Part shown: piece by piece, positions 1 through 64,000 of the stretch
How positions within the stretch are numbered: position 1 is the first letter of the stretch
Layout: every line of letters starts with the position of its first letter
Assembly (NCBI GenBank): GCA_964465575.1
Contig: CAYXIF010000004.1
Coordinates: 12,212-76,211, forward strand
DNA length: 64,000 nucleotides
From: an uncultured Candidatus Bathyarchaeia archaeon
GTDB lineage: Archaea; Thermoproteota; Bathyarchaeia; Bathyarchaeales; DTEX01
Direction: 5' to 3'
Notes under the pieces: generated by a model
What the model was told of the DNA's origin: nothing
Databases searched by the model: none
Seen by the model: only the letters and a program-made list of their open reading frames with translations
Position numbers and translations under genes: made by a program

Positions 1-529
1 CCTGTCTATATCGCAACACCAGAGAGGCAAATACGGTGCCCAACTGAGCCAATGAAGCCACTGAAACTAGTGTCGCTACGAGTCCTAGGAGCAGTCCCTC
101 CATCGTTATCGTCTCCTTGGTGAACCATAAGCCAACGCTCAACATTGGCGCAAAGAAGAGTATTGACAGAATGGCTGAAGCAGCAATGTTGCTCGTCACA
201 TACCAGTAGCGTGAGAAGGGGCAGCTAAACGTGTAGTCAATCTGGCCTGTGCTGAGTTCGCCCTGGAACCTGCCCGCTGCGTTCCAGAGCGCGATGCCTT
301 GCCAGCTCTGGAAACTCAGTCCTAACGTGACAAAGGCTACGTAGTTAGTTGAACCAACAGTCTGGCCAAGGACAGAAACGTCGAACGCGACCGCGAATAC
401 GAGCATTCCGAAGGCGAAGAGCAAGCTCGTCAAAATTTCAAATACGAAGTTGGCCTTGTACCGGGTCAAGGTAAGTATCTCTCGCCAAACAGCCATATAG
501 AAGAGTTTCAGAGGACTTGCCATTTTCAT
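1..529 (-). CDS. ABC-2 type transporter permease, partial (C-terminus runs off the window start)
   Basis: Not in ORF track (no stop in window). Own minus-strand translation from ATG at 529: MKMASPLKLFYMAVWREILTLTRYKANFVFEILTSLLFAFGMLVFAVAF..., hydrophobic multi-TM. Start overlaps the stop of the upstream ATPase gene (ATGA at 526-529). Confidence 0.6.
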   Translation of the reverse strand, partial: MKMASPLKLFYMAVWREILTLTRYKANFVFEILTSLLFAFGMLVFAVAFDVSVLGQTVGSTNYVAFVTLGLSFQSWQGIALWNAAGRFQGELSTGQIDYTFSCPFSRYWYVTSNIAASAILSILFFAPMLSVGLWFTKETITMEGLLLGLVATLVSVASLAQLGTVFASLVLRYRQ

Positions 530-1485
530 CTCGCCTCATCGTTCTCTAGGAAGAATGCAAACGCGTCCTCAAGTGAAGGTTCAACCATCCTCACAGGGAC
601 TTTCAGGCCCTCGCTACTGAGTACAGCCAGTACCTCGCTGAGAGCTTTGAAGGCGTCATCGCAGTAGAGCCTGACATTCGGCTCATTTGTCATGTTGCTG
701 ATGCCTTCTATCTTGAGAAGCTTCGATTCCACGTTTCCGTCCAGCTTAGGAACGCCGATCTCTATTATCTCTTTGACTGTAACTCGTTTCTTGAATTCCG
801 ATGGCGTCCCAAGGAACTGGAGCCTTCCGTGGTTGATGAAAGCCAGTCTGTCACAGGACTCCTCGGCTTCTTTCATGTTGTGTGTTGTGAGTAACATCGT
901 CATACCGTGTTCCTGAGCGTAGGACTTGAGGAAGGTCCTAACGTTACGAGCCGTAACCGGATCAAGGCTCTTCGACGGCTCATCCAAGAAGCAAACTTCA
1001 GGATCATGCATGATCGCCCTCATAACAATGACAAGCTGTTTCTCGCCGCCCGAGAGTGCAATGAAATGCCTGTCCAGTCTGTCGGAAAAGCCGATCGCTG
1101 AAGCTACGAGACTGATCCTTTCCTTGACCGCGTCTATTGGCACATCTCGCAAGGCATGCGCGAAGTAGACGAGGTTCTCGCGAACAGAAAGTCTAAAGTA
1201 AGCAGACCTTTCCGAGTCTTGCCCCGCGTAGCCTATGATGCTACGGACTTTTCCTTCTTCCTTGTCGATGTCATACCCGCCCACTTGTGCGGTTCCCGAG
1301 GTAGCCTTAAGAAGAGTTGCCATTATCTTCACGAGGGTTGTCTTGCCAGCTCCGTTGGGTCCTAGAAGACCAAAGACTTCTCGCTTGGCAACCGAGAAAC
1401 TCACGTCGTCAAGAGCTTTGACTGCCTTGGCGCCTCCGTATTCCTTAGCTAGGTTCTGGCAGACTATAGCGTCTCCTAAACCCAT
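526..1485 (-). CDS. ABC transporter ATP-binding protein
   Basis: Walker A GPNGAGKTT, ABC signature LSGGEKQ, Walker B CFLDEPSKSLD in the 319-aa translation. Translationally coupled to the downstream permease. Confidence 0.9.
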   Translation of the reverse strand: MGLGDAIVCQNLAKEYGGAKAVKALDDVSFSVAKREVFGLLGPNGAGKTTLVKIMATLLKATSGTAQVGGYDIDKEEGKVRSIIGYAGQDSERSAYFRLSVRENLVYFAHALRDVPIDAVKERISLVASAIGFSDRLDRHFIALSGGEKQLVIVMRAIMHDPEVCFLDEPSKSLDPVTARNVRTFLKSYAQEHGMTMLLTTHNMKEAEESCDRLAFINHGRLQFLGTPSEFKKRVTVKEIIEIGVPKLDGNVESKLLKIEGISNMTNEPNVRLYCDDAFKALSEVLAVLSSEGLKVPVRMVEPSLEDAFAFFLENDEAR

Positions 1486-1540
1486 GACTCATCGTCGAAC
1501 TATAGGTGCTGAACACATCAGTTTAAGGTTATGGATAAAA

Positions 1541-1560
1541 GTGACCAAGTTGATGGTCAC
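1541..1560. promoter_or_regulatory. Inverted repeat GTGACCA-N6-TGGTCAC in divergent intergenic region
   Basis: Read directly: gtgaccaagttgatggtcac, perfect 7-bp arms, between the ABC operon (minus) and the sugar isomerase gene (plus). A TATA-like ttttaaatag lies at about 1655-1664. Confidence 0.35.
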
Positions 1561-1688
1561 CGCAGCCTTTCCGACGGCAAGAGTGGGGTGCTGAACGTCC
1601 ATGAGCGGAACGATGTGAGCTCCTAGCGATCTTGTGAACTTGCTGTAAGCTGGTTTTAAATAGTGAGGGAACATGAGATTGCTCTAAG

Positions 1689-2456
1689 GTGATAAATGTG
1701 GGCAAGCTCAAAGTTGGAGCTCAACTTATAATTTGGGGGAAAAGGATCAGCACAGACATTGAAGGCGTGCTCGATGAGGTCGCGTCCTTAGCATACGAAG
1801 GCGTAGAGACGGGGCCAGTCGCTTTTGAGAATATCGCAGACCCGAAGAAAGCTCTTGCTTCACGCAGACTCAGCCTCGCAGGTCTGCATATGGGCGTGAC
1901 CGCAGCTGACACCGCAGCCACGGACAAGGCTTTAGGCATCCTGAACAAGACTGACGGGCGCTACCTCCTTTTCAGCGGCGCCGGAGGCAAGGAGAACTCT
2001 GACACCGAGTACTTGCAGAACTCCAAGAAGCTTGAGGAGTTTGGGAAACGAGCCCTGAAACGCGGTGTTAAAGTCTGTTACCACAACCATTGGCAGGAGA
2101 TTGTTAACAACGCCCGTGGGATCCAGGTAATCCTCGAAAACACGAATCCAGAGCATGTCGCGCTCTGCGTCGACACCTACTGGGTCAAGTGCGGCGGATT
2201 GTCGCCAGTCGAGTTTATTAGAGAGCATGAACCACGCGTCGCCTACCTTCACCTGAAGGATGGAACAGAAGAAGGCATCAGGAAGCACGAGTTCTCGGAG
2301 CTCGGACGAGGGATTATCGACTTCCCCGCCACTATGAAAGCAGTCAAAGGGCTAAACATCGAATGGGCGGTCGTCGAGCAAGATAGAACAAACCTACCGC
2401 CGAAAGAAAGCATGGCAGCAAGCAGAGAATACTTGAGAGAGAAGCTCAAGCTCTAA
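1689..2456 (+). CDS. Sugar phosphate isomerase/epimerase (xylose isomerase-like TIM barrel family)
   Basis: 255-aa translation with family-typical YHNHWQE, LHLKD and VVEQD segments. GTG start 25-34 nt after a TATA-like box. Confidence 0.7.
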   Translation: MINVGKLKVGAQLIIWGKRISTDIEGVLDEVASLAYEGVETGPVAFENIADPKKALASRRLSLAGLHMGVTAADTAATDKALGILNKTDGRYLLFSGAGGKENSDTEYLQNSKKLEEFGKRALKRGVKVCYHNHWQEIVNNARGIQVILENTNPEHVALCVDTYWVKCGGLSPVEFIREHEPRVAYLHLKDGTEEGIRKHEFSELGRGIIDFPATMKAVKGLNIEWAVVEQDRTNLPPKESMAASREYLREKLKL

Positions 2457-2553
2457 CCAGTCACCAAGGTCCCCATCGCAAGACTCGTTCTGCAGTTTGC
2501 ACCAGTGCAGTCTAGCCCAGATGGGTTGCTCATTCCTACTGGCAAGATAACTA

Positions 2554-3252
2554 TCAAGATGAGTATTGTGCCACTGCTGTCGCATGGGCCTTGTCATAAG
2601 GCTCAAGAAAGATGACTTCGGAGATCATGAATCCATTTTCCCGCAGAACGCCGATCTCCCGTCTATAGACTTCTGATGGCTCTTCTGTGACGTCGATGCT
2701 TCTCGCTTTCACCACGAGCATTGCCCAACCTTTCTTCCTAAGGAATAGCTCTGCGTTGCTGACGAGGATTCGAGCCTGTTCGGGTTGAGCGACGTCGCAG
2801 TACACAGCATCCACCTTCCCTACGAGCATCGAGTATTTTCTCGGGACCCTTGCATCAGCAAGTATTGGTGTCATGTTTGCACGGAACTTGCAGACGTTGT
2901 CTATGAGATCGCGAATAGATCGAGGCGAAAACTCCACGCAGTAAACAAGTCCTTGCTCGCCAACAATGTCGGAAACATGGCTAGCTGTCGTTCCAGAGGC
3001 TGCCCCGAGATACAGAACCTTGTAACCTAGTTGGATAGGGAGGTGCGTCAGCCCCTTCAAGACTGCAGCCGCGAGTTTACTTCGGAAGGGGTCCCAGAGC
3101 CTATACTCAACATCCTCGACATTGAGCAGCTGTTCCCCGTAGACGATTCTTCCGGGAGCGACGTTCTTGGTTGCGAGCCTTTGCGACCCGTCCTCAAACG
3201 TGACGCGGTAGACATCATCGAACTGGGGATGCCGTTCAACCCTTACGCCCAT
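2554..3252 (-). CDS. flpA: Fibrillarin (C/D box sRNP 2'-O-methyltransferase)
   Basis: YRLWDPFRSKLAAA and SAM-binding LYLGAASGTTASHVSDIV motifs. Immediately downstream of and overlapping Nop5, the canonical archaeal nop5-flpA operon. Confidence 0.95.
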   Translation of the reverse strand: MGVRVERHPQFDDVYRVTFEDGSQRLATKNVAPGRIVYGEQLLNVEDVEYRLWDPFRSKLAAAVLKGLTHLPIQLGYKVLYLGAASGTTASHVSDIVGEQGLVYCVEFSPRSIRDLIDNVCKFRANMTPILADARVPRKYSMLVGKVDAVYCDVAQPEQARILVSNAELFLRKKGWAMLVVKARSIDVTEEPSEVYRREIGVLRENGFMISEVIFLEPYDKAHATAVAQYSS

Positions 3253-4450
3253 ATTTCTTCCTTCTTCTATGAGATGACTTTAGTTGTGCCCTAGGCTTGG
3301 GTTCAGCATGCTTCTTCCACATTTCCTCAATTCGCTTCCGCAGGTCTTCTTTTAGTCTGTCGCCGACAAGGTTGCCGCTGAAGGCGTCGGTCCTTACCGC
3401 AATCGAAAGTTTGCCCGCTAAGGCTCTGGCGACCTTGCCTCTAAGCCAACGTTTAGAGCCATGGACAAGAGGATGCTGGAAGATTATGCCATGCTTAGGG
3501 GGACGAGCGCCTGTCGTCAACGATCTGAAAAGAGCTTTCTCTGCACCCAACACCTGTATCGTGCTCGCAGGCCTCTTGGCCAAGTTTCCTATTCCGCCTG
3601 CAATGGCTATCAGTCTTGCTCCCAACGTTGCTCCTGCCAGGGCACGTGTGTTAGGTGCAGCTTCCTTCATAACTTCATCGAGGTACATCTCCAGTTTGGA
3701 TCTTGCGCCATACAACTCCAGAGATTGTCCACACAAGATCTGGATCTGCTCCATGTCTACGTCGTAGAAGTCGGCGCCCATTGAGGTCCTCGCAGCTTTG
3801 GCGAGCTGCACCGCCTTGTTCTTCGGCACGTTCTGTTTCTCAATGTTCTCCTCTGTGAAACCGTCTTTCCTGCCGAGATCGCGAACGAGTCTGGCGTAGA
3901 TTTCATGTTTCTCAAGAAGCCTATCAAGCTCTGGGAAATGAAGACCATACCATTCGCGTATGCGACTCATCAACAGATTCAGGGTCTTGTCTAACTCATC
4001 CAGCGCTTGAACAGCCTGCACAATCAACACGTCCCTTTTCTCAGCTGCCCTTCGCACCTTGATCTTGGATATCTCCATCGAGACGTCATGGACCCACTTG
4101 CTCAATTCAAGAGCGGATTCAAGGAAACCTGCCTCAACAGCGTATCTCGCCAGATTCTCACGCAAGGCTTCGGCGAATCTCGAAGGCGCCTCAACCTCAG
4201 TAACTACTTTTAACTCCTTTCTGACAGCTTGGGCCATCTCTGGATTCTCAAACACGAAACTGCTGTAGCCTCTCTCTTCTAGGTTCTTGACCAGAACCAC
4301 AATCTCGTTGATAGCTCTCCCAGACTCGACTTCAATGAGTCTTTCAGCTACCTTCAAAGTATCCTTAGGAAACAGAATCTTCTCAACTAGCTTCCCGTCT
4401 TCGCCGAAGCTGAAGACTCCCACAACCGACGGGACGATGGTTGCTTTCAA
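3236..4450 (-). CDS. nop5: Nop56/58 (Nop5) C/D box sRNP core protein
   Basis: NOP-domain motifs VLGAEKALFR and PKHGIIFQHP, plus a basic C-terminal tail. 17-nt overlap with the flpA start. Confidence 0.95.
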   Translation of the reverse strand: MKATIVPSVVGVFSFGEDGKLVEKILFPKDTLKVAERLIEVESGRAINEIVVLVKNLEERGYSSFVFENPEMAQAVRKELKVVTEVEAPSRFAEALRENLARYAVEAGFLESALELSKWVHDVSMEISKIKVRRAAEKRDVLIVQAVQALDELDKTLNLLMSRIREWYGLHFPELDRLLEKHEIYARLVRDLGRKDGFTEENIEKQNVPKNKAVQLAKAARTSMGADFYDVDMEQIQILCGQSLELYGARSKLEMYLDEVMKEAAPNTRALAGATLGARLIAIAGGIGNLAKRPASTIQVLGAEKALFRSLTTGARPPKHGIIFQHPLVHGSKRWLRGKVARALAGKLSIAVRTDAFSGNLVGDRLKEDLRKRIEEMWKKHAEPKPRAQLKSSHRRRKKYGRKG

Positions 4451-4546
4451 AAACGTTCACCATGAACCTTCAAACACTATTGTCTCGCCTAGTGAATAAC
4501 CTTTTCCGTAGGGGGCTGGCGTTCCCCGGAAGGGGAGCTTTAAACG

Positions 4547-4554
4547 TTAATATA
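4547..4554 (+). promoter_or_regulatory. TATA-box-like element (ttaatata) upstream of pyrD
   Basis: AT-rich octamer 31 nt upstream of the ATG at 4585, in the nop5/pyrD divergent region. Confidence 0.45.
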
Positions 4555-4584
4555 CCCAGAGTTGGCAAGACTTCAGTGATTGTC

Positions 4585-5505
4585 ATGCAGGATTCGACTA
4601 GGCTTAGAGCAGAGATCGGGGGGTTAAGCCTCAGCAATCCCACAATTCTTTCTTCGGGAATCCTGGGTACGTCATCGGACTTGTTAAGGCGGGTAGCTCG
4701 AGCCGGAGCAGGCGCGGTCACCACAAAATCTGTCGGGCTGAAAGCTCGCAGGAGCTACCAAAACCCAACAGTAATCCAAGTTGAGGGTGGACTGCTCAAT
4801 GCTCTGGGGCTGCCGAATCCCGGCATTCACGAGTTCGCCGAAGAGATCAGAGAACTGCATGATCTTGAGGTTCCATTGATCGTCAGCATCTATGGCTTCT
4901 CTGCTGAGGAGTACGCTGAGGTTGCAGCCGTCGCAGCAGACTCAGGCGCTGATGCATTGGAGCTCAATCTCTCATGTCCGCACGTGAAGGGAGCGGGAGC
5001 TGAGATCGGACAGAACCCCCAGACGATAAGCGAAGTCACAGAGAAAGTGAAAGACACGGTGGACGGGCCTGTCTTCGTCAAGCTGACCCCCAACGTGACC
5101 GACATTACGACGCTGGCCAGAGCAGCAGCCATGGTCGGCGCAGACGCTATCACGGCCATTAACACGGTCAAGGCGATGGCAATAGACATCGAGACTGCGA
5201 AGCCGATTTTGGCAAATAAGATTGGCGGGCTTTCAGGCGGAGCCATAAAACCCATCGCCGTCAGGTGCGTGTACGAGATCTATGAGGCCACGGACATTCC
5301 AGTTATTGGATGTGGAGGGATTAGAACATGGAGAGACGCTGTCGAGTTCATGTTGGCCGGAGCTTCGGCAGTCCAGATTGGTTCAGCCATAGCTTTCGAG
5401 GACTTGGCAATCTTCAATACTGTAGCGAAAGGTGTCGACTCGTACCTTGAAGGCAAAGGGCACAAGAGCGTGAAAGAGATTGTCGGGCTGGCACATAGAA
5501 GCTGA
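4585..5505 (+). CDS. pyrD: Dihydroorotate dehydrogenase, class 1B catalytic subunit
   Basis: MQDSTRLRAEIGGLSLSNPTILSSG N-terminus and NLSCPHVKG active-site region. The ORF-track start (4441) overlaps nop5 and precedes the TATA box, so the internal ATG at 4585 is preferred. Confidence 0.9.
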   Translation: MQDSTRLRAEIGGLSLSNPTILSSGILGTSSDLLRRVARAGAGAVTTKSVGLKARRSYQNPTVIQVEGGLLNALGLPNPGIHEFAEEIRELHDLEVPLIVSIYGFSAEEYAEVAAVAADSGADALELNLSCPHVKGAGAEIGQNPQTISEVTEKVKDTVDGPVFVKLTPNVTDITTLARAAAMVGADAITAINTVKAMAIDIETAKPILANKIGGLSGGAIKPIAVRCVYEIYEATDIPVIGCGGIRTWRDAVEFMLAGASAVQIGSAIAFEDLAIFNTVAKGVDSYLEGKGHKSVKEIVGLAHRS

Positions 5506-5509
5506 CCAG

Positions 5510-6304
5510 ATGCGCATGATTCAGATCCAGAAGGTGAAGGCCGAGGCTCCCAAGGTCAAGACCTTCTCTTTTAGGGACGAGCTCTGTTCATCAGCCGAGC
5601 CCGGCCAGTTCATCATGGTCTGGATCCCAGGGGTGGACGAGATACCGCTGAGCATCTCTTCCACTAGCAACGAGTCGTCATCTGTGACTGTGAGAGAAGT
5701 CGGAGAAGCAACCCAAGCGCTGAACGGAATGAAGAACCGCGATGTGTTCGGTGTTCGAGGACCCTTCGGCAACCCCTTCAGGATTGAGGGCAAAGAAGCC
5801 TTGGTCGTCGGCGGAGGCATTGGAACGGCGCCTCTGATGATGTTGACTACGAGGCTCCTCGCTGAGAAGGTGAAAACTACTGTCGTGGAGGGAGCAAAGA
5901 CCTGTAGCGAGCTTCTCTTTGTAGACCAGCTGAGAAACCTTGCTGTTAAGGGAGTTGCTGAAGTGATCTTGGCAACAGATGATGGCAGTTGCGGAACCAA
6001 AGGACTGGCAACCGAAGTGGCGGAGAGGTTCCTTTCCTCAAGAAAGTTCGATATCATTTATGCTTGTGGAAGCGAGGCTATGATTCGCAGAATGTACCTT
6101 CTAGCCAAGAAGCACAATACTTCCTTACAGGTGAGCTTGGAACGCGTCATGTTGTGTGCTATGGGCATCTGCGGAAGCTGTGTCATAGGAAAGTATCGGG
6201 TCTGCAAAGACGGCCCGGTCTTCGATCAGACCTGGCTGAAAGAAGTCGAGAACGAACTTGGCAAGACCAAACGCGACTTCAACGGGGGTAAGGTTCCCGT
6301 CTAA
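5510..6304 (+). CDS. pyrK: Dihydroorotate dehydrogenase electron-transfer subunit (FAD / 2Fe-2S)
   Basis: Ferredoxin-reductase-like fold motifs (GGGIGTAP) and C-terminal Cys cluster CAMGICGSCVIGKYRVCKDGPVF. ATG lies 5 nt after the pyrD stop. Confidence 0.85.
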   Translation: MRMIQIQKVKAEAPKVKTFSFRDELCSSAEPGQFIMVWIPGVDEIPLSISSTSNESSSVTVREVGEATQALNGMKNRDVFGVRGPFGNPFRIEGKEALVVGGGIGTAPLMMLTTRLLAEKVKTTVVEGAKTCSELLFVDQLRNLAVKGVAEVILATDDGSCGTKGLATEVAERFLSSRKFDIIYACGSEAMIRRMYLLAKKHNTSLQVSLERVMLCAMGICGSCVIGKYRVCKDGPVFDQTWLKEVENELGKTKRDFNGGKVPV

Positions 6305-6717
6305 GCAGTGCTTTCGCTAGTCTTGGGTTTGCTTGCTTGGCCAGTTACTGGCTTTATCTTCTTCAGATAGTCCTCAACAGCTGCACGTAGCCCATCAGCA
6401 GCCAGATTCGAGCAGTGCATTTTCACCGGAGGCAGCCCGTCCAGATTGTCAGCGACATCAGCTCTCGTTATCTTCATCGCTTCTTCGAGAGTCTTTCCTT
6501 TTGCCAGCTCAGTTACCATGCTACTTGTGGCAATCGCGGCTCCGCAGCCGAACGTCTTGAACTTTATGTCCAATATGCGATTCTTTGTGACCTTAATGTA
6601 GATGGTCATGAGGTCGCCGCAAACAGGGTTGCCGACCGTGCCAATCCCGTCGGCGTCCGGAATTTCGCCCATGTTACGTGGGTTCCTAAAGTGCTCCAGA
6701 ACTCTCTCACTATACAT
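6301..6717 (-). CDS. iscU: Fe-S cluster scaffold protein IscU/NifU-like
   Basis: Three ligand cysteines in GNPVCGD, FGCGAAIA and HCSNLA contexts. Start overlaps the iscS-like stop. Confidence 0.9.
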   Translation of the reverse strand: MYSERVLEHFRNPRNMGEIPDADGIGTVGNPVCGDLMTIYIKVTKNRILDIKFKTFGCGAAIATSSMVTELAKGKTLEEAMKITRADVADNLDGLPPVKMHCSNLAADGLRAAVEDYLKKIKPVTGQASKPKTSESTA

Positions 6718-7895
6718 TATGCGATCAGCCCCTTCGGTGTCAACGGCGAGATCAACCTCAACCTCCTCACTATTCCAGGCAACAAGTCAGCCACGTAGTC
6801 AACGTCTTCCTTGGTGTTCCCCTTTCCAAGGGTGAAGAGGAGTGAGCCATGCGCTTCCTCATGCTTCAAACCTGTCGCCAAGAGAACGTGAGAAGGCTCC
6901 AAGGTCTTTGATGTGCACGCTGAACCAGAGGAGCAGGATACTCCTTCCATGTCTAAGCTGAGTATCAGAGACTCGCCTTCAATGTAGCTGAAACGGACGT
7001 TGACATTATTGGGCAGGCGTCTGCTCGGGTGACCGTTCAGGTACGATTCAGGGACTTTGTCGAGAATCACCCCGATGAACCTGTCCCTTAGCTTTGCCAA
7101 CCTGTCGGCTTCATATCCGATTTCAGATCCCGTGATCTCTGCTGCTCTGCCCATACCCACTATCCCTGGAAGGTTCTCGGTTCCGGACCTTAGGCCTCGT
7201 TCTTGCCCACCCCCATGAATTAGTGGTTGGATGGGGACACCAGTCTTGATGTAAAGGGCTCCTGTCCCTCTTGGACCGTACATGTCGTTTGACGAAAGAG
7301 TGAGTAGATCGATGTTCTCTCCCAGAACGTCTATGGGTATCTGACTTGCCGCTGCCACTGCGTCAACGTGAAAGAAAGCTCCTTGGTCGTGCGCTATTCT
7401 GCCGATCTCGGCTATCTGCTGGATTGTACCTATCTCACCGTTAGCATACGCGATAGACACTAGGATCGTCTTGCTAGTGATCTCTTGCTTCAAGGTTTGA
7501 AGGTCAATAGTCCCGTACTTGTCGACTGGTAGGTAGGCGATGTCGAAACCTTGCTTGCTAAGGTCCCTGCACGCGTTGATCACCGACATGTGCTCAATCG
7601 AGCTGGTGACTATCTTGTTTCCTCTTGACTTGTTCTTTTGGGCAACGCCTTTGATAGCCAGATTGTTGCTTTCTGTTCCCCCTGAGGTGAAGATGATCTC
7701 CTCTCTTCGTTCTGCCCCAACAAGGTTCGCTATTTTTGTGCGAGCTTCGAATATAGCCTTTCGCGCCTCATCGCCAAGGGAATGCGTGGAGGACGGATTA
7801 CCATGCTTCTCGGCAAAGTAGGGTATCATAGCTTCTACAACGCGTTCATCGATAGGCATTCCTGCTGCGTGATCCATGTAGACTCTTCGCATCAT
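6717..7895 (-). CDS. iscS: IscS/NifS-family protein lacking the PLP-binding lysine (SSND in place of SGHK)
   Basis: Class V aminotransferase fold. The catalytic-loop Cys is retained (SSGSACTSKTLEPSHVL), but the Schiff-base Lys position reads DLLTLSSNDMYGPRG. Preferred start is MMRRVYMDHAAG (ATG 7895) after a GGCGG-like RBS. Confidence 0.85.
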   Translation of the reverse strand: MMRRVYMDHAAGMPIDERVVEAMIPYFAEKHGNPSSTHSLGDEARKAIFEARTKIANLVGAERREEIIFTSGGTESNNLAIKGVAQKNKSRGNKIVTSSIEHMSVINACRDLSKQGFDIAYLPVDKYGTIDLQTLKQEITSKTILVSIAYANGEIGTIQQIAEIGRIAHDQGAFFHVDAVAAASQIPIDVLGENIDLLTLSSNDMYGPRGTGALYIKTGVPIQPLIHGGGQERGLRSGTENLPGIVGMGRAAEITGSEIGYEADRLAKLRDRFIGVILDKVPESYLNGHPSRRLPNNVNVRFSYIEGESLILSLDMEGVSCSSGSACTSKTLEPSHVLLATGLKHEEAHGSLLFTLGKGNTKEDVDYVADLLPGIVRRLRLISPLTPKGLIA

Positions 7896-7914
7896 AGAAC
7901 CGCCATCCGCACTG

Positions 7915-8289
7915 TCAGAAGCACAGGACAGCATCAGCGTCTAGGAGTCGGTCGTTCAGTGTCGCCGCGCCCACTATCTTGGAAGCTTCCACGAAGTCTC
8001 CCCGGGACAGTCCAAGAAGCATACAGCTTTGCTCGCAGACCTCAAGCCTAACTCCGGCTTTGACCGCTTGGTCCATAACCTCCTTCAGGGACGGAAAGTC
8101 TCCCAGCTTGATCTTCTCAGCTTCACCTTTCTTGACCAACGTCACCCCTTTAATGAGAAAGTATATCGTGGCATCAATCCCCATTGCGGTAGCAGTAGTA
8201 CCGAGTATGAAAGGCGCGTAAGCCCGCTCTGGCGTATCGACACCACTCGTCTGGACATAGAGTATCTTTTTTTGACTCAAATCCTTCAA
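7915..8289 (-). CDS. DsrE/TusD-family sulfur-relay protein
   Basis: 124 aa. N-terminal ILYVQTSGVDTPERAYAPFILG alpha/beta pattern typical of DsrE/DsrF-like proteins, and conserved Cys region VCEQSC. Adjacent to tusA. Confidence 0.7.
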   Translation of the reverse strand: MKDLSQKKILYVQTSGVDTPERAYAPFILGTTATAMGIDATIYFLIKGVTLVKKGEAEKIKLGDFPSLKEVMDQAVKAGVRLEVCEQSCMLLGLSRGDFVEASKIVGAATLNDRLLDADAVLCF

Positions 8290-8292
8290 TCC

Positions 8293-8535
8293 TCATTCAG
8301 CCTTTCTTATTAGAAACCTGAGATGACTTCCATTGTCTCTAAGCTCAACCAGCTCTTGCCCAGTCCGCCTAACCAGGCTCTTTATGTCCTCCTCTGCTGC
8401 TGGGTCATCCGCAAGAACCTCTAGAACTTCGCCGACGGCAATCTTGTCCAATTCCACACGAGTTCGGAAGACTGGTTCTGGACAGTATAGCCCTATGCAG
8501 TCTAGAGTGCGGTTGGGCCTAGGGTTTGAGGGCAT
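8293..8535 (-). CDS. tusA: TusA/SirA-family sulfurtransferase
   Basis: 80 aa with the diagnostic LDCIGLYCPEPV (CPxP) motif. Confidence 0.85.
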   Translation of the reverse strand: MPSNPRPNRTLDCIGLYCPEPVFRTRVELDKIAVGEVLEVLADDPAAEEDIKSLVRRTGQELVELRDNGSHLRFLIRKAE

Positions 8536-8554
8536 AGTTGTTCCTCGCTAAAGG

Positions 8555-8571
8555 ATATAACAGCGTTATAT
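8555..8571. promoter_or_regulatory. Palindrome ATATAAC-AGC-GTTATAT overlapping the TATA region of the tusA-dsrE-iscS-iscU operon
   Basis: Read directly (atataacagcgttatat). Centre is about 28 nt upstream of the tusA ATG. Shares the core ATAAC-N3-GTTAT with 9688-9702. Confidence 0.5.
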
Positions 8572-8608
8572 ATATGCCTTTCGATACCCTCCATGAAGAC
8601 TGAGCCTG

Positions 8609-9673
8609 TCACGTGTTGCCCAGAATCCTGGTGCTGAAGCCCTGCGCCTCTTCCTCGCTCTGAAGACCTTCGACTATCACTATGCCACTTCTGAGGACAC
8701 TGCCCAAACTATTCTTGGGATTACTAAAGGTCACCCCAAGGTCGCCTTTGACCTTGATCTCGTAACCTTCATGTTCAAGGGAAAGGCGCAACTTCTCCAT
8801 GTCGAGTTCGAGGGGCTTTCTTGGTGACACAAGAAAAACCCTCTTCCCTCCTCTCCCACAAAGCTCGACAACTTGCTTCCGTTGAAGCGTCATTGGTGAC
8901 CCGCGAGGTTCTGAGCCGCACACTGGGCAGTTCTCGGCCTTCTGGATATCTATCTTCTCAAAATCCATTCTACCAATATCGCAGTGAAGCATTCTCCCTT
9001 TCAGAAGCGGTTCCTTCCCGAGTATGATTCTTACAGTTTCTGAAGCTTCGACGGAAGCGACTATGCCTAGAATCGAAGGGTGAACCCCCACGACCGAGCA
9101 TTTCGGCAGCGTCTCATCATCAAGGTTGCCCTGAAAGCACTCAAGGCAAGGGGTCTTTCCGGGTATTATCGTGGACACACTACCCATCATCATAATCGCA
9201 GCTCCGAAAACGTATGGCACGTTAAGCTTCTGGCACGCTCTGTTGATAGCATAGCGCGGGGTCATGCTATCGAGCCCATCCACAACCACATCAACGTTTC
9301 TGACCAAGTCCTCAGCATTATCGACGTTCAATGCCAAGGGCAAAGGCTCAACATCTACCCTAGGGCTAAGTTCACGCAGCTTTTTCGCCGCAACCTCAAC
9401 CTTAGCATAGCCGAGCGCACCCATGTCGTAGAGAGGTTGTCTATGCAGGTTGGAAAGCTCAACGACATCGCAATCGACTAAGCGGAGATGCCCTATGCCC
9501 ATAGCAGCTAACTGTAACAAGATAGGCGACCCAAGTCCACCTAACCCAACAACGCAGACTCTTGCGTTTCTGAGTTTCAACTGTCCTTTGTAGCCCACTT
9601 CGGCGAGGACTATCTGCCGTGAGTAGAGCTCTAGCTCTGCGTATGAGAGATCATTGGTTTCGATGTTAGTCAA
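8609..9673 (-). CDS. E1-like adenylyltransferase (UbaA/MoeB/ThiF family) with an extra C-terminal domain of about 100 aa
   Basis: YSRQI, nucleotide-binding VVGLGGLGSPILLQLAAMGIG, Zn-site CLEC...CPVCG and active-site-region KCSVVGV. A 101-aa tail follows the CPVCG motif and has no rhodanese CxxxxxR motif. Confidence 0.85.
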   Translation of the reverse strand: MTNIETNDLSYAELELYSRQIVLAEVGYKGQLKLRNARVCVVGLGGLGSPILLQLAAMGIGHLRLVDCDVVELSNLHRQPLYDMGALGYAKVEVAAKKLRELSPRVDVEPLPLALNVDNAEDLVRNVDVVVDGLDSMTPRYAINRACQKLNVPYVFGAAIMMMGSVSTIIPGKTPCLECFQGNLDDETLPKCSVVGVHPSILGIVASVEASETVRIILGKEPLLKGRMLHCDIGRMDFEKIDIQKAENCPVCGSEPRGSPMTLQRKQVVELCGRGGKRVFLVSPRKPLELDMEKLRLSLEHEGYEIKVKGDLGVTFSNPKNSLGSVLRSGIVIVEGLQSEEEAQGFSTRILGNT

Positions 9674-9687
9674 ATGACACCGCCTCG

Positions 9688-9702
9688 CATAACATCGTTA
9701 TG
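9688..9702. promoter_or_regulatory. Palindrome CATAAC-ATC-GTTATG between a TATA-like box and the E1 gene start
   Basis: Read directly (cataacatcgttatg). Centre is about 22 nt upstream of the E1 ATG (9673). TATA-like ttaatatg (minus strand) lies at about 9713-9722. Confidence 0.5.
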
Positions 9703-9827
9703 AAACGAGTCCGACATATTAACCTTGCGACAAACAGAAATCCGACCAGAGAAGCCAAAGCGAACACTAAGTTTAAGATCAAGTTGCCTCTGTTTTTCTT
9801 CTCGACTGATAGCCGGATGCAACCGTC

Positions 9828-10112
9828 ATGAAGGTCATAGTCAGATACTTCACAACTATGCGTGAACTAGCCGGTACCTCACAGGAAGAGATGCTGGTGG
9901 GGGAAGGCGCAACCTTGGGTGAGACTATAGAGAGATTGGCTTCGAAATACGGACAAGAGGCGCAACGCTACCTCTACTTTGAAGAGGGCAAGCTTGACCC
10001 GTCGATTCGGATTCTTGTCAACGGTACCGATGCAGGAACGTTGCTTGGCGCGGAGACCAAGCTGAGGGATGGTGATGTGGTGGCTTTAATCCCTCCGATT
10101 GGCGGAGGGTGA
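9828..10112 (+). CDS. MoaD/ThiS-family ubiquitin-like sulfur carrier / SAMP
   Basis: 94 aa, MKVIVRYFTTMRELAG... beta-grasp pattern, C-terminus ...IPPIGGG followed by stop. Divergent from the E1 gene. Confidence 0.8.
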   Translation: MKVIVRYFTTMRELAGTSQEEMLVGEGATLGETIERLASKYGQEAQRYLYFEEGKLDPSIRILVNGTDAGTLLGAETKLRDGDVVALIPPIGGG

Positions 10113-10188
10113 CCCAACCCTGCAGCGAATTGACGGCGCAGTCTGTTCTCTCATTCTACTTGCTGCGCATCGTGAGCAGCTACCTGCT

Positions 10189-11115
10189 TTAAGCTAGGGT
10201 TTCTCTCGTCTTCAACATGAACTCAATCGCAGTCCTAGCCTTCGCTAGAGTCTTTGGAGGCACGTGCACCTGGTACCTTTCCTGCTTTAGGCTCTGGTGG
10301 ATCTTACCGAGCGTGTGTAGCCTCATGTTCACACATATCGCTTCTTCGTATGCTGGAATGAACACAGCATCCGGCCTTTCCTTCTTCATGCGGTGAAGTA
10401 GCCCTACTTCTGTTGCGACGATGAACTTCTTTGCCTTTGAGACTAAAGCTTCCTTGTACATTCTTGAGGTGCTACCGACAAAATCCGCAACTCTGCGCAC
10501 TTCTTGGCTGCACTCTGGATGAGCCATTACCTCGGCATCCGGGTGGATTCTCCTAAGCGCTAGTATGGTTGGTCTGTTGAAGAGCTTGTGAACCGGGCAG
10601 AAGCCACATGCAGGTATAGGTACGACCTTCTTGCTGGTGAAGTTTCGGGCGTAGTCCGCTAAGTTTGAGTCTGGTCCGAAGAGAACAGCATCTGAGTTCA
10701 TTCGATCTATGATCTCGGCTGAGTTGGCCGAGGTACAGACTGCGTCACAGAGGGCTTTGGCCTCGGCTAGACTGTTGATGTACAGGACTACCCTTGCGTC
10801 GGGATGTTTCTCTCTGTAGAAATCTACAAGGTCTGCAGGTAACATGGAAGCCATTGGGCATAGAGCATTCCTGTCGGGAATCAGGACTTTCTTGTCTGAG
10901 TTGAGAATAGCTGCTGTCTCAGCCATGAAGGTGACTCCGCAAAAGACTATGATCTTTGCTTGCGTCTGGGTCGCGCAGAGGGACAGCTCCAAGCTGTCGC
11001 CGACGAAATCAGCTATGTCTTGGACCTCCGGACGTTGGTAATTGTGGGCGAGGATGACTGCCTGTTTCTCTTTCCTTAGTTTGTGGATCTTCTGAACTAA
11101 AGCGTTAGTATCCAT
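10189..11115 (-). CDS. nadA: Quinolinate synthase
   Basis: ILAHNYQRPEVQDIADFVGDSLELS and other NadA-typical blocks. The ATG at 11115 sits 5 nt after GAGGTGA; the track start at 11124 is a GTG inside that RBS. Confidence 0.9.
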   Translation of the reverse strand: MDTNALVQKIHKLRKEKQAVILAHNYQRPEVQDIADFVGDSLELSLCATQTQAKIIVFCGVTFMAETAAILNSDKKVLIPDRNALCPMASMLPADLVDFYREKHPDARVVLYINSLAEAKALCDAVCTSANSAEIIDRMNSDAVLFGPDSNLADYARNFTSKKVVPIPACGFCPVHKLFNRPTILALRRIHPDAEVMAHPECSQEVRRVADFVGSTSRMYKEALVSKAKKFIVATEVGLLHRMKKERPDAVFIPAYEEAICVNMRLHTLGKIHQSLKQERYQVHVPPKTLAKARTAIEFMLKTRETLA

Positions 11116-11387
11116 GCATTTCACCTCTTGGCTCGGAGCCCATCTTTGTTCGGGCGATGCGTTTGACTACTAATCCAAGCACCTAGGCAAAAGGCGGACG
11201 CACAGCCAACGGACTTCATCATCATTGTCATCTTGTCGTTCTCGAATCGATCAAGTGTAAAGTGACAGCACAATCAAGAATAAATTCTTTACCATTCAAG
11301 TTCCGCAGCCTAAGCCAACCCACGGCAACCATTTTGCTAGCAACCTATTTATGACAAAAAGCGTTCAGATAGCATAGGATTGCCCAG

Positions 11388-11861
11388 ATGATATTCATGA
11401 GCGCTGTTGACCTGGAGAAGTTTCTTGAGAGACACGACCTATGGCACAGATTCATCATCAAGAAAGAGACAATCCACACGTCTGACGCGGCGAAGGCCGC
11501 AGGGGTTAATCTTCATAGGTTGACAAAGAACTTGGTCTCAAGAACTGATACAGGTGAAAGCGTAATCCTGATCGTGCCCGGGGACAGAAGAGTCGATCTC
11601 GGGGCTGCAGCAAGAGCGCTCAATGTTGGTAGCGTTCAACTAGTCCAATCCTCTGAAGCTGAGAAGATCAGTGGTTACACGCCTGGAGCAACGCCTTCGG
11701 TCGGGCACAGGACCAAAATGCGAGCAGTAGTAGACAAGTCTCTCCTTGAGTACGAGACTGTGTACTGCGGAGGAGGGTCGCGTGATAGACTCCTTGAACT
11801 CAGAACCGAAGATATAATAGAACTCAACAACTCAATCGTCGCAGACATCTCTTCACAATGA
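11388..11861 (+). CDS. YbaK/EbsC-type aminoacyl-tRNA deacylase domain protein
   Basis: 157 aa, YbaK/ProRS-associated domain pattern including the YCGGGS block. Confidence 0.7.
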   Translation: MIFMSAVDLEKFLERHDLWHRFIIKKETIHTSDAAKAAGVNLHRLTKNLVSRTDTGESVILIVPGDRRVDLGAAARALNVGSVQLVQSSEAEKISGYTPGATPSVGHRTKMRAVVDKSLLEYETVYCGGGSRDRLLELRTEDIIELNNSIVADISSQ

Positions 11862-12050
11862 AGAAATAGGGAGAAGTATCAGAAGCCACTTGTGGCAGAA
11901 ACCTCTTTGCTTCTCTTTCTATTTGCCGCCATTGGACATGTCAGCTAACTTTCCTGCAAAGATGCCTCTAGCACGACTCTTTCTGTTCCTCGTGTTCAGC
12001 CGCCGACCGGTAGTTGGGAAAGATCCCTGGATGTGGGGAGCAAGCGCAGC

Positions 12051-13055
12051 CTATTTGTTCCAGTCCAGAATGACGCCGATGACTTGGTGCTTCGATTCGA
12101 CAAGTTTCTTGTAAGCTTCGTCGGCTTTCCTAAAGCTAATCTTTTCCGACACGAGTTCCCGGACTTTGAGCAATCCTTTGCTGATCAGTCTCAGTGCCAA
12201 GGCAGAATCGTCTTTCTGGGTCCACTGCCCATGGGCAGATTCATGAAGAGGCCTAAGGGACTCGTGTGCGCCGATTACTGATATTCCCTTCCTATGAACG
12301 CCGCTGTAGAAGTTCACCTCGGTCGTTCCTCTAGTGCTCCCTAGGAGAATCACCCTGCCGTATTTTCCGGCGAGATCAATCGCCGTTGAGACTGCTTGTG
12401 GGTTTCCTGTGGATTCGACCACCACATCTGCGCCCTTGCCGTCTGTAGCATTCCTTACAGCTTCCTCCAGACTCACTTGTGACGGGTTGAATGTAAGGTC
12501 TGCGCCGCATTTCTGAGATGTTTCCAGCCGGTTGTCAAACATGTCAATTCCAATAACTGGCATCCCTCCGCCCAGCTTCGCGAGTTGAAGTGCTAAGTTG
12601 CCCACCAAGCCTTGACCTAGAACTACCACGGACTCTCCGAGCTCGATATGAGCTTTTCTTATGCCCTGCATAGCTATTGAGCTGAGGGCGAAGAACGATG
12701 CGTCGTCGAAAGACATCGTATCCGGAATCCGTAGCGTTCTGTCTTCTTTGACAGTCACGTGTGTAGCGTGGTTCGAACGGGAGACAACTCTTTCTCCGGG
12801 CTTGAACGTGGAAGCGTCGCTTCCTGTGGCAACTATGATGCCAGCATTGGAGTAGCCAGGGTACATTGGGAACTTCTTCGGAGTGTTTGGGAGCGCCATG
12901 AGAAAGGCCGTTTCAGTCCCCGGGCTTATTAGTGAGCTTTCCGTTCGTACGAGAACTTGGTCCGGTTCTGGGCCTTTGACTACGAAATCTTCAGTCGTCA
13001 CTACACGCTTCTCTTTGAAGACAACTCTCTTCCCTCGCAGATCTATCTTCTTCAA
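12051..13055 (-). CDS. Medium-chain dehydrogenase/reductase (MDR) family oxidoreductase
   Basis: GroES-like N-domain (SLISPGTE) and Rossmann VLGQGLVGNLALQLAK. Substrate unknown. Confidence 0.7.
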   Translation of the reverse strand: MKKIDLRGKRVVFKEKRVVTTEDFVVKGPEPDQVLVRTESSLISPGTETAFLMALPNTPKKFPMYPGYSNAGIIVATGSDASTFKPGERVVSRSNHATHVTVKEDRTLRIPDTMSFDDASFFALSSIAMQGIRKAHIELGESVVVLGQGLVGNLALQLAKLGGGMPVIGIDMFDNRLETSQKCGADLTFNPSQVSLEEAVRNATDGKGADVVVESTGNPQAVSTAIDLAGKYGRVILLGSTRGTTEVNFYSGVHRKGISVIGAHESLRPLHESAHGQWTQKDDSALALRLISKGLLKVRELVSEKISFRKADEAYKKLVESKHQVIGVILDWNK

Positions 13056-13128
13056 GACAGTGCATCCTCAAAGCACTCTTGTGTTGCATCTCGGCTTAAG
13101 ACTTGCGAGGAAAGGAGATCTTTATCAC

Positions 13129-14037
13129 CTACGGCTCTTGGTAGTCTTCTTCCCTACTGCCTCCTTCCTTGAGGGCATTCTCTATCCTTCTTAGAACTGG
13201 CGCCTCTTTGGCCTCGAGTTGCCTATTGCCGATGACTATTCGTATTCTCTTAGGATTCGGTATGCCGTGAAGGGAGAAATATGTTGCCGCTCTTGGTCTT
13301 TGAACACTCCTACCTCCCGAGAAGCCGCCTCCTATCCGGTGTTTCTTGAAGGAGGTGGTTGAGGCTATGAAGGCTTGTGCTGAGTCTTCGCCAAGGCCAA
13401 AACCTGAGGATGATACGGGGATAACGGTTCCAAAGTTGAATATCCTGCCGAGTATCCCTTGGCTTACATAGATGTCTGTGATCTTGTCGTACATAATCTC
13501 TCTTTCCTCTTTTCCAATAAACCCTTTCTTGGCGACTATCCGGTAGTTTGTAATAACGTATACGTGCCCTCTCCGATATACTTCAGTAAGAACGATGGAT
13601 ATGACCGACGCAACGCATAGTAACACGAGCTTTACCATCGCCCCTTGAACCAGAGCCGACTCGTACTGCGCAAGAAAGAGGATTTCCAAGGCTGTTCCGG
13701 CCGCCCCGACCAAAACTATGTAGACAAGCGGAGCCTTGCTTACCCATAGAACTCCTATGCCAAAGCCGCTCAGAAGAAGAATGACCCAGAACAGAACTAA
13801 GAGCACTACGTCCGCTGTCGCGATGCCTGTTGTTCCGAATGCCGTATCAGTTAGACCAAGTGCATCTAGAAGAGGTTTGTGGGTTATCAGATATGAGTGG
13901 AACCACGCTAGGAAAGCCGCGACCGCAAAGAGATAGGCCGCAAAGAGATGGTATCTGGCAAATGAGAGGGCATGAGGCCTAGTCACAACGTCAACTTTCT
14001 CGCCGTGGAGAAGGTCTATGCTGGCCACTTGTGACAT
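13129..14037 (-). CDS. Membrane protein with bacterial PH (YdbS/YdbT-like) domain
   Basis: Several hydrophobic helices followed by VITNYRIVAKKGFIGKEEREIMYDKITDIYVSQGILGRIFNFGTV, typical of the bPH_2 domain. Confidence 0.55.
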   Translation of the reverse strand: MSQVASIDLLHGEKVDVVTRPHALSFARYHLFAAYLFAVAAFLAWFHSYLITHKPLLDALGLTDTAFGTTGIATADVVLLVLFWVILLLSGFGIGVLWVSKAPLVYIVLVGAAGTALEILFLAQYESALVQGAMVKLVLLCVASVISIVLTEVYRRGHVYVITNYRIVAKKGFIGKEEREIMYDKITDIYVSQGILGRIFNFGTVIPVSSSGFGLGEDSAQAFIASTTSFKKHRIGGGFSGGRSVQRPRAATYFSLHGIPNPKRIRIVIGNRQLEAKEAPVLRRIENALKEGGSREEDYQEP

Positions 14038-14364
14038 CTGATCACAGAGCCAACTAGAAGCGGACTCTCAGATAATGCTTACGAACATTGTCGGATATAT
14101 GCCGCAAATAACCAGTCTCGATCGATCATAGACTAGGCAAAGATTCGACTGTTGCGGAATCTGCTTCAGCAGGTCAGAACCGACGGAGGCGGCGTGACCC
14201 TTGTTTCGGTATGCCTCGTGTGTGACATTGGGAGTGACATTGCTTGCCCAGTTTTTGACTGCTTCGCCTCAGCTGTCGTGCTTCCAAAAGAGCAGTCTGA
14301 GGCTTGAGCTAAGCAATGTAATCCTCACTAACGAGATTCCTCAAGCCATGTACGGGATGGTAGC

Positions 14365-17300
14365 TTATGCCTTCTTGACTCGTATGAGACCAACCCGTAG
14401 GGGTTCCCCTTGGATCTTATAGTTGGCGACGTGAGCTTCTTCTGGTGGTTTCGCTGCACGGATCACCGTTGAGAGTGTCTCTGTGGCAATGTAGTCTGTG
14501 AAAGCTTCGAAAACCTTTGAAAGCTTGGGTACCGTTTCGTAGTATGTCTCGATCAGGTCCGCTATGTTGAAGTCCGCCTCTTTTCTCTGGTTCTGGATGT
14601 GGCGGACGATGTCTCGGGCTAGTCCCTCCATCTTCAGATCGCTTGTCAGTGTTGTGTCGATAGCGACGACAAGTTCCTCGTCCTCTGCTAGTGAGAAACC
14701 TTCCCGAGGTTGGGTTGCGATCTCTACCTCTTCTGGCAGCAAGGTCACTTTTTTCCCATCGACATTCAGGTCTACTCCAAGTCCTTTTTGTAGGGACGTT
14801 GCAAGTGCCTTCGCGTCCATGCCTGCAACAGTGTCTCTGATTCTTGCAAGCAGCTTGCCGTGCTTTCTTCCTAGGACACTTGGCAGAGGCTTCACAATGT
14901 ACTCTGTCAACTCGTCTTTCTGCGTCGTTAGAACAAGCCTCTTCACATTGAGCTCTTCTGCAACTAGGTCTTTCAGTGCTTCCACACGTTCCAGAGCTGT
15001 GCTCTCTCCAAAGACGACGACCTTCGAAAGGGGTTGGCGGAGCTTTATGCCTGCTTTGCCACGTGCTGAACGGCCAAGTTCGCAGACTTTGATAGCCAAG
15101 TCCATGTTCGCCATAAGCTCCTCGTTGACTGCTTTCTTATCGGGTACAGGCCAATCGTTGTGGTGCACACTTTCAGGAGACTTCTGGTATACAGCGCGGA
15201 CCAAGTTCTGGTACAATTCCTCAGTGCTGAAGGGGAGGAACGGTGCTAGAAGCTTAGTGAGTATCGTCAAGCATCTGTAAAGTGTTGCGTAGGCGGCGTT
15301 CTTGTCATCGTCTTTCTCACTTTTCCAAAACCGCCGCCTCGACCGCCTAACATACCAAGTGGATAGCTCCTCTACAAACCTTTCAATGGATGTGGCGGCA
15401 TTGTAAGGATCAAAGTCGTTAAGGCATGTGGTCGCATCTTCGACTAAGATGTTTGCCTTAGACAGTATCCAGCGGTCCAGAAGCGAGAGTGATGTTGGTT
15501 CAGGGGCGCTTTGAGGTGTCCACTTGTCCAGGTTGGCGTAGGTAACGAAGAAGCTATAGATATTCCAAAGTGGGATCAGGAAGCGCCTTTTTACCTCGTC
15601 TGCCCTCTTGTAACCGAAGAGCAGATTATTCTCCGGTCGTGTTGTACAGTACATCCACCTCATGACATCGGCTCCCATTGTCTCCACGGCGTCGTCGAAC
15701 CATATCGCGTTCCCCCAAGACTTATGCATCTCGCGTCCGTCTTCACCAAGAACTTGGCCGTGTCCAAAGCAAACTCTGAATGGTGCCCGTCTCTCCATAA
15801 TCGTGCTCATTGCCAGCATCGCGTAGAACCAGTTCCGGAATTGTCCAGGAAAAGACTCACAAATGAGCTCAGCTGGAAACCATTTCACCCAGCAGTCTCG
15901 GTCGTGCCTGTATCCCAGAGTTGAGTACGAGACAATGCCTGCGTCCAGCCACGGGTTCCCCACGTCGTGAATGCGCGATGCTGTGGCGCCGCATTTAGAG
16001 CACTTGATTTCTACCGCGTCCAACCATGGTCGATGCGGGGTGTGTCCTTCAAAGACGTCCCAACCGTCCACTGCCCGTGTCTTAAGCTCTTCTTTGCCAC
16101 CTACGACTTCAAAGCCTCCACATTCCGAGCATACCCAGATCGGAAGAGACAAGCCCCAGTACCGTTTCTTCGAGATCATCCAGTCTTCCATGTTCTCCAA
16201 CCAGTCAAGCTCCTGCTGGAGACCATACTCCGGGATCCATCTGACCTGCTTGGCGACGTCAACGATCTGGTACCGAAGATTCCTCTTCTTCTCTTCCTCA
16301 GCAATCTCCTCAAGTGATTTCGTGAACTTCTCCCCCATGCTAATGAACCATTCGTCAACAAGCCGGAAGACAAGCTCGGATCCACACCGCCAACACACAG
16401 GGTAACGGTGAGTATAGTCCTCAATCTTGAACGCCAAGCCTTTTTGCTTCAAGTCTTCGATCACTAGTGGCGCTGAATCGTAAACATGAACCCCGGTGAA
16501 CTCCCCAAAGCCTTCTATAATCGTCCCAAACTCGTCCAGCGGTGCAACCGCTGGCAACCCGTGGACTTCGCCGAGCTCTAGGTCTTCTTTTCCGCATCCC
16601 GGCGCTATGTGAACGATGCCTGTGCCTTCTTCCCTAGTTACTTCTGTCCACAGGATGATCTTGTGGGCTTCCGCAGCACCAGACTCCCTCTCGGCTGGCA
16701 GCTCGTCATAGGGTCCGTCGTAGACCCAGCATTCCATCTCGCTGCCCTGAATCTCCCCCGCTATCTCGTAAGCCCCCTGCTGGAGGGTCCTTTCAAGCGC
16801 GAATTTGCCAAAATAGAGGAATTCCTCTCCGTATCTGACTTTCACATATGTGAAGTCTGGATGGACAGCCGCTGCAACGTTTGACGTTAGAGTCCATGGG
16901 GTCGTTGTCCAGACAAGCAGTGACTCCTTTGGTCTGCCACGAAGTGGGAACCTTACAGTGATACCGCGATGGGTAAGTTCTCGATACCCCTCCGTGACTA
17001 TCTCATGCTGCGACAAGGCTGTTGAGCATCTGGGACACCATGGCATTACGTCTCTTCCCTTGAAGATCCAACCATTCTCGTGACATTTCTTCAACACAGT
17101 CCAGATCGTGTAGTTGTTTTCGTCTGAGAAGGTGAAGTAAGATCCCCCTAGCTCTGGCGAACCCAGTCTACCGACAAGCCTTTCAGCGGAATCTGTGACA
17201 GGGCCATTGGGACCTTGGACCGTGATGTCTTTGGCGGGATTCTCTAGGCTATTAGCTAGATAACGTAGCGTCTGGGGGTTGTCCCAGTCCATCCAGTAAC

Positions 17301-17724
17301 CGAGTCGTCTTGACTGCTCGACCTGCACAGCGGCGTAACGAAGTGCTCGCTGCTTGCATGCTTTGACAAACGGGGCGACGCCGAAGGCCTCAATGTCCTG
17401 TTTTGATTTGAAGCCGAGCTCCTTCTCGACTTCGACCTCAATCCAGAGGCCTTGACAGTCAAACCCGTTCTGGTACCGCAGATCGTAGCCTTGCATGGCT
17501 TTCAACCGTTGGAAAAGGTCCTTGTAGGTCCTCCCCCAAGCATGGTGGACGCCCATAGGATTGTTTGCAGTGATCGGTCCGTCCATGAACGACCAACGAT
17601 CCTTCCCTTTGTTCATGGCAACTCTTTTCCTGAAGGCGTCAGTCTCAGCCCAGAACTTCAGGATCTTATGTTCGAGCTTGGGGAAATCGACGGACGGGGT
17701 TACTTCTCTGAACATTTCTCGCAT
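14365..17724 (-). CDS. ileS: Isoleucyl-tRNA synthetase (divergent class I signature motifs)
   Basis: 1119 aa. IleRS blocks TTTPWTLTSN, PWCPRCSTALSQHE and CWRCGSELVFRLVDEWFI. The HIGH position reads MGVHHAWG and the KMSKS position reads EMHKS. Confidence 0.93.
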   Translation of the reverse strand: MREMFREVTPSVDFPKLEHKILKFWAETDAFRKRVAMNKGKDRWSFMDGPITANNPMGVHHAWGRTYKDLFQRLKAMQGYDLRYQNGFDCQGLWIEVEVEKELGFKSKQDIEAFGVAPFVKACKQRALRYAAVQVEQSRRLGYWMDWDNPQTLRYLANSLENPAKDITVQGPNGPVTDSAERLVGRLGSPELGGSYFTFSDENNYTIWTVLKKCHENGWIFKGRDVMPWCPRCSTALSQHEIVTEGYRELTHRGITVRFPLRGRPKESLLVWTTTPWTLTSNVAAAVHPDFTYVKVRYGEEFLYFGKFALERTLQQGAYEIAGEIQGSEMECWVYDGPYDELPAERESGAAEAHKIILWTEVTREEGTGIVHIAPGCGKEDLELGEVHGLPAVAPLDEFGTIIEGFGEFTGVHVYDSAPLVIEDLKQKGLAFKIEDYTHRYPVCWRCGSELVFRLVDEWFISMGEKFTKSLEEIAEEEKKRNLRYQIVDVAKQVRWIPEYGLQQELDWLENMEDWMISKKRYWGLSLPIWVCSECGGFEVVGGKEELKTRAVDGWDVFEGHTPHRPWLDAVEIKCSKCGATASRIHDVGNPWLDAGIVSYSTLGYRHDRDCWVKWFPAELICESFPGQFRNWFYAMLAMSTIMERRAPFRVCFGHGQVLGEDGREMHKSWGNAIWFDDAVETMGADVMRWMYCTTRPENNLLFGYKRADEVKRRFLIPLWNIYSFFVTYANLDKWTPQSAPEPTSLSLLDRWILSKANILVEDATTCLNDFDPYNAATSIERFVEELSTWYVRRSRRRFWKSEKDDDKNAAYATLYRCLTILTKLLAPFLPFSTEELYQNLVRAVYQKSPESVHHNDWPVPDKKAVNEELMANMDLAIKVCELGRSARGKAGIKLRQPLSKVVVFGESTALERVEALKDLVAEELNVKRLVLTTQKDELTEYIVKPLPSVLGRKHGKLLARIRDTVAGMDAKALATSLQKGLGVDLNVDGKKVTLLPEEVEIATQPREGFSLAEDEELVVAIDTTLTSDLKMEGLARDIVRHIQNQRKEADFNIADLIETYYETVPKLSKVFEAFTDYIATETLSTVIRAAKPPEEAHVANYKIQGEPLRVGLIRVKKA

Positions 17725-17894
17725 CTCCAGATTTGCATCGTGAGTTTCTTGATGAGGGTTGTATGGTCAAGTCTAGAACGCCGAAGAGAACTAGCTCCGA
17801 ATTTGGCGTCCACCTCGCATCCTACAACCCGCCAAGCAGAAATATGCATAAAGCAACAAGCATATAAACCTAGTGGACTCGCCGCCTCTGACCG

Positions 17895-18392
17895 ATGAAA
17901 GATCAGTCTGCGGGACCAAAGCTTAAGAAAGCACCATGGCTATCTCAGGTGTGCGTGAGACCGATGCCGATACAGTACTCAGAGGCGCAAGATGTCAAGC
18001 AACTAGTTGATGAGATCACAGAGATCCTAGACCTTTACCATGTTGTTCCTCAGTTCGTTTACTGCGTTCGCAGCAAGGGTTCTCGATCCACCCGCACTAT
18101 AGCCCGCATTCACGGTTTAGGGAAGATATGGCAAGAGGCTCTTCGCCGCCCGCCTTCCTACGCGATTGAGGTCATTTCAGAACAGTATGACATGCTGGGC
18201 GAGGGAGAGAAAGAGAAAACGTTGATCCATGAGCTCCTTCACATACCAAAAGGGTTCAAGGGAGGCTTCAGACCACACAAAGGCCTTGTTGACCAAAAAT
18301 CTGTGGAGAGTCTCTTCAGGAGACTGCAGGAACAAAGGACGATCAGAAGGCGAAACGACAAGGAACACCAAGATTCAGAGTTGCATCCGTAG
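17895..18392 (+). CDS. Predicted zinc metallopeptidase (HExxH)
   Basis: 165 aa with LIHELLHIPKGFKGGFRPH. Resembles small archaeal predicted metallopeptidases; the family was not verified. Confidence 0.45.
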   Translation: MKDQSAGPKLKKAPWLSQVCVRPMPIQYSEAQDVKQLVDEITEILDLYHVVPQFVYCVRSKGSRSTRTIARIHGLGKIWQEALRRPPSYAIEVISEQYDMLGEGEKEKTLIHELLHIPKGFKGGFRPHKGLVDQKSVESLFRRLQEQRTIRRRNDKEHQDSELHP

Positions 18393-18454
18393 CTCGTGTG
18401 TTCTGTAAACCTTATTATAGTCGGCCTGTGATCTTCCTGAAGAGGCGTTAGACA

Positions 18455-18910
18455 TTGACGGAAAGCCTAGTCGGGTACTGTGGGCTGTACTGTGGTGCCT
18501 GTGGCATCTACCAAGGAAGGATAAAACAAGCGGTTGAGAACCTTAGAAAGATTATGGGCTACTATGGCTTCGACAAGATCGCCTCGGAACTCATGACTTG
18601 GGAACAATCTTTTCAACACTACGCGGAATACGAGAAAGTCCTTGATGGCATAGTCAAGCTGTTCGGTGAATGTCCTGGATGTGTAAGTGGCGGAGGAGAC
18701 CCAAACTGTTCAATTCGTCAGTGCTGCGCACCAAGAGGCTATGCGACCTGTGCGGAATGCGGCGACTTGGAAGAGTGCCCCAAACTATGGCGACGTGGAC
18801 ACATGAAAGAGTTGCAAAGGATCAGAGCTATGGGAGTCGAAGAATGGGCCAGACACATGCAGAAAAAGGTGGAGGCAGGCTACTGCGACATAGACGAAAA
18901 GATCAAGTGA
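18455..18910 (+). CDS. Cys-rich DUF3795-like protein
   Basis: GYCGLYCGACGIYQG N-terminus and further CPGC/CxxC clusters, as in DUF3795. Confidence 0.55.
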   Translation: MTESLVGYCGLYCGACGIYQGRIKQAVENLRKIMGYYGFDKIASELMTWEQSFQHYAEYEKVLDGIVKLFGECPGCVSGGGDPNCSIRQCCAPRGYATCAECGDLEECPKLWRRGHMKELQRIRAMGVEEWARHMQKKVEAGYCDIDEKIK

Positions 18911-18923
18911 ATATATTCTGTCT

Positions 18924-19661
18924 CTAAAGGCTTGACCATTCAGTGTTGTTTTTCGAGATGTCTTCCCAGCACCTTTGGCAGATGGGTGTCATCCGTCCGT
19001 TGTAGTAGATGCTCAGCTCAATATCACTACTTCTGCAGTCTGGCTTCCACGGATTCATGCAGTGCACCCGAGACGACGTGGGACTTTCAAGCTTAGACGG
19101 TTCCTTTGTGATCACCCTCTTGCGCTTGTTGAAAGATTGCCTGTCAGTCTTTTTCTCGCATTCTTCTTCTTCGTCTTTGGGGAGAGATTCCCTCTCGGCT
19201 TCTGTCTCTAGCTTAGCCCCGACCTTGCTAGAAGAGTGTTCCTCCAGCTTGGTTTGGATAGGAAGGGCTGGCTCTGACCCTATCCTTGCTGATGTAGTCT
19301 CTCTGCTCCTAGCAGAGTCAAGTCCAAGGCTGATGATTCTGCTCCTCTGCTTCCAATACTCCTCCCCAATCTCTCCTAGGCGGTATCTAAGTTCAAGCTC
19401 CACAAGGACACTCTCAAGGATCCTCGTTTTTTCTGAAAGCCTGTCCTTCCAGAACGCTTCCTCTTTCTCCAGCGTTTCCTTCAAGTCTAAGGCAATATGT
19501 GCTACGCGGTCGACCTGCTTCTCCATGAAGTCAAAGGTGGTGACAGAGATTCTTCCGTTCTGCAGTAGTTTCTTTAGAGCCTCTTTCCTCTTGTCTCCCG
19601 ACCTGATGTAGAAATCGAGAGCGCTGACTACCTTGGAGAAACTCATCCAAGCCCAGCCCAT
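18924..19661 (-). CDS. Coiled-coil protein with C-terminal zinc-ribbon-like Cys pairs (possible CdvA-like coiled coil)
   Basis: Heptad-rich segment ALKKLLQNGRISVTTFDFMEKQVD...LELRYRLGEIGEEYWKQRSRIISLGL, an acidic/basic low-complexity linker, and C-terminal HCMNPWKPDC...ICQRCW. Start at ATG 19661 is preferred (TATA-like gttttaac 22-29 nt upstream); the track start is 19793. Confidence 0.35.
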   Translation of the reverse strand: MGWAWMSFSKVVSALDFYIRSGDKRKEALKKLLQNGRISVTTFDFMEKQVDRVAHIALDLKETLEKEEAFWKDRLSEKTRILESVLVELELRYRLGEIGEEYWKQRSRIISLGLDSARSRETTSARIGSEPALPIQTKLEEHSSSKVGAKLETEAERESLPKDEEEECEKKTDRQSFNKRKRVITKEPSKLESPTSSRVHCMNPWKPDCRSSDIELSIYYNGRMTPICQRCWEDISKNNTEWSSL

Positions 19662-19862
19662 CTTAGGAGGCGGGGAGGGAGTTAAAACTTCTTTCCAACA
19701 CGCCTGCATATCACGCGATATTATGCTGCGGGGCTTTGGCTGGAACCTGATGATAAGCCAAGATGAAAAACTGCGGCCTCTCTGGCGAAACATATCATCA
19801 AACAGTAAAAAGATGCCGAACGTATGTTGTGAGACCTTGAGGAAGCTTGCCTAAGACTATTC

Positions 19863-20921
19863 CTAAGCCTCGAGAACCGCTAGGTCCACATTTAGTTCCT
19901 TGGCGATGTTGATGATTTCGTCCCAGGTTCTCTCTGGCACGTAGATCCCCTCTCTAAGCCTTTTTTGTTCAGTTCTGTGTTCGGGTTCTCCCGGGGTAAA
20001 TATCTCCGTCCACCCTGGTCTAAGCTTGGAAGACTTGACAGTCCGAATAAGATCGTCCACGCGCCTCTTGAACTCTTCAACATGCATAAAGCTCCGGATG
20101 TCTATAGCTTCGAAGAAGATGCTGTTACCCCTCTTGGCGGGTTCGTAGGCACAACCAGCTCCAGACAGGATGCCCGCCATAACCTCGACCGCAAGTGCTA
20201 GACCAAATCCTTTGTATCCTACGAAGTCTCCACCTAATGGAAGAAGGGCACCCCCGGCATAATAGTCTTCAGGGTCGTTGCTTGGGTTTCCGTCCCCGTC
20301 CACTATGCAGCCCTCAGGCAGTTTCTCCCCTTTGTGTAGTGTTACCCTGACTTTGCCTTCAGCGCAGACGCTTGTCGCTATGTCCAACACAAAAGGGGTT
20401 TCCTTGGAGGTTGGGAAGGCATAGCTGACTGGGCTCGTGCTCAGTAGCCGCTCGTATCCGCCGTAAGGCGCTACGCTCTTGATTGCGTTTGCCATGGCGA
20501 TACCTATCATATCACTGTGCAGAGCCATCTCTGTGTAGTCCGCTAGTCTTCCGACGTGGTAGAGGTTGAATGCGCTTACAGCACCTACTGAACTCTCTCT
20601 TGCTTTGTTGATGGCCGTCACCATGGCCCTCTTCGCCACAACTTGGCCAAACCCCCAGTTACCGTTCAACAGAGCCGTGGAACATGTTTCTCGTACAACC
20701 TCGATTTCTGCGTCAGGTTTGATTTCTCCGCGTTCGATCGCCTTAACGTACTGGATGATGCGTATCACGCCGTGAGAGTCGTGCCCAGCAAGGTTAGCCT
20801 TGACGAGAAGGTTTGAAACCGAACGAGCGTCCTCTACCAGCGCCCCCGCGGCCACGAGGATGTCGGTTGCCAAGCTTTCTACGTGCCCTACCGTCAGAAC
20901 CGGCATCATGTCTTCCTCCAA
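19863..20921 (-). CDS. Ldh_2-family malate/L-lactate/sulfolactate dehydrogenase
   Basis: 352 aa, AGHDSHGVIRI motif and overall Ldh_2 pattern. Confidence 0.75.
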   Translation of the reverse strand: MEEDMMPVLTVGHVESLATDILVAAGALVEDARSVSNLLVKANLAGHDSHGVIRIIQYVKAIERGEIKPDAEIEVVRETCSTALLNGNWGFGQVVAKRAMVTAINKARESSVGAVSAFNLYHVGRLADYTEMALHSDMIGIAMANAIKSVAPYGGYERLLSTSPVSYAFPTSKETPFVLDIATSVCAEGKVRVTLHKGEKLPEGCIVDGDGNPSNDPEDYYAGGALLPLGGDFVGYKGFGLALAVEVMAGILSGAGCAYEPAKRGNSIFFEAIDIRSFMHVEEFKRRVDDLIRTVKSSKLRPGWTEIFTPGEPEHRTEQKRLREGIYVPERTWDEIINIAKELNVDLAVLEA

Positions 20922-21046
20922 TGTGTGAACGCTAATTCCATTCAGACCGGCAATAAAAAGCTGCTTGTTCTGACACCACGTGATTTCTCGGCGCCATTCT
21001 TTCCCATAAGGTTTTATGGACTCTTCTCAAGCATATTGCTGAGGGT

Positions 21047-24000
21047 TTGTCGTTGAACAAGAGGGATGTCAGTTACTGCGAGGATTGCTTGGTCGTCTGC
21101 GGCCAAGACGTGTACGTTTATGGCGGAGAGATCCACTACTTCAGGATTCCGAACGAGCTCTGGCTGGACCGTCTTTTGAAAGCCAAACGGTGCTTTTTGA
21201 ACACAATAGGGGCTTACGTGGCTTGGAACTGGCACGAGGAAAAGGAAGGTGTGTTCGACTTTTCTGGAGACCATGACCTAGACCGCTTCCTCGAGATATG
21301 CAAGGAATTGGGTCTCTATGTAATAGTGCGTCCTGGTCCCTATATCTGTGCGGAATGGGATGGAGGAGGGTTTCCGGCATGGATCTGGACCAAGAAGATG
21401 GCATATAGATCCACAGACCCAGCATTCCTAGGACAAATCTCAAGATGGTATGATATGATCTGTCCGATCGCAAGGAGACACCTTGTCACACAGGGAGGAT
21501 CCACGATACTCTTCCAGATTGAGAATGAATACTTCTGGGGCAACGTTCCCTACCTTCTTAGAATGGCTGAGATTGCCAAGGAAAGGGGGATCACTGTTCC
21601 CATAGTTCATAACGTTGACAGGCCTTTGCGAGGAACCAACGTGATAGACTCGCTAGACTTCTATCCCTCCGTGTGGCAGATAGAAGGAGTGCAGACAGGC
21701 ATCGACTTGCTTATAGAAGAGCAACCCGGCAAGCCTCCGATCGTCATGGAGCTAGAAGGCGGATGGTTCTCGGTATTTGGCGGATCACTGCCTACAGCTA
21801 GAGGTAGCTTCCCCGCAGAGTGGACTGACATACTAGCCAAGACCTGTATAGCCAAGGGCATAAACGGGATAAACTTCTATATGTTTCACGGTGGAACCAA
21901 CTTCGGATACTGGACGGCAAAGGGCATAACGACAACCTACGACTGCGAAGCTGCCGTTCGAGAATGGGGTGAGCTCGGCGAACGTTACTGGGTCGTGAGA
22001 CTTATCGGCGGGTTCCTCAAGTCATTCGGCAATATTCTAGTTCACTGCAAGCCTGCCGAAGGGCTCGTGGAATCATCGAACAATAATGTCGATGTATTCT
22101 GCAGAGAAGGCGAGAGAGGCTCGTTCATATTCGTCAGAAACATGGGGGAAGATGCCGGGTCAGTGAGACTTAGGACATCCCTAGTCGAGTTCGGTGAGAT
22201 CCCAGTTGAAGGAAGCATCCATCTGACGCCAAGATCGATGCTCGCATTGCCCGTCAACTGCTATCTTCGGAAGCCTGAGGCAACACTAGCCTACTCGACA
22301 TCGCAAGTCTTCCTGATTACAGAGATGAAGGACCGCACAGTTCTCGTTTTGTATGGATCGAAAGGCACACAAGGTGAGCTGTGCCTTAGGCTTGAAGAGA
22401 AACCTGTGGTTGTGGGCGACATAAGGCATGAATGGAATAGCAGACATAAGGTACTTCGGCTTAATTATGTTCATCCAGATACCGAGAAGGTCTTTTTGGT
22501 TCGACTTAGAGCGCCCCTTGAGCTTATCATAACCAACGAAGAGAGAGCGGCCAGAACTTGGCTTCCCTGCTTCGGTGACGAGGAGATGCCGATGGTCTCG
22601 AACCTTTACTTCCTGAGGGAGTGGGAAGTCCGAGACCAGTCTATCAGCCTCCTCGCTGAGCTCGAGCCGCAAAAGCGAACGGAAATCAGCATAGTTGTAC
22701 CCAGAAAGGTACGAGATGTAATGGTGAATGTGCGCAGAATCGGCTTCTCCCATGACAAAGACACCTCTATCCTTTCGTTCTCCCTTACCACTAAAGAGTC
22801 ACCGAACTTAGTCCAGAACCTGAACGGTACATGGAAAGCAAGAGCTGAACTCTTAGCAAAAGAGGTCGACTATGACCATTCTCAATGGCAGAGTTGGATT
22901 CCTGGAATGCCGCTAGAAGCTTTAGGCTACATGAAGAACGGGTACTCTTGGTATAGGTGCGCGTTCAAAGCGCCTCAAACGATGAAGAACGCGGTTCTTA
23001 GCATTCCCGAGATAAGGGATTGCGGAATAGTTTTCGTTAACGGCAAGTTTGTCGGAAAAGGAATAGGGAAGATCTCAGTAGATATTGGGGACACATTGAA
23101 GAAAGACGAAGAAAACGTGCTTGCAATCTGTGTTGAAAGTGTCGGGCACTGCAACATTCCCTGCCTGACAAAGGATGGCAACGGAATTCTATCTCCTGTG
23201 TATCTTTCAGAGGAGGAGAAGGTTGAACTGAGGGACTGGAAGCTCAGGATCGCCTCGGTTGAGATGAAGCCAGGGCTCCCAACTTCGATTGACGTTTCCC
23301 GAATGCTCATGAACAACGAAACCCCAGAGGAAGTCTTGCCCATCACAAATGACAGGGAATGGGAAACCCTCATGATCTCCTCCCCGGAAGAGCTGACCAA
23401 GAGATTCTCAGCTGAAGCAGATCGGCTCAAGATTCTCTGGCTCCGAGCTTGGGTGCGCATCCCAAAGAAGCATAAAGGGAAGTCCGCAGTTCTGAGTCTT
23501 AAGAACATGAGGCCTGGAACATACAAGCTCTACGTCAATGGTGCCGTCAGATCTTTTTCGAGCTGGACCATGAGTGCATCTGGTTTGGCAGGGACGGTTG
23601 ACATCGACATAACCGAATCAGTAAAGCTGGGGGAACCAAACCTTCTAGCTTTGGCCCTTTACACAATGAATGCTCTCCCAACACCCTTGCCCCGAAGCTT
23701 TCCCGAACTAGTCATCTACGGTCACAGAATCGAGGGAGATTGGAAGGTAACAGAAGGCTTACATGGTGAACGCGAAAAGTGGTTCTCACCTGAACTAGAC
23801 GACTCAGACTGGGAAGAGGTCCAAGCTTTCAGGTTACAGAAAGATCTAAGGTCACCTTTCAACGGGATCATCTGGTATAGGAAGAGATTCAGACTCAAAG
23901 GCGATCCGGAGTATGTCGCTCCCCTAAGGCTCACTCTCAATGAGGTCAAGTCGAAGTGCCTGATATATCTGAACGGGCATTTGGTCGGACGATATGCCGA

Positions 24001-24166
24001 TATCGGTCCTCAGAAAGATTTCTACTTGCCAGAGCCTTGGCTGAAGCAAGAGAACGTACTTGCATCAGCTGTTGAGTGCTTCGAAAGAGACGGAATGACT
24101 GGTGACATAGTAGTCTCGCCTTACTACGTTAGGGAAAAGGCGGAAATCAGAATCGAACTGGGATGA
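21047..24166 (+). CDS. Glycoside hydrolase family 35 beta-galactosidase, large multidomain, no signal peptide
   Basis: GH35 blocks YVAWNWHEEKEGVFDFSG, RPGPYICAEWDGGGFPAW and FQIENEY, followed by about 650 aa of beta-sandwich-like C-terminal sequence. Confidence 0.85.
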   Translation: MSLNKRDVSYCEDCLVVCGQDVYVYGGEIHYFRIPNELWLDRLLKAKRCFLNTIGAYVAWNWHEEKEGVFDFSGDHDLDRFLEICKELGLYVIVRPGPYICAEWDGGGFPAWIWTKKMAYRSTDPAFLGQISRWYDMICPIARRHLVTQGGSTILFQIENEYFWGNVPYLLRMAEIAKERGITVPIVHNVDRPLRGTNVIDSLDFYPSVWQIEGVQTGIDLLIEEQPGKPPIVMELEGGWFSVFGGSLPTARGSFPAEWTDILAKTCIAKGINGINFYMFHGGTNFGYWTAKGITTTYDCEAAVREWGELGERYWVVRLIGGFLKSFGNILVHCKPAEGLVESSNNNVDVFCREGERGSFIFVRNMGEDAGSVRLRTSLVEFGEIPVEGSIHLTPRSMLALPVNCYLRKPEATLAYSTSQVFLITEMKDRTVLVLYGSKGTQGELCLRLEEKPVVVGDIRHEWNSRHKVLRLNYVHPDTEKVFLVRLRAPLELIITNEERAARTWLPCFGDEEMPMVSNLYFLREWEVRDQSISLLAELEPQKRTEISIVVPRKVRDVMVNVRRIGFSHDKDTSILSFSLTTKESPNLVQNLNGTWKARAELLAKEVDYDHSQWQSWIPGMPLEALGYMKNGYSWYRCAFKAPQTMKNAVLSIPEIRDCGIVFVNGKFVGKGIGKISVDIGDTLKKDEENVLAICVESVGHCNIPCLTKDGNGILSPVYLSEEEKVELRDWKLRIASVEMKPGLPTSIDVSRMLMNNETPEEVLPITNDREWETLMISSPEELTKRFSAEADRLKILWLRAWVRIPKKHKGKSAVLSLKNMRPGTYKLYVNGAVRSFSSWTMSASGLAGTVDIDITESVKLGEPNLLALALYTMNALPTPLPRSFPELVIYGHRIEGDWKVTEGLHGEREKWFSPELDDSDWEEVQAFRLQKDLRSPFNGIIWYRKRFRLKGDPEYVAPLRLTLNEVKSKCLIYLNGHLVGRYADIGPQKDFYLPEPWLKQENVLASAVECFERDGMTGDIVVSPYYVREKAEIRIELG

Positions 24167-24235
24167 CGATGCAAAACGAACTACCAGAGAGATATACTGC
24201 TTTGCCCATCTCTTATAGGCGAAGGAGGCTAAGCG

Positions 24236-25531
24236 TTGAAGCTAATCTACGTAGTAATTGACGGCATGGGAGACCTGCCGATCAAAGAACTGGGCGACCG
24301 GACGCCTCTCGATTTTGCTGAAACCCCTCACATGGATTTCCTAGCGAGCAAGGGGAAACTCGGACTTATGCGTACCGTGGGAAAGCAGATAGCGCCTGAA
24401 AGCGATGTGGCTGTGATCTCGATTCTCGGCTACGATCCCTACAGGTACCATGTCGGAAGAGGACCACTTGAGGCTTACGGCTCCGGCCTAGAGATGGAGA
24501 ACGGAAACCTTGCCTTGCGATGCAACTTTGCAGCACTTGGTCAGGGAAGAACAATCATTGATCGAAGGGCCGGAAGGGACCTCACAACAAGAGAAACTAT
24601 GGAACTAGCTGACGCAGTTAACAAGCAGGTCAAGCTGGAGTCCCATCCGGCAGAGTTCGAGTTCAAAAGTACACTTGGGCACAGAGGGGTCTTGGTAATT
24701 CGAAGCAAGAGAAAGAGATCTCTTTCCGGGGGGGTAACGAACACTGACCCGGCCTATGAACGGGTCGCTGGGCTAGGCGTGGCAAAGACGGCTGTTGAGC
24801 TGGTTCTGAACGATTGTCACCCTCTCAAAGACACCGAAGCTGCAAGGCTGTCCGCAAGTCTTGTGAACGAATTCACCCGCAAGAGTCATGAAGTCTTAGA
24901 CCAGCACAAAGTGAACTTGAGACGCGCTGCTGAGGGGAGGATGAAGGCAAATGTCATACTGACACGAGACGCTGGAGACCGGTTGCCGAGGTTCTTCAGC
25001 ATTAGCGAACACTACGGCGTCAAGTTCGCATGTTTGGCAGATATGCCTGTTGAAAGAGGCATCTCTAGATTAGCTGGAATGCATCTTGTTGAGCTTCCAC
25101 CGCCTTCCGGCAACACCAAAGCGGACTGTAAGCTAAGAGCGAGCAGACTATTGGCCATTCTTCGAGACTTCGACTGTTTCTACATCCATCTTAAAGGTCC
25201 TGACGAGCCAGGGCACGACGGTGAATGCGAACGCAAAGCACAAAGCATCGCTGACATAGACAGGTATTTTTTGGGAGACCTTCTGCCCAGAATAGTGTTA
25301 GAAGAGACTCTTATGTGTATCACAGCCGACCATTCTACCCCTTGCCAGCTCAAGGCGCATAGTGACGATCCTGTGCCGCTGCTTATATCTGGATGCCGGA
25401 CGAAACCCGATGGAATCAGGAGTTTCTCTGAAAAAACCTGCGCTAAAGGAAGCCTAGGCATGCTGGAAAAAGGGACTCAACTCATGCCTATGCTCATGCG
25501 TTTCCTAAAGGAGAGCAAAGACCCCTTTTAG
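24236..25531 (+). CDS. apgM: Archaeal-type cofactor-independent phosphoglycerate mutase
   Basis: MKLIYVVIDGMGD...TPHMDFLA N-terminus and C-terminal ITADHSTP. TTG start after a GGAGG RBS. Confidence 0.9.
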   Translation: MKLIYVVIDGMGDLPIKELGDRTPLDFAETPHMDFLASKGKLGLMRTVGKQIAPESDVAVISILGYDPYRYHVGRGPLEAYGSGLEMENGNLALRCNFAALGQGRTIIDRRAGRDLTTRETMELADAVNKQVKLESHPAEFEFKSTLGHRGVLVIRSKRKRSLSGGVTNTDPAYERVAGLGVAKTAVELVLNDCHPLKDTEAARLSASLVNEFTRKSHEVLDQHKVNLRRAAEGRMKANVILTRDAGDRLPRFFSISEHYGVKFACLADMPVERGISRLAGMHLVELPPPSGNTKADCKLRASRLLAILRDFDCFYIHLKGPDEPGHDGECERKAQSIADIDRYFLGDLLPRIVLEETLMCITADHSTPCQLKAHSDDPVPLLISGCRTKPDGIRSFSEKTCAKGSLGMLEKGTQLMPMLMRFLKESKDPF

Positions 25532-25581
25532 CTTTGGACATCATCATGCATTAACGAGCTCAAGCGACTGGGCAAGAAGCC

Positions 25582-25588
25582 TTTATTA
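25582..25588 (+). promoter_or_regulatory. TATA-like box (tttatta) upstream of the SRP RNA
   Basis: Located 26-32 nt upstream of the proposed SRP RNA 5' end. Confidence 0.45.
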
Positions 25589-25613
25589 GATCCGGGAACC
25601 GACTATCTCCTCT

Positions 25614-25950
25614 GACGGCGGGTCTTAGGCGGGGGGCTAGGGGTCCCTTGAGAGGCTACGTGAGCTTCATCCGTAAATCCCCTATACGACGGGCCGAGAT
25701 CCGAGGCGAGGCTCAGAAGATCATGGGGCGCCTTAGCCGTCCATCTATGAGCATCCGTCCTCTTGGGCTGACGGTCGCGGGAGTGTCCTTCGTAAGGAGG
25801 ACGCAAATGCGTTTGCCAGGTGAATCTGGCCAGGACCGGGAGGGAGCAACCTAAGCTTGGACGTTCAGCGCTCAGAGGGGTGCGGGTGTGAGTGAAGAGG
25901 CTGAAGGAACCCTTTGAACACTATGCGTCGGACCCCGGTGACCCGCCGTC
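25614..25950 (+). ncRNA. Signal recognition particle RNA (archaeal 7S RNA)
   Basis: Helix-8 signature CCAGGACCGGGAGGGAGCAACC (compare E. coli 4.5S CAGGUCCGGAAGGAAGCAGCC) with a GGGA GNRA loop. G-rich Alu-domain 5' segment GGCGGGGGGCUAGGGGUCCC. 5' GACGGCGGGUC pairs with 3' GACCCGCCGUC. T-rich tract follows. Ends uncertain by about 10 nt. Confidence 0.8.
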
Positions 25951-26038
25951 TCGATACGAAGGCTTTCTTTCTGCGCAAGCTCAGAAGGGGGCATGTCAAG
26001 AGCCTATCTTCTTCCCATTCGTTGGTGAGCTCGCGTAT

Positions 26039-26980
26039 TCATTGCTGCTTCAGTCTGTGCAGCAATTGACAGGTTTGACATGTCATCCCTGTCGTGGGTT
26101 CGCCACAGGTTTTGCACTTCTTCAGTGACATGTTCTTGGCTGTTCTTTTGACTGCTTTCCGGATCCTTTCCGTTGAGCTGTAGGTCGTGTACTTCGTGCC
26201 CGGATGCTTCTCTTCGAGTCTATTCAGAATACGGCGCACGTCGTTTCTCAGTGCGTCTGCGGCATATGGGCAAGGCATCTCTTGGAATGGTATATGCTTC
26301 AGATGGGCATAAAAAGCGACCTCTCTCTCAAGGACTTCGCTCATGGGTTTCACTCTTGGGACGACGCTCGCTTCTGCCAAGTCGGACACAGACTCAGACC
26401 TGAATATTCTGGACGAGTCTCCATGGATAATGTTCAGAAGGAAGGTTTGCACTTCGTCATCCAAATTATGAGCTGTGGCGATCTTGTCTGCTTTAGCTTC
26501 TCGTGCTGCAATGTTTAGAGCTCGTCGTCTCAGGACGCCGCAGTAGGCGCAAGGCGTGAGCCTTCTGCCTTTTGTTTTCTCTACCACACCGTCCATAGTG
26601 CATCCAAAGAGCTCCTTGAAAGACACGATGATATGCTCGACGCCGAGATCTGCGCAGTTTCTCGCCGCTATCCCTATGGCTTCGTCCCGGTAGCCCGCTA
26701 TCCCCTCATCGACAGTGATGGCGCACAACGAAACCTTCGGAAAGCTCTGTTCAATCTTGGACAGAATATGTAGGAGGCTGACGCTGTCTTTTCCTCCTGA
26801 GACTGCAATAGCTATCCTGTCGTCGATCTCAAACATATCATACTTGCCGATTGTAGTCCGAACCTTTCCCTCGACAGACCGGAGGAAACACCTCTTGCAG
26901 AGCCTCTCCCCGGAGTGACGACGGGCGTAGATGGGCTCTATCCGTATGCATACTGAACACCTAATCATGCTCCTTTCCAT
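26039..26980 (-). CDS. tRNA 2-thiolation PP-loop ATPase (NcsA/Ncs6/TtuA family)
   Basis: N-terminal CSVC...CKRC, PP-loop SGGKDS and C-terminal CKTCGEPTTGMTCQTC zinc fingers. Confidence 0.85.
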   Translation of the reverse strand: MERSMIRCSVCIRIEPIYARRHSGERLCKRCFLRSVEGKVRTTIGKYDMFEIDDRIAIAVSGGKDSVSLLHILSKIEQSFPKVSLCAITVDEGIAGYRDEAIGIAARNCADLGVEHIIVSFKELFGCTMDGVVEKTKGRRLTPCAYCGVLRRRALNIAAREAKADKIATAHNLDDEVQTFLLNIIHGDSSRIFRSESVSDLAEASVVPRVKPMSEVLEREVAFYAHLKHIPFQEMPCPYAADALRNDVRRILNRLEEKHPGTKYTTYSSTERIRKAVKRTAKNMSLKKCKTCGEPTTGMTCQTCQLLHRLKQQ

Positions 26981-27179
26981 CCAGAGCAGGAGATGCTGAC
27001 CATAGGGCTTTTGCTTGGCGCAGGATTGCGTCGTTGATCTCTATGCGTAACCTTCATCAACAGTCTCCTCAGCTTTCCGTCACGGCGAGGGCGTATTTAA
27101 GTAGTTGCATTAGAGGGCTCCAAAGGATACTTTTGGGCTTTTCTGCCGAAAACATAAAGGCGTCGCGCGGGGATATCCT

Positions 27180-27926
27180 ATGCAAGAGAATGCACCCACA
27201 GAATGGAGACGCCTAGACTTGGCCAAGAAGCCCTTGACACGCGCTGAGAGGCTCGAAGTGGTCTACAGCGAGAAGCACTGGAAGCTGCTTAATAACTTGA
27301 GAGCTCGCGCAGCTGAAGTGATGGTAGCTCTTAGTCGGTCTCATATACACTCTGTAACCCATGGAAGCATAGCGAGAGGCGACGTCTCAGCTAGGAGCGA
27401 TGTTGATGTTTTCATTCCAGAGATGACTTCCTCCTTCGCAATAGAAACAGCGCTTGAAAGGGCTGGCTTCCCGATCAGTAGACGAGTTCTCGTTCAAGCC
27501 ACACCTACCTACTCCCTCAAAGGCTTCATCGAGATCGATGATAGGAGATGCGTCTCCTTTTCCTTGTCAAGACTGCGGAAGACAGAAAGAGAATTCTACA
27601 GGTTCGGCGGAGAAGCCGTACTTCAGACTCTGAAGGAAAATACCCGAGTTCCAGGCGTCGACAAGAGACTCATGCTCATAGAGCCAACAGCCAGTGGGCA
27701 CGTGGAAAGCTCGGTCATCGCAAACGAAGAGATAGTCGCTAGCATCTTGGGCATCTCCGTTGATACTGTTCTGAACAGGGTTCACGTGCTTCTTCGCCGA
27801 GACAAGGTGGGAAGAACGGGTCTCTTCATCGAAAGAGATCTGACGCCTGACGAGACATTTGATTCTGTTCTGAAGAAGCTCGAGGACGAGAAACCTTCAG
27901 TCCGCAGAAGGCTAAGAACAGTCTGA
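27180..27926 (+). CDS. Nucleotidyltransferase (Pol-beta superfamily) domain protein
   Basis: HGSIARGDVSARSDVDVF (GS...D.D) minimal NTase motif. The remainder is unassigned. Confidence 0.5.
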   Translation: MQENAPTEWRRLDLAKKPLTRAERLEVVYSEKHWKLLNNLRARAAEVMVALSRSHIHSVTHGSIARGDVSARSDVDVFIPEMTSSFAIETALERAGFPISRRVLVQATPTYSLKGFIEIDDRRCVSFSLSRLRKTEREFYRFGGEAVLQTLKENTRVPGVDKRLMLIEPTASGHVESSVIANEEIVASILGISVDTVLNRVHVLLRRDKVGRTGLFIERDLTPDETFDSVLKKLEDEKPSVRRRLRTV

Positions 27927-27942
27927 GAAAGCAGCAACCACC

Positions 27943-28842
27943 TCACGCAAGGATATCGTGAAGGAAAACTTTCATAGGACCAAACTTCCCGCCATAGTTG
28001 CCTGCCGATATTCTGACGATGCCTGGAACCTTAACTGCAACTCTTATGCCTTCAGCCATGGCTTTCTTGATACAGTCTAAGTTAAGCCCGTTTACCACGA
28101 TCTCGTAAACGCTGTTGGCGTCCTTGGGAACCAAGCTATCGGGGATCTTCTCTTTAAGTTTGGGACAGAAGGGATGATTTGTTGAAGCTGGAAGCTTGTA
28201 CTTTAAAGACCCAACCTTTGAGCCAGACCTACAGACTCCGCCCGGGAAGGGCATGATCACGCCTTCCACTTTGCTGCGGATCGACTCGACAGCTTCCTCT
28301 GCTGCTTTGAGCCCTGATGGCATGTCCTTGGCGAAGATGAGAAAGTTTCCTCCAGCGACTGCTTTTGCCGTGCCGAAGCTGCTTTCAACGATGAACTCAC
28401 CCTCCATCACTGGGATACGCCAGACCGTTCTGCCCGCAAGCTCGTCTTTCTTCTGGAAACCATCGCCAAAGAAGCGGAGGCTTCTGCCTACCTTCAATCT
28501 CCGAGTAGCCTTGGGCAGACCGTTAAAGGCCGCTGTTGTGGGGCAAGTCATCACGCACTGGCCGATCCTCGCGATCATCTGCTTCTTGAGGTCCCTTCGG
28601 CTAGTGTGGTATATCTGGATAAGAGTACCAATCCTGCCATCTGGAGTTTCGCTGGCAGGCACAAGGCGTTCTATGCCCGCCTCAGCTGGTGAGCCTATGA
28701 TTGATGAGCCGTACCCTGTGGCGACCTTGGCCGCTGTCAAGGCCCACTTCTCGTTCTGAGCGGTTATCAAAACCCTCCCAACCCACATTTCAAAGAGCTC
28801 TGCGAACGTGTCTTCAACCTCGACGCCATTAAGATCAAACAT
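27943..28842 (-). CDS. ftr: Formylmethanofuran:tetrahydromethanopterin N-formyltransferase
   Basis: MFDLNGVEVEDTFAELFEMWVGRVLITA...ETPDGR closely follows the Ftr N-terminal pattern. ATG 28842 follows a GAGGTG RBS; the track start is 28893. Confidence 0.9.
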   Translation of the reverse strand: MFDLNGVEVEDTFAELFEMWVGRVLITAQNEKWALTAAKVATGYGSSIIGSPAEAGIERLVPASETPDGRIGTLIQIYHTSRRDLKKQMIARIGQCVMTCPTTAAFNGLPKATRRLKVGRSLRFFGDGFQKKDELAGRTVWRIPVMEGEFIVESSFGTAKAVAGGNFLIFAKDMPSGLKAAEEAVESIRSKVEGVIMPFPGGVCRSGSKVGSLKYKLPASTNHPFCPKLKEKIPDSLVPKDANSVYEIVVNGLNLDCIKKAMAEGIRVAVKVPGIVRISAGNYGGKFGPMKVFLHDILA

Positions 28843-29005
28843 ATGCCGCACCTCAGCGATACGTACCCTGGATCCGCTAGATTCATGACACAACTTTGGC
28901 GTAATGGTACGTGCGCCAACCTTTTAAGTTTAGTGACGTGGAAAAGTATCGTAAAGCTGAAGTACTCAGAGTCACATATTGTCCGTTGGGAGCGTCTCAA
29001 CCTTT

Positions 29006-29614
29006 ATGGCCAAGTGGGAAAGAATCAAGTATAAGCCGATACCAGTGCGAAACCTGCTCGTGGAGATGAAGAATCTTTCTGAGATCATGCTTGACCTGGC
29101 TTATTCTGCGGCCCTTTTCAACAGTAAAGAGCTCGCCAAGGATGTCTTGGAGCTGGAACAACGAGTTGACACATTGGCTTACCTCCTTAGGATGAACACG
29201 ATGATAGCGGCCAGAGACGCCAGAGACGCCGAGTCCCTTATCGGCGTGTCCATTGTTGCGTCGTCCACGAACAAGATATCAGATGCGGCAGGCGATATAG
29301 CCCACATAGTGCTGCGTGAGATAGGCATCCACCCCCTAGTTAGAGAAGTGTTCAAGAAGGTTGAGGAGAACCTCGGCAGAACCGAAATCAAACCCAACTC
29401 CGTACTAGTGGACAGAGCGCTTGAGGATCTTGAGTTGGCTGCTAGGATGGGTGTCGACATAATTGCTATACGCAGAGGGGAGGAATGGGTGATCAACCCC
29501 AAGCCGCATGAACTGATACTCAAGGGCGATGTGCTCATAGCTCGTGGAACTCCTGATGGCATCGAAGAACTCAATGAGCTTGCAGCGGGCATATCACAGG
29601 AATGGGTGGATTGA
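29006..29614 (+). CDS. PhoU-like plus TrkA-C (RCK C-terminal) domain protein, paralog 1
   Basis: N-terminal helical PhoU-like half (LLVEMKNLSEIMLDLAYSAALFN) and C-terminal TrkA_C-like half (SVLVDRALEDLELAARMGVDIIAIRRGEEWVINP...GDVLIARG). Confidence 0.6.
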   Translation: MAKWERIKYKPIPVRNLLVEMKNLSEIMLDLAYSAALFNSKELAKDVLELEQRVDTLAYLLRMNTMIAARDARDAESLIGVSIVASSTNKISDAAGDIAHIVLREIGIHPLVREVFKKVEENLGRTEIKPNSVLVDRALEDLELAARMGVDIIAIRRGEEWVINPKPHELILKGDVLIARGTPDGIEELNELAAGISQEWVD

Positions 29615-29619
29615 AGGCA

Positions 29620-30240
29620 ATGGCAGAGAACCACTTCCAGAAGATAGTCGACACTCTTGTTGTGCTGAAGGATACTTCAGAACTCATGCTGGACCTTGCA
29701 TACTCGTCTATCCTCTTGAACAACCGCGAATTGGCGCAGGATGTTCACGAACTCGAAGAATACATGGACAACCTTCATACTGAGCTTGAGTTCATGGTCC
29801 TTTCGAGCGGCTTCAAACCAGAGGAATCAAAAGACTTTCTCGGCTTGATAAGGCTTGGCGTCGTAACTGAGCAGATAGCGGACGCGGCAGCCGAGATTGC
29901 TGAGGTCGTTCTTTATGGACTTGAACCCCACCCTGTCCTAAAGCTCGCAATCGAAGACGCTGAAGAGACTGTGACATCAGCCCGAGTCTCAGAACACTCT
30001 GTGCTTGCTGGTAAGGCTCTGAAGGAGACCAGGGTCGCTGACGAAACCGGCATGTGGGTGCTCGCAATCAAACGAGGAAAGATGTGTATTCACCCTAAGC
30101 CAAATACGGTGATAGAAGCCGGAGATGTCCTGATCGCCTCAGGGTATGCCGAGGGAGAAGATGATTTCAAAAGGTTAGCTTCGGAGAAACGAACCCCTAG
30201 GATAGCGCCGAGCCATCCCAGCAAGCGACGTGTGCCTTGA
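29620..30240 (+). CDS. PhoU-like plus TrkA-C domain protein, paralog 2
   Basis: Same architecture as the upstream gene (LVVLKDTSELMLDLAYSSILLNN; SVLAGKALKETRVADETGMWVLAIKRGKMCIHP...GDVLIASG). Tandem duplication. Confidence 0.6.
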   Translation: MAENHFQKIVDTLVVLKDTSELMLDLAYSSILLNNRELAQDVHELEEYMDNLHTELEFMVLSSGFKPEESKDFLGLIRLGVVTEQIADAAAEIAEVVLYGLEPHPVLKLAIEDAEETVTSARVSEHSVLAGKALKETRVADETGMWVLAIKRGKMCIHPKPNTVIEAGDVLIASGYAEGEDDFKRLASEKRTPRIAPSHPSKRRVP

Positions 30241-30382
30241 GTCCAATCGAAGCTCGTGCCAACACTTATGCCTTAGTAATTCTTTCGAGTGAAACATGTT
30301 CTTGGTGATGATCGACACCGTGCATCGGTAGGTTGATAAATTGGTAGATGAATCTCTATGACAAGCTTAGCTGAGGGTTGAG

Positions 30383-30766
30383 TTGAAAGTCTTAGTCGTG
30401 ACTGGAAGGACGATAGATCAGGGCTGCGGGAAGGAGTCTGGTAAGCTCTCAGAAGAATACATGGGCAACGTTGCTCTCTGCGAGATAAACCCAGAAGACA
30501 TGGACAAGCTCAAGATACGAGACGGCGGAAACGTAAAGGTTACTACTAGATACGGCTCAGTCGTAGTTAGAGCGAAGAAATCACGGAGAACAAGAACTCC
30601 TAGCACCGTCTTCATTCCTTACGGTCCATGGACTAACACGGTCTTTGCATCAGCGACTAACGCCACGGGCATGCCCTTGCTAAAAGGTGTGGAGGCGGAT
30701 ATCGAGGCCACAGATGAAAAGATTCTGACTCTGCACGAACTCCTCAACCAGTCATATAGCAAGTGA
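30383..30766 (+). CDS. fwdD: Formylmethanofuran dehydrogenase subunit D
   Basis: 127 aa molybdopterin-dinucleotide-binding-type barrel (LVVTGRTIDQG...GNVKVTTRYGSVVVRA). GTGA overlap with fwdB. Confidence 0.8.
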   Translation: MKVLVVTGRTIDQGCGKESGKLSEEYMGNVALCEINPEDMDKLKIRDGGNVKVTTRYGSVVVRAKKSRRTRTPSTVFIPYGPWTNTVFASATNATGMPLLKGVEADIEATDEKILTLHELLNQSYSK

Positions 30767-32229
30767 AGGCATTCTGGAAGGGACCATCATTGCCGGTTGT
30801 GTCCGGGGTTGTCTGTCCCGTCTGTGGATGTTGCTGCGACGATATCGAAGTAACCGTAGAAAACGAACGAATAGTCGAAGTAAGAAACGCCTGCGCCATG
30901 GGTGCAGCGAAATTCGAGAGCTTTGGCAACCACCGGAACACAACTCCCCTCGTTAGGAAGAACGGAAAGCTCGTTGAAGCTTCGCTTGACGAATCCATAG
31001 CAAAGGCAGCGGAGATTCTCGCAAAGGCTTCTTACCCTATTCTCTATGGTTGGAGCTCAACCAGTTGCGAAGCCATAAGAACTGGCTTAGAGTTGGCTGA
31101 ACAGGTGGGTGGCCTCATAGACAACACTTCGACGATCTGTCACGGCCCGTCGATTCTCGCCGTGCAAGATGTGGGCTTGCCGGCGTCCACTCTAGGGCAA
31201 ATACGGCACCGAGCGGACCTCATCATATACTGGGGAAGCAACCCTTGGAGTGCCCACCCTCGCCACATGGAGAGATACACTGCTCTTACCGAAGGAAGGT
31301 TCCAGAAGAGCGTCTGGAGAGGACTTCTGCTCCGTGTGCAAGCAAGCTCAATCAGCAAGAGAATCCTGAGAGTCGCCGAGCTAGTTCTTAAGCGCGGCTC
31401 CCATCGCTTGCCTTCCGATGTGAGCGCACCTCAACAGGCTCTCTCAGCAGAAGAGAGAAAGGTAATCGTCGTGGATGTTCGAAGAACACGTTCAGCCGAC
31501 CTAGCCAACTACTTCGTCCAAGTCGAGCCTGGGAAAGACTTTGAAGTTCTTCAAGCGCTTCGAGCACTGGTCAGGGACGAAGAGCTCGATGCCGAAGAAG
31601 TCGGGGGAGTTCCAGTCGAAACCCTTGAAGAGATAGCTGAGGCTATGGTCAACTGCAGGTTTGGCGTTATCTTCTTCGGACTGGGACTCACAATGAGCCG
31701 CGGGAGAAACCGCAACGTTGAAGCAGCGATCAGGTTGGCTAGAGACCTGAACAAGCGGACGAAATTCCTCATCATGCCCATGAGGGGACACTTCAACGTC
31801 GCTGGAGCGGACACTGTCTTCACCTGGCAGACAGGTTACCCATACGCTGTCGACTTCTCCCATGGTTACCCTCGCTACAACCCCGGAGAGACCTCGGCTG
31901 TCGACGTGCTGAGCCGTGGAGACTCGGACGCGGCGCTTGTTGTAGCATCCGATCCCGTCTCAAACTTCCCTAGGGAGGCTGTGGCCAATCTGGTCAGAAA
32001 GGAATTGATAGTTGTTGATCCTCATCTTTCCGCCACAGCATTGATGGCTGACGTAGTGATCCCGTCAGCCCTTGTAGGGATTGAGGCTGAAGGAACGGCC
32101 TACAGAATGGATCACGTCCCGCTGCCGCTGAAGAAAATCGTTGATCCACCTGAAGGCTGTCCACCAGACGAGAAGATACTGGGCATGATACTGAACGAAG
32201 TACGACGAATCAAGAACTCGGAAATCTGA
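30763..32229 (+). CDS. fwdB: Formylmethanofuran dehydrogenase subunit B (Cys-type) with an internal insertion
   Basis: N-terminal VCPVCGCCCDDIEV cluster, TICHGPS (Cys ligand region), YWGSNPWSAHPRHM and EAEGTAYRMD blocks. 488 aa. Confidence 0.85.
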   Translation: MKAFWKGPSLPVVSGVVCPVCGCCCDDIEVTVENERIVEVRNACAMGAAKFESFGNHRNTTPLVRKNGKLVEASLDESIAKAAEILAKASYPILYGWSSTSCEAIRTGLELAEQVGGLIDNTSTICHGPSILAVQDVGLPASTLGQIRHRADLIIYWGSNPWSAHPRHMERYTALTEGRFQKSVWRGLLLRVQASSISKRILRVAELVLKRGSHRLPSDVSAPQQALSAEERKVIVVDVRRTRSADLANYFVQVEPGKDFEVLQALRALVRDEELDAEEVGGVPVETLEEIAEAMVNCRFGVIFFGLGLTMSRGRNRNVEAAIRLARDLNKRTKFLIMPMRGHFNVAGADTVFTWQTGYPYAVDFSHGYPRYNPGETSAVDVLSRGDSDAALVVASDPVSNFPREAVANLVRKELIVVDPHLSATALMADVVIPSALVGIEAEGTAYRMDHVPLPLKKIVDPPEGCPPDEKILGMILNEVRRIKNSEI

Positions 32230-32431
32230 CGCGTCTCGGAAGAACGACTTGGGATGATCCGTCGTCCCAGCATCAAGGAAGCGCAGAGAGAAGAGCAGAT
32301 CGGGCCTTTGTTACATCGGTCACAGATTGGAAGGGACTGGCGTCAGAGGAGAGATGTCGTAGATCCCGTAAGGCCTGTAGCTTCGAGAAAAGATTTTAAC
32401 TGTCTACTAGAATAGTGAATCTCGCCTTGAG

Positions 32432-33475
32432 ATGTTGCCCACCGCATTTGAGCGAATGTCTCGGCTTCTCGAAGATTTCGTTCAGCTAGAATCGCAAGAT
32501 AGGCGTGTTGCAGGGATCCTTGTTTTTGGCAGCTTCGTCAAGGGGAAGGTACGCGCGACAAGCGACCTTGACCTTCTTGTATTGCACAGGGATATCGATG
32601 AATATTCTAGGACAAGACAGATCAAGAATGGTACATACTTTGAGGTTCACAGATGGCCTCTTGCCACGTTTGCCAGACCGTTTTCTGGCCGGTCTGGAGG
32701 TGCATTTCAGGACGCTTTCTGCTTTGAAGTGATGAGAAATGGACGGATACTATATGACCCGGAAGGGGTCTTGCAGAGGTTCAGGATATACGCCCAGACA
32801 CATAGACTGCCTTTGTCTCATGCAGAATGGTTTGTCCAGAGAGCCCAAAGGAACCTAAGACTTGCAGACAGTCTTCTCAAAGCTGCAGAATTGGAGGGTG
32901 CCGAACTTGAGTTGAGGAAAGCTGCTGAAGAACTTGCTAGAGCCGTACTACTTGAGAACGATGTTCTTGAGTTGATTCCGCCAAAGAACCTTGTTCCTAG
33001 CTTGAGAGATAAGGCTTCAGGTTTCTACGGGACATTTCGGGCAGTTCATAACATAGAGAAGATCGATGTCGAAGATGTAGAAGTAGCCATTCACGAGGTT
33101 TCGCACTGGGTGGACAGAACAGCTGAAGAGATACGCTGTCAAGGCAGACAAGACTTGCTGAAGCTAGGTAGCACAGTCCATGGTTCACGGACCGAACTGC
33201 TTAACGCAAGAGACTGCCTGGAGAATGGAGACATTGAAGCAGCCGTCCTCGAGGTGAGGTACTCAGCGATGCTCTTGGCATCTTTCATTGTCACCATGAT
33301 TCAAGGCTCTGGAAGTGGCTCGCAATCGAGAACCCAAAGTGACAGATATGTTCTGCTAGCTCGAAGCAGCCATCCTTTCGCGGAGACTCTCAAAGCCATC
33401 ATGAATTTCTCACGCGACAAGACCAAGCTCCGCAAGCATATCGATGCCTTGGAGGATGCTGCTGGAAGCCACTAG
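32432..33475 (+). CDS. Nucleotidyltransferase domain fused to helical (HEPN/KNTase_C-like) region
   Basis: GSFVKGKVRATSDLDLLVL minimal NTase motif, followed by about 230 aa of predicted helical repeats. Confidence 0.45.
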   Translation: MLPTAFERMSRLLEDFVQLESQDRRVAGILVFGSFVKGKVRATSDLDLLVLHRDIDEYSRTRQIKNGTYFEVHRWPLATFARPFSGRSGGAFQDAFCFEVMRNGRILYDPEGVLQRFRIYAQTHRLPLSHAEWFVQRAQRNLRLADSLLKAAELEGAELELRKAAEELARAVLLENDVLELIPPKNLVPSLRDKASGFYGTFRAVHNIEKIDVEDVEVAIHEVSHWVDRTAEEIRCQGRQDLLKLGSTVHGSRTELLNARDCLENGDIEAAVLEVRYSAMLLASFIVTMIQGSGSGSQSRTQSDRYVLLARSSHPFAETLKAIMNFSRDKTKLRKHIDALEDAAGSH

Positions 33476-33535
33476 AGAATTCCTCAGGGACTTCCCGAAA
33501 GGTATTGCGAGGTTGTTCTCCATTGCGCTTAAGTA

Positions 33536-35575
33536 ATGGAGGCTACATTCTCACTTGCTGATACTCGGAGGTGCACCGCGCTCGGAAAGGTTCTGGTCAC
33601 TGCAGCGTGGCCGTACATCCAACACGTGCTTCATCTAGGGAACCTCTTGCCTATCCTCTCGGCCGATGTGATTGCCAGATATCACCGACTTAAGGGAGAT
33701 GAAGTCCTTTTCGTGAGTGGATCGGATGTGCATGGAACACCTATAGAAGTTGAGGCTGTAAGACAGGGAATCTCGCCCAAGGAACTGACAGAACGAAACC
33801 ACCGGGCAGTGTCTCAGTTGTTCGAGAAATGGGCGATCTCCTTCGACAACTACACCCACACGGAAAGTGCTGTCCACAAGGAATTCGTGAGAGACTTCCA
33901 CCGCAAAGTAGAGAAAAACGGATACGTCTTCACTCAAGAGACCGAGCTGCCATACTGCAAGAAATGCGAACGGTTTCTGCCCGACAGGTTCGTCGAGGGC
34001 ACATGCCCATACTGTGGGGACAAGGGTGCCAGAGGAGACCAGTGCGAACAGTGTGGCAGACTTCTAGACCCAACAAAGGTCATAGAAGCCCACTGCACAA
34101 TCTGCGGAACACGACCCGCTTTCCGCTACGTAATCCACTGGTACTTCGACCTCCCAGTGTTCGCTGAGCGACTTCTAGCGTTCATTGAGAACAACAAACA
34201 GCTTCCTGACAATGCCCGCAACTTCAGCCTGAACTACATTAAAGAAGGGTTGAAGCCACGACCTTTGACTAGAGACAGTGAATGGGGGATACCTGCGCCT
34301 TACAACGGCGCTGATGGCAAGACCCTCTATGTCTGGTTCGAGAACGTTCTGGGCTACATCTCGGCGACGATCGAATACTTCATTAGGCACGGGGTCCCTG
34401 AGAAGTGGAGAGAATACTGGTTTGACAAAGACGCGAAAACCCTCTTCTTCATAGGCAAGGACAACATCCCCTTTCATACACTGATTTTCCCAGCGCTCTT
34501 GCTCGCTACTAACGAAGGGTACAACCTTCCGTGGAACATAAGCACAAACGAGTTCCTGAACTTCGAGGGACAAAAGTCATCAAAGAGTCGCAGAGTCGGA
34601 GTCTGGATTGACGAAGCCCTTGAGACATTCCCAGCTGACTATTGGAGATACACGCTCATCGCAATACGCCCTGAGACCAAAGACACAGACTTCACTTGGA
34701 AGACGTTTCTCGAGAAAGTGAACTCAGACCTTAACGATACTTTGGGGAACTTCGTTCACCGCACGCTCAAGTTCATCAACAGCTACTACAAAGGGAGGAT
34801 TCCTGAACCCAGCGAACTAGACGGCCTTGACAATCAAACACTCCAGTCAGTTCACAAGACCTTTGGGGAAGTAGATAGAGCGTTACAGGGGATCCTACTG
34901 CAGACAACGGTCCGCCAAATCATCGAGCTGAGTCGCGAAGGAAACAGGTATCTCAACGAGAAGAAGCCTTGGAAGACCAGCAAAACAGACCCGAAGTCGA
35001 CTGCGAACACCTTGTTTGTTGCAGCTCAGATCGTCAGCGCTCTTTCAGTGTTGATTGAACCGTTCACGCCTTTCACAGCTAGGGAACTTCGTGGCTTCCT
35101 GAACCTGCCCGAGAAAGTGCAGTGGCAAGACGCCATCAAACTGGTTCCCGCAAATCACAAGATAAAAGAGGCTGAGCCCCTCTTCCGCAAGGTAGAGGCT
35201 TCAGAAGAAGGATTGGAGGAAATGGTAGAGAAAGCTAGATCGGCTTCGCAGAAGGTATCGTTCGCAGATTTTTCAAAGCTCGATATTCGTGTCGGAAAAA
35301 TAGTTAAGGCCGAAAAAGTCCCCAGATCAAGCAACCTGTTTAAACTCAGTATCGACATCGGCAGCCCCAATCTGAAAACAGCTGTAGCCGGGATTGCCAG
35401 GTACTACGCTCCCCAAGAGCTCGAGGAACGCCAGATAGCCGTGATAGTGAACTTGGAACCTAGGAAGATATTCGGGATCGAGTCCAACGTCATGATCCTC
35501 GCAGCACAGGACGAGAAGAGCGTTGTGATACTTCAGCCTGAAAAGCCTATCAAGACCGGAAGCGAGATAAGCTAG
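33536..35575 (+). CDS. metG: Methionyl-tRNA synthetase with C-terminal tRNA-binding (Trbp111/EMAP-like) domain
   Basis: Zn knuckles CKKC...CPYCG...CEQCG...CTICG, KSSKS (KMSKS position) and C-terminal FSKLDIRVGKIVKAEKV. The HIGH position reads HLGN. Confidence 0.93.
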   Translation: MEATFSLADTRRCTALGKVLVTAAWPYIQHVLHLGNLLPILSADVIARYHRLKGDEVLFVSGSDVHGTPIEVEAVRQGISPKELTERNHRAVSQLFEKWAISFDNYTHTESAVHKEFVRDFHRKVEKNGYVFTQETELPYCKKCERFLPDRFVEGTCPYCGDKGARGDQCEQCGRLLDPTKVIEAHCTICGTRPAFRYVIHWYFDLPVFAERLLAFIENNKQLPDNARNFSLNYIKEGLKPRPLTRDSEWGIPAPYNGADGKTLYVWFENVLGYISATIEYFIRHGVPEKWREYWFDKDAKTLFFIGKDNIPFHTLIFPALLLATNEGYNLPWNISTNEFLNFEGQKSSKSRRVGVWIDEALETFPADYWRYTLIAIRPETKDTDFTWKTFLEKVNSDLNDTLGNFVHRTLKFINSYYKGRIPEPSELDGLDNQTLQSVHKTFGEVDRALQGILLQTTVRQIIELSREGNRYLNEKKPWKTSKTDPKSTANTLFVAAQIVSALSVLIEPFTPFTARELRGFLNLPEKVQWQDAIKLVPANHKIKEAEPLFRKVEASEEGLEEMVEKARSASQKVSFADFSKLDIRVGKIVKAEKVPRSSNLFKLSIDIGSPNLKTAVAGIARYYAPQELEERQIAVIVNLEPRKIFGIESNVMILAAQDEKSVVILQPEKPIKTGSEIS

Positions 35576-35602
35576 GAGTAACCCCGCGAAAGGCAAATCC
35601 AA

Positions 35603-36283
35603 GTGAGCATTTTGCCGCTCAAGATTGACCTTCACGTTCATACGAGCTACTCTCACGACTGCCTGACAAGCCTCGATAGCGTGATCTCTTTTGCACAGAA
35701 ACGACGCTTAAACGGTGTTTCCATAGCAGATCATGATACAATTGAAGGCGCTCTAAGACTCCTAGAGATGGCGGGCACAGGGTTGATCATAATCCCAGGG
35801 ATCGAGGTGTCAACAAGCCAAGGGCACCTACTGGGCATCAATGTTACCACGCCAATCCCTCGGGGACTTAGCATAGTGGAAACCGCTGCCAGAATACACG
35901 AAGCCGGCGGTATTGCTGTCGCTGCTCACCCGTCTTCGCCATTCAAACATGCTATAGGCCTTGACGAACGACTCATCTCATACGGTGTGGACGCGGTTGA
36001 GACTGTCAATTCAACGAATTTCCCGTTCTTTCTACTGAACTACTTGGACAAGCGGCTCGCCAGACGCACAGGGCTTCCGGTGACTGGAGGAAGCGACGCC
36101 CACTTACCTGAGGCCATAGGACTAGGCTACACTTTGATAGATGAAACGGGAACTGAAACAGACATTGACGCTGTGGTCCAAGCCATCAAGAGGGGAAGGT
36201 GCGTTCCCATTGGTAGGCCAATGCCGTGGAGACTGAGGCTGCGGAAGATTACACTAATGAGCAGTAAGCCTCCTGCGCACTAG
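35603..36283 (+). CDS. PHP-domain metal-dependent phosphoesterase
   Basis: IDLHVHTSYSHDC, ADHDT and GGSDAH motifs. Confidence 0.75.
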   Translation: MSILPLKIDLHVHTSYSHDCLTSLDSVISFAQKRRLNGVSIADHDTIEGALRLLEMAGTGLIIIPGIEVSTSQGHLLGINVTTPIPRGLSIVETAARIHEAGGIAVAAHPSSPFKHAIGLDERLISYGVDAVETVNSTNFPFFLLNYLDKRLARRTGLPVTGGSDAHLPEAIGLGYTLIDETGTETDIDAVVQAIKRGRCVPIGRPMPWRLRLRKITLMSSKPPAH

Positions 36284-37380
36284 AGCTGGTACAGGCCTAG
36301 GTCCATGGTTAGGGGCTTCACAGTTTCTTCGGCGGCATCCAACTCGTAGATCTCGGGTACAGCTGAACCGTATCCGCCGTACACGTACTGGGATCGGACC
36401 CCAGTCATGACGAGCGTGACTTTCAGGTTTCCCGCTAGGCTTGGGTCGACTCTGGCCCCCCAGATGATCAGAGCATCATCGCTCATCATTTGGGTAACGA
36501 TTTCGCCTACTCTATTGGCTTCGTCTATGGTCATCTGCTCGTCGCCTGAAACGTGGATTAAAGCTCCTTTCGCGCAGGTATAGTCGACATCTAGCAAAGG
36601 CATGTCCAAAGCTTTCTGCACTGCTTCTTCGGCTCTGTTGGGCGCGTCTGATTGCCCCACACCAGCCACAGATATGCCACCCTTCTTTACGATTGTTCTG
36701 AAATCCGCGAAGTCTAGGTTTATCAAGCTCGGCGCGGAAACTATCTCAGTGATTCCCGCGATCATGTTCGCCAAGACACCGTCCCCAACTCTGAAGGCTT
36801 CATTTAGCGGCAGCTGTGGAACGAGACGTATCAGCTTGTTGTTATCTATCACTATGACAGTGTCACATTCCCTTCGCATTTCGGTAAGCCCCTTAACGGC
36901 GTAGGCGATCCTTCCCTTTTCAATCTTGAAAGGCATTGTTACAACCCCGATGACAATGGCCGCCTTGTCCCTAGCCATCCTAGCAACAACAGACGCGGCA
37001 CCTGTGCCAGTCCCACCTCCCATGCCAGCTGTGACGAAGACTATGTCCACATCCTCCAGAACTTTTCCAACTAGCTCAGCGGACTCCTCAATCGCTGCCC
37101 TTCCAACGCGAGGGTCTCCACCTGAACCCAGTCCACGTGTTAGCTTTTCTCCAATCAGGATCTTCTGCTTCGCGTGTGTGGCTTTCAAGTGTTGCATATC
37201 AGTATTGATGGCGATGCATTCAGCGCCCACAATATTGGACTCAGTCAGACGACTCACCGTGTTGTTTCCCGCCCCCCCAACGCCCAGAACCATTATCCGA
37301 CAGGAGCCGGGCTCCCGAAGCCCTTCAGGGATCGTCTCGTCCCACGTGAATTGCAGCGCCTTGTCAGCTATCTTTGTCAT
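36280..37380 (-). CDS. ftsZ: Cell division GTPase FtsZ (canonical motifs)
   Basis: VLGVGGAGNNTV, tubulin signature AGMGGGTGTGA and T7 loop NLDFADF. ATG 37380 (MTKIADK) is preferred over the track start at 37410. Confidence 0.93.
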   Translation of the reverse strand: MTKIADKALQFTWDETIPEGLREPGSCRIMVLGVGGAGNNTVSRLTESNIVGAECIAINTDMQHLKATHAKQKILIGEKLTRGLGSGGDPRVGRAAIEESAELVGKVLEDVDIVFVTAGMGGGTGTGAASVVARMARDKAAIVIGVVTMPFKIEKGRIAYAVKGLTEMRRECDTVIVIDNNKLIRLVPQLPLNEAFRVGDGVLANMIAGITEIVSAPSLINLDFADFRTIVKKGGISVAGVGQSDAPNRAEEAVQKALDMPLLDVDYTCAKGALIHVSGDEQMTIDEANRVGEIVTQMMSDDALIIWGARVDPSLAGNLKVTLVMTGVRSQYVYGGYGSAVPEIYELDAAEETVKPLTMDLGLYQL

Positions 37381-37528
37381 CCTTTTCCCTTCCCCATAGC
37401 TCCATGGCAATCAAGTCCCTGATGGCCACGCGGATAGCTTCCGCTCTATGCGGATAGTACCGCTTGTTCACCAGCTCCTCGAGTGCCTCCAAGTATGGTT
37501 CGGGAAGATATATTGTGATGAGTTTCAC
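37364..37528 (-). CDS. Small ribbon-helix-helix (CopG/CdrS-like) DNA-binding protein, overlaps ftsZ start
   Basis: Not in ORF track (54 aa). Own translation from GTG 37528, with GGTGAG RBS at 37531-37537: VKLITIYLPEPYLEALEELVNKRYYPHRAEAIRVAIRDLIAMELWGREKDDKDS. Classic RHH pattern (beta strand ITIYLP, then two helices). Stop TGA at 37364-37366, 17 nt inside ftsZ. Confidence 0.65.
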   Translation of the reverse strand: MKLITIYLPEPYLEALEELVNKRYYPHRAEAIRVAIRDLIAMELWGREKDDKDS

Positions 37529-37580
37529 TCTCTCACCTACGGACTATAAGTCAAACAGATGGCAATAAGTGTCTGCATAA

Positions 37581-37610
37581 CATGATTTAATCATGATTCA
37601 ATCATGAATG
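37581..37610. promoter_or_regulatory. Three CATGA(T/A)T repeats at 11-bp phasing upstream of the RHH-ftsZ operon
   Basis: catgatttaatcatgattcaatcatgaatg: CATGA begins at 37581, 37592 and 37603. Internally palindromic (TCATGA). Lies between the TATA-like ctttataaag (37619-37628) and the RHH start. Confidence 0.5.
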
Positions 37611-37749
37611 AACCTTCCCTTTATAAAGTTGCACCGAGATAGGCCACTACACCCTCCTCTTTTATGTAAAAAAGGCACGATCGATCCAAATCGTTTTCTC
37701 TTAACGCTACAACTCCGGCGCTTAGAGTGCGCAGTCAAGTATATATATC

Positions 37750-39126
37750 GTGCCCGCATGGATTTGCTTGATAAGGTTGGTCCCTGATGTATTTTCAAGC
37801 GTTCAAGGGTTGTCGAACGCTTCCTCTGCGGAGTGTCCCGCCGCTGGTCTGTTCTATGTAGAGAATTACGGGTGCGCAGCCAACTCCTTTGATCTAGGTG
37901 TTATAAACGCCCTCTTGATCAATGCGGGATACCGGCCGGTCAGTAGGCCTGATCAGGCAAGTGTCGTTGTCGTGAATACCTGCGGGGTGAAGAAACCTAC
38001 TGAGGACAGGATCATTGGAAGAATACGACTCCTCAACCAAATCAACAAACCTCTGGTGATTGCAGGTTGTCTTCCAAAGATCAACTTGGAAGCTGTGCTG
38101 AGAGCAGCACCAAACTTCTCTGCCATCCTTGACCCTTGGAGCGTCGATAAGATACTCTTAGCCGTGGAAGAAGCTGTCAGCGGTGGGAAGAATAGGATAT
38201 ACTTCTCTCAAAAGCCCATCCAGAAGTTGGACCAGCCTAGAATGCGGCTCAACTCTACAATCGAGATCGTGCAAGTCTCTGAAGGATGTACCCGCGCCTG
38301 TGCCTTCTGCTGTGTAAGGCTTGCCAGAGGCGCGCTTTTCTCCTATCCAGTAGAGAAGATAGTTCGAAGGATCACTCAAGCAGTCTCGGAGGGCGCGAAC
38401 GAGGTTTGGCTCACTTCCCAGGACAATGGAGCTTACGGTCTAGACATCGGCACCAATATCGCTGAGTTGCTCTACCAGTGTTGCCAAGTCGCGGGGAAGT
38501 TTCTGATCCGAGTCGGCATGATGAATCCTGACCATGTACTTGGGATGCTTCCTGAGCTAGTCCGCGCATACAAGCAAAAGAAAGTTTTCAAGTTCTTGCA
38601 TGTGCCTATTCAAAGCGGCGACGACGAGACATTGAAGCGCATGAACCGTGGTTACACTGTTGATGAGTTCGAAACGATAGTCAACTCGTTCAGGGAGGTC
38701 ATTCCCCGGATAACTCTTTCCACAGACGTCATATGTGGATTCCCCGGAGAGGGCCGGGAAGCCTTTGGGGAGACTCTAAAGATAATCAATAAAACAAAGC
38801 CTGACATAGTCAACATTTCAAAGTTCTTTCCAAGACCAAACACGCCTGCAGAGAAGATGGAGCGCGTCGACCCAAAAGAGGTGAAGGACAGAAGCCGGGA
38901 GCTAACCAAGCTGGCAAGAGAGATTTCTTCCCAAAGAAACAGGACCTGGCTGGGTTGGGAGGGCGAGATGCTCGTCGACGAGAAAGGGAAGGATTTCACG
39001 TGGGTTGGGAGAAACTTTGCCTACAAACCAGTAGTGGTGAAGAGCGATGAGAACCTGGCTGGGAAGTTTGTGCGTGCAAGGGTCGTTGAGTTCTTCTCGA
39101 CCTATCTTGGAGCCGTGGTCACTTAG
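37750..39126 (+). CDS. Radical-SAM methylthiotransferase, MiaB/MtaB (CDKAL1-like) family
   Basis: MTTase N-domain Cys (YGCAANSFD, NTCGVK, AGCLP), radical SAM CTRACAFC and a C-terminal TRAM-like segment. The true start is probably downstream (for example TTG 37810), because a TATA box (gtatatatat) abuts 37750. Confidence 0.8.
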   Translation: MPAWICLIRLVPDVFSSVQGLSNASSAECPAAGLFYVENYGCAANSFDLGVINALLINAGYRPVSRPDQASVVVVNTCGVKKPTEDRIIGRIRLLNQINKPLVIAGCLPKINLEAVLRAAPNFSAILDPWSVDKILLAVEEAVSGGKNRIYFSQKPIQKLDQPRMRLNSTIEIVQVSEGCTRACAFCCVRLARGALFSYPVEKIVRRITQAVSEGANEVWLTSQDNGAYGLDIGTNIAELLYQCCQVAGKFLIRVGMMNPDHVLGMLPELVRAYKQKKVFKFLHVPIQSGDDETLKRMNRGYTVDEFETIVNSFREVIPRITLSTDVICGFPGEGREAFGETLKIINKTKPDIVNISKFFPRPNTPAEKMERVDPKEVKDRSRELTKLAREISSQRNRTWLGWEGEMLVDEKGKDFTWVGRNFAYKPVVVKSDENLAGKFVRARVVEFFSTYLGAVVT

Positions 39127-39162
39127 CGGTTTACTTCTGTTGTCCCGATTGTCCTTCTTCTT

Positions 39163-39516
39163 CTACTTGTTGACTGTTTGGTTGATCTCCTCCTCGATAA
39201 TGTGACCGTGGCAGTAGACGAGAGCCTTCTTGACGCCCTCGATGTTCTCTGCTCTGCTCTTTACCTCGATCGCCATCTTTGTCGCGTCTGTGCAGATGGG
39301 GCTTGAGAGCGTGAAGTCAATTCTGACGACCCCTGGTTGGATCTCCTTGACGCTTTGGACCATTTCCATCTGGCCAAAGGTTAGCCCTGTCTCGAGGTCG
39401 ACCACCTTCTCTACCTCAGCTAGAACTTTGCTCTCAAGGTCCTTCATCAGTTCTTCACGCAACTCAGGAGCTTCAAGATGGGTACGCAACAGATTGTTGT
39501 GGAGAATAGGGGTCAC
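39163..39516 (-). CDS. DUF59/MIP18-family Fe-S assembly-related protein
   Basis: 117 aa. VVDLETGLTFGQMEMVQSV...VRIDFTLSSPIC resembles the DUF59 (SufT/PaaD-like) core. Confidence 0.5.
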   Translation of the reverse strand: MTPILHNNLLRTHLEAPELREELMKDLESKVLAEVEKVVDLETGLTFGQMEMVQSVKEIQPGVVRIDFTLSSPICTDATKMAIEVKSRAENIEGVKKALVYCHGHIIEEEINQTVNK

Positions 39517-39549
39517 TTCCTAATAAGATTACCGTGGTCATCTTGGCCT

Positions 39550-40257
39550 TCAGAGATCCCCTTTCAGTATTGCCAGCATCTTCCTTGAGTTGTCGAGCAT
39601 CGCGTGATTATTGTTGAAGAACACATAGGCTTTCTCCGATTTCGTCTCAATTATTTTCGTTGCAACATCTTTCAGTTCTTCGTCAGAGTAACGATGAGAA
39701 TACCACCCAAGCCGGCCGTGCATTCTCTGGTAGACGATTCCGCTCGTGTCAAACACCACTAGGGGCAGAGTGGGGCAATCAACACCTACAAGAGTTATTC
39801 CTAGCTCTCTTGCCCATTCAACCCACTTGCCGCTAAACCAAGTAGCGTTCCTTGGTTCGAACGCGAACCTGTGACCTAAGAGCGTCTTCTCTGCAAAGGA
39901 AGCAATCGCTGAAGCCGAACTTGCTTTCGTGCTGGGTGGAAGCTGGAAAAGGTAGAAGTCGATCAGGTGATCTAGTGGGCCGAACAGTTCCATGAAGCTC
40001 TCCCAAAGGCCTAGGGCCTTCTCATTAAATCTGTAGAGATGTGTTATGGCCCTGTTGGTCTTGATCGACCATCTGAGCGATCTACATTTCACTGCCCAGG
40101 ATCTTACGGCATTGGGAAACGGGAATCGGTAGAAACTGGCGTTCAGTTCAACAGCGTTTAGGCCGGCGTTGATCACATACCAGTCTAAGCTCGCCTTCTT
40201 ATTCCAGCCGTAAAGCCAGCCCGATGTGCCAACATAAACCTCCATAGGCCTCAGCAA
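39550..40257 (-). CDS. DUF72 (UPF0759) family protein
   Basis: VGTSGWLY...ELNASFYRFP pattern typical of DUF72. Confidence 0.7.
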   Translation of the reverse strand: MLRPMEVYVGTSGWLYGWNKKASLDWYVINAGLNAVELNASFYRFPFPNAVRSWAVKCRSLRWSIKTNRAITHLYRFNEKALGLWESFMELFGPLDHLIDFYLFQLPPSTKASSASAIASFAEKTLLGHRFAFEPRNATWFSGKWVEWARELGITLVGVDCPTLPLVVFDTSGIVYQRMHGRLGWYSHRYSDEELKDVATKIIETKSEKAYVFFNNNHAMLDNSRKMLAILKGDL

Positions 40258-40267
40258 CAGGTAAGGA

Positions 40268-41329
40268 TCAATGGGAGAAACCTTGCCGAAGTGTATTGAA
40301 CGAGGCTGGACCCTCTAGTAGGAACCTGCTACCCACGCCTGCCAGCACCAATGTCACACGAATGAAACCCGTCATGCTTGTGTCCACTCCGGTACCCCAT
40401 GAAACGTTGGCGTCAGGTGAAATCCTGCTCACGATCATCTCTCCTGCTTTGTTAAACTCCTCTAAGGTCATGTCGTCTCCCCCTTCAATGTTAACCAAGG
40501 CGGCTTGGCATTTGTCTATGTCTTCGATGTCGAGAAGCTGGGAGTCCAACGCTTTATGCACAGCGTCTTCAACCCTAGTCTGTCCTGAGCCTTCTCCTAT
40601 GCCCATGGCGCATACTCCACTTTCAGTCGCGATCGCCTTCAAGTCCGCGAAGTTCAAGTTCACAAGGCTTGGGTAAGATATTGCCTCCGATAGGCTTCTG
40701 ATGAAAGAAGCAATCAGATTGTTCGCGAGACCGAAAGATTCGATGATGGGCAAGTTGCCTGCGATTTTCCTAAGCCTATTATTATCAACGACGATGACAG
40801 CGTCACAGGTCTCGACGAGCCGCTCCAATCCTTTCTTGGCCTTTGCCAGCCTCGGTCCCTCAGCTAAGAAGGGAATCAAAACGACTCCAAAGGTCAGAAC
40901 CTGCATTTCCTTCGCGATCGTCGCCACAACGGGAGTAGCACCAGTCCCTGTTCCTCTCCCTAGTCCTGCAATCAGAAAGGACAGACCAGATCCTTTCAGC
41001 ACACTTGCTATTTCGATTGAACTTTCTCCTGCAACCCTTGCCCCTAGCTCTGGAGAGTCACCGCAACCAAGACCCCGACAGACATCGTATCCTAACAAGA
41101 TTTTCCTGTCGGCTGCAATCCTGCTCAGTTGCATGGCGTCGCTGTTCAATGCGTAGATTCTTGCGCCAAAGACGCCTTTTTCTTTGATCCAAGAAGCAAT
41201 ATTGCATCCCGCTCCTCCAATGCCCAGTACACTGATACGAGGGATAGACTCTGTGGCTATTTCCTCTATGCTCTTCTCACAGAATGCCTTGTCCCGGACT
41301 ATACTGGGTTCCTTGAGCTGTTCCGCCAA
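40268..41329 (-). CDS. FtsZ/tubulin-family paralog with degenerate GTPase motifs
   Basis: VLGIGGAGCNIASWI. The G-box reads AGLGRGTGTGA (Arg at codon 40955-40957) and the T7 loop reads NLNFADL (Asn at 40652-40654) instead of NxDFAD. Confidence 0.8.
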   Translation of the reverse strand: MAEQLKEPSIVRDKAFCEKSIEEIATESIPRISVLGIGGAGCNIASWIKEKGVFGARIYALNSDAMQLSRIAADRKILLGYDVCRGLGCGDSPELGARVAGESSIEIASVLKGSGLSFLIAGLGRGTGTGATPVVATIAKEMQVLTFGVVLIPFLAEGPRLAKAKKGLERLVETCDAVIVVDNNRLRKIAGNLPIIESFGLANNLIASFIRSLSEAISYPSLVNLNFADLKAIATESGVCAMGIGEGSGQTRVEDAVHKALDSQLLDIEDIDKCQAALVNIEGGDDMTLEEFNKAGEMIVSRISPDANVSWGTGVDTSMTGFIRVTLVLAGVGSRFLLEGPASFNTLRQGFSH

Positions 41330-41523
41330 TTCTTGCCCACGCTCTTAGCATTTGATCTGAAGAAGCCTTCCCAGTTCTGCCAGCCTAAGATTCGGTTCAG
41401 AAAGGGATAAAGCTTTTGGGGTGTCTAACGGAGCTTGCGGTTCGCTACTACTCAGAATTCCTGGCCTGCAGCACAAACCTTTCAAACCGGTGGAGTGATT
41501 ATCTCACGGGGTTGGACGAAGCA

Positions 41524-42411
41524 ATGATCGGAATCTTGACGCGCAACGAAGGATCTTGGTGTTCTGCCCAATTGAGGAAGGCATTCACTAGACAAGGAGT
41601 CCCGTCGATGTGTTTTGGCTTTCCTAGCCTCGTGGCTCGTGTTGCGCTCAGGCCTGAAGTCTCAGTTGCAGAGACCGATGTTCTCAAGGAACTCGAAGCT
41701 GTGATCGTGCGACCAGTGGGACGCGGGTCCTTGGAAGAGATCATTTTCCGGATGGATCTTCTTCATCGACTCGAACGGTTAGGCACTTACGTGGTAAACC
41801 CGCCTTCAGCTATTGAACGGTCGGTTGACAAGTACTATACTCTTGCGCTTCTTGAGGAAGCGGGCCTCGCTGTCCCTCGAACAGTTGTAGCTGAAGACGC
41901 TGATAACGCCCTGAAGGCATTCGAAGAGCTAGGAGGCGATGTTGTAGTCAAGCCCATTTTCGGCTCGCGCGGCATTGGCTCAGTGAGAGTCTCTGAGCCC
42001 AACTTGGCTGAAAGAGTCTTCAGAGCAGTTGCTTTTCAGCATCAAGTCCTGTACATTCAAGAATTCGTTCCACATGGGAACTACGATGTGCGAATCTTCG
42101 TTCTAGGCAGACGAGTCCTGGCGTCCATGCGAAGAATAGCCGACTCATGGAAGACCAACGTGAGTCTCGGCGCAAAGCCCGTTGCTTACAGGCCACAAAG
42201 CAAAGTCAGAAAGCTAGCTCTTAAAGCCACGGAGATCATCGGCTGCGAGATAGCTGGGGTAGATGTCTTGGAGACTGAGAAAGGTCCTTTGGTGATCGAG
42301 CTCAATAGTCAGCCGGGCTGGAAAGGTCTTCAATCCGTTACTGAAGTGAACATAGCGGACGAGATAGTCAGATACATGCTCGATAGACTTAAGGCGAAGG
42401 TAAAGCGATGA
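41524..42411 (+). CDS. RimK-family ATP-grasp alpha-L-glutamate ligase (MptN/CofF-like)
   Basis: ATP-grasp blocks VVKPIFGSRGIGS, IQEFV, DVRIFVLG and AGVDVLE. ATG 41524 (MIGILTR) is preferred over the track start. Confidence 0.7.
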   Translation: MIGILTRNEGSWCSAQLRKAFTRQGVPSMCFGFPSLVARVALRPEVSVAETDVLKELEAVIVRPVGRGSLEEIIFRMDLLHRLERLGTYVVNPPSAIERSVDKYYTLALLEEAGLAVPRTVVAEDADNALKAFEELGGDVVVKPIFGSRGIGSVRVSEPNLAERVFRAVAFQHQVLYIQEFVPHGNYDVRIFVLGRRVLASMRRIADSWKTNVSLGAKPVAYRPQSKVRKLALKATEIIGCEIAGVDVLETEKGPLVIELNSQPGWKGLQSVTEVNIADEIVRYMLDRLKAKVKR

Positions 42412-43034
42412 GCAAAACCGCCATAATCCTTGCGGGAGGCGTTTCTAGAAGGTTCGGGCAAGACAAGGGGCTCATATCACTTGCAGGAAAACCCTTGGTT
42501 ATGCATGTGTTTGAGAAGGCTTGCCTAGTTGCTGAGGAACTCATTGTCGTCGTTGGCTCAGCCACTCAACGGGACCTTTATTTGCCGTTGTTTCCCAAGG
42601 GCACTAAGATAGTGGTGGATGCTGAAGAGTTGCGTAGTCCTCTGGTCGGTGCCTTGAGTGGGTTCACAAGCGCTGGAGGTGACTACTCGGTTCTGCTTCC
42701 TTGTGACACACCTTTCGTTTCGAAGGAGGTCATGGATCTCCTCTTCCACGTTGCACCGAACATGGACGCCGTCATCCCAAGGTGGCCGAACGCTTACATT
42801 GAACCTCTCCAAGCCGTATATAGAACAAGTTCCACGTTGCGGGCAGCACAAGAGGCGCTCGACAAAGGAGAAGTCAGACTGTTACCCATGATAATGTTGC
42901 TCAAGAAGGTGCGGTACATCTCGACAATGGTCATTCAGGAGATTAACCCGCGTCTGACCACGTTCTTCAACATTAACACGCCCACAGATCTCAGAAGAGC
43001 AGAAAATCTGATAAAGAGAAGCACAGTGATGTAG
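42408..43034 (+). CDS. mobA: Molybdenum cofactor guanylyltransferase (MobA-like NTP transferase)
   Basis: AIILAGGVSRRFGQDKGL N-terminal signature. ATGA overlap with the upstream ligase gene. Confidence 0.75.
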   Translation: MSKTAIILAGGVSRRFGQDKGLISLAGKPLVMHVFEKACLVAEELIVVVGSATQRDLYLPLFPKGTKIVVDAEELRSPLVGALSGFTSAGGDYSVLLPCDTPFVSKEVMDLLFHVAPNMDAVIPRWPNAYIEPLQAVYRTSSTLRAAQEALDKGEVRLLPMIMLLKKVRYISTMVIQEINPRLTTFFNINTPTDLRRAENLIKRSTVM

Positions 43035-43052
43035 AAGCAAACTTGTCGCGTG

Positions 43053-43811
43053 CTAGATAAACAATGCCTTCTCCTTAGGCCATAGAAGGTCCTTTGCGGT
43101 TGCCTCTTCGGACTTCTGGTATGGGTATCCTCTGATTATGGCTGCTGGGATCCCTTCGTTCGCCTGTCCAATGACGAGCTCAGCGGCTGAAGTCAACTCA
43201 TCTGCAACGGCCGTCTGCTTGATTCTGAGGGTGTAGCCGAAGAGATCTGTTTCCCCTCTTCGGTCACGGATCGGTTTGATCCCCGCTACGCCTACAGCTA
43301 CGTTTATTTCTCCTCTTCGGAGTGCGCGACCATGCGTGTCTGAAATAATGACCGCAACGTTGTGGCCTGTTAATTCTCTTGTTCTCTGGCGGATTCGTTG
43401 GGCTGATTCATCAGGATTTTTCGGCAATGGCACTACGTTTCTCTCACCCGGCACGTTTGACCTATCAACCCCCGCGTTGGCGCATATGAAGCCGTGTTTG
43501 GTTTCAGCAATTATGTGGCCATTCCCCATGCGCACAATCGACTTGGATTCTCTTAGGACAACCTCAACCAACGCAGGATCCTTTTCAGACTCAGCTGCGA
43601 TAAACTTTGAGAAATCAGAGGGGCTTACATTGTCTAGGCTTATGACATTTCCCTCAGCCCGAGAGACTACGACATGGGTCACAACGATGATATCTCCTTC
43701 TTTCACAGGTGTACCTTGCTTCTCTGCGGCTGTGCATATTAACGCTCCGAGGTCATCACCTTCTCGGATGATTGGCAGACCTTTGACTGCAATCACCCCA
43801 ATGTCGCCCAT
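43053..43811 (-). CDS. cofE: Coenzyme F420-0:L-glutamate ligase
   Basis: GLPIIREGDDLGALI, ICANAGVDRSNV and SDTHGRALRRG blocks typical of CofE. Confidence 0.85.
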   Translation of the reverse strand: MGDIGVIAVKGLPIIREGDDLGALICTAAEKQGTPVKEGDIIVVTHVVVSRAEGNVISLDNVSPSDFSKFIAAESEKDPALVEVVLRESKSIVRMGNGHIIAETKHGFICANAGVDRSNVPGERNVVPLPKNPDESAQRIRQRTRELTGHNVAVIISDTHGRALRRGEINVAVGVAGIKPIRDRRGETDLFGYTLRIKQTAVADELTSAAELVIGQANEGIPAAIIRGYPYQKSEEATAKDLLWPKEKALFI

Positions 43812-43870
43812 ACAAGATGCCTCCAATTCTCTACTTTCATGATAGAAGGTGCTTTTATCCCTGACGAGTC

Positions 43871-44758
43871 TTATTTCCTTAGCTTCGGACCTTTCCCTTG
43901 GACAATGTACGGCATCTTCCTTGTTCTGAAGGCAACTAGTTTCTCATTGGACTCCATCAAGTAGGAGAGCAGAAGGTTCTTGCCATGTCTCGTCAATGCA
44001 AACACAGGGATCACAACGCCCACTTGAAGAAGAGCCTTCGGACCGATCCTTTCTCGCATGAGCCGAGACGCACTGGCACAGGCGATGTCTGCGCCTGCAA
44101 GGATCCTTTCAATGTCAGCTTCATCTGCGCAAGTATTGCAGACCGAGAATACGGATACTTCAGTGTTCATCTCTCTTTCCGCCCTTCGGATCGGTTCTAT
44201 CTGCGCCGAATTGAAGCTTGCCACGGTGACTGCGATACGGCGGAAACCAAGCTCGGCAGCTTTGATCACGCCTCGGCACTGGTCGATCTTCGCTGTTTCC
44301 TCATCAAGCACTATCCCCGAGTTTGACTTTATATATTGAATGTTGCTCACTATGGGCGAAGTCTTAATGATCCCGGTGAGTCTTGCGCCGATGGCTTGAA
44401 CAAGGTTGGGGTTGCTTGCTATGACTGTTCCGGCGCCATCACAGACCGTTACGGCGCAGTCAAGTAGCCCCCTCTTAAGGCATACTGACATGACTTCTGT
44501 GCTCCCGTAAGGAACCACCATCGAGTCATCGAAGATTCTATGCTCGCAGCAGAAGCCTGACTTCTTGGCCTTCAGCTTGACAGACCGTTTCACGGCGGTT
44601 TTGTCAAGCTTCTTAATTCCGTAAAGCGACTCGTGAAGTGGGCAATACGTGATCTTGGGTTCAGTTAGGACCTTGATCTTTCCGTCTTTGATCAGAACTC
44701 TCGAGCCGCAGCAGTAGAACTCGTGTTCGCCAACCAGCCTATATGGCATAGGTTCCAT
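43871..44758 (-). CDS. DUF2099-like protein (possibly methanogenesis-marker-8-related), function unknown
   Basis: Cys-rich N-terminus (FYCCGS, YCPLH, FCCEH) and a VCDGAGTVI block that I associate with DUF2099; not verified. ATG 44758 is preferred (TATA-like tttgatat about 24 nt upstream). Confidence 0.35.
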   Translation of the reverse strand: MEPMPYRLVGEHEFYCCGSRVLIKDGKIKVLTEPKITYCPLHESLYGIKKLDKTAVKRSVKLKAKKSGFCCEHRIFDDSMVVPYGSTEVMSVCLKRGLLDCAVTVCDGAGTVIASNPNLVQAIGARLTGIIKTSPIVSNIQYIKSNSGIVLDEETAKIDQCRGVIKAAELGFRRIAVTVASFNSAQIEPIRRAEREMNTEVSVFSVCNTCADEADIERILAGADIACASASRLMRERIGPKALLQVGVVIPVFALTRHGKNLLLSYLMESNEKLVAFRTRKMPYIVQGKGPKLRK

Positions 44759-44895
44759 AGAACTTCCCTTTCTTGGGCATATCAAATGTGCTGCCGCCCA
44801 TTTTACTCTTTGCGCCAGAACCCTAAACTGTCGAAGCAAACTTGGCTCAAAGCATGGCAGGAACAACCCTTGAGTTTATGGTAGCGGGGGGTCGA

Positions 44896-44924
44896 CTTTC
44901 CGGAGACCAGAGCCCTAGCCTCCT
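44896..44924 (-). other. tRNA intron 2 (non-canonical, T-loop 59/60, 29 nt)
   Basis: AGGAGGCTAGGGCTCTGGTCTCCGGAAAG. T stem / bulge AGU / helix UUCA:GGAA (3 WC plus A.G) / bulge AAA / helix GGAG:CUCC. Removal restores the T loop TTCAAAT. Exact junction ambiguous by 1-3 nt. Confidence 0.65.
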
Positions 44925-44946
44925 TTTGAACGACCGATCTCTGGGT

Positions 44947-44964
44947 CTCTCAGGCGAGGAGCCT
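44947..44964 (-). other. tRNA intron 1 (canonical 37/38 position, 18 nt)
   Basis: AGGCTCCTCGCCTGAGAG. Bulge-helix-bulge: anticodon stem / bulge AGA / helix CUCA:UGAG / bulge UAA / helix GGC:GCC. Confidence 0.8.
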
Positions 44965-45191
44965 TATGAGCCCAGCGGGTTAAACCTGGCTACCCCACCC
45001 CGCTACTTGTGTTACGCCTTTTCTTGCCAGTCGCCGGCTTATTCCACTGTGAAATACAAAGCTCTACAATAAAAGAGTTGCGACAACGGTTCTTACTTGG
45101 GTCTTTCGGAAAGCCTTCCTCTCGTCTGCCGTGGGAGAGCTTGAAAAATGATAAATCCACAGTCTCAGACTCTTGTAAGAGGGCAACATGA

Positions 45192-46367
45192 TTGGTTAAG
45201 GGGCTCAGCATCATCGAGAACGCTTCGCTCAAGAGGAAGCTAGCTCAACCTGTTCGTTCACGGGTCTTCGAAGTCATAGGACCGTATAAGATGCAGGAAC
45301 GCTGGGAAGAGATTACAGAGCTTCCAAGCAACTGTCTGCTCTTGGCAACGAGACTGACTGGAATCTGTCAAGCTGACCTAAGGTATGTGAACTGTTCCCG
45401 TTCACCCGAAATCCTGAGAGAACGTCTTCCATTGCCAATCTTTCATGAAGGCGTCGCCGAGGTCTTGGACGTAGGAGATGATATCCACGGGTTCTCTAAG
45501 GGCGACCTTGCCGTCATCGCGCCGAACATACCATGCTACCTGCATGATCCTTGGAAGTATCCGGATGTGTACCGAGCCTGCAGATCCTGCCGACCTGAAG
45601 GGGCTGGTGAGAACCTCTGTGAGGACGTCAGGTTCCTTTCCAGCAATGCACCGGGTCTTTCAAGAACATTGTTCGTTCATCTTGGGTCGTGCCTCTTCCC
45701 CATTTCTCTCGGTGTTCCCGAAGAGATTGCTGTGCTGACTGAGCCCTTGACCGTCGTAAACAGAGCCTTGAAGCAAGTCAGGGTCAACTTTGACGACCGT
45801 GTAGCCGTACTAGGCGGAGGGTTCATGGGTTACATCACTGCCACGATGCTTTCGAAAATTGTTGGGATACGCAAATCTGATCTGCTCGTGACCGACATCT
45901 TCGATTCCAAGCTCGAAAAGCTCCGAAGTTTCGCAACGACGGTCAACGTGAAGGAGACGCCGCTTGAGAAAGAGTTCGTGTCCATGTATGATGTAGCGTT
46001 TGAGTGTGCGGGTGGGAAGGCGTCCGAGATGACGATTGATCAGGCCCTTTCAGTTCTGTCTCCTGGCGGAAGATGTATGCTCATCGGTGTAAGCGAAGAT
46101 AAGATTCCGGTGGGGACGAGAACGGTTCTCGAGAAAGGCTTGACCCTCAAGGGCACAACAAGAAGTGCCGCTACAGACTTCCGCGAAGTTCTCGAATGGC
46201 TGAAAAAGGAAGACTTCAGAAAAGCCCTTCAGCAGGCTGTCTACCCCTACATGTTCCCCGCCACGAACTGTGAATCCTTACTCGCCGCATGTAAGGTAGC
46301 CGAGAACCGTGAAACCCACGGCAAAGTCCTGATAGATTGGCGCAAGGAAGTCGCAAGTAAAGGGTGA
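45192..46367 (+). CDS. MDR-family alcohol/polyol dehydrogenase-like protein
   Basis: GICQADLRY, HEGVAEV and Rossmann VLGGGFMGY. TTG start per track; substrate unknown. Confidence 0.6.
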   Translation: MVKGLSIIENASLKRKLAQPVRSRVFEVIGPYKMQERWEEITELPSNCLLLATRLTGICQADLRYVNCSRSPEILRERLPLPIFHEGVAEVLDVGDDIHGFSKGDLAVIAPNIPCYLHDPWKYPDVYRACRSCRPEGAGENLCEDVRFLSSNAPGLSRTLFVHLGSCLFPISLGVPEEIAVLTEPLTVVNRALKQVRVNFDDRVAVLGGGFMGYITATMLSKIVGIRKSDLLVTDIFDSKLEKLRSFATTVNVKETPLEKEFVSMYDVAFECAGGKASEMTIDQALSVLSPGGRCMLIGVSEDKIPVGTRTVLEKGLTLKGTTRSAATDFREVLEWLKKEDFRKALQQAVYPYMFPATNCESLLAACKVAENRETHGKVLIDWRKEVASKG

Positions 46368-46370
46368 AAC

Positions 46371-47723
46371 GTGAGTATGTTATGTGCAGCCTTGGAAAGA
46401 CCCAAGAGGTTGGTAGTGAAGGAGAAGGAAATCCCTAGGATTGGCGAAGGAGACATTCTCGTTAAGATCGCAGCGTGCGCGATATGCGGAACAGACGTGA
46501 AGAAGTACTTCCTTGGGCACAGACTCATTAAGTCGTATCCGATAGTTCCGGGACATGAGCTCTCCGGAGAGATCGTGGAAGTTGGTAGAAAAGCAAAGGA
46601 ATTCGATGTTGTAATCGACGGCGAGAAGGAAGCGAGAACATACAATGAGGGCGAAAAGGTCGTGATCGCGCCCGTCATCGCCTGTGAAAAATGCGGTAGC
46701 TGTGTTGAAGGTCGTCCAGAGTCCTGCAACTTCCGTGAGGACTTCGGCTTCAACTACGACGGAGGATACGAAGAGTATACAGTCGTCCCAGAGAATCTCC
46801 TGAGAAAGAAGATCAACCCCGTCGTTCCGGTTCCGCAAGGTGTCCCACTCTACATGGCAGCTGTTTCAGAACCATTCGCTTGCGCCCTTCACGCTCATAA
46901 GAAGCTCGTGAGACCGGGAAGATGGGACAGAAAAAGGAATGTCTACGACTATGTTCAAGGAGTTGTTGATGGCGACGTTGTCGTCGTCATCGGCGGAGGA
47001 CCTTTAGGGTGCATGCATGCGGAGCTGGCGAAGAGTTCAGGCGCCGGGATGGTAATCGTCGCTCAGCACTCGGAGTGGAGGCTGAATATGATAAGGAACT
47101 TGGGCGTAGCTGACTATTGCGTGCTCAACGACTCTACTGAGGCTCTCATAAACTCCGTAAACGCCCTGACGGACGGTAGCGGCGCAGATGTCGTCATAAC
47201 CGCCACAAGTAGCGCCATAGCCCAGGTTCAAGCTATGAAGATTGTTCGGCAAGGAGGTGTTGTGAGTTTCTTTGGAGGCGTCGATGAGGACTCGGTCGAG
47301 ATTCCCACAAACAAGATCCACTACAACGGACCCTTCATCACAGGAACTAGCGGAGCCTCACCTTACCATATCCCGATTATCCTGAAGCTCATGGCAGAAG
47401 GCAGGATCGATGCAACGAAGTACATCACACATCTTCTGGGACTCCACGACCTCGAAAAGGTCCTTTTGCTTAGCGGGGTTCCAGCTTTCGAGTCCGTTGA
47501 GAGGATTGTCAAAGTCCACGGAGAAGACTATCTGGGCTTTCTCAGCAACCAGCGCCTTGGGTTGGAGAGGTATAAGACTTCGGCTGAGAAGGCTGCAGGC
47601 TTCAAAGGAAGCATCCTAAAAGCTCTAGTGGTTCCTTCACTATCCGTAGAAGGAGGCATTGTCTCTCTCTCATCGCTGCCTTTGGCGAGACGCAGGAAAA
47701 CTTTGATCAGTAAGGTAGGGTAA
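46371..47723 (+). CDS. Zinc-dependent MDR alcohol/polyol dehydrogenase with a C-terminal extension of about 100 aa
   Basis: CAICGTDVKKY, GHELSGEIVEVG, structural-Zn CEKCGSCVEGRPESC and Rossmann VIGGGPLGC. Sequence continues about 100 aa beyond the usual MDR end. Confidence 0.75.
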   Translation: MSMLCAALERPKRLVVKEKEIPRIGEGDILVKIAACAICGTDVKKYFLGHRLIKSYPIVPGHELSGEIVEVGRKAKEFDVVIDGEKEARTYNEGEKVVIAPVIACEKCGSCVEGRPESCNFREDFGFNYDGGYEEYTVVPENLLRKKINPVVPVPQGVPLYMAAVSEPFACALHAHKKLVRPGRWDRKRNVYDYVQGVVDGDVVVVIGGGPLGCMHAELAKSSGAGMVIVAQHSEWRLNMIRNLGVADYCVLNDSTEALINSVNALTDGSGADVVITATSSAIAQVQAMKIVRQGGVVSFFGGVDEDSVEIPTNKIHYNGPFITGTSGASPYHIPIILKLMAEGRIDATKYITHLLGLHDLEKVLLLSGVPAFESVERIVKVHGEDYLGFLSNQRLGLERYKTSAEKAAGFKGSILKALVVPSLSVEGGIVSLSSLPLARRRKTLISKVG

Positions 47724-47756
47724 TGTGTAAGTGCGCATTTGCAGAGATGATGGTTT

Positions 47757-49274
47757 ATGACGCCATACCTCATTGGAGTTGACCTTGGAACATCTGCATG
47801 CAAAACAGTAGTCTTCACCATGGAAGGCAGAAAAGTGTCTGAGGCTCAGAGAGAGTACCCTGTCTATCATCTCAAACCAAGGTGGGCTGAGCAGAAGCCT
47901 CTGGATTGGTGGAACGCTGCAGCCGAAACGTTAAGGGAGAGCCTTAAGAAAGCCAAGGTCATCGAGGACGAGATCGCGGGGCTATCAGTGGATTCCCAAA
48001 GGGAAGCCGTTGTTCCCATCGGGAAGAAAGGTGAGGAACTGTATAACAGCATAATCTGGCTGGACAACCGAACTGGCCCGCAGGTAGAAGAGATCAAGAA
48101 GCTCATAAGCGAAGAAAGAGTGCTATCGATCACAGGAATTAGCATTGACCCAATCTTCTCGGCTTCCAAGATACTCTGGCTCAAGGAGAACGTCCCAAGA
48201 GTCTACGAGGACACGGAGTGTCTTCTCTGCGCGAAGGACTACATCATCTACAAACTCTCGGGGGCGATGGTGACAGACTACTCCATGGCCTCGAGAACGT
48301 TGCTCTTCGATATCAGGAAACGCAAATGGTCGGAGAACGTATGCTCAACTATCGGCATACCCGTTGAGAAGCTTCCGCCGGCAAAGGAGTCATTGGCCGT
48401 CGTCGGAGAAGTCTCACATCAGGCTTCTGAGATTACTCTACTTCCCAAGGGGCTTCCCATTGTGAACGGGGGCGGAGACCGACCATGTGAGTGCCTGGGT
48501 GCTGGTGTAACCAACCCCGGACCTGTCAACATAGGAACTGGCACCGGCTCGGTTGTGGAGGTTCCTCTTAGCGAACCAGCGATCGACATTGAGGGAAGGC
48601 TTCACTGCTGTTGCCACGTCATCCCTGACACATGGGAGTATGAGGCCATAATCACGACCACAGGGGCCTCCTTGCGCTGGTTCAGGGACACACTCGGAAT
48701 CGAAGAGAAGATTGAAGCACGGAAAGCTGGGCAAGACCCCTACGACCTCCTGACTGAGAAAGCCACAAAGGTTCCCGCAGGTTCCGATGGTCTGTTTTTC
48801 TACCCCTATCTCACAGGCGCGTTCTCGCCCAAGTTCAATGAGAAAGCTCGGGGGGTCTACTTCGGCATTACTCTTTCGCACACAAAGGGGCACTTCGTTC
48901 GAGCTATATTGGAAGGGGTAGCCTTCCAGTATCTTGAGACCTTTGGGCTTTTGAAGGAGCTAGGCGTAAAGGTCAGAGAAGTCAGCATGGTTGGAGGAGA
49001 GACAAAGAGCGACCTCTGGAACCAGATCAAGGCCGACATATTTGGAAGAAGCATCCGGCTCCCAGGGGTTGAAGATGCCGCCGCACTGGGCGCGGCTCTC
49101 CTTGCCGGGACTGGTGTCGGACACTACACAAGTCTGCGTAAGGCGGCTGAGGATGCTGTAAGGATAGAAAGAGTTTACACGCCAAATCCTAAAGCCCAAA
49201 GGATGTACCGGAAAGTCTACGGGCACTATAGAAGAGCATATTCTTTCATAGAGAACGCTTACGAGATCTGCTAA
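47757..49274 (+). CDS. FGGY-family carbohydrate kinase (xylulokinase/glycerol kinase-like)
   Basis: IGVDLGTSACKTVVF phosphate-1 motif and GGGDRPCE / GGETKSDLWNQIKADIFG C-domain motifs. Confidence 0.85.
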   Translation: MTPYLIGVDLGTSACKTVVFTMEGRKVSEAQREYPVYHLKPRWAEQKPLDWWNAAAETLRESLKKAKVIEDEIAGLSVDSQREAVVPIGKKGEELYNSIIWLDNRTGPQVEEIKKLISEERVLSITGISIDPIFSASKILWLKENVPRVYEDTECLLCAKDYIIYKLSGAMVTDYSMASRTLLFDIRKRKWSENVCSTIGIPVEKLPPAKESLAVVGEVSHQASEITLLPKGLPIVNGGGDRPCECLGAGVTNPGPVNIGTGTGSVVEVPLSEPAIDIEGRLHCCCHVIPDTWEYEAIITTTGASLRWFRDTLGIEEKIEARKAGQDPYDLLTEKATKVPAGSDGLFFYPYLTGAFSPKFNEKARGVYFGITLSHTKGHFVRAILEGVAFQYLETFGLLKELGVKVREVSMVGGETKSDLWNQIKADIFGRSIRLPGVEDAAALGAALLAGTGVGHYTSLRKAAEDAVRIERVYTPNPKAQRMYRKVYGHYRRAYSFIENAYEIC

Positions 49275-49293
49275 TGAACGTAGTCCAGCAATC

Positions 49294-50355
49294 TCACTTG
49301 TATTCTCCGTATCTCTTGACGAGTTCGATGACTCGTTTGTACTGCTGGAAGCTCACGTTCTTTGGGACTGAGTGATCTGAGTGGTAGATATATCCGCCTC
49401 CTTCCTTGGCTTTCGTGACCTTTTCTTTGATCTCCTTTTCGATGGGCTTAGGGTCGTCAAGCGCCATCAGCCTGACATCTATGCCTCCCATGAAGCAGAT
49501 TTTGTCCCCGTATTGCTCCTTCAGCTGCATGAGGTTCATTCCTGACTTAACTTCGAGCGGCTGGAGACAGTCTATGCCCTCTTCGATGAAGTACGGCACA
49601 AGATCCTTCACTTTACCGCAACAGTGAAGGAGCACAGACATACCCTTGCTGTGGAAGAAGCTGCACAGATCCTTAAAGACGGGGTGCAACTGAGCCTCGT
49701 AGTGCTTAGGTGAAAAGAAGAGGCCACCCCTATAGCCCAGGTCGCAGTATAGAAATGCTCCATCGAACTCGAAACCGCCTCCTATCATGCGGTCGCACAT
49801 GCCTATCGCCAGCTTAGCATCAGTCCGGTACATGTCCTCAACCCACTCTGGCTCAGCTATGACAGCCTTCAGCAGCCGGGGCGAAGCCACGTAGCTCTGG
49901 ACTTTGTCGTATCCCACGGTTGCGTTGTATGTGATGAATCTTCCTCGGCTTCGTTCCCGGCTAAAGGCTTGCAGACCCGAAACCCAGTCAACGCGGTAAT
50001 CACTTGGTGTCAGCTTAGGCTTCATATTATCCCAGTCCTCTCTACCCTTGCAGGGATAGTCAATGATCATGGGTGTCGTCGAAAAGTCCCGGTGGTTCTT
50101 CCTGATGCCCCCGAAACTGTTTCGCTCAACAATATATTGTTCATCCTCGGAGAGAACCTCAACGGGAAACTGCGGCGAAGTGTCGGCTCCAAAACCGCAC
50201 AGTTCATAGCCGAAGTAATCCGCAGGTGAAATTCCAGATGGCAGCCCCTCGGTTCTCCACCGATCTGCGGTCGCTGCCCAAGGGCTGTCATGGATGGGCA
50301 CTCGATCTGGTTCACGGTGCTGAAGGGCTAACTTTACTCTTTCACGCGAGTTCAT
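49294..50355 (-). CDS. Uroporphyrinogen decarboxylase (URO-D) superfamily protein (MtaA/CmuA-like methyltransferase or decarboxylase)
   Basis: RERVKLALQHREPDRVPI N-terminus and overall TIM-barrel URO-D pattern. Specific activity not determinable. Confidence 0.6.
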   Translation of the reverse strand: MNSRERVKLALQHREPDRVPIHDSPWAATADRWRTEGLPSGISPADYFGYELCGFGADTSPQFPVEVLSEDEQYIVERNSFGGIRKNHRDFSTTPMIIDYPCKGREDWDNMKPKLTPSDYRVDWVSGLQAFSRERSRGRFITYNATVGYDKVQSYVASPRLLKAVIAEPEWVEDMYRTDAKLAIGMCDRMIGGGFEFDGAFLYCDLGYRGGLFFSPKHYEAQLHPVFKDLCSFFHSKGMSVLLHCCGKVKDLVPYFIEEGIDCLQPLEVKSGMNLMQLKEQYGDKICFMGGIDVRLMALDDPKPIEKEIKEKVTKAKEGGGYIYHSDHSVPKNVSFQQYKRVIELVKRYGEYK

Positions 50356-50447
50356 GCTAGATACGTAACCGCTTTTCGATATTAAAGATTATCCGCAAAG
50401 CATCTGATTGTCCAGATTTATATGCAGAAGATGGAATAGAATCTGTC

Positions 50448-50966
50448 ATGGCCAATCAGAAAATAGTCATCATCATGGGTTCGAAAAGCGATCTACCTTT
50501 CGCCCAAAAGATTGAGCGCTTCTTGCAGAATGAAGGCCTCGCAGTAGGTTGTGAATTCACGGTGGCTTCTGCTCATAGAATCCCGAATATACTCCTAGAG
50601 AAACTGATGAGGTACGAAAAGTCAGGAGACAAGATAGTGTTCGTAACAATCGCAGGCTTGTCGGATGCGCTCTCCGGCGTCACAGCGGGCTTCTCGATGT
50701 ACCCTGTTATTGCCTGCCCTCCTGACTTGGACAGTCTAGGCTGGACTAAGGCTTTTTCCTCTCTAGCAACTCCCATCGGGGTTCCTGTCCTTCTAGCCTC
50801 GAAACCAGAGAATGCTGCTCTGGCTGCAATAAAGATCTTGGCACTTTCAGATCGCGGTCTTCAGGAAGAGGTTGAGCGGTACATTCAGAAGAAGAGAAAC
50901 GAGGTCGTCCAGGCTGACAAGATGATAAAAAGCGACAGCAAGTCGAATCGGAGGAGTGAATTGTGA
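50448..50966 (+). CDS. purE: PurE-family AIR carboxylase / N5-CAIR mutase (class II-like motif)
   Basis: KIVIIMGSKSDL. The second block reads IAGLSDALSGV...YPVIACPP, closer to the class II AGRSNGLGPV...YPVISCPP pattern than to class I AGGAAHLPG. Confidence 0.8.
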   Translation: MANQKIVIIMGSKSDLPFAQKIERFLQNEGLAVGCEFTVASAHRIPNILLEKLMRYEKSGDKIVFVTIAGLSDALSGVTAGFSMYPVIACPPDLDSLGWTKAFSSLATPIGVPVLLASKPENAALAAIKILALSDRGLQEEVERYIQKKRNEVVQADKMIKSDSKSNRRSEL

Positions 50967-51826
50967 ACACAGAATTGAGAAACGTTGTCATGGAAACGAA
51001 TCTGCATTACCCCTTGTACAAAAAGGGTAAGGTGCGCGATATATATGACCTCGGCGACAACCTGCTCATAGTGACAACCGACAGGATCTCAGCTTTCGAC
51101 GTTGTTCTACCCAATGGGATACCGTGCAAAGGTGAGGCTTTGAACCTCCTTTCAGCATACTGGTTCAGTGAGACACGCGACATCATCCCAAACCATCTCT
51201 TGGAAGTGGTGGATTCAAGGACAGTCCTCGTGAAGAAGACCAAGAACATAAAGATAGAGTTCGTTGTCAGAGGCTACCTCTACGGTCAGTCTTGGGAAAA
51301 CTATAGGGAAGGAAAAGACATATGCGGGATAAGGCTTCCTTCTGGATTGAGAAAAGCGCAGAAGCTGTCACAGCCGATTCTGACTCCTACAACCAAGGCG
51401 GACACGGGGCACGATGTTGAACTGACGAGCAGCAGGGTGGTGAAGATGATTGGGAAGGGGCTGACAGAAGAGATCGAAGAAGCTATCTTGAAGATCTATG
51501 ATGTGGCTTCACGGAGGGCTGATTCTAAGGGGCTGATCGTGGCGGACACGAAGTTCGAGTTTGGCCTACGCGACGATGAGCTGCTGTTGATTGATGAGTT
51601 GGTTACTCCTGATTCATCTCGCTTTTGGCCCAAAGATCAATACGAGATAGGAAAAGATCAGCCCAGCTTCGACAAGCAACCGGTGAGGGACTACCTCGTA
51701 TCCATTGGCTGGGACAAGCATCCACCGGCCCCGTCGCTTCCGGAACATGTAATCCTCGAGACGTCCAAAAGATATATAGACGCCTATGAAAGACTATCTG
51801 GAACCAAATTTGGTGATAGGCAATGA
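50963..51826 (+). CDS. purC: SAICAR synthetase
   Basis: YKKGKVRDIYD, TDRISAFD and ADTKFEFG motifs. Overlaps the purE stop. Confidence 0.9.
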   Translation: MNTELRNVVMETNLHYPLYKKGKVRDIYDLGDNLLIVTTDRISAFDVVLPNGIPCKGEALNLLSAYWFSETRDIIPNHLLEVVDSRTVLVKKTKNIKIEFVVRGYLYGQSWENYREGKDICGIRLPSGLRKAQKLSQPILTPTTKADTGHDVELTSSRVVKMIGKGLTEEIEEAILKIYDVASRRADSKGLIVADTKFEFGLRDDELLLIDELVTPDSSRFWPKDQYEIGKDQPSFDKQPVRDYLVSIGWDKHPPAPSLPEHVILETSKRYIDAYERLSGTKFGDRQ

Positions 51827-53199
51827 TACAACGGGAAGAGATGCAGGAAGTTGTCAAGTCCTACAAAGAGCCTATTGGGCTGAACTTGGGCTCTCACTCA
51901 GCGCTGGACGCTTGGCAAGGACAACGGAACTATGGGTTAAGAAGCATAGTCTACGTTCCGAAAGGGCGTGCGAGAATCTACCTCCAGAACCCTATGGTAG
52001 GCAATCCAGGTGAGGAAATGGAGGATCTCCCCTCGGCTGTCAGCAGAGACTTGATAGTGGTAAACGACACGGAGGATATAAAGAAGAAGGGTTCGTGGAA
52101 ATCTGCAATTTTGATCGTTGATTCGTATGACCAGATAGTCAAGCATGTGGATGAGCTCGTCGAGCTGGAGTGCATCCAGATACCAAACAGAGCTTTCGCA
52201 GTTTATGTTGGTGGAGACGCCTACTGCACCGTGATCGAGAAGGAGTTCGGTGTTCCAATCCTTGGTTCTAGAAACATCCTTAAAATTGAGAACCGAGGCA
52301 TGCTTGAACGCGACTACTACTGGTTCGCAGAGAGAGCAGGGATTCCTTATCCCAAGGCGTACGAGTACAAGGTGGCCGAGACTGGCATCCGGTTCAAGGA
52401 GTATATTGACGAGCCGCTTCTTATGAAGGCTGAACACGCTCACAGGGAGCTTGAGAGGGAGTTCATTTTCGCCGCTGACTCGCACGACCTTGAGGAAAAG
52501 GTGGAGAGTGAGCTGAAACTGGGGAACATCACGGTCGAGGGGCTAGAATCAGCTCGAGTTGAACAGATCGTGCTCGGTCCCCATGCGAACTTCAACCTTT
52601 TCTTCTCGCCTATAAGTGCGGAGAAAGAATGGGGGGACGCGGACGATGCCTTCGCCAAGCTCTTCAAAGTGAGCCTTGAGCAGGCTCGTGTGCACCTGGC
52701 TAATGAATTCTTGTCCATAGACGAGCGGCGAGAGACCATTCTTGACGGTGTAAAGAGACTTCCGATAGATGTCCAACAGAAGATAAAGAAGGTCCCTTCG
52801 TTCGAAGTCACATGCCATCTCGCAATGAGCCTGAGAGAGTCGCTCCTCAAGGATGTGCATAAGTACGCTGATGCATTTCTTCTCGCAACAAGGCAATACG
52901 AACCTCCTGGCATCATTGGCGCTTGGTGCCTTCAAACCCTCATTACTTGGTCGAAGATCCCGGGCGCAGCTGTTGAATACGGGCTTTACGATGTGCCTGC
53001 GGGCAAGGAGACCTATATGCATGTGCCAGTAACCCAAGACATCGCGGTAAGACATGGTGGCGGAACCAACGTTCACATGGGCATAGGCTCCCAGTACGCG
53101 AACGCCATGTACCAAAGAAGCATGAGTATGGGCGACCGAATAGCGCTAGAGATCCTAAGAGCAACGAAAGAGAAGAAGCTAGAGAGAATTGTAACATAA
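51823..53199 (+). CDS. purP: FAICAR synthetase, archaeal formate-dependent (PurP)
   Basis: LGSHSALD N-terminal motif and ATP-grasp C-half ending VRHGGGTNVHMG...MSMGDRIALEI. 458 aa, longer than the roughly 360 aa that I recall for PurP. Confidence 0.75.
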   Translation: MIQREEMQEVVKSYKEPIGLNLGSHSALDAWQGQRNYGLRSIVYVPKGRARIYLQNPMVGNPGEEMEDLPSAVSRDLIVVNDTEDIKKKGSWKSAILIVDSYDQIVKHVDELVELECIQIPNRAFAVYVGGDAYCTVIEKEFGVPILGSRNILKIENRGMLERDYYWFAERAGIPYPKAYEYKVAETGIRFKEYIDEPLLMKAEHAHRELEREFIFAADSHDLEEKVESELKLGNITVEGLESARVEQIVLGPHANFNLFFSPISAEKEWGDADDAFAKLFKVSLEQARVHLANEFLSIDERRETILDGVKRLPIDVQQKIKKVPSFEVTCHLAMSLRESLLKDVHKYADAFLLATRQYEPPGIIGAWCLQTLITWSKIPGAAVEYGLYDVPAGKETYMHVPVTQDIAVRHGGGTNVHMGIGSQYANAMYQRSMSMGDRIALEILRATKEKKLERIVT

Positions 53200-53201
53200 C
53201 A

Positions 53202-54371
53202 ATGCGTGGCACATTTGGAATGAGTTCAAAGTACGCTGAAGCCGGAGTTGACGTAAAGAAGCATGGAATCGAAGTCTTCCAGGCGACTGTCCACAACCTT
53301 TTTCCTGAAGCTTTCTGCGTCGTAGCAGAGGATCCAGTGGCTCCCGGCTTCGGTCTGGTCACACACGTAGACAGTGCCGGGAGCAAGCCAGTTCAAGCCT
53401 ATCTTAACTGGAAAGAGACAGGTATCCTCGAATGGTTCAGGGGACTTGGACAAGATGTTCTGGCAATGAACTTGAACGACGTAGCCTGCGTTGGCGCCAG
53501 ACCGGTGAACTTCGTCGACTACATAGCACTAAACCCTCGTAAAGTCCCCAAAGCCGCGCTCCTGAAGGTTCTGAACGCAGGGTTCAGGGATTGCTTTGAG
53601 ACGCTTGAGCGATGCGGAATCAAGATCCTCTTTTCTGGTGGCGAAACGGCTGATCTTCCTGATCAGCTCAGGACCCTCGACATCTCCGGCGTCGTAAACG
53701 GGCGCGTAGAACTGTCCAAGGCGGTGACTGGAGCCAACATATCACCGGGAGATGTCATCATAGGTCTAAGAAGCGGCGGAAGGACGATATTCGAGCCAAA
53801 GATGAATAGTGGAATCATGTGCAACGGACTCACTTTGGCAAGGCGTTGCCTTTTGAAGAGGGACTACCAAGCGAAGTACCCGGAGATCGCGGATCCCGAA
53901 GGAAGAGGATACAGCGGAAGGTACAGGATTGACCAATATCTGGACGAACTGGACATGACAATCGGCGAGGCGTTGGTCTCGCCCATGAGGTTCTTTGTCC
54001 CTGTCGTCCTGAGAATACTGGAGAAGTCCGGACCCAGCGTGACCGGACTGGTGCATAACATGGGAGGCGGAATGACGAAATGCCTGCGGGTTGGCAGAAA
54101 CACCGACTTTGTCAAGGACTCTCTCTTTGAACCTGACCCTATCTTCAGTTTGATTCAAAGGGAATCCGGTGAAAGCTGGAGAGCCATGTTCGAGATCTAC
54201 AACATGGGGACGGGCTTCGAAGTTGTCGCAAAGCCTGAAGCCCAAGACGACATACTGAGCATCTCGGCCGGTTTTGGACTCGAAGCTAAGGTCATTGGAA
54301 GGTGCAGAAAGAGCCGTGGGGAGAATAAGGTAACGATCAAGAGTCAATGGGGCAGGTTCCGATATGGATAG
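53202..54371 (+). CDS. purM: AIR synthase (PurM)-family protein
   Basis: KYAEAGVDVKK N-terminus, DSAGSK and NDVACVGARP blocks of the PurM/AIRS fold. Divergent, so a PurM-related paralog cannot be excluded. Confidence 0.7.
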   Translation: MRGTFGMSSKYAEAGVDVKKHGIEVFQATVHNLFPEAFCVVAEDPVAPGFGLVTHVDSAGSKPVQAYLNWKETGILEWFRGLGQDVLAMNLNDVACVGARPVNFVDYIALNPRKVPKAALLKVLNAGFRDCFETLERCGIKILFSGGETADLPDQLRTLDISGVVNGRVELSKAVTGANISPGDVIIGLRSGGRTIFEPKMNSGIMCNGLTLARRCLLKRDYQAKYPEIADPEGRGYSGRYRIDQYLDELDMTIGEALVSPMRFFVPVVLRILEKSGPSVTGLVHNMGGGMTKCLRVGRNTDFVKDSLFEPDPIFSLIQRESGESWRAMFEIYNMGTGFEVVAKPEAQDDILSISAGFGLEAKVIGRCRKSRGENKVTIKSQWGRFRYG

Positions 54372-54441
54372 CATCCCTTTTGCGGCGGTGGGAAAAGGCT
54401 CGTGAACTGAAAGGACCTGCTGGCTAGGGGTTGATTATCCG

Positions 54442-55734
54442 GTGTTCTTGAAGAAGATCAAAGATGAATTTTCCTTTGTCAGAGGGAACTACTTGATACT
54501 CATCGTAAGCTGGATTCTGATGGATTTCGCTGGTGAGCTTCCTGGCACCTACTATTCGGATTATGTTCTTCAGCTTGGCGGAAGCCCCTCAGCTTTGGGT
54601 TTGATCACTTTTTCCTCTATGCTTGCATTGGCTTCGGTTCAGTTTCCTGGCGGGTACCTGGCTGACAAGTATGGCAGGCGATGGCTAGTATCAACGATGA
54701 CCTTTGGTGTGGCTCTTTCCTACCTGTTGTACACATTCGCCCCAAGCTGGGAGTACATTCTCTTGGGTGAGTCGATTCGCAGCCTATTCTTGATCTATCA
54801 ACCGGCGTTGAATGCGATGTTTGCAGATTCGTTGTCGCCTGAGAAGAGGGGAATGGGCTTCTCCATTTTGACCCTAGTAATGAGCGTAGCCACAACACCT
54901 GCTCCAGTCGCCGCATTGTACCTAGTGACCGCCTACGGTTCTCTGACAGGCATGAGGATAGCTTATGCCATTGTTACAGCATTGTTCTTCGCTGGCGCGA
55001 CCGTGCGGCTGAAACTGAAAGAGAGCATGGCAAGTACAGAGAGATTAGACCTGAGACATGTGCTACGCTCCTATCCCCTAGCATTGAAGGAGGGTGTAGG
55101 TGTCTGGAGGAAGGTTCCACGCTCAATGTTCTTTCTCTTCGTCTCACAACTCATTCAGCGTTTCGCGTTTGCCATGACAATGACCTTGTTTCTTGTCTAT
55201 GCCTTCTACGTCCTACAGATAGGAGGCGTTCCCAATCCTGCACTTCCCCCACAACAGGACCCAGCCCTTCAGCTCGCTCGTGAAAGATGGGGATACATCT
55301 CCATCGTGCTGTTTGTGAGCATGATAGTCCTTTCGTTTCCTACAGGAAGCCTTATCGACAGGATTGGCAGAAAAAAGCCATCAGTCCTGTCCAGTTTGGT
55401 CCTGATTCCCGGTGTCTTACTCTTTGTATATGGGAACTACTTGTCACTTTACCTATCAGTCATCCTCTTCTCATTTGGGCAACTTCTTGGCTTTTCAGCC
55501 TATCAAGCAATGTTCGCTGATCTCGTTCCGAAATCCCAGCGAGGAAAGGCCACAGGGTCCATGAACTTCTTCACGAACATCTCCATGGCCATCGGGGGGA
55601 TAGCCGGCGGGCTGCTTTATGATAACGTGTCTCCGCAGCTTCCATTTCTCCTTATGCCCGTGTTCATCGTGTTGGCAACCTCGCTCGTGTTCGTCTATGT
55701 ACAGGAGCCAAAACCAGAGGAAAGGCAGGCCTAG
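54442..55734 (+). CDS. Major facilitator superfamily transporter
   Basis: About 12 predicted TM segments and the MFS loop motif GYLADKYGRRW. Confidence 0.8.
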   Translation: MFLKKIKDEFSFVRGNYLILIVSWILMDFAGELPGTYYSDYVLQLGGSPSALGLITFSSMLALASVQFPGGYLADKYGRRWLVSTMTFGVALSYLLYTFAPSWEYILLGESIRSLFLIYQPALNAMFADSLSPEKRGMGFSILTLVMSVATTPAPVAALYLVTAYGSLTGMRIAYAIVTALFFAGATVRLKLKESMASTERLDLRHVLRSYPLALKEGVGVWRKVPRSMFFLFVSQLIQRFAFAMTMTLFLVYAFYVLQIGGVPNPALPPQQDPALQLARERWGYISIVLFVSMIVLSFPTGSLIDRIGRKKPSVLSSLVLIPGVLLFVYGNYLSLYLSVILFSFGQLLGFSAYQAMFADLVPKSQRGKATGSMNFFTNISMAIGGIAGGLLYDNVSPQLPFLLMPVFIVLATSLVFVYVQEPKPEERQA

Positions 55735-55904
55735 ACCAACAGTTTCCATAAAGATGGCAGAAAGCTGCTTGTCCACCTCTGTATTGTTCCGCGGAAAATG
55801 GCTTGCGGGTCTCCGCAATAGGACCATCTGTCCGTGTCCCTTTCGTGCAGCAATGATTGCTCAAGCTACTTGGAAATTCGAGGTGACCTAGTAGTCTTTT
55901 GCAG

Positions 55905-56432
55905 CTATTCTCCTTCGAATTCGACTAGACGGAAAACGTCATATTCCTTCAGTTTGTCTCGTCCACGCAACTCTGGCAACTCCACCACAAAAGCGCAGCC
56001 AATCACTTTTCCGCCACACTTCTCAACCAACTGGCAAGACGCTCTCATTGTGCCTCCAGTGGCGAGCAAATCGTCCACGACGAGCACTTTGTCCCCTTCT
56101 TTGATGGCGTCCTTGTGTATCTCGACTGCATCAATGCCGTATTCAAGTTGGTACTCCTGTCTCATGGTTTCCGCGGGAAGCTTGCCTTTCTTTCTTATGG
56201 GGACGAAACCCTTCTTTAGTAGTATTGCCAAGGCGGTACCGAATACGAAGCCACGTGACTCGATTCCTGCGACAATGTCTATGTCTTTGTCCTTGTAGTG
56301 CTCAAAAAGCCTTTGGCACGTGTCGCGGAAGCCTTTTTCATCCTTCATTAGCGTGGTGATGTCTCTGAACATCACTCCCTGCTTGGGCCAGTTTGGGATG
56401 GTTCGAATCTTTGCCTTTATGTCCTCGTTCAA
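55905..56432 (-). CDS. apt: Adenine phosphoribosyltransferase
   Basis: PRPP-binding VLVVDDLLATGGT. Length and N-terminal pattern are typical of Apt. Confidence 0.9.
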   Translation of the reverse strand: MNEDIKAKIRTIPNWPKQGVMFRDITTLMKDEKGFRDTCQRLFEHYKDKDIDIVAGIESRGFVFGTALAILLKKGFVPIRKKGKLPAETMRQEYQLEYGIDAVEIHKDAIKEGDKVLVVDDLLATGGTMRASCQLVEKCGGKVIGCAFVVELPELRGRDKLKEYDVFRLVEFEGE

Positions 56433-56444
56433 CTAATCCCCTGC

Positions 56445-57236
56445 CTATCGCATCACAGCGTTCTTTATGTCTTTTGTGCATCTGCAGTCATCATAGTCTT
56501 CTACCTTGGGAATCGTCTCTACCAACAACTTCTGAACTTTGTCAACGTTCTCTCTAAAGGTCTTCATGACCATTGATACATCAACAGCTGCCTCACTAGG
56601 TTTCCAACAGTCATAGTCAGTAGGCATAGCGACCACGGCATAGTGTAGCCCGGCCTCTCGCGCCAAGACGACTTCTGGGACGGTGGTCATGTTGATCACG
56701 TCTCCTCCCCAGAGTCTGAACATAAGGCTCTCTGCTCTAGTGGAGAACCTAGGACCTTCGATGGTGACAGCTGTTCCCTTCTCGTGGCACCTGTAGCCGA
56801 GTGTCTTTGCTTGGTCGAAAAGAAGCTTTCTCAGGTTCGGGCAGAATGGCTCAGCCATGGGTATGTGACAGACACGGTCCTTCTCATAGAAGGTCGATCT
56901 TCGTTTGGTCGTCCTGTCTATGAACTGGTCTATGAAGACGAAGTCTCCTGGCTTGATCTCTTCTCTCAAAGAGCCGCAAGCAGTGGTGGCAAGTATGTGT
57001 GTGCAGCCAGCATTCTTCAGGGCGCATATGTTTGCTTGGAAAGGAACGTTAGTAGGCATTACTGTGTGTTTCTTGCCATGCCGCGAAAGTATAACAACGT
57101 CAACGCTCTTAATCTTGCCTACCGTGAGATTTGATGAAGGTTTTCCATACAAGGTCTCGACATCAGTCACCTTTGCTTGTTTCAGGATTCGCGGGTCTTC
57201 AAGCCCTGAACCGCCGATTATTCCGATCTTGACCAT
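56445..57236 (-). CDS. mtnP: S-methyl-5'-thioadenosine phosphorylase
   Basis: [18 protein letters not shown] and [15 protein letters not shown] motifs. Confidence 0.9.
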
Positions 57237-57371
57237 CTTTCCAACCTTCCCAAAGTACGCTTATTCTATGCATCCTTTTCTTGGAGAGCCTCGCATCAGT
57301 AAGAGCCATACCGACTTGCGCAAAGGAGTCAGCAATGGCACTATGATTTCGTGCAAAGCCGTATTTCAGTC

Positions 57372-57953
57372 TTATCGTGTCACGTCCAGCGAGACGTTGT
57401 CTTCTAGCTCGTCTCTTGGCAGTACGAAATACTGGAAAAGGCCGAGAAAAGTGATCACGACGCCGGCGATGCCTAGGATAACTGCCAACGCTACAAATAA
57501 GAAGTATGCAGACGGGCTCTTGGTGTACGTTAGCTGGACTTCGCAGTTTGCCTTGCTCCAACCTTCGTTCTTGATGGTTATCTGTAGCTGATCTAGGCTG
57601 TCATCCAACGTGACTTGGCCAAATAGGTTTCCGGCTCCTTGGATTATTCCTGCTCTGTAGTGAAGAACTCTCCCCCCTGGTCTTATGAGTTCGACGCTTA
57701 TGTCCAGCGGTCTTGTTGCACTGGTCGAGACGTTGTATGTGACGAGAGCTATGTTGGTCTCTCCAACGCTCAGTGCGAAGCTCCTGCTGACATTCTCTTC
57801 TAGTTCAAATCGGCGATCTATTCTGTACCTTGTGTTGAAAAGGAGTGGCAGGTATGCGTTTAGAACGATTGAAACGACGGCTATGATTATGCCCAGCAGC
57901 AGGAGCCGTTTGGCATGTCGTCTACTTCTTGCCGTACAACCAGCAGAGGACAA
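57372..57953 (-). CDS. Hypothetical bitopic membrane protein
   Basis: N-terminal and C-terminal hydrophobic helices flank a beta-rich domain of about 120 aa. The ORF overlaps the oppF 3' end by 32 nt. No recognizable family. Confidence 0.3.
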   Translation of the reverse strand: MSSAGCTARSRRHAKRLLLLGIIIAVVSIVLNAYLPLLFNTRYRIDRRFELEENVSRSFALSVGETNIALVTYNVSTSATRPLDISVELIRPGGRVLHYRAGIIQGAGNLFGQVTLDDSLDQLQITIKNEGWSKANCEVQLTYTKSPSAYFLFVALAVILGIAGVVITFLGLFQYFVLPRDELEDNVSLDVTR

Positions 57954-58914
57954 AATGCCCTCCTTCCTGCTCTATGTCAGGCGGATCCTTCACGCAGACC
58001 TCCATCCTATATGGGCATCTCGGGTGGAACCGGCATCCTGGAGGCGGGTTTATCAAGTTTGGCGGTTCGCCTGCGGGAACGTCTCGCAGTATCTTCCTGT
58101 TCCCTGGGTCCGGGTCCGGTATGGCCTTGAGTAAGGCTTGCGTGTAGGGATGCAGCGGGTTGCGAAGGACTTCCAACATTCTTCCAGACTCAACAATCTT
58201 GCCAGCATACATGATAGACAACCTTTCCGAGAAGTACTTTGTAGTGGCCAAGTCGTGGGTTATGTAGATGAAACTGATTCTTCTTCTCTCCTGCAGTTCT
58301 CTTAAGAGGGTCAGGATCTCAATCCTAACGGAAGCATCCAGCATCGAGACCGGCTCGTCCGCGACTACAAGTTCGGGTCTCAGGGTTAGGGCTCTGGCGA
58401 TGGCGACCCTTTGTAGCTGTCCTCCACTAAGCATGTGTGGGTATTTGGGCGCAAAATCCTCAATGGGAGTCAGCCTCACGTCTTCCAAGACTTCATGGAC
58501 TCTCTTGATCCTCTCTTCTCTGTTGCCAGCCTTGTGTATCAGCAATGGTTCTTCCAGAATCCTGTGGATCGTGAAGAATGAAGGAAGTGCCCCATAAGGG
58601 TCTTGCTCGACTATGGATGTCTCACGTCGGTACCACATTAAGTCATCAGGGTCCAAGTGCGTGATGTCCTTGCCCTTGATTGTGATTCTCCCCTCTGTCG
58701 GTTCGTACAACCTGAGTATTGTCTTGCCTAGAGTGGTCTTGCCGCTTCCTGATTCGCCCACGAGCGAGATCGCTTCTCCCTTCTTGAGGTCGAAGCTTAC
58801 CCCGTCCACTGCTCGGACATGCACTGGATTCGAGAAGAGTCCTTTCCTCAACTCGAACCATTTCTTCAAGTTCTCTAGGCTGAGGAATCCTTCGTCCTCA
58901 CTCATTCTTCTCAC
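57922..58914 (-). CDS. Oligopeptide/dipeptide ABC transporter ATP-binding protein (OppF/DppF type)
   Basis: Walker [18 protein letters not shown], and a C-terminal oligopeptide-ABC extension with CRFHPRCP. Confidence 0.9.
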
Positions 58915-59881
58915 CGGACTGCTCGTACCACCAGCATTTTACATAGTGTCCTGATCCTAGATCGAAGGCGGGTGGATTCTCTTTGGAGCATCTGTCGAAC
59001 GCGGAAGGGCATCTTGGGTGGAACCTGCATCCAGTAGGCGGACTTATGAGGCTTGGAGGAGCGCCGGGGATGAATTCTGGTTTCTTGTCGGTCCTCAGTG
59101 TCGGCACACTGGCCATAAGCTTCTGTGAGTAGGGGTGGGTCGGCTTTCGGTAGAAGGCTTCGGCTTTTGCTATCTCTTGCACCTCTCCGGCGTACATGAC
59201 AGCGACCTTGTCAGCCAGTTCGCTACTTAGTCCAATGTCGTGTGTTATGAAGATGTAGCTTAGCCCCATCTCATTCTTGAGTTTCTTCAGCAGGTTCATT
59301 ATGTTCGCTTGGGTTATCACGTCGAGAGCAGAAGTAGGTTCATCAAGTATGAGTATCCTGGGGTGGGTGACAAGTGCCATTGCTATAACTGCTCTTTGTT
59401 TCATGCCGCCGCTGAGCTCAAAGGGATACCTTTCCATAAAAGATTCGTGTATCCCCACCATTCTCAAAGACTCTATCGATTTTTCCAAGGCTTCTTGCTT
59501 TTTCATGTCTTCATGAATGAGCAGCGGCTCAGCCACTTGGTATCCCACCTTCAATACTGGGTTTAGCGAGTTCATTGCACCTTGGAAAGCCATTGAAATC
59601 TTCTTCCATCTTACATCCTTTCGGAAGGTTGTTTCGTCGTGCTCCATGATGTTCTGTTGTTCAAGGAGGACTTCGCCATCATATTTGTCGATGTTTCTGG
59701 GAAGCAACCTTATCACAGCTTTTGCTATGGAGCTCTTTCCACACCCAGACTCGCCGACTAGCGCCAACGTCTCTCCTTTCTTGAGATCGAATGAGACGCT
59801 GTCAACCGCTTTTACCGTTCCTTTTCTTGTTGCGTAGTACAAGAACAGCTTCCTAACTTCTAGTATGTTATCTGTCATCAA
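58898..59881 (-). CDS. Oligopeptide/dipeptide ABC transporter ATP-binding protein (OppD/DppD type)
   Basis: Walker [18 protein letters not shown] and C-terminal CRFHPRCP. Confidence 0.9.
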
Positions 59882-59895
59882 GGTTTCACCAGATT

Positions 59896-61320
59896 CTAGA
59901 TCTCTCTGAGCTTCGGGTTGACTATCTTGTCTAATGCGAACCCTAGGAAGGAGAAGGCGAAAGCTGTCAGTATGAGCATAAGGGCTGGCTCAGTGACCCA
60001 GTAGTAGTATCCCTTGTAGAGAGCTCCACCTCTATAGCTGTCTTCTATCACTTTGCCCCATGAGGGCAGGTAAGGATCTCCTAATCCCAGAAGTGAAAGA
60101 GCGGCTTCTAGGAAAACATAGCCGGGAACAGAGCCTATTAAGCTGGGCACGATCGGCGGCAGAATCTTTGGGATTATGTATAGTAGGACGATCCTTTTTG
60201 AGCTCGCTCCATAAGCCCTTGCAGCTTCGATGTAGGGGTACTCCTTTATCTGCATCACAAGTGCCCTTGTGCTCTTTACGCCACCACCAAACACGCTCAG
60301 TACAATAATCACCGTCAAGAGAATCCAGATGTCGAGTCTGTAGAAAGTCGCTATCAGGATCAAGAATGGCAAGAACGGCAGGATCATGTAGCCCTCTGTG
60401 AACCTCTGTATCAGCGAATCTATCTTGCCTCCGTAGTAGCCGCTGACAGTCGCTATCAGCAGTTGCAGCAGACTTATGGTGAGTGAGGCGGTCAACCCGA
60501 AAGAAAGTGCAATAGGGGTTCCCCAAAGCAAAGCGATCGTGAGATCTCTTCTCAAGTGGTCAGTCCCAGCCAAGCCGCAAATTCTTCCATATATTACGAC
60601 TCTCGCGTCGAGATCCGAATCCTCTCCGAACAAGGTGCCGTCTATGACTAGCTTGTATGTCCCCTTGAGAGGTTTAGCCGTGGTTGTGCTCTTGATAGTT
60701 TGGTCTTCAACTGCGAACAATGCCTGCTCTACTGGTAGAGGCGCTAACGGCTTCTCGCCGACAATCCCCGCAATGTATGAGTCAATATTGGCGGCTACTT
60801 GCGGATGGATGGAAAGGTAGAAGTTATCGTTGGCGGTTCTCGTTATATAGTCTAGGAGCTTGATCTCTGTACTTCCGGGCTTGGTCCAGTAGATCCTCAG
60901 GAAAGGTGCGCTTTCATTGAACCTGGCAGAAAAGAAAATGTTTATCTCACTTGGAAAAGCATCATACACATAATCGAAAGAAAAACCTATGCGAAGCATT
61001 TTGAGGTTCGTTTGTGGAATGGGAATCAGGACTTTGACTGTTCCTGCGCCTGTTTGGTGAGAGTCTCGCTTGATGGTTTCGGGCAGGTTTGGGCCGAAAT
61101 AGTTCACCCAGTATGGCTGGGCGTTTCTCGGGTTCTCAATCCAAACATTGCCTTCTCCTCTCCATAGATCTATCGCTCCGCCGTAAGGTATCGCTATTAT
61201 AGTGTAGACAGACAACGAGATCAGCACGACAAGGAAGGCTATCCCGAAAACTCCAGACTTGTAGGTCAGCAGCTCCTTTGCGATACCTTTCAGACGGTAT
61301 TCGCCGCCAACTGACCCCAT
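59896..61320 (-). CDS. Oligopeptide/dipeptide ABC transporter permease (OppC type) with a large extracytoplasmic loop
   Basis: MGSVGGEYRLKGIAKELLTYKSGVFGIAFLVV start at ATG 61320, 6 nt after the oppB stop. About 200 aa lie between TM1 and the conserved permease core. The track ORF extends spuriously to 61719. Confidence 0.85.
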   Translation of the reverse strand: MGSVGGEYRLKGIAKELLTYKSGVFGIAFLVVLISLSVYTIIAIPYGGAIDLWRGEGNVWIENPRNAQPYWVNYFGPNLPETIKRDSHQTGAGTVKVLIPIPQTNLKMLRIGFSFDYVYDAFPSEINIFFSARFNESAPFLRIYWTKPGSTEIKLLDYITRTANDNFYLSIHPQVAANIDSYIAGIVGEKPLAPLPVEQALFAVEDQTIKSTTTAKPLKGTYKLVIDGTLFGEDSDLDARVVIYGRICGLAGTDHLRRDLTIALLWGTPIALSFGLTASLTISLLQLLIATVSGYYGGKIDSLIQRFTEGYMILPFLPFLILIATFYRLDIWILLTVIIVLSVFGGGVKSTRALVMQIKEYPYIEAARAYGASSKRIVLLYIIPKILPPIVPSLIGSVPGYVFLEAALSLLGLGDPYLPSWGKVIEDSYRGGALYKGYYYWVTEPALMLILTAFAFSFLGFALDKIVNPKLREI

Positions 61321-61325
61321 GCACG

Positions 61326-62393
61326 TCACCGACCAAATTTCGCTTTTATCCTCGGATCGATTAGCCCGTATGCAACATCGAGAAGCAGTACTGTAGCAGC
61401 AAGCAGGTATGCATATATTATCGTCACGCCGATGAGCACCGGGGTATCGAAAGCAGATATGGCTGAGTAGGTCACTGAACCTAAGCCAGGCCAGTTGAAG
61501 ACTCGTTCTGTAATGATTGCGCCGCTCCACGAGTTGATTAGGCCCAACGCAAAGCTTGTTACTATCGGTGGAAGTGAAGGTCGAAGAATGTACTTCGTTT
61601 CGATCTGTCTTGGGGGAACTCCCTTGGCACGTGCAGCCTCGACGTAATCCTCGGTGGAGAAGATGAGAAAGAATGTCCTGTTTCCATAGCAGCCAAGGAA
61701 GAACGCCGAAGTAACCCAAGACGCAAGGGGGAGAATCATGTGCTTGATCATACTAAGGAAGTACTGTATCGGATCGGAGGGCGGTGGGACATCCACTAGG
61801 CCTCCGTATGGCAACACGTGAAAGTAAGATGCGAAGATAAGAATCAGGAAGATCCCGTAGAACCATCCCGGTATGACAGAGGTTGGAGCGCCAGCTATGA
61901 ACAGTTTGTCAAGTTTGCTTCCGTGGTGTCTGGACAGGTACAGCCCGATTGACATAGTTATGGAGAAGTTCACGAGCATCGCCGTGGTGAAGAGCATCAC
62001 GGTTTGCGGAAGTCTCTCCAGGATTATGTTCTTGACGAGCCTAGAGCCGGAATCGCTATACATGTACTGTGCGTTCCCGAGGTCCAGAGTTAAGGCGTTT
62101 CTGAGGTATATCACGCTTCGGATCGGGAATGGCAGGTCCAGCCCACTGCGTTTGATCTGTAGCTGTATCTCGTCTTGGGTCAGTTTGTCGATGACATCTG
62201 GGGGATACCCTTGGTAAGCTGGATCGTTTCTGAATCGTGAGGTTATAGCGAAAGTCAGCTCGCTTTTCACGATTTCGTCAACGTATCCGCCCATGTTGGC
62301 GATTATGATTGTGAGGTAGATGGCAAAAACAACTACTAGGTATATTACGACAGTTCTTCTCAGGATGAACTTTATGAGACCTTTCATGGCCAT
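61326..62393 (-). CDS. Oligopeptide/dipeptide ABC transporter permease (OppB type)
   Basis: LIKFILRRTVVIYLVV N-terminus and the binding-protein-dependent transport EAA-type region (EDYVEAARAKGVP). Confidence 0.9.
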   Translation of the reverse strand: MAMKGLIKFILRRTVVIYLVVVFAIYLTIIIANMGGYVDEIVKSELTFAITSRFRNDPAYQGYPPDVIDKLTQDEIQLQIKRSGLDLPFPIRSVIYLRNALTLDLGNAQYMYSDSGSRLVKNIILERLPQTVMLFTTAMLVNFSITMSIGLYLSRHHGSKLDKLFIAGAPTSVIPGWFYGIFLILIFASYFHVLPYGGLVDVPPPSDPIQYFLSMIKHMILPLASWVTSAFFLGCYGNRTFFLIFSTEDYVEAARAKGVPPRQIETKYILRPSLPPIVTSFALGLINSWSGAIITERVFNWPGLGSVTYSAISAFDTPVLIGVTIIYAYLLAATVLLLDVAYGLIDPRIKAKFGR

Positions 62394-62507
62394 TAGGATT
62401 TCACTATCGCCCTTGTCTTGTGCTCAGATTGTCATATAAACGTTGCTTTTCGAGCTGGAATGAATTGGCAGAGCCTCTTTCTCAAGAGTGGCTATGGATT
62501 CTGCCGC

Positions 62508-62518
62508 AAAAAAAGAAA
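62508..62518 (-). terminator. Poly-T tract after the substrate-binding protein gene
   Basis: The minus strand reads CCTTTCTTTTTTTG about 15 nt after the SBP stop. Archaeal terminators are oligo-T. A TATA-like gtttatatgac for oppB follows. Confidence 0.45.
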
Positions 62519-62532
62519 GGAGGGGAAGTTTG

Positions 62533-64000
62533 TTACGCTTTCTTTCTGGCAGCTGTCGAATAGATCGCCACTACTATGGCGACTGCAGCAAGGGCAACTG
62601 AGGCATAGGCAATTGTCTGTAATGTGCTCACCGTACCCTGAAGAGTCGTGACTTGACTTGTCAGGGTCGACTGTAGTGCTGAGAGCTGTGCGTTGAGGCC
62701 AGATTCAGCTTTCGCTAGTAGGGACTGGAAGTAGCTTATTTCTGGAATAACTACGAACGGTGCATCGAGGAATCCCGGGGTCCCAACATCTTTGCTCAGC
62801 GCGATTGCCATTAGCCTATAGGTTCCTGCTGTCAGCTTGGCAGTCTCAATGTCCTTTAGCTTGATTGACCATTGTCCTTGGGCGGCAGCTGTGGCGTCCC
62901 CGACTACAAGCACATTGCCGGCTGAGTCAAGCACAAGGTACTTCACGAGCTCTATCCTATCGTTCGCATATGGTTGTCCCTTCGTCGTTAGGTTTAGGGT
63001 GAAAGGTGCCTCTAGTCCTGGGACAATGTTCTGCGGCATCTTGAGTGACAACTCTGGAATTGGCGGTTCAGCCAGCCAAGCCCATCTGTCAGCCTTGAAA
63101 GTATAGTCTCTGAAGGCCTTCACAACAGCGATGTGGGCTGTGAAGTCCGCGGTCGCAAGATAGAATGGGCCTGAAGCGACATAGTAGTGCTTGCGATCAG
63201 TGTTCCACTTCTTTAGGTTGTCGTATCTTGCCGACGCATCCTGTGCCGTTATGTATTTGCTTGCATGTTGTCTGAACGGTATGTATCCGGTGTTCTTCGC
63301 TTCATCTAGGACTGCAGAGAAGGTGACCAAGCTTGGACCGCCGATGTAGTTTGCCCATTCAACCTTCTTTTCCACAGCTTTGGACGCAGAGAACGCAAGC
63401 AGCCCCTTCTCTTCTGCGAGTATGCCCAGCCCGACGGCGTGCCACGGCATATTTGGCCATCCAGAGGCCCAGTCTGCCATGAACTCGGCTTCGATGAATG
63501 TGTAGTTAATATAGTACGCCACGACGAGTGGGCTTGTGCTTATTATCTGCTCTCCACGGTAGTTATCTCTCCAAGCTTTGAACGCAGACACAGCGCTTGC
63601 GTCGTAAAGCGGACTAGCTGTATCAGCTCTTTCGAATACCAACGGCCAGGTCGCGAACCAGTCTGCCATGCTCACCACTGAACCATCATGGTATTTCACT
63701 TTCCCTATTACATCGCCGTAGTTCACCACGACTTTGGCTTTCGCGTAAGTCCCGCTCGGCGGGTTAGTTATGGTCTTGGTTGCTACATCCCAGCCGAACC
63801 ATGCATCTGACGGAACTAGGACCTTGTCAACTGTCTTCAGCGTTAACCATGGGCTGCTTGAAAAGCAAGGTACCCCCTTTTCCACCTCCATGGTGACTGA
63901 TTCGAGTCTGTTAGGCATTGGGATGCCAGTATACGGGTTGTAGATGAAATCGTAGTCTTGGACACATCTCAAGATCACTTGGTCATAGACCCAGTTTGTT
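62533..64000 (-). CDS. ABC transporter substrate-binding protein (family 5-like), partial, with C-terminal Ig-like segment, coiled-coil and membrane anchor
   Basis: The frame stays open to the window end (TNWVYDQVILRCVQDYDF...). C-terminus: QSLLAKAESGLNAQLSALQSTLTSQVTTLQGTVSTLQ, then hydrophobic IAYASVALAAVAIVVAIY, then basic ARKKA. Confidence 0.7.
   Translation of the reverse strand, partial: TNWVYDQVILRCVQDYDFIYNPYTGIPMPNRLESVTMEVEKGVPCFSSSPWLTLKTVDKVLVPSDAWFGWDVATKTITNPPSGTYAKAKVVVNYGDVIGKVKYHDGSVVSMADWFATWPLVFERADTASPLYDASAVSAFKAWRDNYRGEQIISTSPLVVAYYINYTFIEAEFMADWASGWPNMPWHAVGLGILAEEKGLLAFSASKAVEKKVEWANYIGGPSLVTFSAVLDEAKNTGYIPFRQHASKYITAQDASARYDNLKKWNTDRKHYYVASGPFYLATADFTAHIAVVKAFRDYTFKADRWAWLAEPPIPELSLKMPQNIVPGLEAPFTLNLTTKGQPYANDRIELVKYLVLDSAGNVLVVGDATAAAQGQWSIKLKDIETAKLTAGTYRLMAIALSKDVGTPGFLDAPFVVIPEISYFQSLLAKAESGLNAQLSALQSTLTSQVTTLQGTVSTLQTIAYASVALAAVAIVVAIYSTAARKKA

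What the first reader, a model, noticed from the sequence alone, without database searches (positions are those of the whole stretch)
37364..37528. Unannotated 54-aa ribbon-helix-helix gene overlapping the start of ftsZ (cdrS-like arrangement)
This gene falls below the ORF-track length cutoff. GTG at 37528 is preceded by a GGTGAG RBS and encodes VKLITIYLPEPYLEALEELVNKRYYPHRAEAIRVAIRDLIAMELWGREKDDKDS, a textbook RHH (CopG/Arc/MetJ) fold pattern. Its stop lies 17 nt inside ftsZ, implying co-transcription and translational coupling. A small RHH regulator (CdrS) co-transcribed with an ftsZ gene and controlling division has been reported in haloarchaea. This locus would extend that module to a very different, H4MPT-pathway lineage.
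Basis: partly seen in the sequence, partly recalled or inferred. Interest (0 to 1): 0.65.

Follow-up and report, generated by a model that had tools for sequence, protein, structure and literature searches.

The report
CdrS-like regulator gene overlapping ftsZ
This is a real, strongly conserved 54-residue DNA-binding (ribbon-helix-helix) gene fused in an operon with a cell-division ftsZ gene in a Bathyarchaeia archaeon. It is the counterpart of the haloarchaeal division regulator CdrS, an arrangement already reported across most archaeal lineages.

Summary
A 54-codon ORF (37364-37528, minus strand) starts at GTG behind a GGTGAG ribosome-binding site and overlaps the ftsZ ATG (37380) by 17 nt. 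It passes Pfam RHH_1 (33.2 bits, cutoff 20.5). It is under strong purifying selection (median dN/dS 0.04). Relatives occur in 503 species genomes, and the best 80 are all Bathyarchaeia or unnamed archaeal MAGs. In 73 of those 80, an orthologous ftsZ follows directly (junction -20 to +6 nt).

The closest known family is haloarchaeal CdrS (profile-profile probability 98%; best NCBIfam hit). It fails the halophile-specific CdrS cutoff, so it is a separate TACK subfamily, shared with Caldarchaeales. The downstream FtsZ groups with FtsZ2 with moderate support.

Two things look new. First, every Bathyarchaeia locus has a TATA box followed by three 11-bp pseudo-palindromic boxes over the predicted transcription start; this is probably an autoregulatory operator. 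Second, one sublineage has replaced ftsZ with a conserved 63-residue "tail-only" FtsZ remnant.

Darnell et al. 2020 and Pende et al. 2021 already reported the RHH-ftsZ2 linkage across archaea, and Darnell et al. included Bathyarchaeota genomes in their survey. Verdict: a new member of a known kind, of modest interest.

The parts
37364..37528 (-). 54-aa ribbon-helix-helix (CdrS-like) gene with a GTG start and TGA stop
   Evidence: ORF and translation. Pfam RHH_1 33.2 bits, cutoff 20.5. dN/dS 0.04. AlphaFold model: extended residues 1-9, helix 10-22, helix 28-51, pLDDT 70. The identical protein is called as a gene on public contigs.
37532..37537 (-). Shine-Dalgarno-like GGTGAG, 3 nt before the GTG start
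   Evidence: Sequence. A GGTGA or GGAGG element sits at the same place in the related loci.
37620..37627 (-). Predicted TATA box, TTTATAAA
   Evidence: Sequence. A conserved CTTATAAG/TTTAAAA element lies about 17 nt upstream of box 1 in 78 aligned upstream regions. Its function is inferred.
37574..37606 (-). Three tandem 11-bp boxes: CATGATTGAAT (37606-37596), CATGATTAAAT (37595-37585) and CATGTTATGCA (37584-37574). The array contains the perfect palindrome AATCATGATT. It is the predicted operator and overlaps the predicted transcription start near 37597.
   Evidence: The 18-mer pattern gives 4 overlapping matches here against 0.01 expected, and none elsewhere in the 64 kb. The consensus CATgTTTaAAtCATATTT..TAtTAT is conserved in 78 loci. 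All 69 matches (at most 1 mismatch) in 564 kb of related loci lie less than 150 nt upstream of the RHH start. The binding protein and the transcription start are inferred.
37364..37380 (-). 17-nt overlap between the RHH stop and the ftsZ start (translational-coupling junction)
   Evidence: Sequence. Junction lengths in related loci: -17 (19 loci), -20 (24), 0 (13), +1 (4), others between -56 and +6.
37381..37395 (-). Purine-rich tract GGGGAAGGGAAAAGG inside the RHH tail codons (W-G-R-E-K), a likely ribosome-binding region for ftsZ
   Evidence: Similar GGGGAAG/GGAGAAG/GGAGGAAG tracts lie 9-21 nt upstream of the ftsZ start in most related loci. Function is inferred.
36280..37380 (-). ftsZ (366 aa) co-oriented with and overlapped by the RHH gene; FtsZ2-like
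   Evidence: Pfam Tubulin plus FtsZ_C and TIGR00065 at 372.9 bits. It groups with FtsZ2 anchors in 189 of 200 NJ bootstraps. The FtsZ2-clade HMM scores 397.6 bits against 375.8 for the FtsZ1-clade HMM. The ATG at 37380 is conserved as the start in orthologues.

Best explanation
The ORF encodes a small, single-domain ribbon-helix-helix DNA-binding protein. It is the Bathyarchaeia (TACK) counterpart of the haloarchaeal cell-division regulator CdrS. It is transcribed from one promoter as the first gene of a bicistronic RHH-ftsZ2 operon. Its 3' end overlaps the ftsZ start and carries a purine-rich ribosome-binding tract, so ftsZ translation is coupled to translation of the regulator. The protein most likely binds as dimers to three 11-bp-spaced pseudo-palindromic boxes. 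These lie just downstream of the TATA box and over the predicted transcription start. Binding there would feed back negatively on its own operon and so set the FtsZ dose. It may also control other promoters, as CdrS does in Haloferax.

Shown: the gene is real and under strong selection; it has an RHH domain; its linkage to ftsZ is conserved; it is most similar to CdrS; the promoter and box architecture is conserved.

Inferred: co-transcription, translational coupling, the identity of the protein that binds the boxes, the sign of regulation, and the role in division.
For: Gene reality. RHH domain and fold. Linkage: an orthologous ftsZ follows directly in 73 of 80 Bathyarchaeia loci with a -20 to +6 nt junction. 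The same arrangement occurs in Caldarchaeales HR02 with an 8-nt overlap.

CdrS relationship: a haloarchaeal RHH was verified as CdrS by its cdrL-RHH-ftsZ context. It aligns with the window protein from Met1 at 35% identity, 75% positives, E 7e-12. Profile-profile comparison gives 98.2% probability, E 5.5e-14. The best NCBIfam family is 'transcriptional regulator CdrS'. The Bathyarchaeia profile scores halo CdrS at a median of 40 bits, against 27 bits for NikR.

FtsZ2 affinity of the partner gene.

Operator. [quoted passage not shown] Archaeal factors that bind at or downstream of the promoter usually repress (PMC8406309, discussion). CdrS function in division: PMC7439475, PMC8406309.
Against: There are no expression or binding data for any Bathyarchaeia. 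The NCBIfam CdrS equivalog cutoff is not met (36.9 vs 100 bits). The invariant haloarchaeal C-terminal WAKV motif is absent. In Halobacterium the cdrS-ftsZ2 promoter is bound by CdrL, which is absent here. The Haloferax CdrS ChIP-seq table does not list its own promoter and places most sites upstream of promoters, consistent with activation (PMC8406309). Autorepression is therefore not the documented haloarchaeal mode. The FtsZ2 assignment rests on NJ trees and clade HMMs with few labelled anchors. The window's second ftsZ also falls on the FtsZ2 side, and the Caldarchaeales FtsZ is ambiguous. Six related genomes keep the RHH gene without a full-length ftsZ, so regulating the adjacent ftsZ in cis cannot be its only role.
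Confidence: 0.75

Rival explanations
1. It is a type II antitoxin of the ParD/CopG class, as JGI's automatic annotation says, and only happens to sit next to ftsZ.
For: JGI names many homologues 'antitoxin ParD1/3/4'. Foldseek hits include the ParD, PrpA and VapB RHH domains. There is a weak VapB_antitoxin Pfam hit, E 0.13.
Against: No toxin gene is adjacent. The downstream gene is ftsZ in 73 of 80 loci, and the upstream gene is a divergently transcribed radical-SAM enzyme. At 54 aa there is no C-terminal toxin-binding extension. There is no PADLOC hit. The gene occupies one fixed chromosomal neighbourhood and is very strongly conserved, unlike mobile toxin-antitoxin modules.
Confidence: 0.03
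2. The RHH protein acts mainly as a direct protein partner or modulator of FtsZ (or SepF). The tight translational coupling would then reflect a stoichiometric complex rather than transcriptional control.
For: Start-stop overlap is typical of subunits of one complex. In the ftsZ-less sublineage the RHH gene stays coupled to a 63-aa ORF that keeps only the FtsZ tail. That would fit an interaction through the tail.
Against: The DNA-contacting N-terminal strand and helix 2 motif (KLITLYLPE...YPNRAEAIR) are the most conserved parts. A conserved repeat operator sits in its own promoter. Haloarchaeal CdrS binds DNA in vivo (PMC8406309).
Confidence: 0.1
3. An RHH gene was recruited upstream of ftsZ independently in TACK archaea. 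It would then be convergent with CdrS rather than orthologous, and its regulon could be unrelated to division.
For: The CdrS equivalog cutoff is not met. Identity to halo CdrS is only 35%. The tails differ. The Odinarchaeia and Lokiarchaeota ftsZ genes, and one of unnamed origin (P0247), have no RHH gene upstream. RHH domains are short and their similarity can be generic.
Against: Halo CdrS is the best-scoring family, ahead of NikR. The alignment is colinear and gap-free from Met1. The position relative to an FtsZ2-like gene is the same in Halobacteria, Bathyarchaeia and Caldarchaeales. Published surveys find the pair in most archaeal clades (PMC7439475, PMC8178401).
Confidence: 0.12

Closest known systems
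CdrS (cell division regulator, short) of Halobacteria: Halobacterium salinarum VNG0194H and Haloferax volcanii HVO_0582; NCBIfam NF058555
   Same: Both are small single-domain RHH proteins (54 aa here, 57-61 aa there). Both are the first gene of an operon with an FtsZ2-type ftsZ and have a minimal or negative intergenic gap. They share the core motif LP-x7-(V/L)V-x4-(Y/F)P(N/H)R(A/S)EAIR-x-A(I/V)R(D/E). Evidence; PMC7439475; PMC8406309.
   Different: The window protein scores 36.9 bits against the 100-bit equivalog cutoff. It lacks the C-terminal WAKV motif. There is no cdrL gene upstream; a divergent radical-SAM gene sits there instead. The genes overlap by 17 nt rather than being 2-4 nt apart. 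The promoter carries three AT-rich 11-bp boxes at the predicted transcription start, whereas the Halorubrum cdrS promoter examined here carries GTAAGAC/GTCTTAC repeats. Function is untested.
aCcr1, the RHH cell-cycle regulator of Sulfolobales and their viruses (NCBIfam NF053762)
   Same: A small archaeal RHH from a TACK lineage that controls a division gene. [quoted passage not shown] This is the same geometry as the boxes here.
   Different: There is no NF053762 hit for the window protein at E<=0.01. aCcr1 regulates the ESCRT-type cdvA gene rather than ftsZ, is not encoded next to its target, and has a different box sequence.
NikR N-terminal RHH domain, and the CopG/Arc/ParD bacterial RHH repressors and antitoxins
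   Same: The same fold, and the best solved-structure matches: NikR at 26.9 bits with 41% identity in Foldseek, plus ParD and PrpA. They bind repeats as dimers through an N-terminal beta-ribbon and are commonly autoregulatory (general knowledge of the family).
   Different: There is no nickel-binding C-terminal domain, no toxin partner and no plasmid context. The window protein scores lower against these than against CdrS.

Membership tests
RHH_1 / CopG-Arc-MetJ superfamily (Pfam PF01402) | Sequence match above the Pfam gathering score | tested here: met
   33.2 bits against a cutoff of 20.5, E 4.5e-8, residues 4-40.
RHH_1 / CopG-Arc-MetJ superfamily (Pfam PF01402) | N-terminal strand followed by two helices (beta-alpha-alpha) | tested here: met
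   The AlphaFold2 monomer has extended residues 1-9, helix 10-22 and helix 28-51, mean pLDDT 70. The top Foldseek hits are RHH domains, though their E-values are not significant for so short a chain.
RHH_1 / CopG-Arc-MetJ superfamily (Pfam PF01402) | Obligate dimer that binds DNA repeats through the paired beta-ribbon | not testable with these tools
   Only indirect evidence: three conserved 11-bp pseudo-palindromic boxes in its own promoter.
CdrS (NCBIfam NF058555 equivalog; Darnell 2020, Liao 2021) | Score at or above the curated equivalog cutoff (100 bits) | tested here: not met
   36.9 bits. It is nonetheless the best NCBIfam family for this protein. A verified halo CdrS scores 122.5 bits.
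CdrS (NCBIfam NF058555 equivalog; Darnell 2020, Liao 2021) | Small stand-alone RHH protein encoded immediately upstream of, and co-oriented with, ftsZ | tested here: met
   17-nt overlap in the window. The arrangement is conserved in 73 of 80 related loci. The haloarchaeal reference locus L082 has the same order with a 4-nt gap.
CdrS (NCBIfam NF058555 equivalog; Darnell 2020, Liao 2021) | The partner ftsZ belongs to the FtsZ2 family | tested here: met
   It groups with FtsZ2 anchors, away from FtsZ1 and bacterial FtsZ, in 189 of 200 NJ bootstraps. Clade HMMs favour FtsZ2 by 21.8 bits, and 3 of 4 signature columns match FtsZ2. Support is moderate: only NJ trees were possible, there are few labelled anchors, and pairwise scores do not discriminate.
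CdrS (NCBIfam NF058555 equivalog; Darnell 2020, Liao 2021) | cdrL (RHH plus double zinc ribbon) upstream, as in the haloarchaeal CdrSL network | tested here: not met
   The upstream gene is a divergent UPF0004/Radical_SAM/TRAM enzyme. CdrL is reported as restricted to Halobacteria (PMC7439475), so this feature defines the CdrSL network, not CdrS itself.
CdrS (NCBIfam NF058555 equivalog; Darnell 2020, Liao 2021) | Binds DNA in vivo and controls cell-division genes; loss causes division defects | not testable with these tools
   No cultured or genetically tractable Bathyarchaeia, and no expression data, are available in these tools.
Type II antitoxin (ParD/CopG type) | Adjacent cognate toxin gene and a C-terminal toxin-binding region | tested here: not met
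   The neighbours are ftsZ and a radical-SAM gene. The protein is only 54 aa. No PADLOC hit.
NikR | C-terminal nickel-binding (ACT-like) domain, total length about 130-140 aa | tested here: not met
   The protein is 54 aa. Matches cover only the N-terminal 46-50 model positions of NikR and fall far below the cutoffs.
aCcr1 (NCBIfam NF053762) | Match to the aCcr1 family model | tested here: not met
   No hit at E<=0.01 for the window protein.

The most novel reading that the evidence does not exclude
The TACK version may be a self-contained minimal CdrS circuit. RHH dimers would occupy three 11-bp-spaced boxes over the transcription start and autoregulate the RHH-ftsZ2 operon without any CdrL partner. 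In one Bathyarchaeia sublineage (including Ca. Bathyarchaeum) the same switch would now drive a conserved 63-aa 'tail-only' FtsZ. That remnant keeps the C-terminal motif that matches the archaeal FtsZ C-terminal (SepF-binding) tail, so it could be a new kind of division-regulating micro-protein or decoy.
Probability: 0.3. Interest if true: 0.55.

Novelty: new member of a known kind. Interest (0 to 1): 0.3.

Why it matters
The finding confirms that the CdrS-ftsZ2 module is a deeply conserved archaeal cell-division unit that reaches the uncultured Bathyarchaeia and Caldarchaeales. It also adds concrete, testable detail for that lineage. There is a precisely defined candidate operator (3 x 11 bp at 37574-37606) and a translational-coupling junction. 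Neither needs genetics in an uncultured organism: both could be tested by EMSA with a synthetic 54-aa protein and by metatranscriptome read-through. It does not change the current picture of archaeal division control. The side observation may be of more interest to specialists than the original finding. A tail-only FtsZ remnant has been kept under selection and is still coupled to the regulator.

Tried and rejected
1. Classifying the two FtsZ paralogues by pairwise scores failed. M. jannaschii FtsZ1 and halo FtsZ2 score about equally against each other and against the window proteins. I replaced this with bootstrapped NJ trees and clade HMMs. No ML tree software was available.

2. The cluster names of FtsZ representatives gave organisms but no FtsZ1 or FtsZ2 labels.

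3. Foldseek on the 54-aa monomer gave RHH hits, but none was significant.

4. I looked for the box motif elsewhere. There is none upstream of the second ftsZ or anywhere else in the 64 kb, and none outside the RHH promoter in 564 kb of related loci. No regulon could therefore be inferred.

5. Rfam found nothing in 36000-42000.

6. PADLOC found nothing for the RHH protein.

7. The supplementary table of Darnell et al. that lists the 93 cdrS-ftsZ2 loci is not held. I could not confirm which Bathyarchaeota loci they scored as syntenic.

8. The Odinarchaeia and Lokiarchaeota ftsZ contexts, and one of unnamed origin (P0247), showed no RHH gene upstream. The module is therefore not universal.

9. 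The haloarchaeal CdrS sequences were obtained with a query sequence recalled from memory, used only as a lead. The hits were validated by source names and by the cdrL-RHH-ftsZ context.

10. The sigma-70 promoter scanner was not used, because the organism is an archaeon.
Full report
**Observation.** The minus strand of 37364-37528 holds a 54-codon ORF that starts at GTG. GGTGAG lies at 37537-37532, 3 nt before the start. The stop (TGA, 37366-37364) lies 17 nt inside the next ORF, whose ATG is at 37380. That ORF is an FtsZ: Pfam Tubulin plus FtsZ_C and TIGR00065 at 373 bits. A short ORF is not remarkable in itself, since the same 9 kb holds 59 ORFs of at least 40 aa. Everything therefore rests on conservation.

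**Is it a gene?** Yes.
- A search of 5.8 billion protein clusters found 314 homologue clusters. The best 120 are 64-89% identical, and those with names come from Bathyarchaeia/Bathyarchaeota MAGs.
- A scan of one genome per prokaryotic species found relatives in 503 genomes. The best 80 are all Bathyarchaeia or unnamed archaeal MAGs.
- The aligned start is ATG in 71 of 80 loci, TTG in 7 and GTG in 1, so the GTG here is the true start.
- A GGTGA or GGAGG element precedes the start everywhere.
- 23 of the 54 positions of the window protein are invariant in an alignment of 32 sequences.
- Nei-Gojobori dN/dS over 391 pairs with 0.2<dS<2 has a median of 0.04.
- The identical 54-aa protein is carried by 14 public contigs. 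In those examined (L083, L084) it is a called gene with the 17-nt overlap.

**What is it?** It matches Pfam RHH_1 at 33.2 bits against a cutoff of 20.5. An AlphaFold2 model built from the family alignment has mean pLDDT 70. It shows an extended N-terminal segment (residues 1-9) and two helices (10-22 and 28-51), the RHH topology for a monomer modelled without its partner. The best Foldseek matches are RHH domains of NikR, ParD, PrpA and VapB, although no E-value is significant for so short a chain. By sequence, the only solved relatives are NikR RHH domains, at 26-27 bits.

**Relation to CdrS.** I recovered haloarchaeal candidates with a sequence recalled from memory, used only as a lead. I then verified one, P0136 from Halorubrum lacusprofundi, by its genomic context. 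It lies between a gene with the Pfam CdrL_M domain and a 405-aa FtsZ. This is the published cdrL-cdrS-ftsZ2 order (PMC7439475).
- The window protein aligns with P0136 from Met1 without gaps: 35% identity, 75% positives over 40 residues, E 7e-12.
- The Bathyarchaeia and haloarchaeal family profiles match at 98.2% probability, E 5.5e-14.
- Among 18,950 NCBIfam models the best hit is NF058555, 'transcriptional regulator CdrS', at 36.9 bits. NikR models follow at 30 bits or less. The halophile-tuned equivalog cutoff of 100 bits is not met.
- The Bathyarchaeia profile scores 120 halo CdrS proteins at a median of 40 bits. It scores a Caldarchaeales RHH at 81 bits.
- The invariant haloarchaeal C-terminal WAKV motif is absent.

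I therefore treat the window protein as a member of a TACK subfamily whose closest characterised relative is CdrS, not as a CdrS equivalog.

**Linkage to ftsZ.** In 73 of the 80 related loci an orthologue of the window's downstream FtsZ follows directly. Most are 58-84% identical; four loci (L067, L070, L071, L080) are only 37-49% identical.
- Junction lengths are -17 nt (19 loci), -20 (24), 0 (13) and +1 (4), with the rest between -56 and +6.
- One further locus ends at the contig edge.
- A purine-rich tract encoded by the conserved W-(G/R)-R tail codons lies 9-21 nt before the ftsZ start in most loci. This fits ribosome loading inside the RHH gene.
- Caldarchaeales HR02 has a 48-aa orthologue (VKVVTVHLPEAYLEAIDELVKRRLYPNRAEAIRMAVRDFIKEEARSSE). 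It overlaps its ftsZ by 8 nt.
- An Odinarchaeia ftsZ, a Lokiarchaeota ftsZ and one of unnamed origin (P0247) have no RHH gene upstream.

**Which FtsZ family?** Pairwise scores do not discriminate. M. jannaschii FtsZ1 and halo FtsZ2 score about 318 bits against each other. The window proteins score similarly against both. I therefore used the 150 best representatives from an exhaustive search, with M. jannaschii FtsZ1 and the verified halo FtsZ2 as anchors.
- In bootstrapped neighbour-joining trees oriented on bacterial FtsZ, the RHH-linked FtsZ groups with the FtsZ2 anchors in 189 of 200 replicates.
- Clade HMMs favour FtsZ2 by 21.8 bits, and Bathyarchaeia orthologues do so consistently.
- 3 of 4 signature columns match FtsZ2.

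Support is moderate. No ML software was available, labelled anchors are few, the window's second ftsZ also falls on the FtsZ2 side, and the Caldarchaeales protein is ambiguous.

**Promoter and likely mechanism.** The 220-nt intergenic region is shared with a divergent radical-SAM gene. Aligning the upstream regions of 78 loci shows a fixed architecture.
- A TATA box (CTTATAAG or TTTAAAA; TTTATAAA at 37627-37620 in the window) comes first.
- About 17 nt downstream lie three tandem units with an exact 11-bp period: CATgTTTaAA, tCATATTT and TAtTAT.
- The window copies are CATGATTGAAT, CATGATTAAAT and CATGTTATGCA, at 37606-37574.
- Each unit is pseudo-palindromic around CAT(G/A). The window holds the perfect palindrome AATCATGATT.
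- The two-box pattern matches only here in the 64 kb (4 overlapping matches, 0.01 expected).
- All 69 matches in 564 kb of related loci lie within 150 nt upstream of the RHH start.

With the usual archaeal TATA-to-start distance, the transcription start falls near 37597, inside the boxes. That leaves a leader of about 70 nt. RHH proteins bind as dimers to repeats on one DNA face. [quoted passage not shown] Archaeal factors that bind at or after the promoter generally repress (PMC8406309).

The best-supported model is that dimers of the 54-aa protein occupy the three boxes and autoregulate a bicistronic RHH-ftsZ2 transcript, with translational coupling fixing the ratio of regulator to FtsZ. This is inference. 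Neither the binding protein nor the sign of regulation is shown. In Halobacterium the corresponding promoter is bound by CdrL (PMC7439475), which these genomes lack.

**Rivals.**
- Antitoxin (JGI's label). Excluded in practice: there is no toxin neighbour, no C-terminal extension, a fixed chromosomal context and no PADLOC hit.
- NikR. Excluded by length.
- Direct protein partner of FtsZ or SepF. Not excluded, but the most conserved residues are the DNA-contacting ones and an operator is present.
- Independent recruitment rather than orthology with CdrS. Possible but less likely, given the colinear best-family match and the same position next to an FtsZ2-like gene in three distant lineages.

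**What is already known.**
- Darnell et al. [quoted passage not shown] They list Bathyarchaeota, Korarchaeota and Asgard genomes as manually inspected.
- Pende et al. 2021 note that ftsZ2 is frequently next to 'parD'. ParD is the automatic label given to homologues of this protein.
- Only the Darnell paper and its preprint mention CdrS together with Bathyarchaeota in the searchable library. Their locus table is not held.

Extending the module beyond haloarchaea is therefore published. This is a new member of a known kind. In the literature I could search, I found no description of the conserved three-box promoter, the overlap junction or the variant described next.

**Side finding.** Six related loci keep the RHH gene, its promoter and the same neighbours (radical-SAM, PHP, MetRS) but lack a full ftsZ. 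They are L051, L053, L056, L061 (the Ca. Bathyarchaeum chromosome CP070820), L072 and L079.
- In five of them a 62-63-aa ORF starts at the former ftsZ ATG, overlapping the RHH stop by 8 nt. In L053 the homologous tail is present, but its start was not determined.
- Its last 24-33 residues are homologous to the FtsZ C-terminal tail (...NIEPYTEP...HIDLxLDQLE). Local alignment scores are 57-90, against 28-29 +/- 4-5 for shuffles.
- dN/dS among four of the loci is 0.18-0.45 at dS 0.5-1.4, and the frame is always open.
- 38 clusters of almost invariably 63 residues exist in public data, all 'hypothetical'.

The GTPase core was therefore deleted in frame, and a tail-only mini-FtsZ has been retained, still coupled to the regulator. 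This shows that the RHH gene is maintained independently of a full-length ftsZ. It also raises the possibility of a SepF-binding micro-protein. I did not establish whether these genomes hold another ftsZ copy.

**Verdict.** Interest is modest (0.3).

Noticed in passing
L051, L056, L061, L079 at 4149-4340; L072 at 4152-4340; L053 at about 4150-4390 (related loci, not the window): Six Bathyarchaeia genomes, including the Ca. Bathyarchaeum chromosome CP070820, have a conserved short ORF in place of ftsZ. In five loci it is 62-63 aa and overlaps the RHH stop by 8 nt; the L053 start was not determined. It keeps only the FtsZ C-terminal tail motif (NIEPYTEP...IDLxLDQLE). dN/dS is 0.18-0.45, and 38 public clusters, nearly all of 63 residues, are labelled 'hypothetical'. 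It may be a tail-only FtsZ micro-protein.
   Followed up: partly
window 40268-41329 (-): A second, more divergent ftsZ paralogue (353 aa) lies 2.7 kb upstream of the RHH gene on the same strand. It has no RHH gene and no box motif in front of it. It also falls on the FtsZ2 side in NJ bootstraps (181 of 200), but the clade HMMs are ambiguous (+5 bits). It is not at this position in the 80 related loci.
   Followed up: partly
L070 and L071, about 4157-5257: In these two loci the ftsZ after the RHH gene is only 37-40% identical to the window's FtsZ. For L070, the one scored, it does poorly on both the FtsZ1 and FtsZ2 clade HMMs (215 and 205 bits). It may be a replaced or fast-evolving paralogue.
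   Followed up: no
window 35603-36283 (+) and 33536-35575 (+); L086; L087: The neighbourhood is old. A PHP-domain gene convergent with ftsZ is also found next to an Odinarchaeia ftsZ (L087). A MetRS-like gene lies next to the Caldarchaeales RHH-ftsZ pair (L086). The window MetRS carries a C-terminal tRNA_bind (EMAP-like) domain.
   Followed up: no
L082 3830-3995: The promoter region of a verified haloarchaeal cdrS (Halorubrum) holds five copies of GTAAGAC/GTCTTAC, including the inverted repeat GTAAGAC-N4-GTCTTAC just after a TTTTATATT box. The repeat sequence differs from the Bathyarchaeia boxes. This may be the CdrL site.
   Followed up: no
P0241, P0242, P0243 (representative proteins): The three best-scoring representatives for the window FtsZ are 744-840-aa proteins with two FtsZ-like stretches each. 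They are apparent tandem double-FtsZ fusions of unknown origin.
   Followed up: no
L006 4497-4802: The FtsZ match in this locus is split, with residues 117-217 missing. The cause may be a masked stretch, an insertion or an assembly gap.
   Followed up: no

Follow-up and report, generated by a model that had tools for sequence, protein, structure and literature searches.

An 11-bp-phased three-unit array conserved at the cdrS(-ftsZ) promoter of Bathyarchaeia, a candidate repressor operator

Introduction

Upstream of a small ribbon-helix-helix (RHH) gene and ftsZ, three CATGA motifs are spaced by 11 bp in the Bathyarchaeia DNA analysed here. The question raised by this locus is whether these repeats represent a regulatory DNA element and, if so, which protein would bind to them and with what consequence for the downstream genes. 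The whole stretch of DNA analysed, hereafter the window, comprises 64,000 nt (64 kb).

Division control in archaea is known from two regulators only, CdrS of haloarchaea and aCcr1 of Sulfolobales, both of them studied in cultured models. No genetics is available for Bathyarchaeia, archaea that are abundant in sediments and largely uncultured. The arrangement of cdrS and ftsZ across archaea is already known, and the novelty of the present locus is a well-delimited operator-like element at the Bathyarchaeia cdrS promoter. A literature search retrieved neither a published operator at a Bathyarchaeia cdrS promoter nor a defined CdrS site at its own promoter.

The cdrS-ftsZ locus

The two genes downstream of the repeats are encoded on the minus strand:

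37364-37528, minus strand: cdrS-like gene, encoding a 54-aa RHH protein (MKLITIYLPEPYLEAL...), GTG start
36280-37380, minus strand: ftsZ, encoding 366 aa with Tubulin and FtsZ_C domains; TIGR00065, 372.9 bits

The RHH protein matches Pfam RHH_1 (E=4.5e-8, 33.2 bits versus a cut-off of 20.5), and its top NCBIfam match is the CdrS model NF058555 (E=2.6e-9, 36.9 bits). The cut-off of 100 of this equivalog, which was built for Halobacteria, is missed by the window protein. Judged by its sequence, the protein is a CdrS-like relative that is placed outside the halo-specific CdrS equivalog. Its nearest solved structure is the RHH domain of NikR. For the window FtsZ, the generic TIGR00065 is the sole ftsZ model matched.

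The ATG of ftsZ (37380) overlaps the end of cdrS (37364) by 17 nt, and the same overlap occurs in the orthologs. Due to this overlap, cdrS and ftsZ are regarded as an operon. A small RHH gene situated directly upstream of ftsZ in an operon is also the arrangement of cdrS-ftsZ2 in Halobacterium and Haloferax, in which the RHH gene is co-transcribed with the downstream ftsZ paralog, and cdrS-ftsZ synteny has been reported across archaea, including Bathyarchaeota (PMC7439475, PMC8406309).

A genome scan with the FtsZ protein puts the window in the Bathyarchaeia and identified 27 Bathyarchaeia loci, of which 26 keep the RHH gene (protein identity 70-93%). The CdrS beta-strand MKLIT[IL]YLP is invariant across this set. 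DPANN and other FtsZ loci retrieved by the same scan lack a CdrS ORF. A divergent gene encoding a MiaB-like ms2t6A methylthiotransferase is located approximately 280 bp upstream of cdrS in the window; flanking genes recur among the Bathyarchaeia loci, and the MiaB-like gene adjoins in every one of them.

Structure of the repeat array

On the plus strand, positions 37581-37610 read catgatttaatcatgattcaatcatgaatg, with CATGA starting at 37581, 37592, and 37603. Read on the gene strand (37607-37575, minus), the array consists of the units TCATGATTGAA / TCATGATTAAA / TCATGTTATGC, next to which a fourth conserved block is situated:

37597-37607, minus strand: unit 1, TCATGATTGAA; approximately -10 to +1 relative to the predicted start site
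37586-37596, minus strand: unit 2, TCATGATTAAA; approximately +2 to +12; together with its flanks it forms the palindrome AATCATGATT (37589-37598)
37575-37585, minus strand: unit 3, TCATGTTATGC; approximately +13 to +23; ortholog consensus tCATatTATAt
37561-37574, minus strand: eroded fourth conserved block, AGACACTTATTGCC

That three CATGA motifs follow each other at 11 bp had been claimed by the sequence-only reading, and this was confirmed by the sequence, by Tandem Repeats Finder (period 11, 2.5 copies, 93% matches, score 47), and by a shuffle test. In the latter, CATGA-N6-CATGA-N6-CATGA was found at one locus in 64 kb versus 0.02 expected, and none of 100 shuffles reached the observed count. 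The same reading ascribed the palindrome TCATGA to every unit. This has to be corrected, as TCATGA occurs in only two of the three (37591-37596 and 37602-37607); the remaining CATGA, the first on the plus strand, is preceded by A (ACATGA, 37580-37585). The weight given to this palindrome does not carry over to the orthologs: TCATGA is a variant specific to the window, and the conserved core is CAT(G/A)TTT. The middle unit is enclosed by the perfect 10-bp palindrome AATCATGATT listed above.

The fourth block is present in most relatives and is unlike the three units in sequence. In orthologs it reads ACACGTATTTATG (the clade of the window) or ATAGAAGTATAAC (the larger clade), with a block identity of 0.51, and the window copy is apparently 2-3 nt shorter than the consensus of its clade.

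Promoter geometry and predicted start site

The signals surrounding the array are as follows:

37533-37537, minus strand: Shine-Dalgarno-like GGTGA, 5 nt upstream of the GTG start; invariant in the alignment
37619-37634, minus strand: cdrS-ftsZ core promoter, consisting of a weak BRE (gtgcaac) and the TATA box TTTATAAA (37627-37620)
37660-37673, minus strand: upstream conserved element, TTTTTTACATAAAA; ortholog consensus TTTTACAT(G/A)AAT
37740-37747, plus strand: TATA-like box of the divergent MiaB-like gene, with conserved ATAT.AA columns; outside the array

The array had been placed between a palindromic TATA-like sequence, ctttataaag (37619-37628), and the start codon of the RHH gene, and the coordinates agree. 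This sequence is a perfect palindrome and is located upstream of the array with respect to the minus-strand genes. The order on the gene strand is ggtgcaac-TTTATAAA-gggaaggttcat-TCATGATTGAA-TCATGATTAAA-TCATGTTATGC-agacacttattgcc ... GGTGA ... GTG. Due to the fact that a purine-rich BRE is present on the cdrS side only (ortholog consensus a.aGAAAa.TTTATAAG), the palindromic TATA box is oriented toward cdrS. Since the MiaB-like gene neighbours every Bathyarchaeia locus, synteny cannot separate the array from this gene; the array was assigned to cdrS rather than to the MiaB-like gene by the side of the BRE and the fixed TATA spacing. Counted from the first T of TTATAA, the C of the first CAT follows at 20 bp, both in the window and in the orthologs.

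In archaea, the centre of the TATA box commonly lies at approximately -26/-27, and by this geometry transcription probably starts at approximately 37597-37599, within the GAA that closes unit 1. Relative to this predicted start site, units 1-3 would extend from approximately -10 to +23. Unit 1 would overlap the promoter-proximal/initiator zone, and part of its conservation could represent core-promoter constraint.

The upstream conserved element TTTTTTACATAAAA is located approximately 42 nt upstream of the TATA box and is absent from the L018-L023 clade in the alignment. It may represent an isolated or inverted extra unit.

Conservation of the array

Comparison of orthologous upstream regions had been proposed together with the original claim as a check on it; the array is conserved, and the finding survives. 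It is present, in 11-bp phase, in all 27 protein-retrieved upstream regions that can be anchored on the TATA box, i.e., the window and 26 loci, some of them from relatives whose CdrS identity is no more than 69-71%. Among the orthologs with a conserved array, FtsZ identity goes down to approximately 50-65%. From the TATA box onwards the 27 regions align gap-free, with CAT at +20, +31, and +42, the CAT of unit 2 being found at +31 in 24 of the 27. The ortholog consensus reads a.aGAAAa.TTTATAAG-(spacer)-CATGTTTgAAtCATaTTT..atCATatTATAtAc.TATTTA.

In these 27 regions, mean pairwise identity is 0.61 for the three units and 0.62 for BRE/TATA, compared to 0.33 for the upstream flank and 0.30 for the rest of the leader. 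The information content of the alignment columns shows its best autocorrelation at a lag of 11 (r=0.48; 27 orthologs). With a matrix of the 33-bp block from which the window had been left out, 37575-37607 (minus strand) reaches 41.1 bits, and the next unrelated site in the 64 kb reaches 3.2 bits. Pooling of the units results in AATCAT(G/A)TTTn, a half-degenerate palindrome AAnCA|TGnTT centred on CA|TG. Across orthologs, the symmetry of unit 2 is carried by its A/T flanks in 19-20 of 27 and by the C..G pair in 10-17 of 27. The 4-nt spacers between the cores vary freely (GGGG, GCCA, AAAA).

The spacing from the TATA box also holds in metagenomes. For 45 of the further cdrS-linked promoters, retrieved with a search pattern that does not contain the TATA-to-CAT distance, this distance is 19-21 in 40 cases, and five lack a TATA match. 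The distance from the array to the start codon ranges from 76 to 93 nt in the same promoters. As the distance to the TATA box is fixed and that to the start codon varies, the array is tied to the promoter and not to the ribosome binding site. In total, at least approximately 75 promoters share an architecture of BRE/TATA, a 13-nt spacer, and three AAnCAT(G/A)TTT units. A cis-element of the cdrS(-ftsZ) promoter is conserved throughout the class Bathyarchaeia; the triple repeat is its representative in the window and very likely is a functional cis-regulatory DNA element.

Short repeats of period 11 and 2.5 copies do arise by replication slippage, and the non-cdrS metagenome matches listed are mostly microsatellite-like. 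A tandem repeat without function, originating from chance or slippage, is nevertheless refuted by the in-register conservation in at least approximately 75 promoters, the flanks of which have diverged to 0.30-0.33, and its probability is practically nil.

More weight has to be given to the explanation that no dedicated regulator is involved and that the conservation reflects core-promoter or leader constraints, such as an AT-rich proximal element, an initiator, the initially transcribed sequence, or an unstructured 5'-leader motif for mRNA stability or translation. The position of unit 1 is the one expected of promoter-proximal and initiator elements, units 2-3 would belong to the transcript, and the region is AT-rich in a genome of approximately 51% GC. 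However, neither a pre-initiation complex nor a leader is expected to produce the same 7-mer core three times at an exact 11-bp period. The fixed position of the element relative to the TATA box, compared to a start-codon distance that varies by 17 nt, also argues against this explanation, as do the absence of the array from other promoters in approximately 620 kb and the lack of a consensus RNA structure, and we consider it quite unlikely.

As regards RNA structure, RNAalifold predicted 0 consensus pairs for 24 leaders, the window leader folds no better than shuffled sequences (z=-0.32), and Rfam gave no match at E<=1. A structured 5'-UTR RNA element or riboswitch was ruled out by these three results. 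A series of alternative TATA boxes was rejected as well, on account of the CAT(G/A)TTT core and the free 4-nt spacers, some of which are GC-rich.

Restriction to cdrS promoters

A metagenome-wide exact scan with the pattern CATRWWT-N4-CATRWTT-N4-CATRWTAT matched at least 80 loci. Among the 80 matches listed, 47 are directly followed by a CdrS ORF (E of 4e-28 or better), and two are contig ends cut just past the array that show the same TATA spacing. A BRE/TATA at -20 was found for 0 of the 31 remaining listed matches, most of which represent AT-rich repeats resembling microsatellites.

When 288 kb and a further 334 kb of Bathyarchaeia DNA were scanned with a two-unit matrix, all cdrS promoters scored strongly. 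In the 288-kb set, nothing above 17.2 bits was detected outside cdrS promoters. The 334-kb set contains one off-target match of at least 15 bits, in the RNase HII/AbrB-like intergenic region of L129, which overlaps a TATA-like stretch and differs in geometry. The second ftsZ paralog of the window (40268-41329) has no comparable array upstream. In the DNA searched, the array is thus essentially confined to cdrS promoters. A locally visible shared division regulon was rejected on the basis that the window contains no other array and approximately 620 kb contain a single off-target match.

In several lineages, promoter and array are kept in front of cdrS where ftsZ has shrunk to an ORF of 96-99 aa, corresponding to FtsZ residues 282-366. 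Due to its retention next to such ftsZ remnants, the array is considered to travel with cdrS. It is also kept where ftsZ is absent.

Candidate operator and its binding protein

The sequence-only reading had proposed an autoregulatory operator. The operator part of this proposal is supported in that the array is conserved, keeps its distance from the TATA box, is specific for cdrS promoters in the DNA searched, and is placed over the predicted start site, and a repressor operator appears to be the likely function of the array. The autoregulatory part, which was argued from linkage and the usual behaviour of RHH proteins, can be put forward more tentatively.

According to the proposed mechanism, dimers of a small DNA-binding protein with two-fold symmetry would sit on consecutive units along the same helical face, and dimers on neighbouring units would bind cooperatively. 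BRE and TATA box would stay open to TBP and TFB, and either recruitment of RNA polymerase or opening of the promoter would be blocked, so that the operon would be repressed. The likeliest binder would be CdrS, the RHH product of the first gene of the operon, and negative feedback by CdrS might hold the levels of CdrS and FtsZ steady. We assign CdrS autorepression via the array a probability of roughly 0.47.

CdrS is regarded as the leading candidate since it is encoded by the only regulator gene conserved at the locus, since the array follows cdrS even without ftsZ, and since RHH proteins commonly autoregulate from tandem subsites. A further reason is given by a stand-alone CdrS-like paralog (MKLVTVLLPEAYLEGL...) found in Bathyarchaeia, whose promoters carry CATGTT-type boxes just past the TATA box (1-2 per 80 bp versus approximately 0.1 expected).

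The same paralog is a reason to consider that cdrS-ftsZ is repressed from this position by another protein, either the paralog itself, in a role analogous to that of CdrL, or an unlinked cell-cycle regulator. Such an operator agrees equally with the conservation, the phasing, and the anchoring at the promoter. The paralog, known here from other Bathyarchaeia, has its CATGTT boxes at its own promoters; the cdrS promoter of Halobacterium is occupied by a second RHH protein, CdrL, and not by CdrS, and Haloferax CdrS was undetected at its own promoter. On the other hand, no regulator gene besides cdrS is conserved at the locus, the array stays with cdrS even after loss of ftsZ, and for a dedicated single-site operator a linked gene is the simplest source of the binding protein. 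Repression by a protein other than CdrS is thus judged to be fairly unlikely.

The data from haloarchaea count against autorepression by CdrS. ChIP-seq of Haloferax CdrS resulted in a list of 18 sites that does not include its own promoter; most of these sites are situated 41-110 nt upstream of start sites, an activator-like location (PMC8406309). In Halobacterium, the region upstream of cdrS is bound by CdrL, a different RHH protein (PMC7439475), and ftsZ2 expression falls 1.3-2.2-fold, instead of rising, when cdrS is lost. CdrL is restricted to Halobacteria (PMC7439475), and according to a 2025 paper CdrS regulates its own expression (PMC12699388). The window promoter differs from that of haloarchaeal cdrS, for which no operator is defined, by the three-unit array on the predicted start site, and the array differs from the Haloferax CdrS sites, which lie upstream of promoters and act positively.

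These observations lead to the question of whether CdrS, once bound to the array, acts as an activator or architectural factor, with positive feedback as the outcome. The reduction of ftsZ2 by 1.3-2.2-fold upon cdrS deletion in Halobacterium, the description of Haloferax CdrS as an activator (PMC9976892), and the possible extra conserved unit approximately 42 nt upstream of the TATA box are in agreement with such a role. Sites between the TATA box and +23 are, however, repressor positions in the archaeal systems studied, including that of the RHH protein aCcr1, and the activator sites in Haloferax are found 41-110 nt upstream of the start site. Positive feedback is therefore considered improbable.

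Binding of CdrS, the preferred candidate, would make the array the first operator of CdrS to be defined at the promoter of its own gene, and would be evidence for negative feedback on the FtsZ2 operon in lineages without CdrL. As a sharply defined, class-wide element of 33 bp, the array makes division control approachable with a 54-aa protein and 60 bp of DNA and without culturing. It also represents a motif for mapping of division regulons in metagenome-assembled genomes.

Comparison with known operators

Bacterial and phage RHH operators (Arc/Mnt, the met-boxes of MetJ, CopG, omega, NikR), for which Schreiter and Drennan (2007) are cited in PMC9976892, consist of short tandem or inverted subsites, and a single dimer reads each subsite with its beta-ribbon. 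Binding of adjacent dimers is cooperative at spacings of up to approximately one helical turn, and such operators overlap the promoter from which the gene of the RHH protein is itself transcribed. The window array is similar in its three subsites at exactly 11 bp, in its location within the core promoter of an RHH-encoding operon, where it would overlap the predicted start site, and in its conservation upstream of orthologs (27 and at least 47-49 promoters). The window promoter is an archaeal one of the TBP/TFB type, at which polymerase recruitment would be blocked and not the binding of sigma-70. The NikR half-site, which we take to be GTATGA/TCATAC, resembles TCATAT and TCATGA and may be useful as a lead.

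Operators over or just downstream of the start site that leave BRE and TATA box free are also those of the archaeal repressors MDR1, Phr, LrpA, TrmB, and NrpR. Unlike the RHH protein of the window, these are HTH or winged-helix proteins with unrelated motifs.

The parC site of plasmid R1 is built from 11-bp iterons to which an RHH protein binds; approximately ten iterons flank the promoter, and the system is plasmid-borne with the actin-like ParM. With an RHH gene, 11-bp direct repeats upstream, and a gene for a filament-forming NTPase downstream, the window has a formal likeness to ParR-parC, but it contains 3-4 units, is chromosomal, and encodes a division FtsZ. An array of the ParR-parC type (approximately 10 x 11 bp) was rejected as a classification, as only three units and a different fourth block are present. 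From the combination of an RHH gene, a cytomotive-filament gene, and 11-bp direct repeats upstream of the operon, it might be supposed that CdrS on the iterons couples DNA to tubulin-like FtsZ, as in ParR-parC-ParM or TubR-tubC-TubZ. Against approximately ten units in parC, 3-4 are found here, and loci in which ftsZ is missing or shrunk to a C-terminal remnant still have the array; moreover, FtsZ2 and CdrS have established roles in division and transcription (PMC7439475, PMC8406309). A centromere-like site is therefore highly improbable.

The aCcr1-box (AGTATTA) at the cdvA promoter of Sulfolobales resembles the array in being conserved at equivalent positions, in this case across an order (PMC9976878, PMC9976892). 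Repression by aCcr1 is exerted by blocking the formation of the pre-initiation complex (PMC9976878, PMC9976892). Unlike the aCcr1-box, the array has a different motif and three phased units instead of one or two, and its target would be the FtsZ-based operon of the regulator itself. Identity of the array with the aCcr1-box was ruled out, as the seed GTATTA/TAATAC is absent from 37529-37809 and occurs once in the whole window.

Boxes at cdrS promoters of other archaea

Boxes were also found at cdrS promoters beyond the Bathyarchaeia. The cdrS-ftsZ promoters of Asgard archaea (Promethearchaeota) contain two exact AGTATTA (aCcr1) boxes 11 bp apart. A Thermoprotei-labelled cdrS without ftsZ carries the palindrome GGTATTACCGCGGTAATACC, and Thorarchaeota promoters contain GGTATTAC or its complement. 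These few independent promoters hint that boxes at their own promoters are a general feature of the CdrS family, with a lineage-specific sequence. It is tempting, albeit rather doubtful, to go further and to speculate that RHH proteins of the CdrS family were ancestrally wired to their own promoters via lineage-specific 7-mer boxes 11 bp apart, with three CAT(G/A)TTT boxes over the start site as the version used by Bathyarchaeia, in which case the regulators of FtsZ-based (CdrS) and ESCRT-based (aCcr1) division might derive from one autoregulated RHH-box circuit predating the split of the division systems.

Gene neighbourhood of cdrS

In all Bathyarchaeia loci with sequence on that side, cdrS is adjoined by a divergent gene encoding a MiaB-like-B ms2t6A tRNA methylthiotransferase. 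The same gene adjoins cdrS, there co-directionally, in Promethearchaeota (Asgard) and in L186, a locus of a Thermoprotei-labelled MAG. The MiaB-like-B/cdrS linkage is long-lived.

MiaB-like-B genes adjoining cdrS
37810-39126, + strand, window
2250-3581, retrieved locus L028
1018-2340, retrieved locus L050

For L186, synteny with the window comprises the MiaB-like, cdrS, PHP and MetRS genes, and ftsZ is wholly absent. Full-length ftsZ is also absent downstream of cdrS in a subset of the Bathyarchaeia loci (L053, L048, L055, L065, L068, L069, L070, L076, L098, L100, L106, L109, L112, and L113), in which the TATA box, the array of 11-bp units and the divergent MiaB-like gene are retained. In L053 and L048, cdrS is followed by an ORF of 96-99 aa.

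Short ORFs downstream of cdrS
2096-2386, L053
2863-3162, L048

In alignment, the ORF of L053 matches residues 282-366 of FtsZ (E=3e-8). The C-terminal DLxLYQ tail is retained in both ORFs, which look like a 'mini-FtsZ' without the GTPase domain. A second ftsZ paralog is situated 3 kb away in the window (40268-41329, - strand) with no RHH gene, and the array was not found in its upstream region (41330-41720).

Array-like elements in Bathyarchaeia

The cdrS TATA box is preceded, at a distance of approximately 42 nt, by the conserved element TTTTACAT(G/A)AAT (window 37660-37673, - strand), which is similar to an isolated or inverted array unit. This element is absent in the L018-L023 clade, where an 11-nt deletion occurs as well.

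Single copies of ATCATGAAT are located elsewhere in the window at 33398-33406 and 2624-2632 (+ strand), one of them preceding the MetRS start by about 130 bp; both are lone units, arrays being absent. Within 334 kb of additional Bathyarchaeia DNA, a single off-target match to two adjacent units was observed (L129, about 4372-4393, - strand, 21.4 bits). It is intergenic between RNase HII and AbrB/SpoVT-like genes, overlaps a TATA-like TTTATATTTAAG, and is probably due to chance.

Furthermore, a second CdrS-like RHH paralog (MKLVTVLLPEAYLEGLDELVRANMYPSRS...) is present in Bathyarchaeia (L171-L181), encoded by a solitary gene to which ftsZ is not adjacent. CATGTT-type boxes occur directly downstream of the TATA box in its promoters, in case of L175 as two boxes with a spacing of 11 bp.

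Example promoter regions of the CdrS-like paralog
about 2440-2500, L175
about 2455-2480, L171

Elements upstream of cdrS outside Bathyarchaeia

In Promethearchaeota cdrS-ftsZ promoters, the aCcr1-box of Sulfolobales, AGTATTA, occurs in two exact copies 11 bp apart, directly 5' of a TATA-like GCTATTTAAGG. Upstream of L186 cdrS, a 20-bp palindrome, GGTATTACCGCGGTAATACC, contains the aCcr1 seed, and cdrS-like genes of Thorarchaeota are preceded at approximately 55 nt by GGTATTAC or GGTAATAC.

Upstream elements outside Bathyarchaeia
3678-3696, AGTATTA pair, L028
equivalent position, 66-77 nt upstream of ATG, AGTATTA pair, L050 and L051
about 1914-1945, palindrome region upstream of cdrS, L186
about 1940-1975, elements upstream of Thorarchaeota cdrS-like genes, L182 and L184

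Follow-up and report, generated by a model that had tools for sequence, protein, structure and literature searches.

The window (the whole 64,000-nucleotide stretch of DNA analysed here) has a G+C content of ~51% and contains an archaeal SRP RNA. On its minus strand, between a DUF2099 gene and an MDR zinc dehydrogenase gene, lies a complete initiator tRNA-Met(CAU) gene that is divided into three exons by two introns. Direct reading of the minus strand from 45004 to 44879 gave AGCGGGGTGGGGTAGCCAGGTTTAACCCGCTGGGCTCATA + AGGCTCCTCGCCTGAGAG + ACCCAGAGATCGGTCGTTCAAA + AGGAGGCTAGGGCTCTGGTCTCCGGAAAG + TCGACCCCCCGCTACCA, in which exons and introns alternate. The features of the locus are the following.

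43871-44758, minus strand: DUF2099 neighbour gene (E 9e-83)
44879-45004, minus strand: complete initiator tRNA-Met(CAU) gene, 126 nt from the mature 5′ end to the encoded CCA, three exons and two introns
44965-45004, minus strand: exon 1, 40 nt, tRNA positions 1-37 (acceptor 5′ strand, D arm, anticodon stem 5′ strand, CUCAUA)
44947-44964, minus strand: intron 1, 18 nt, AGGCTCCTCGCCTGAGAG, at the canonical 37/38 site, strict hBHBh′ motif
44925-44946, minus strand: exon 2, 22 nt, positions 38-59 (anticodon stem 3′ strand, variable loop AGAUC, T stem 5′ strand, UUCAAA)
44896-44924, minus strand: intron 2, 29 nt, AGGAGGCTAGGGCTCTGGTCTCCGGAAAG, in the T-loop at 59/60, relaxed bulge-helix-bulge (BHB) motif
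44879-44895, minus strand: exon 3, 17 nt (U60, T stem 3′ strand, acceptor 3′ strand, A73 and the encoded CCA at 44881-44879)
45061-45083, minus strand: conserved element TCGCAACTCTTTTATTGTAGAGC, 23 nt, 57-79 nt upstream of the mature 5′ end
45192-46367, plus strand: MDR zinc dehydrogenase neighbour gene

A sequence-only reading of this DNA had placed an initiator tRNA with two inserts between a DUF2099-like gene and an MDR dehydrogenase gene; its coordinates proved exact and both neighbours were found as described. The recorded gene calls for DUF2099 and CofE have start codons other than ATG at 44758 and TTG, respectively. The window also holds a MetRS gene at 33536-35575, which is uninformative on the use of the initiator tRNA.

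When both inserts were cut out, the remaining 79 nt were called by ARAGORN as a perfect tRNA-Met(CAT) cloverleaf, with a 7-bp acceptor stem that begins at A1:U72 and a 4-bp D stem closing an 11-nt D-loop. The spliced cloverleaf further has the anticodon stem CUGGG:CCCAG, the variable loop AGAUC, the T stem GGUCG:CGACC and the T-loop UUCAAAU. The top pair of the acceptor stem, A1:U72, is an archaeal and eukaryotic initiator determinant and was invariant across all 25 aligned relatives. Direct reading of the anticodon stem showed three consecutive G:C pairs, G29-31:C39-41, which are a near-universal initiator signature (PMC7531240). The initiator identity and the encoded CCA that had been proposed from the letters alone were thus both borne out. 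A single D-loop base separates the spliced product from intron-less Bathyarchaeia initiator genes, for example locus L004 (59.8 bits on the Rfam tRNA model RF00005, gathering score 29).

By definition, the flanking helices of an hBHBh′ motif, h towards the exon and h′ towards the intron, must each have 2 bp or more (PMC7714728). At intron 1, h is the 5-bp anticodon stem CUGGG:CCCAG, the two bulges are AGA (44948-44946) and UAA (44966-44964), the central helix CUCA:UGAG (44970-44967 with 44952-44949) consists of four Watson-Crick pairs and h′ is GGC:GCC (3 bp), which makes a strict 3-4-3 arrangement. At intron 2, h is the 5-bp T stem GGUCG:CGACC, the bulges are AGU (44897-44895) and AAA (44926-44924), and h′, within the hairpin GGAGGC(UAG):(CUG)GUCUCC, measures 6-9 bp. 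Its central helix UUCA:GGAA (44930-44927 with 44901-44898) is also of 3-4-3 geometry and is relaxed, containing the pairs U-A, U-A and C-G together with an A57·G mismatch. In both introns the cut position falls after the second bulge nucleotide (A-G|A and U-A|A for intron 1, A-G|U and A-A|A for intron 2) and the junctions are unambiguous. All elements that the sequence-only reading had listed, namely a textbook motif at 37/38 and a slightly relaxed one at about 59/60, were present.

In the minimum free energy (MFE) fold of the precursor (-59.1 kcal/mol, z = -2.5), the acceptor stem, D stem, anticodon stem and T stem were all preserved and each insert formed a hairpin. The BHB conformer was not thermodynamically favoured: the BHB-compatible fold had -51.9 kcal/mol versus -59.1 kcal/mol for the MFE fold, and the central helices had low ensemble probability. 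For intron 1, ViennaRNA favoured a register shifted by two bases via a GAGAGA tract (-17.2 kcal/mol versus -12.9 kcal/mol for the BHB conformer), and the three remaining pairs of the intron 2 central helix had an ensemble pairing probability of ≤0.06. In relatives carrying GAGTGA or GAGAAA the shifted register is impossible, and because these relatives still keep the BHB register, it is read as the register under selection for intron 1. In the literature, thermodynamic preference is no defining criterion for BHB introns, because the enzyme selects the conformer. Folding energy fails to single out the BHB conformers, and weight was therefore placed on comparative evidence.

The unspliced gene escaped the tRNA finders. 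In the unspliced window, ARAGORN made no tRNA call with the intron option either on or off, and Rfam gave no tRNA at the unspliced locus at gathering or permissive E-values. When the T-loop insert alone was removed, ARAGORN in intron mode called a tRNA-Met with an 18-nt intron, i(41,18). The ARAGORN run that had been proposed as a check is thus blind to the locus as it stands in the genome and succeeds once the T-loop insert, or both inserts, are taken out. A genome annotated by standard tRNA finders or Rfam would seem to be without an initiator tRNA, because ARAGORN and Rfam overlook the unspliced gene. The sole Rfam match in the region at permissive E-values was sR41 on the opposite strand, at chance level (E 9.5). 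A C/D-box guide RNA inside an intron, as in the euryarchaeal tRNA-Trp intron, was considered and rejected, since the introns are just 18 and 29 nt long and the sR41 match is noise.

Relatives of the gene were collected by two scans. The genome scan used the 5′ exon pattern on one genome per GTDB species and gave at least 120 loci, nearly all from Bathyarchaeia/Bathyarchaeota MAGs; it is unbiased toward introns because the pattern ended at CTCATA. Among the matches listed, 117 loci from different Bathyarchaeia assemblies were parsed, and the counts below are samples, not totals.

No intron: 68 of the 117 parsed loci listed (58%)
37/38 only: 40 of the 117 parsed loci listed
37/38 and 59/60: 4 of the 117 parsed loci listed (L013, L041, L074, L108)
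59/60 only: 2 of the 117 parsed loci listed (L040, L042)
37/38 and a variable-loop site at ~47/48: 3 of the 117 parsed loci listed (L058, L060, L088)

A further locus, L113, has all three intron sites and stands outside the 117, its contig ending within the gene. The annotation gap described above would equally affect initiator genes that have an intron at a site other than 37/38, ~8% of those sampled from Bathyarchaeia (9 of 117 parsed among the loci listed, plus the three-intron L113). The metagenome scan searched for a T-loop insert within an initiator-type 3′ end and gave at least 119 further loci; because it selected for the T-loop intron, it yields no frequencies. When the two scans were pooled, at least 25 distinct Bathyarchaeia-type sequences (the window counted) had exactly the two junctions of the window gene, at least 20 had the T-loop intron alone and at least six had three introns. 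The 59/60 junction with the same bulge geometry was found in more than 50 distinct Bathyarchaeia-type genes. On this comparison a chance origin of the spliced cloverleaf is excluded, because the product is one D-loop base away from intron-less orthologues and dozens of related genes have the same junctions.

The 25 distinct two-junction genes were aligned with MAFFT and covariation was scored against the structure read from the window. The result showed standard pairs in 95.4% of pair cells across the 25 sequences, compared with at most 54% when the partners were slid by one to three columns. Eleven pairs were changed on both sides in these sequences, including all nine intron-hairpin pairs (three in intron 1 and six in intron 2), and none of 500 shuffles reached the observed covariation score. 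The mismatched position of the intron 2 helix is A:U in 21 of the 25 sequences and a non-pair in the other 4. The G that the window has at this position is shared by at least eight other distinct sequences, L128, L188 and L206 as well as L125, L130, L144, L214 and L241, and because of this recurrence in relatives the mismatch looks tolerated, not a lesion.

The assignment of the DNA to a TACK archaeon, made at first from the letters, agrees with the scan, whose listed matches are almost all Bathyarchaeia MAGs, and with synteny. The Bathyarchaeia MAG locus L060 has the same gene order, ADH2-ADH1-tRNA-DUF2099-CofE-MobA, with flanking proteins that are 62-77% identical to those of the window. The window shares the upstream element TCGCAACTCTTTTATTGTAGAGC, and its spacing from the initiator gene, with L060, L159, L213, L230, L236, L239 and L241; L241 is without the ADH neighbour. 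In 3.4 Mb of compared sequence, both strands included, the motif has just 16 matches. Because it is conserved, the element is probably a BRE/TATA promoter, which would give a leader of ~40 nt.

Taken together, these data make it very likely that the locus is a functional Bathyarchaeia initiator tRNA-Met gene with three exons and two BHB introns, and probably the sole copy in its genome. A different possibility is that it is a decaying or redundant pseudogene copy and that an intact, intron-less initiator tRNA elsewhere does the work; this would fit the A·G mismatch in the T-loop motif and the failure of ARAGORN and Rfam to see the locus, and the view taken here is restricted to 64 kb of the genome. 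However, such a pseudogene is highly improbable because the exons are intact and form a perfect cloverleaf close to that of the intron-less orthologues, because the promoter-like element is conserved at an orthologous position, and because the architecture recurs, with compensatory changes, in many species. The relatives that keep the element and the synteny have this locus as their only detected initiator gene, and the mismatch itself is shared with the other A·G genes listed above. A second initiator-like site, CTCATAACCC or GGGCTCATA, was not found within the window. The sample includes five complete Bathyarchaeia chromosomes: four of them (L050, L068, L117 and L119) have a single, intron-containing pattern match each, and the initiator gene of the fifth, L101, is intron-less. 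It might also be supposed that only the 37/38 intron is removed and that the T-loop insert is spliced inefficiently, on account of its relaxed motif, or is handled otherwise, leaving little or no mature tRNA. The central helix of intron 2 has three Watson-Crick pairs only and a negligible predicted occupancy, as such a failure would have it. This too is very improbable, because some 20 distinct genes carry that insert as their only intron. Against it stand also the more than 50 genes with the 59/60 junction in the same geometry, the covarying intron 2 hairpin and the reported cleavage of relaxed and non-canonical motifs by (αβ)2 and ε2 endonucleases (PMC7714728, PMC5829648, PMC4033280).

That the two-intron gene is an assembly chimera, joined within a conserved tRNA exon, is extremely unlikely. 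Several Logan contigs do have an end within the tRNA (window position 44978 is where L001 and L002 begin, and 44953 where L245 and L246 begin), and L244 has another intron 1 in front of downstream sequence that is otherwise identical. However, contig breaks inside the tRNA are expected because co-occurring strains share conserved exons, and the combination of conserved exons and divergent introns fragments short-read assemblies at the locus. The 126-nt gene occurs unchanged on the JGI metagenome contigs Ga0315309_1001389 and Ga0315307_1001647. These contigs come from two independent assemblies, match the window at 99.96-99.98% identity over 7-8.8 kb and span both flanks from ADH1 through the tRNA to DUF2099, and for this reason the locus is not an assembly artefact. 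The gene order of L060 is identical, and even in a chimera both introns would lie on a single piece together with exons 2-3.

The two-intron gene has relatives with other intron sets. Among the orthologous, syntenic loci with the same promoter-like element, the window, L230 and L236 have introns at 37/38 and 59/60, L159 and L239 have the 59/60 intron only, L060 combines 37/38 with the variable-loop site and L241 has all three sites. In L244, a contig of a near-identical strain, essentially only intron 1 differs from the window. Metagenomes contain candidate initiator genes with four inserts, namely L123, L126, L187 and L209, versus a published maximum of three. The sequence-only reading had taken the gene as a lineage marker. 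This holds for the exon sequence; the intron pair is a weak marker, because syntenic relatives differ in their intron sets and 58% of the sampled genes listed are intron-less. The Bathyarchaeia initiator tRNA gene may tentatively be regarded as a hot spot at which BHB introns continue to be gained, lost and replaced, a reading that we would hold at slightly under an even balance. If the differences reflect recent mobility, and not ancient polymorphism or assembly chimeras, the locus would offer a natural system for the spread of archaeal tRNA introns. Of modest evolutionary interest is that the intron content of one essential gene varies even among syntenic relatives.

Processing of the transcript can be proposed along the archaeal splicing pathway (PMC4090602, PMC7714728). 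Transcription would start from the TATA-like element ~70 nt upstream, and the precursor would fold with the acceptor, D, anticodon and T stems formed and each insert projecting as a hairpin. EndA would then cleave at four bulge sites, two at 37/38 and two at 59/60, each time between the second and third nucleotides of the 3-nt bulge, and an RtcB-type ligase would join the exons of 40, 22 and 17 nt, kept together by the tRNA helices. The ends would be trimmed by RNase P and tRNase Z, with the CCA already encoded. Endonucleases of the (αβ)2 and ε2 types, found chiefly in TACK archaea and ARMAN, cut relaxed as well as non-canonical motifs (PMC7714728, PMC5829648, PMC4033280). It is a reasonable inference that the window gene depends on such a broad-specificity EndA, (αβ)2 or ε2, because the T-loop position and the relaxed helix would call for one; translation initiation would then hinge on an endonuclease able to cut a relaxed T-loop motif. 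The window has 58 ORFs of ≥90 aa, and no match to the tRNA_int_endo Pfam domain was found in the 47 that were scanned or in the other 11, for which precomputed families on contig L001 were used. Similarly, tblastn with Methanocaldococcus jannaschii EndA, a query that scored 371 bits against PDB 1A79 in a validation, gave nothing in the window or in 250 collected loci.

In the literature searched, no paper describing tRNA introns in Bathyarchaeia was found. Non-canonical sites including 59/60, and up to three introns per gene, are on record from Thermoproteales and other Crenarchaeota (PMC4090602, PMC4033280); an example is the tRNA-Pro(UGG) of Pyrobaculum islandicum, whose introns lie at 25/26, 37/38 and 56/57 (Sugahara et al. 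2007, 2008; reviewed in PMC4090602 and PMC4033280). Taking a multi-intron gene as one with at least two BHB introns, at least one of them outside 37/38, the window gene has its introns at 37/38 and 59/60. Like the multi-intron tRNAs of Thermoproteales, it combines a canonical with a non-canonical BHB intron, has a relaxed motif and belongs to a set whose intron content varies between close relatives; unlike them, it comes from another archaeal class and encodes another tRNA. Multi-intron, non-canonical tRNA genes are thereby extended to an abundant, mostly uncultured class, and the understanding of how such introns work is unchanged.

The individual junctions have counterparts as well. The initiator tRNA-Met of Nanoarchaeum equitans is split and joined at 37/38 (PMC3218864, Table 1), so that there, as in the window, an initiator tRNA relies on EndA at a 37/38 BHB; however, the N. 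equitans halves come from separate loci and are joined in trans, whereas the window gene would give one transcript with cis introns. In the red alga Cyanidioschyzon merolae, T-loop permuted tRNAs have their junction at 59/60 (PMC3218864, PMC3728597). The BHB junction at 59/60 is shared with the window gene, but the algal genes are nuclear, eukaryotic and permuted, and the window gene is intron-containing.

The closest known system is the initiator tRNA-Met(CAU) of Thermofilum pendens, with disruptions at both 59/60 and 37/38 (Chan et al. 2011, PMC3218864, Table 1). The isoacceptor and the two positions are the same as in the window, and BHB processing is inferred in both. In T. pendens a circular permutation at 59/60 puts the 3′ part of the gene upstream of its 5′ part, whereas the window gene is collinear and has an ordinary 29-nt intron at this site, and the lineages differ, Thermoproteales for T. 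pendens and Bathyarchaeia for the window. The multi-intron TACK setting described by the sequence-only reading stands, but the find is less surprising than first thought, because 59/60 is an already listed intron site (PMC4090602) and the T. pendens initiator is disrupted at the same positions (PMC3218864). The two-position layout is thus already known in related archaea, and the window gene is a sound but ordinary find.

The intron content of the initiator tRNA gene was found to be highly polymorphic in Bathyarchaeia among the matches listed from genomes (L003-L122) and metagenomes (L123-L241). The listed genes carried no intron, the 37/38 intron only, the 59/60 intron only, both of these, the 37/38 intron together with one at a variable-loop site, or all three. 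The intron set also varied among the window's syntenic relatives that have the same promoter element (L060, L159, L230, L236, L239 and L241). A comparison at closer range was provided by L244, a Logan short-read contig from run ERR12264625, positions 1-125 of which were compared with window positions 44870-45010. The result showed that L244 agrees with the window downstream of intron 1, intron 2 included, with an overall identity of 99.8%, whereas a D-loop base differs and intron 1 is a different one, of 22 nt in L244. L244 represents a strain in which the intron has been replaced, or else it is a de Bruijn chimera.

In several runs, Logan short-read contigs start or end in the interior of the tRNA gene (window 44978 and 44953), and the locus therefore fragments assemblies. 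L015, L025, L028 and L088, whose contigs belong to bins with the labels Acidoferrum, Baldrarchaeota, Methanocella and Acidiferrales bacterium, also contain initiator tRNA genes of the Bathyarchaeia type, probably as a result of contamination or mislabelling of these bins.

The surroundings of the gene in the window contain the following features, in order of position:

2554-4450 (-): fibrillarin and Nop5 gene pair (C/D-box RNP)
14365-17724 (-): class I synthetase, 1119 aa, with tRNA-synt_1, Anticodon_1 and DUF5915
17895-18392 (+): small protein of a 'phage metallopeptidase' family, in an archaeal context
18924-19793 (-): 289-aa ORF with only a weak CdvA-like coiled-coil match (E 0.0024)
21047-24166 (+): GH35 beta-galactosidase, 1039 aa, in an archaeal context
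25616-25948 (+): archaeal SRP RNA (Rfam, 127.7 bits)
27943-28893 (-): formylmethanofuran:H4MPT formyltransferase
33536-35575 (+): methionyl-tRNA synthetase, separated from the initiator tRNA gene by about 9 kb
36280-37410 (-): FtsZ paralogue
40268-41329 (-): FtsZ paralogue
43053-43826 (-): F420 gamma-glutamyl ligase
48672-48734 (+): sub-threshold match to the C/D-box snoRNA model ceN89 (Rfam, 25.3 bits, E 0.5)

The fibrillarin/Nop5, formyltransferase and F420 ligase genes are consistent with the use of methanogen-type cofactors (H4MPT, F420) by this archaeon, and the two FtsZ paralogues lie less than 5 kb apart. The SRP RNA is the sole Rfam family above threshold within the window; the ceN89 match falls within an FGGY kinase ORF and is probably due to chance.

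Among the matches listed, the variable loop is a third recurrent intron site of the initiator genes, AGAU/.../CGG at about 47/48, and was found in L058, L060, L088, L113, L125, L141, L144, L149, L152, L164 and L241. The insert is conserved (AGCAGUC...GCUGCCUCUAA) and about 25 nt long, and several of the genes having this site contain three introns. Some of the listed initiator genes (L135, L157, L165, L175, L178, L180, L186, L215, L220 and L228) carry an insert close to acceptor-stem position 4/5, AGCG/AGAG.../GGGTGGGG. In these genes the insert is preceded by a leader with GGCGGGG...CCGT, the pairing of which could form the motif.

Copies of the 3′ part only, comprising the T arm with the 59/60 intron and the 3′ strand of the acceptor stem, were detected in L154 and L174 and as second matches in L157 and L184, and no recognisable 5′ part was found upstream of any of the four. 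In L157 and L184 the copy lies about 2 kb away from a full gene. Such copies could represent genes that are split or permuted, or else duplicated attachment sites of integrated elements.

The loci L123, L126, L187 and L209, as well as L190, L223 and L232, are candidates for initiator tRNA genes that contain four inserts. When the four segments were removed from L123, L126, L187 and L209 and CCA was appended by hand, ARAGORN reported tRNA-Met(CAT) in 4/4 sequences. According to reviews, the maximum per archaeal tRNA is three introns (PMC4033280).
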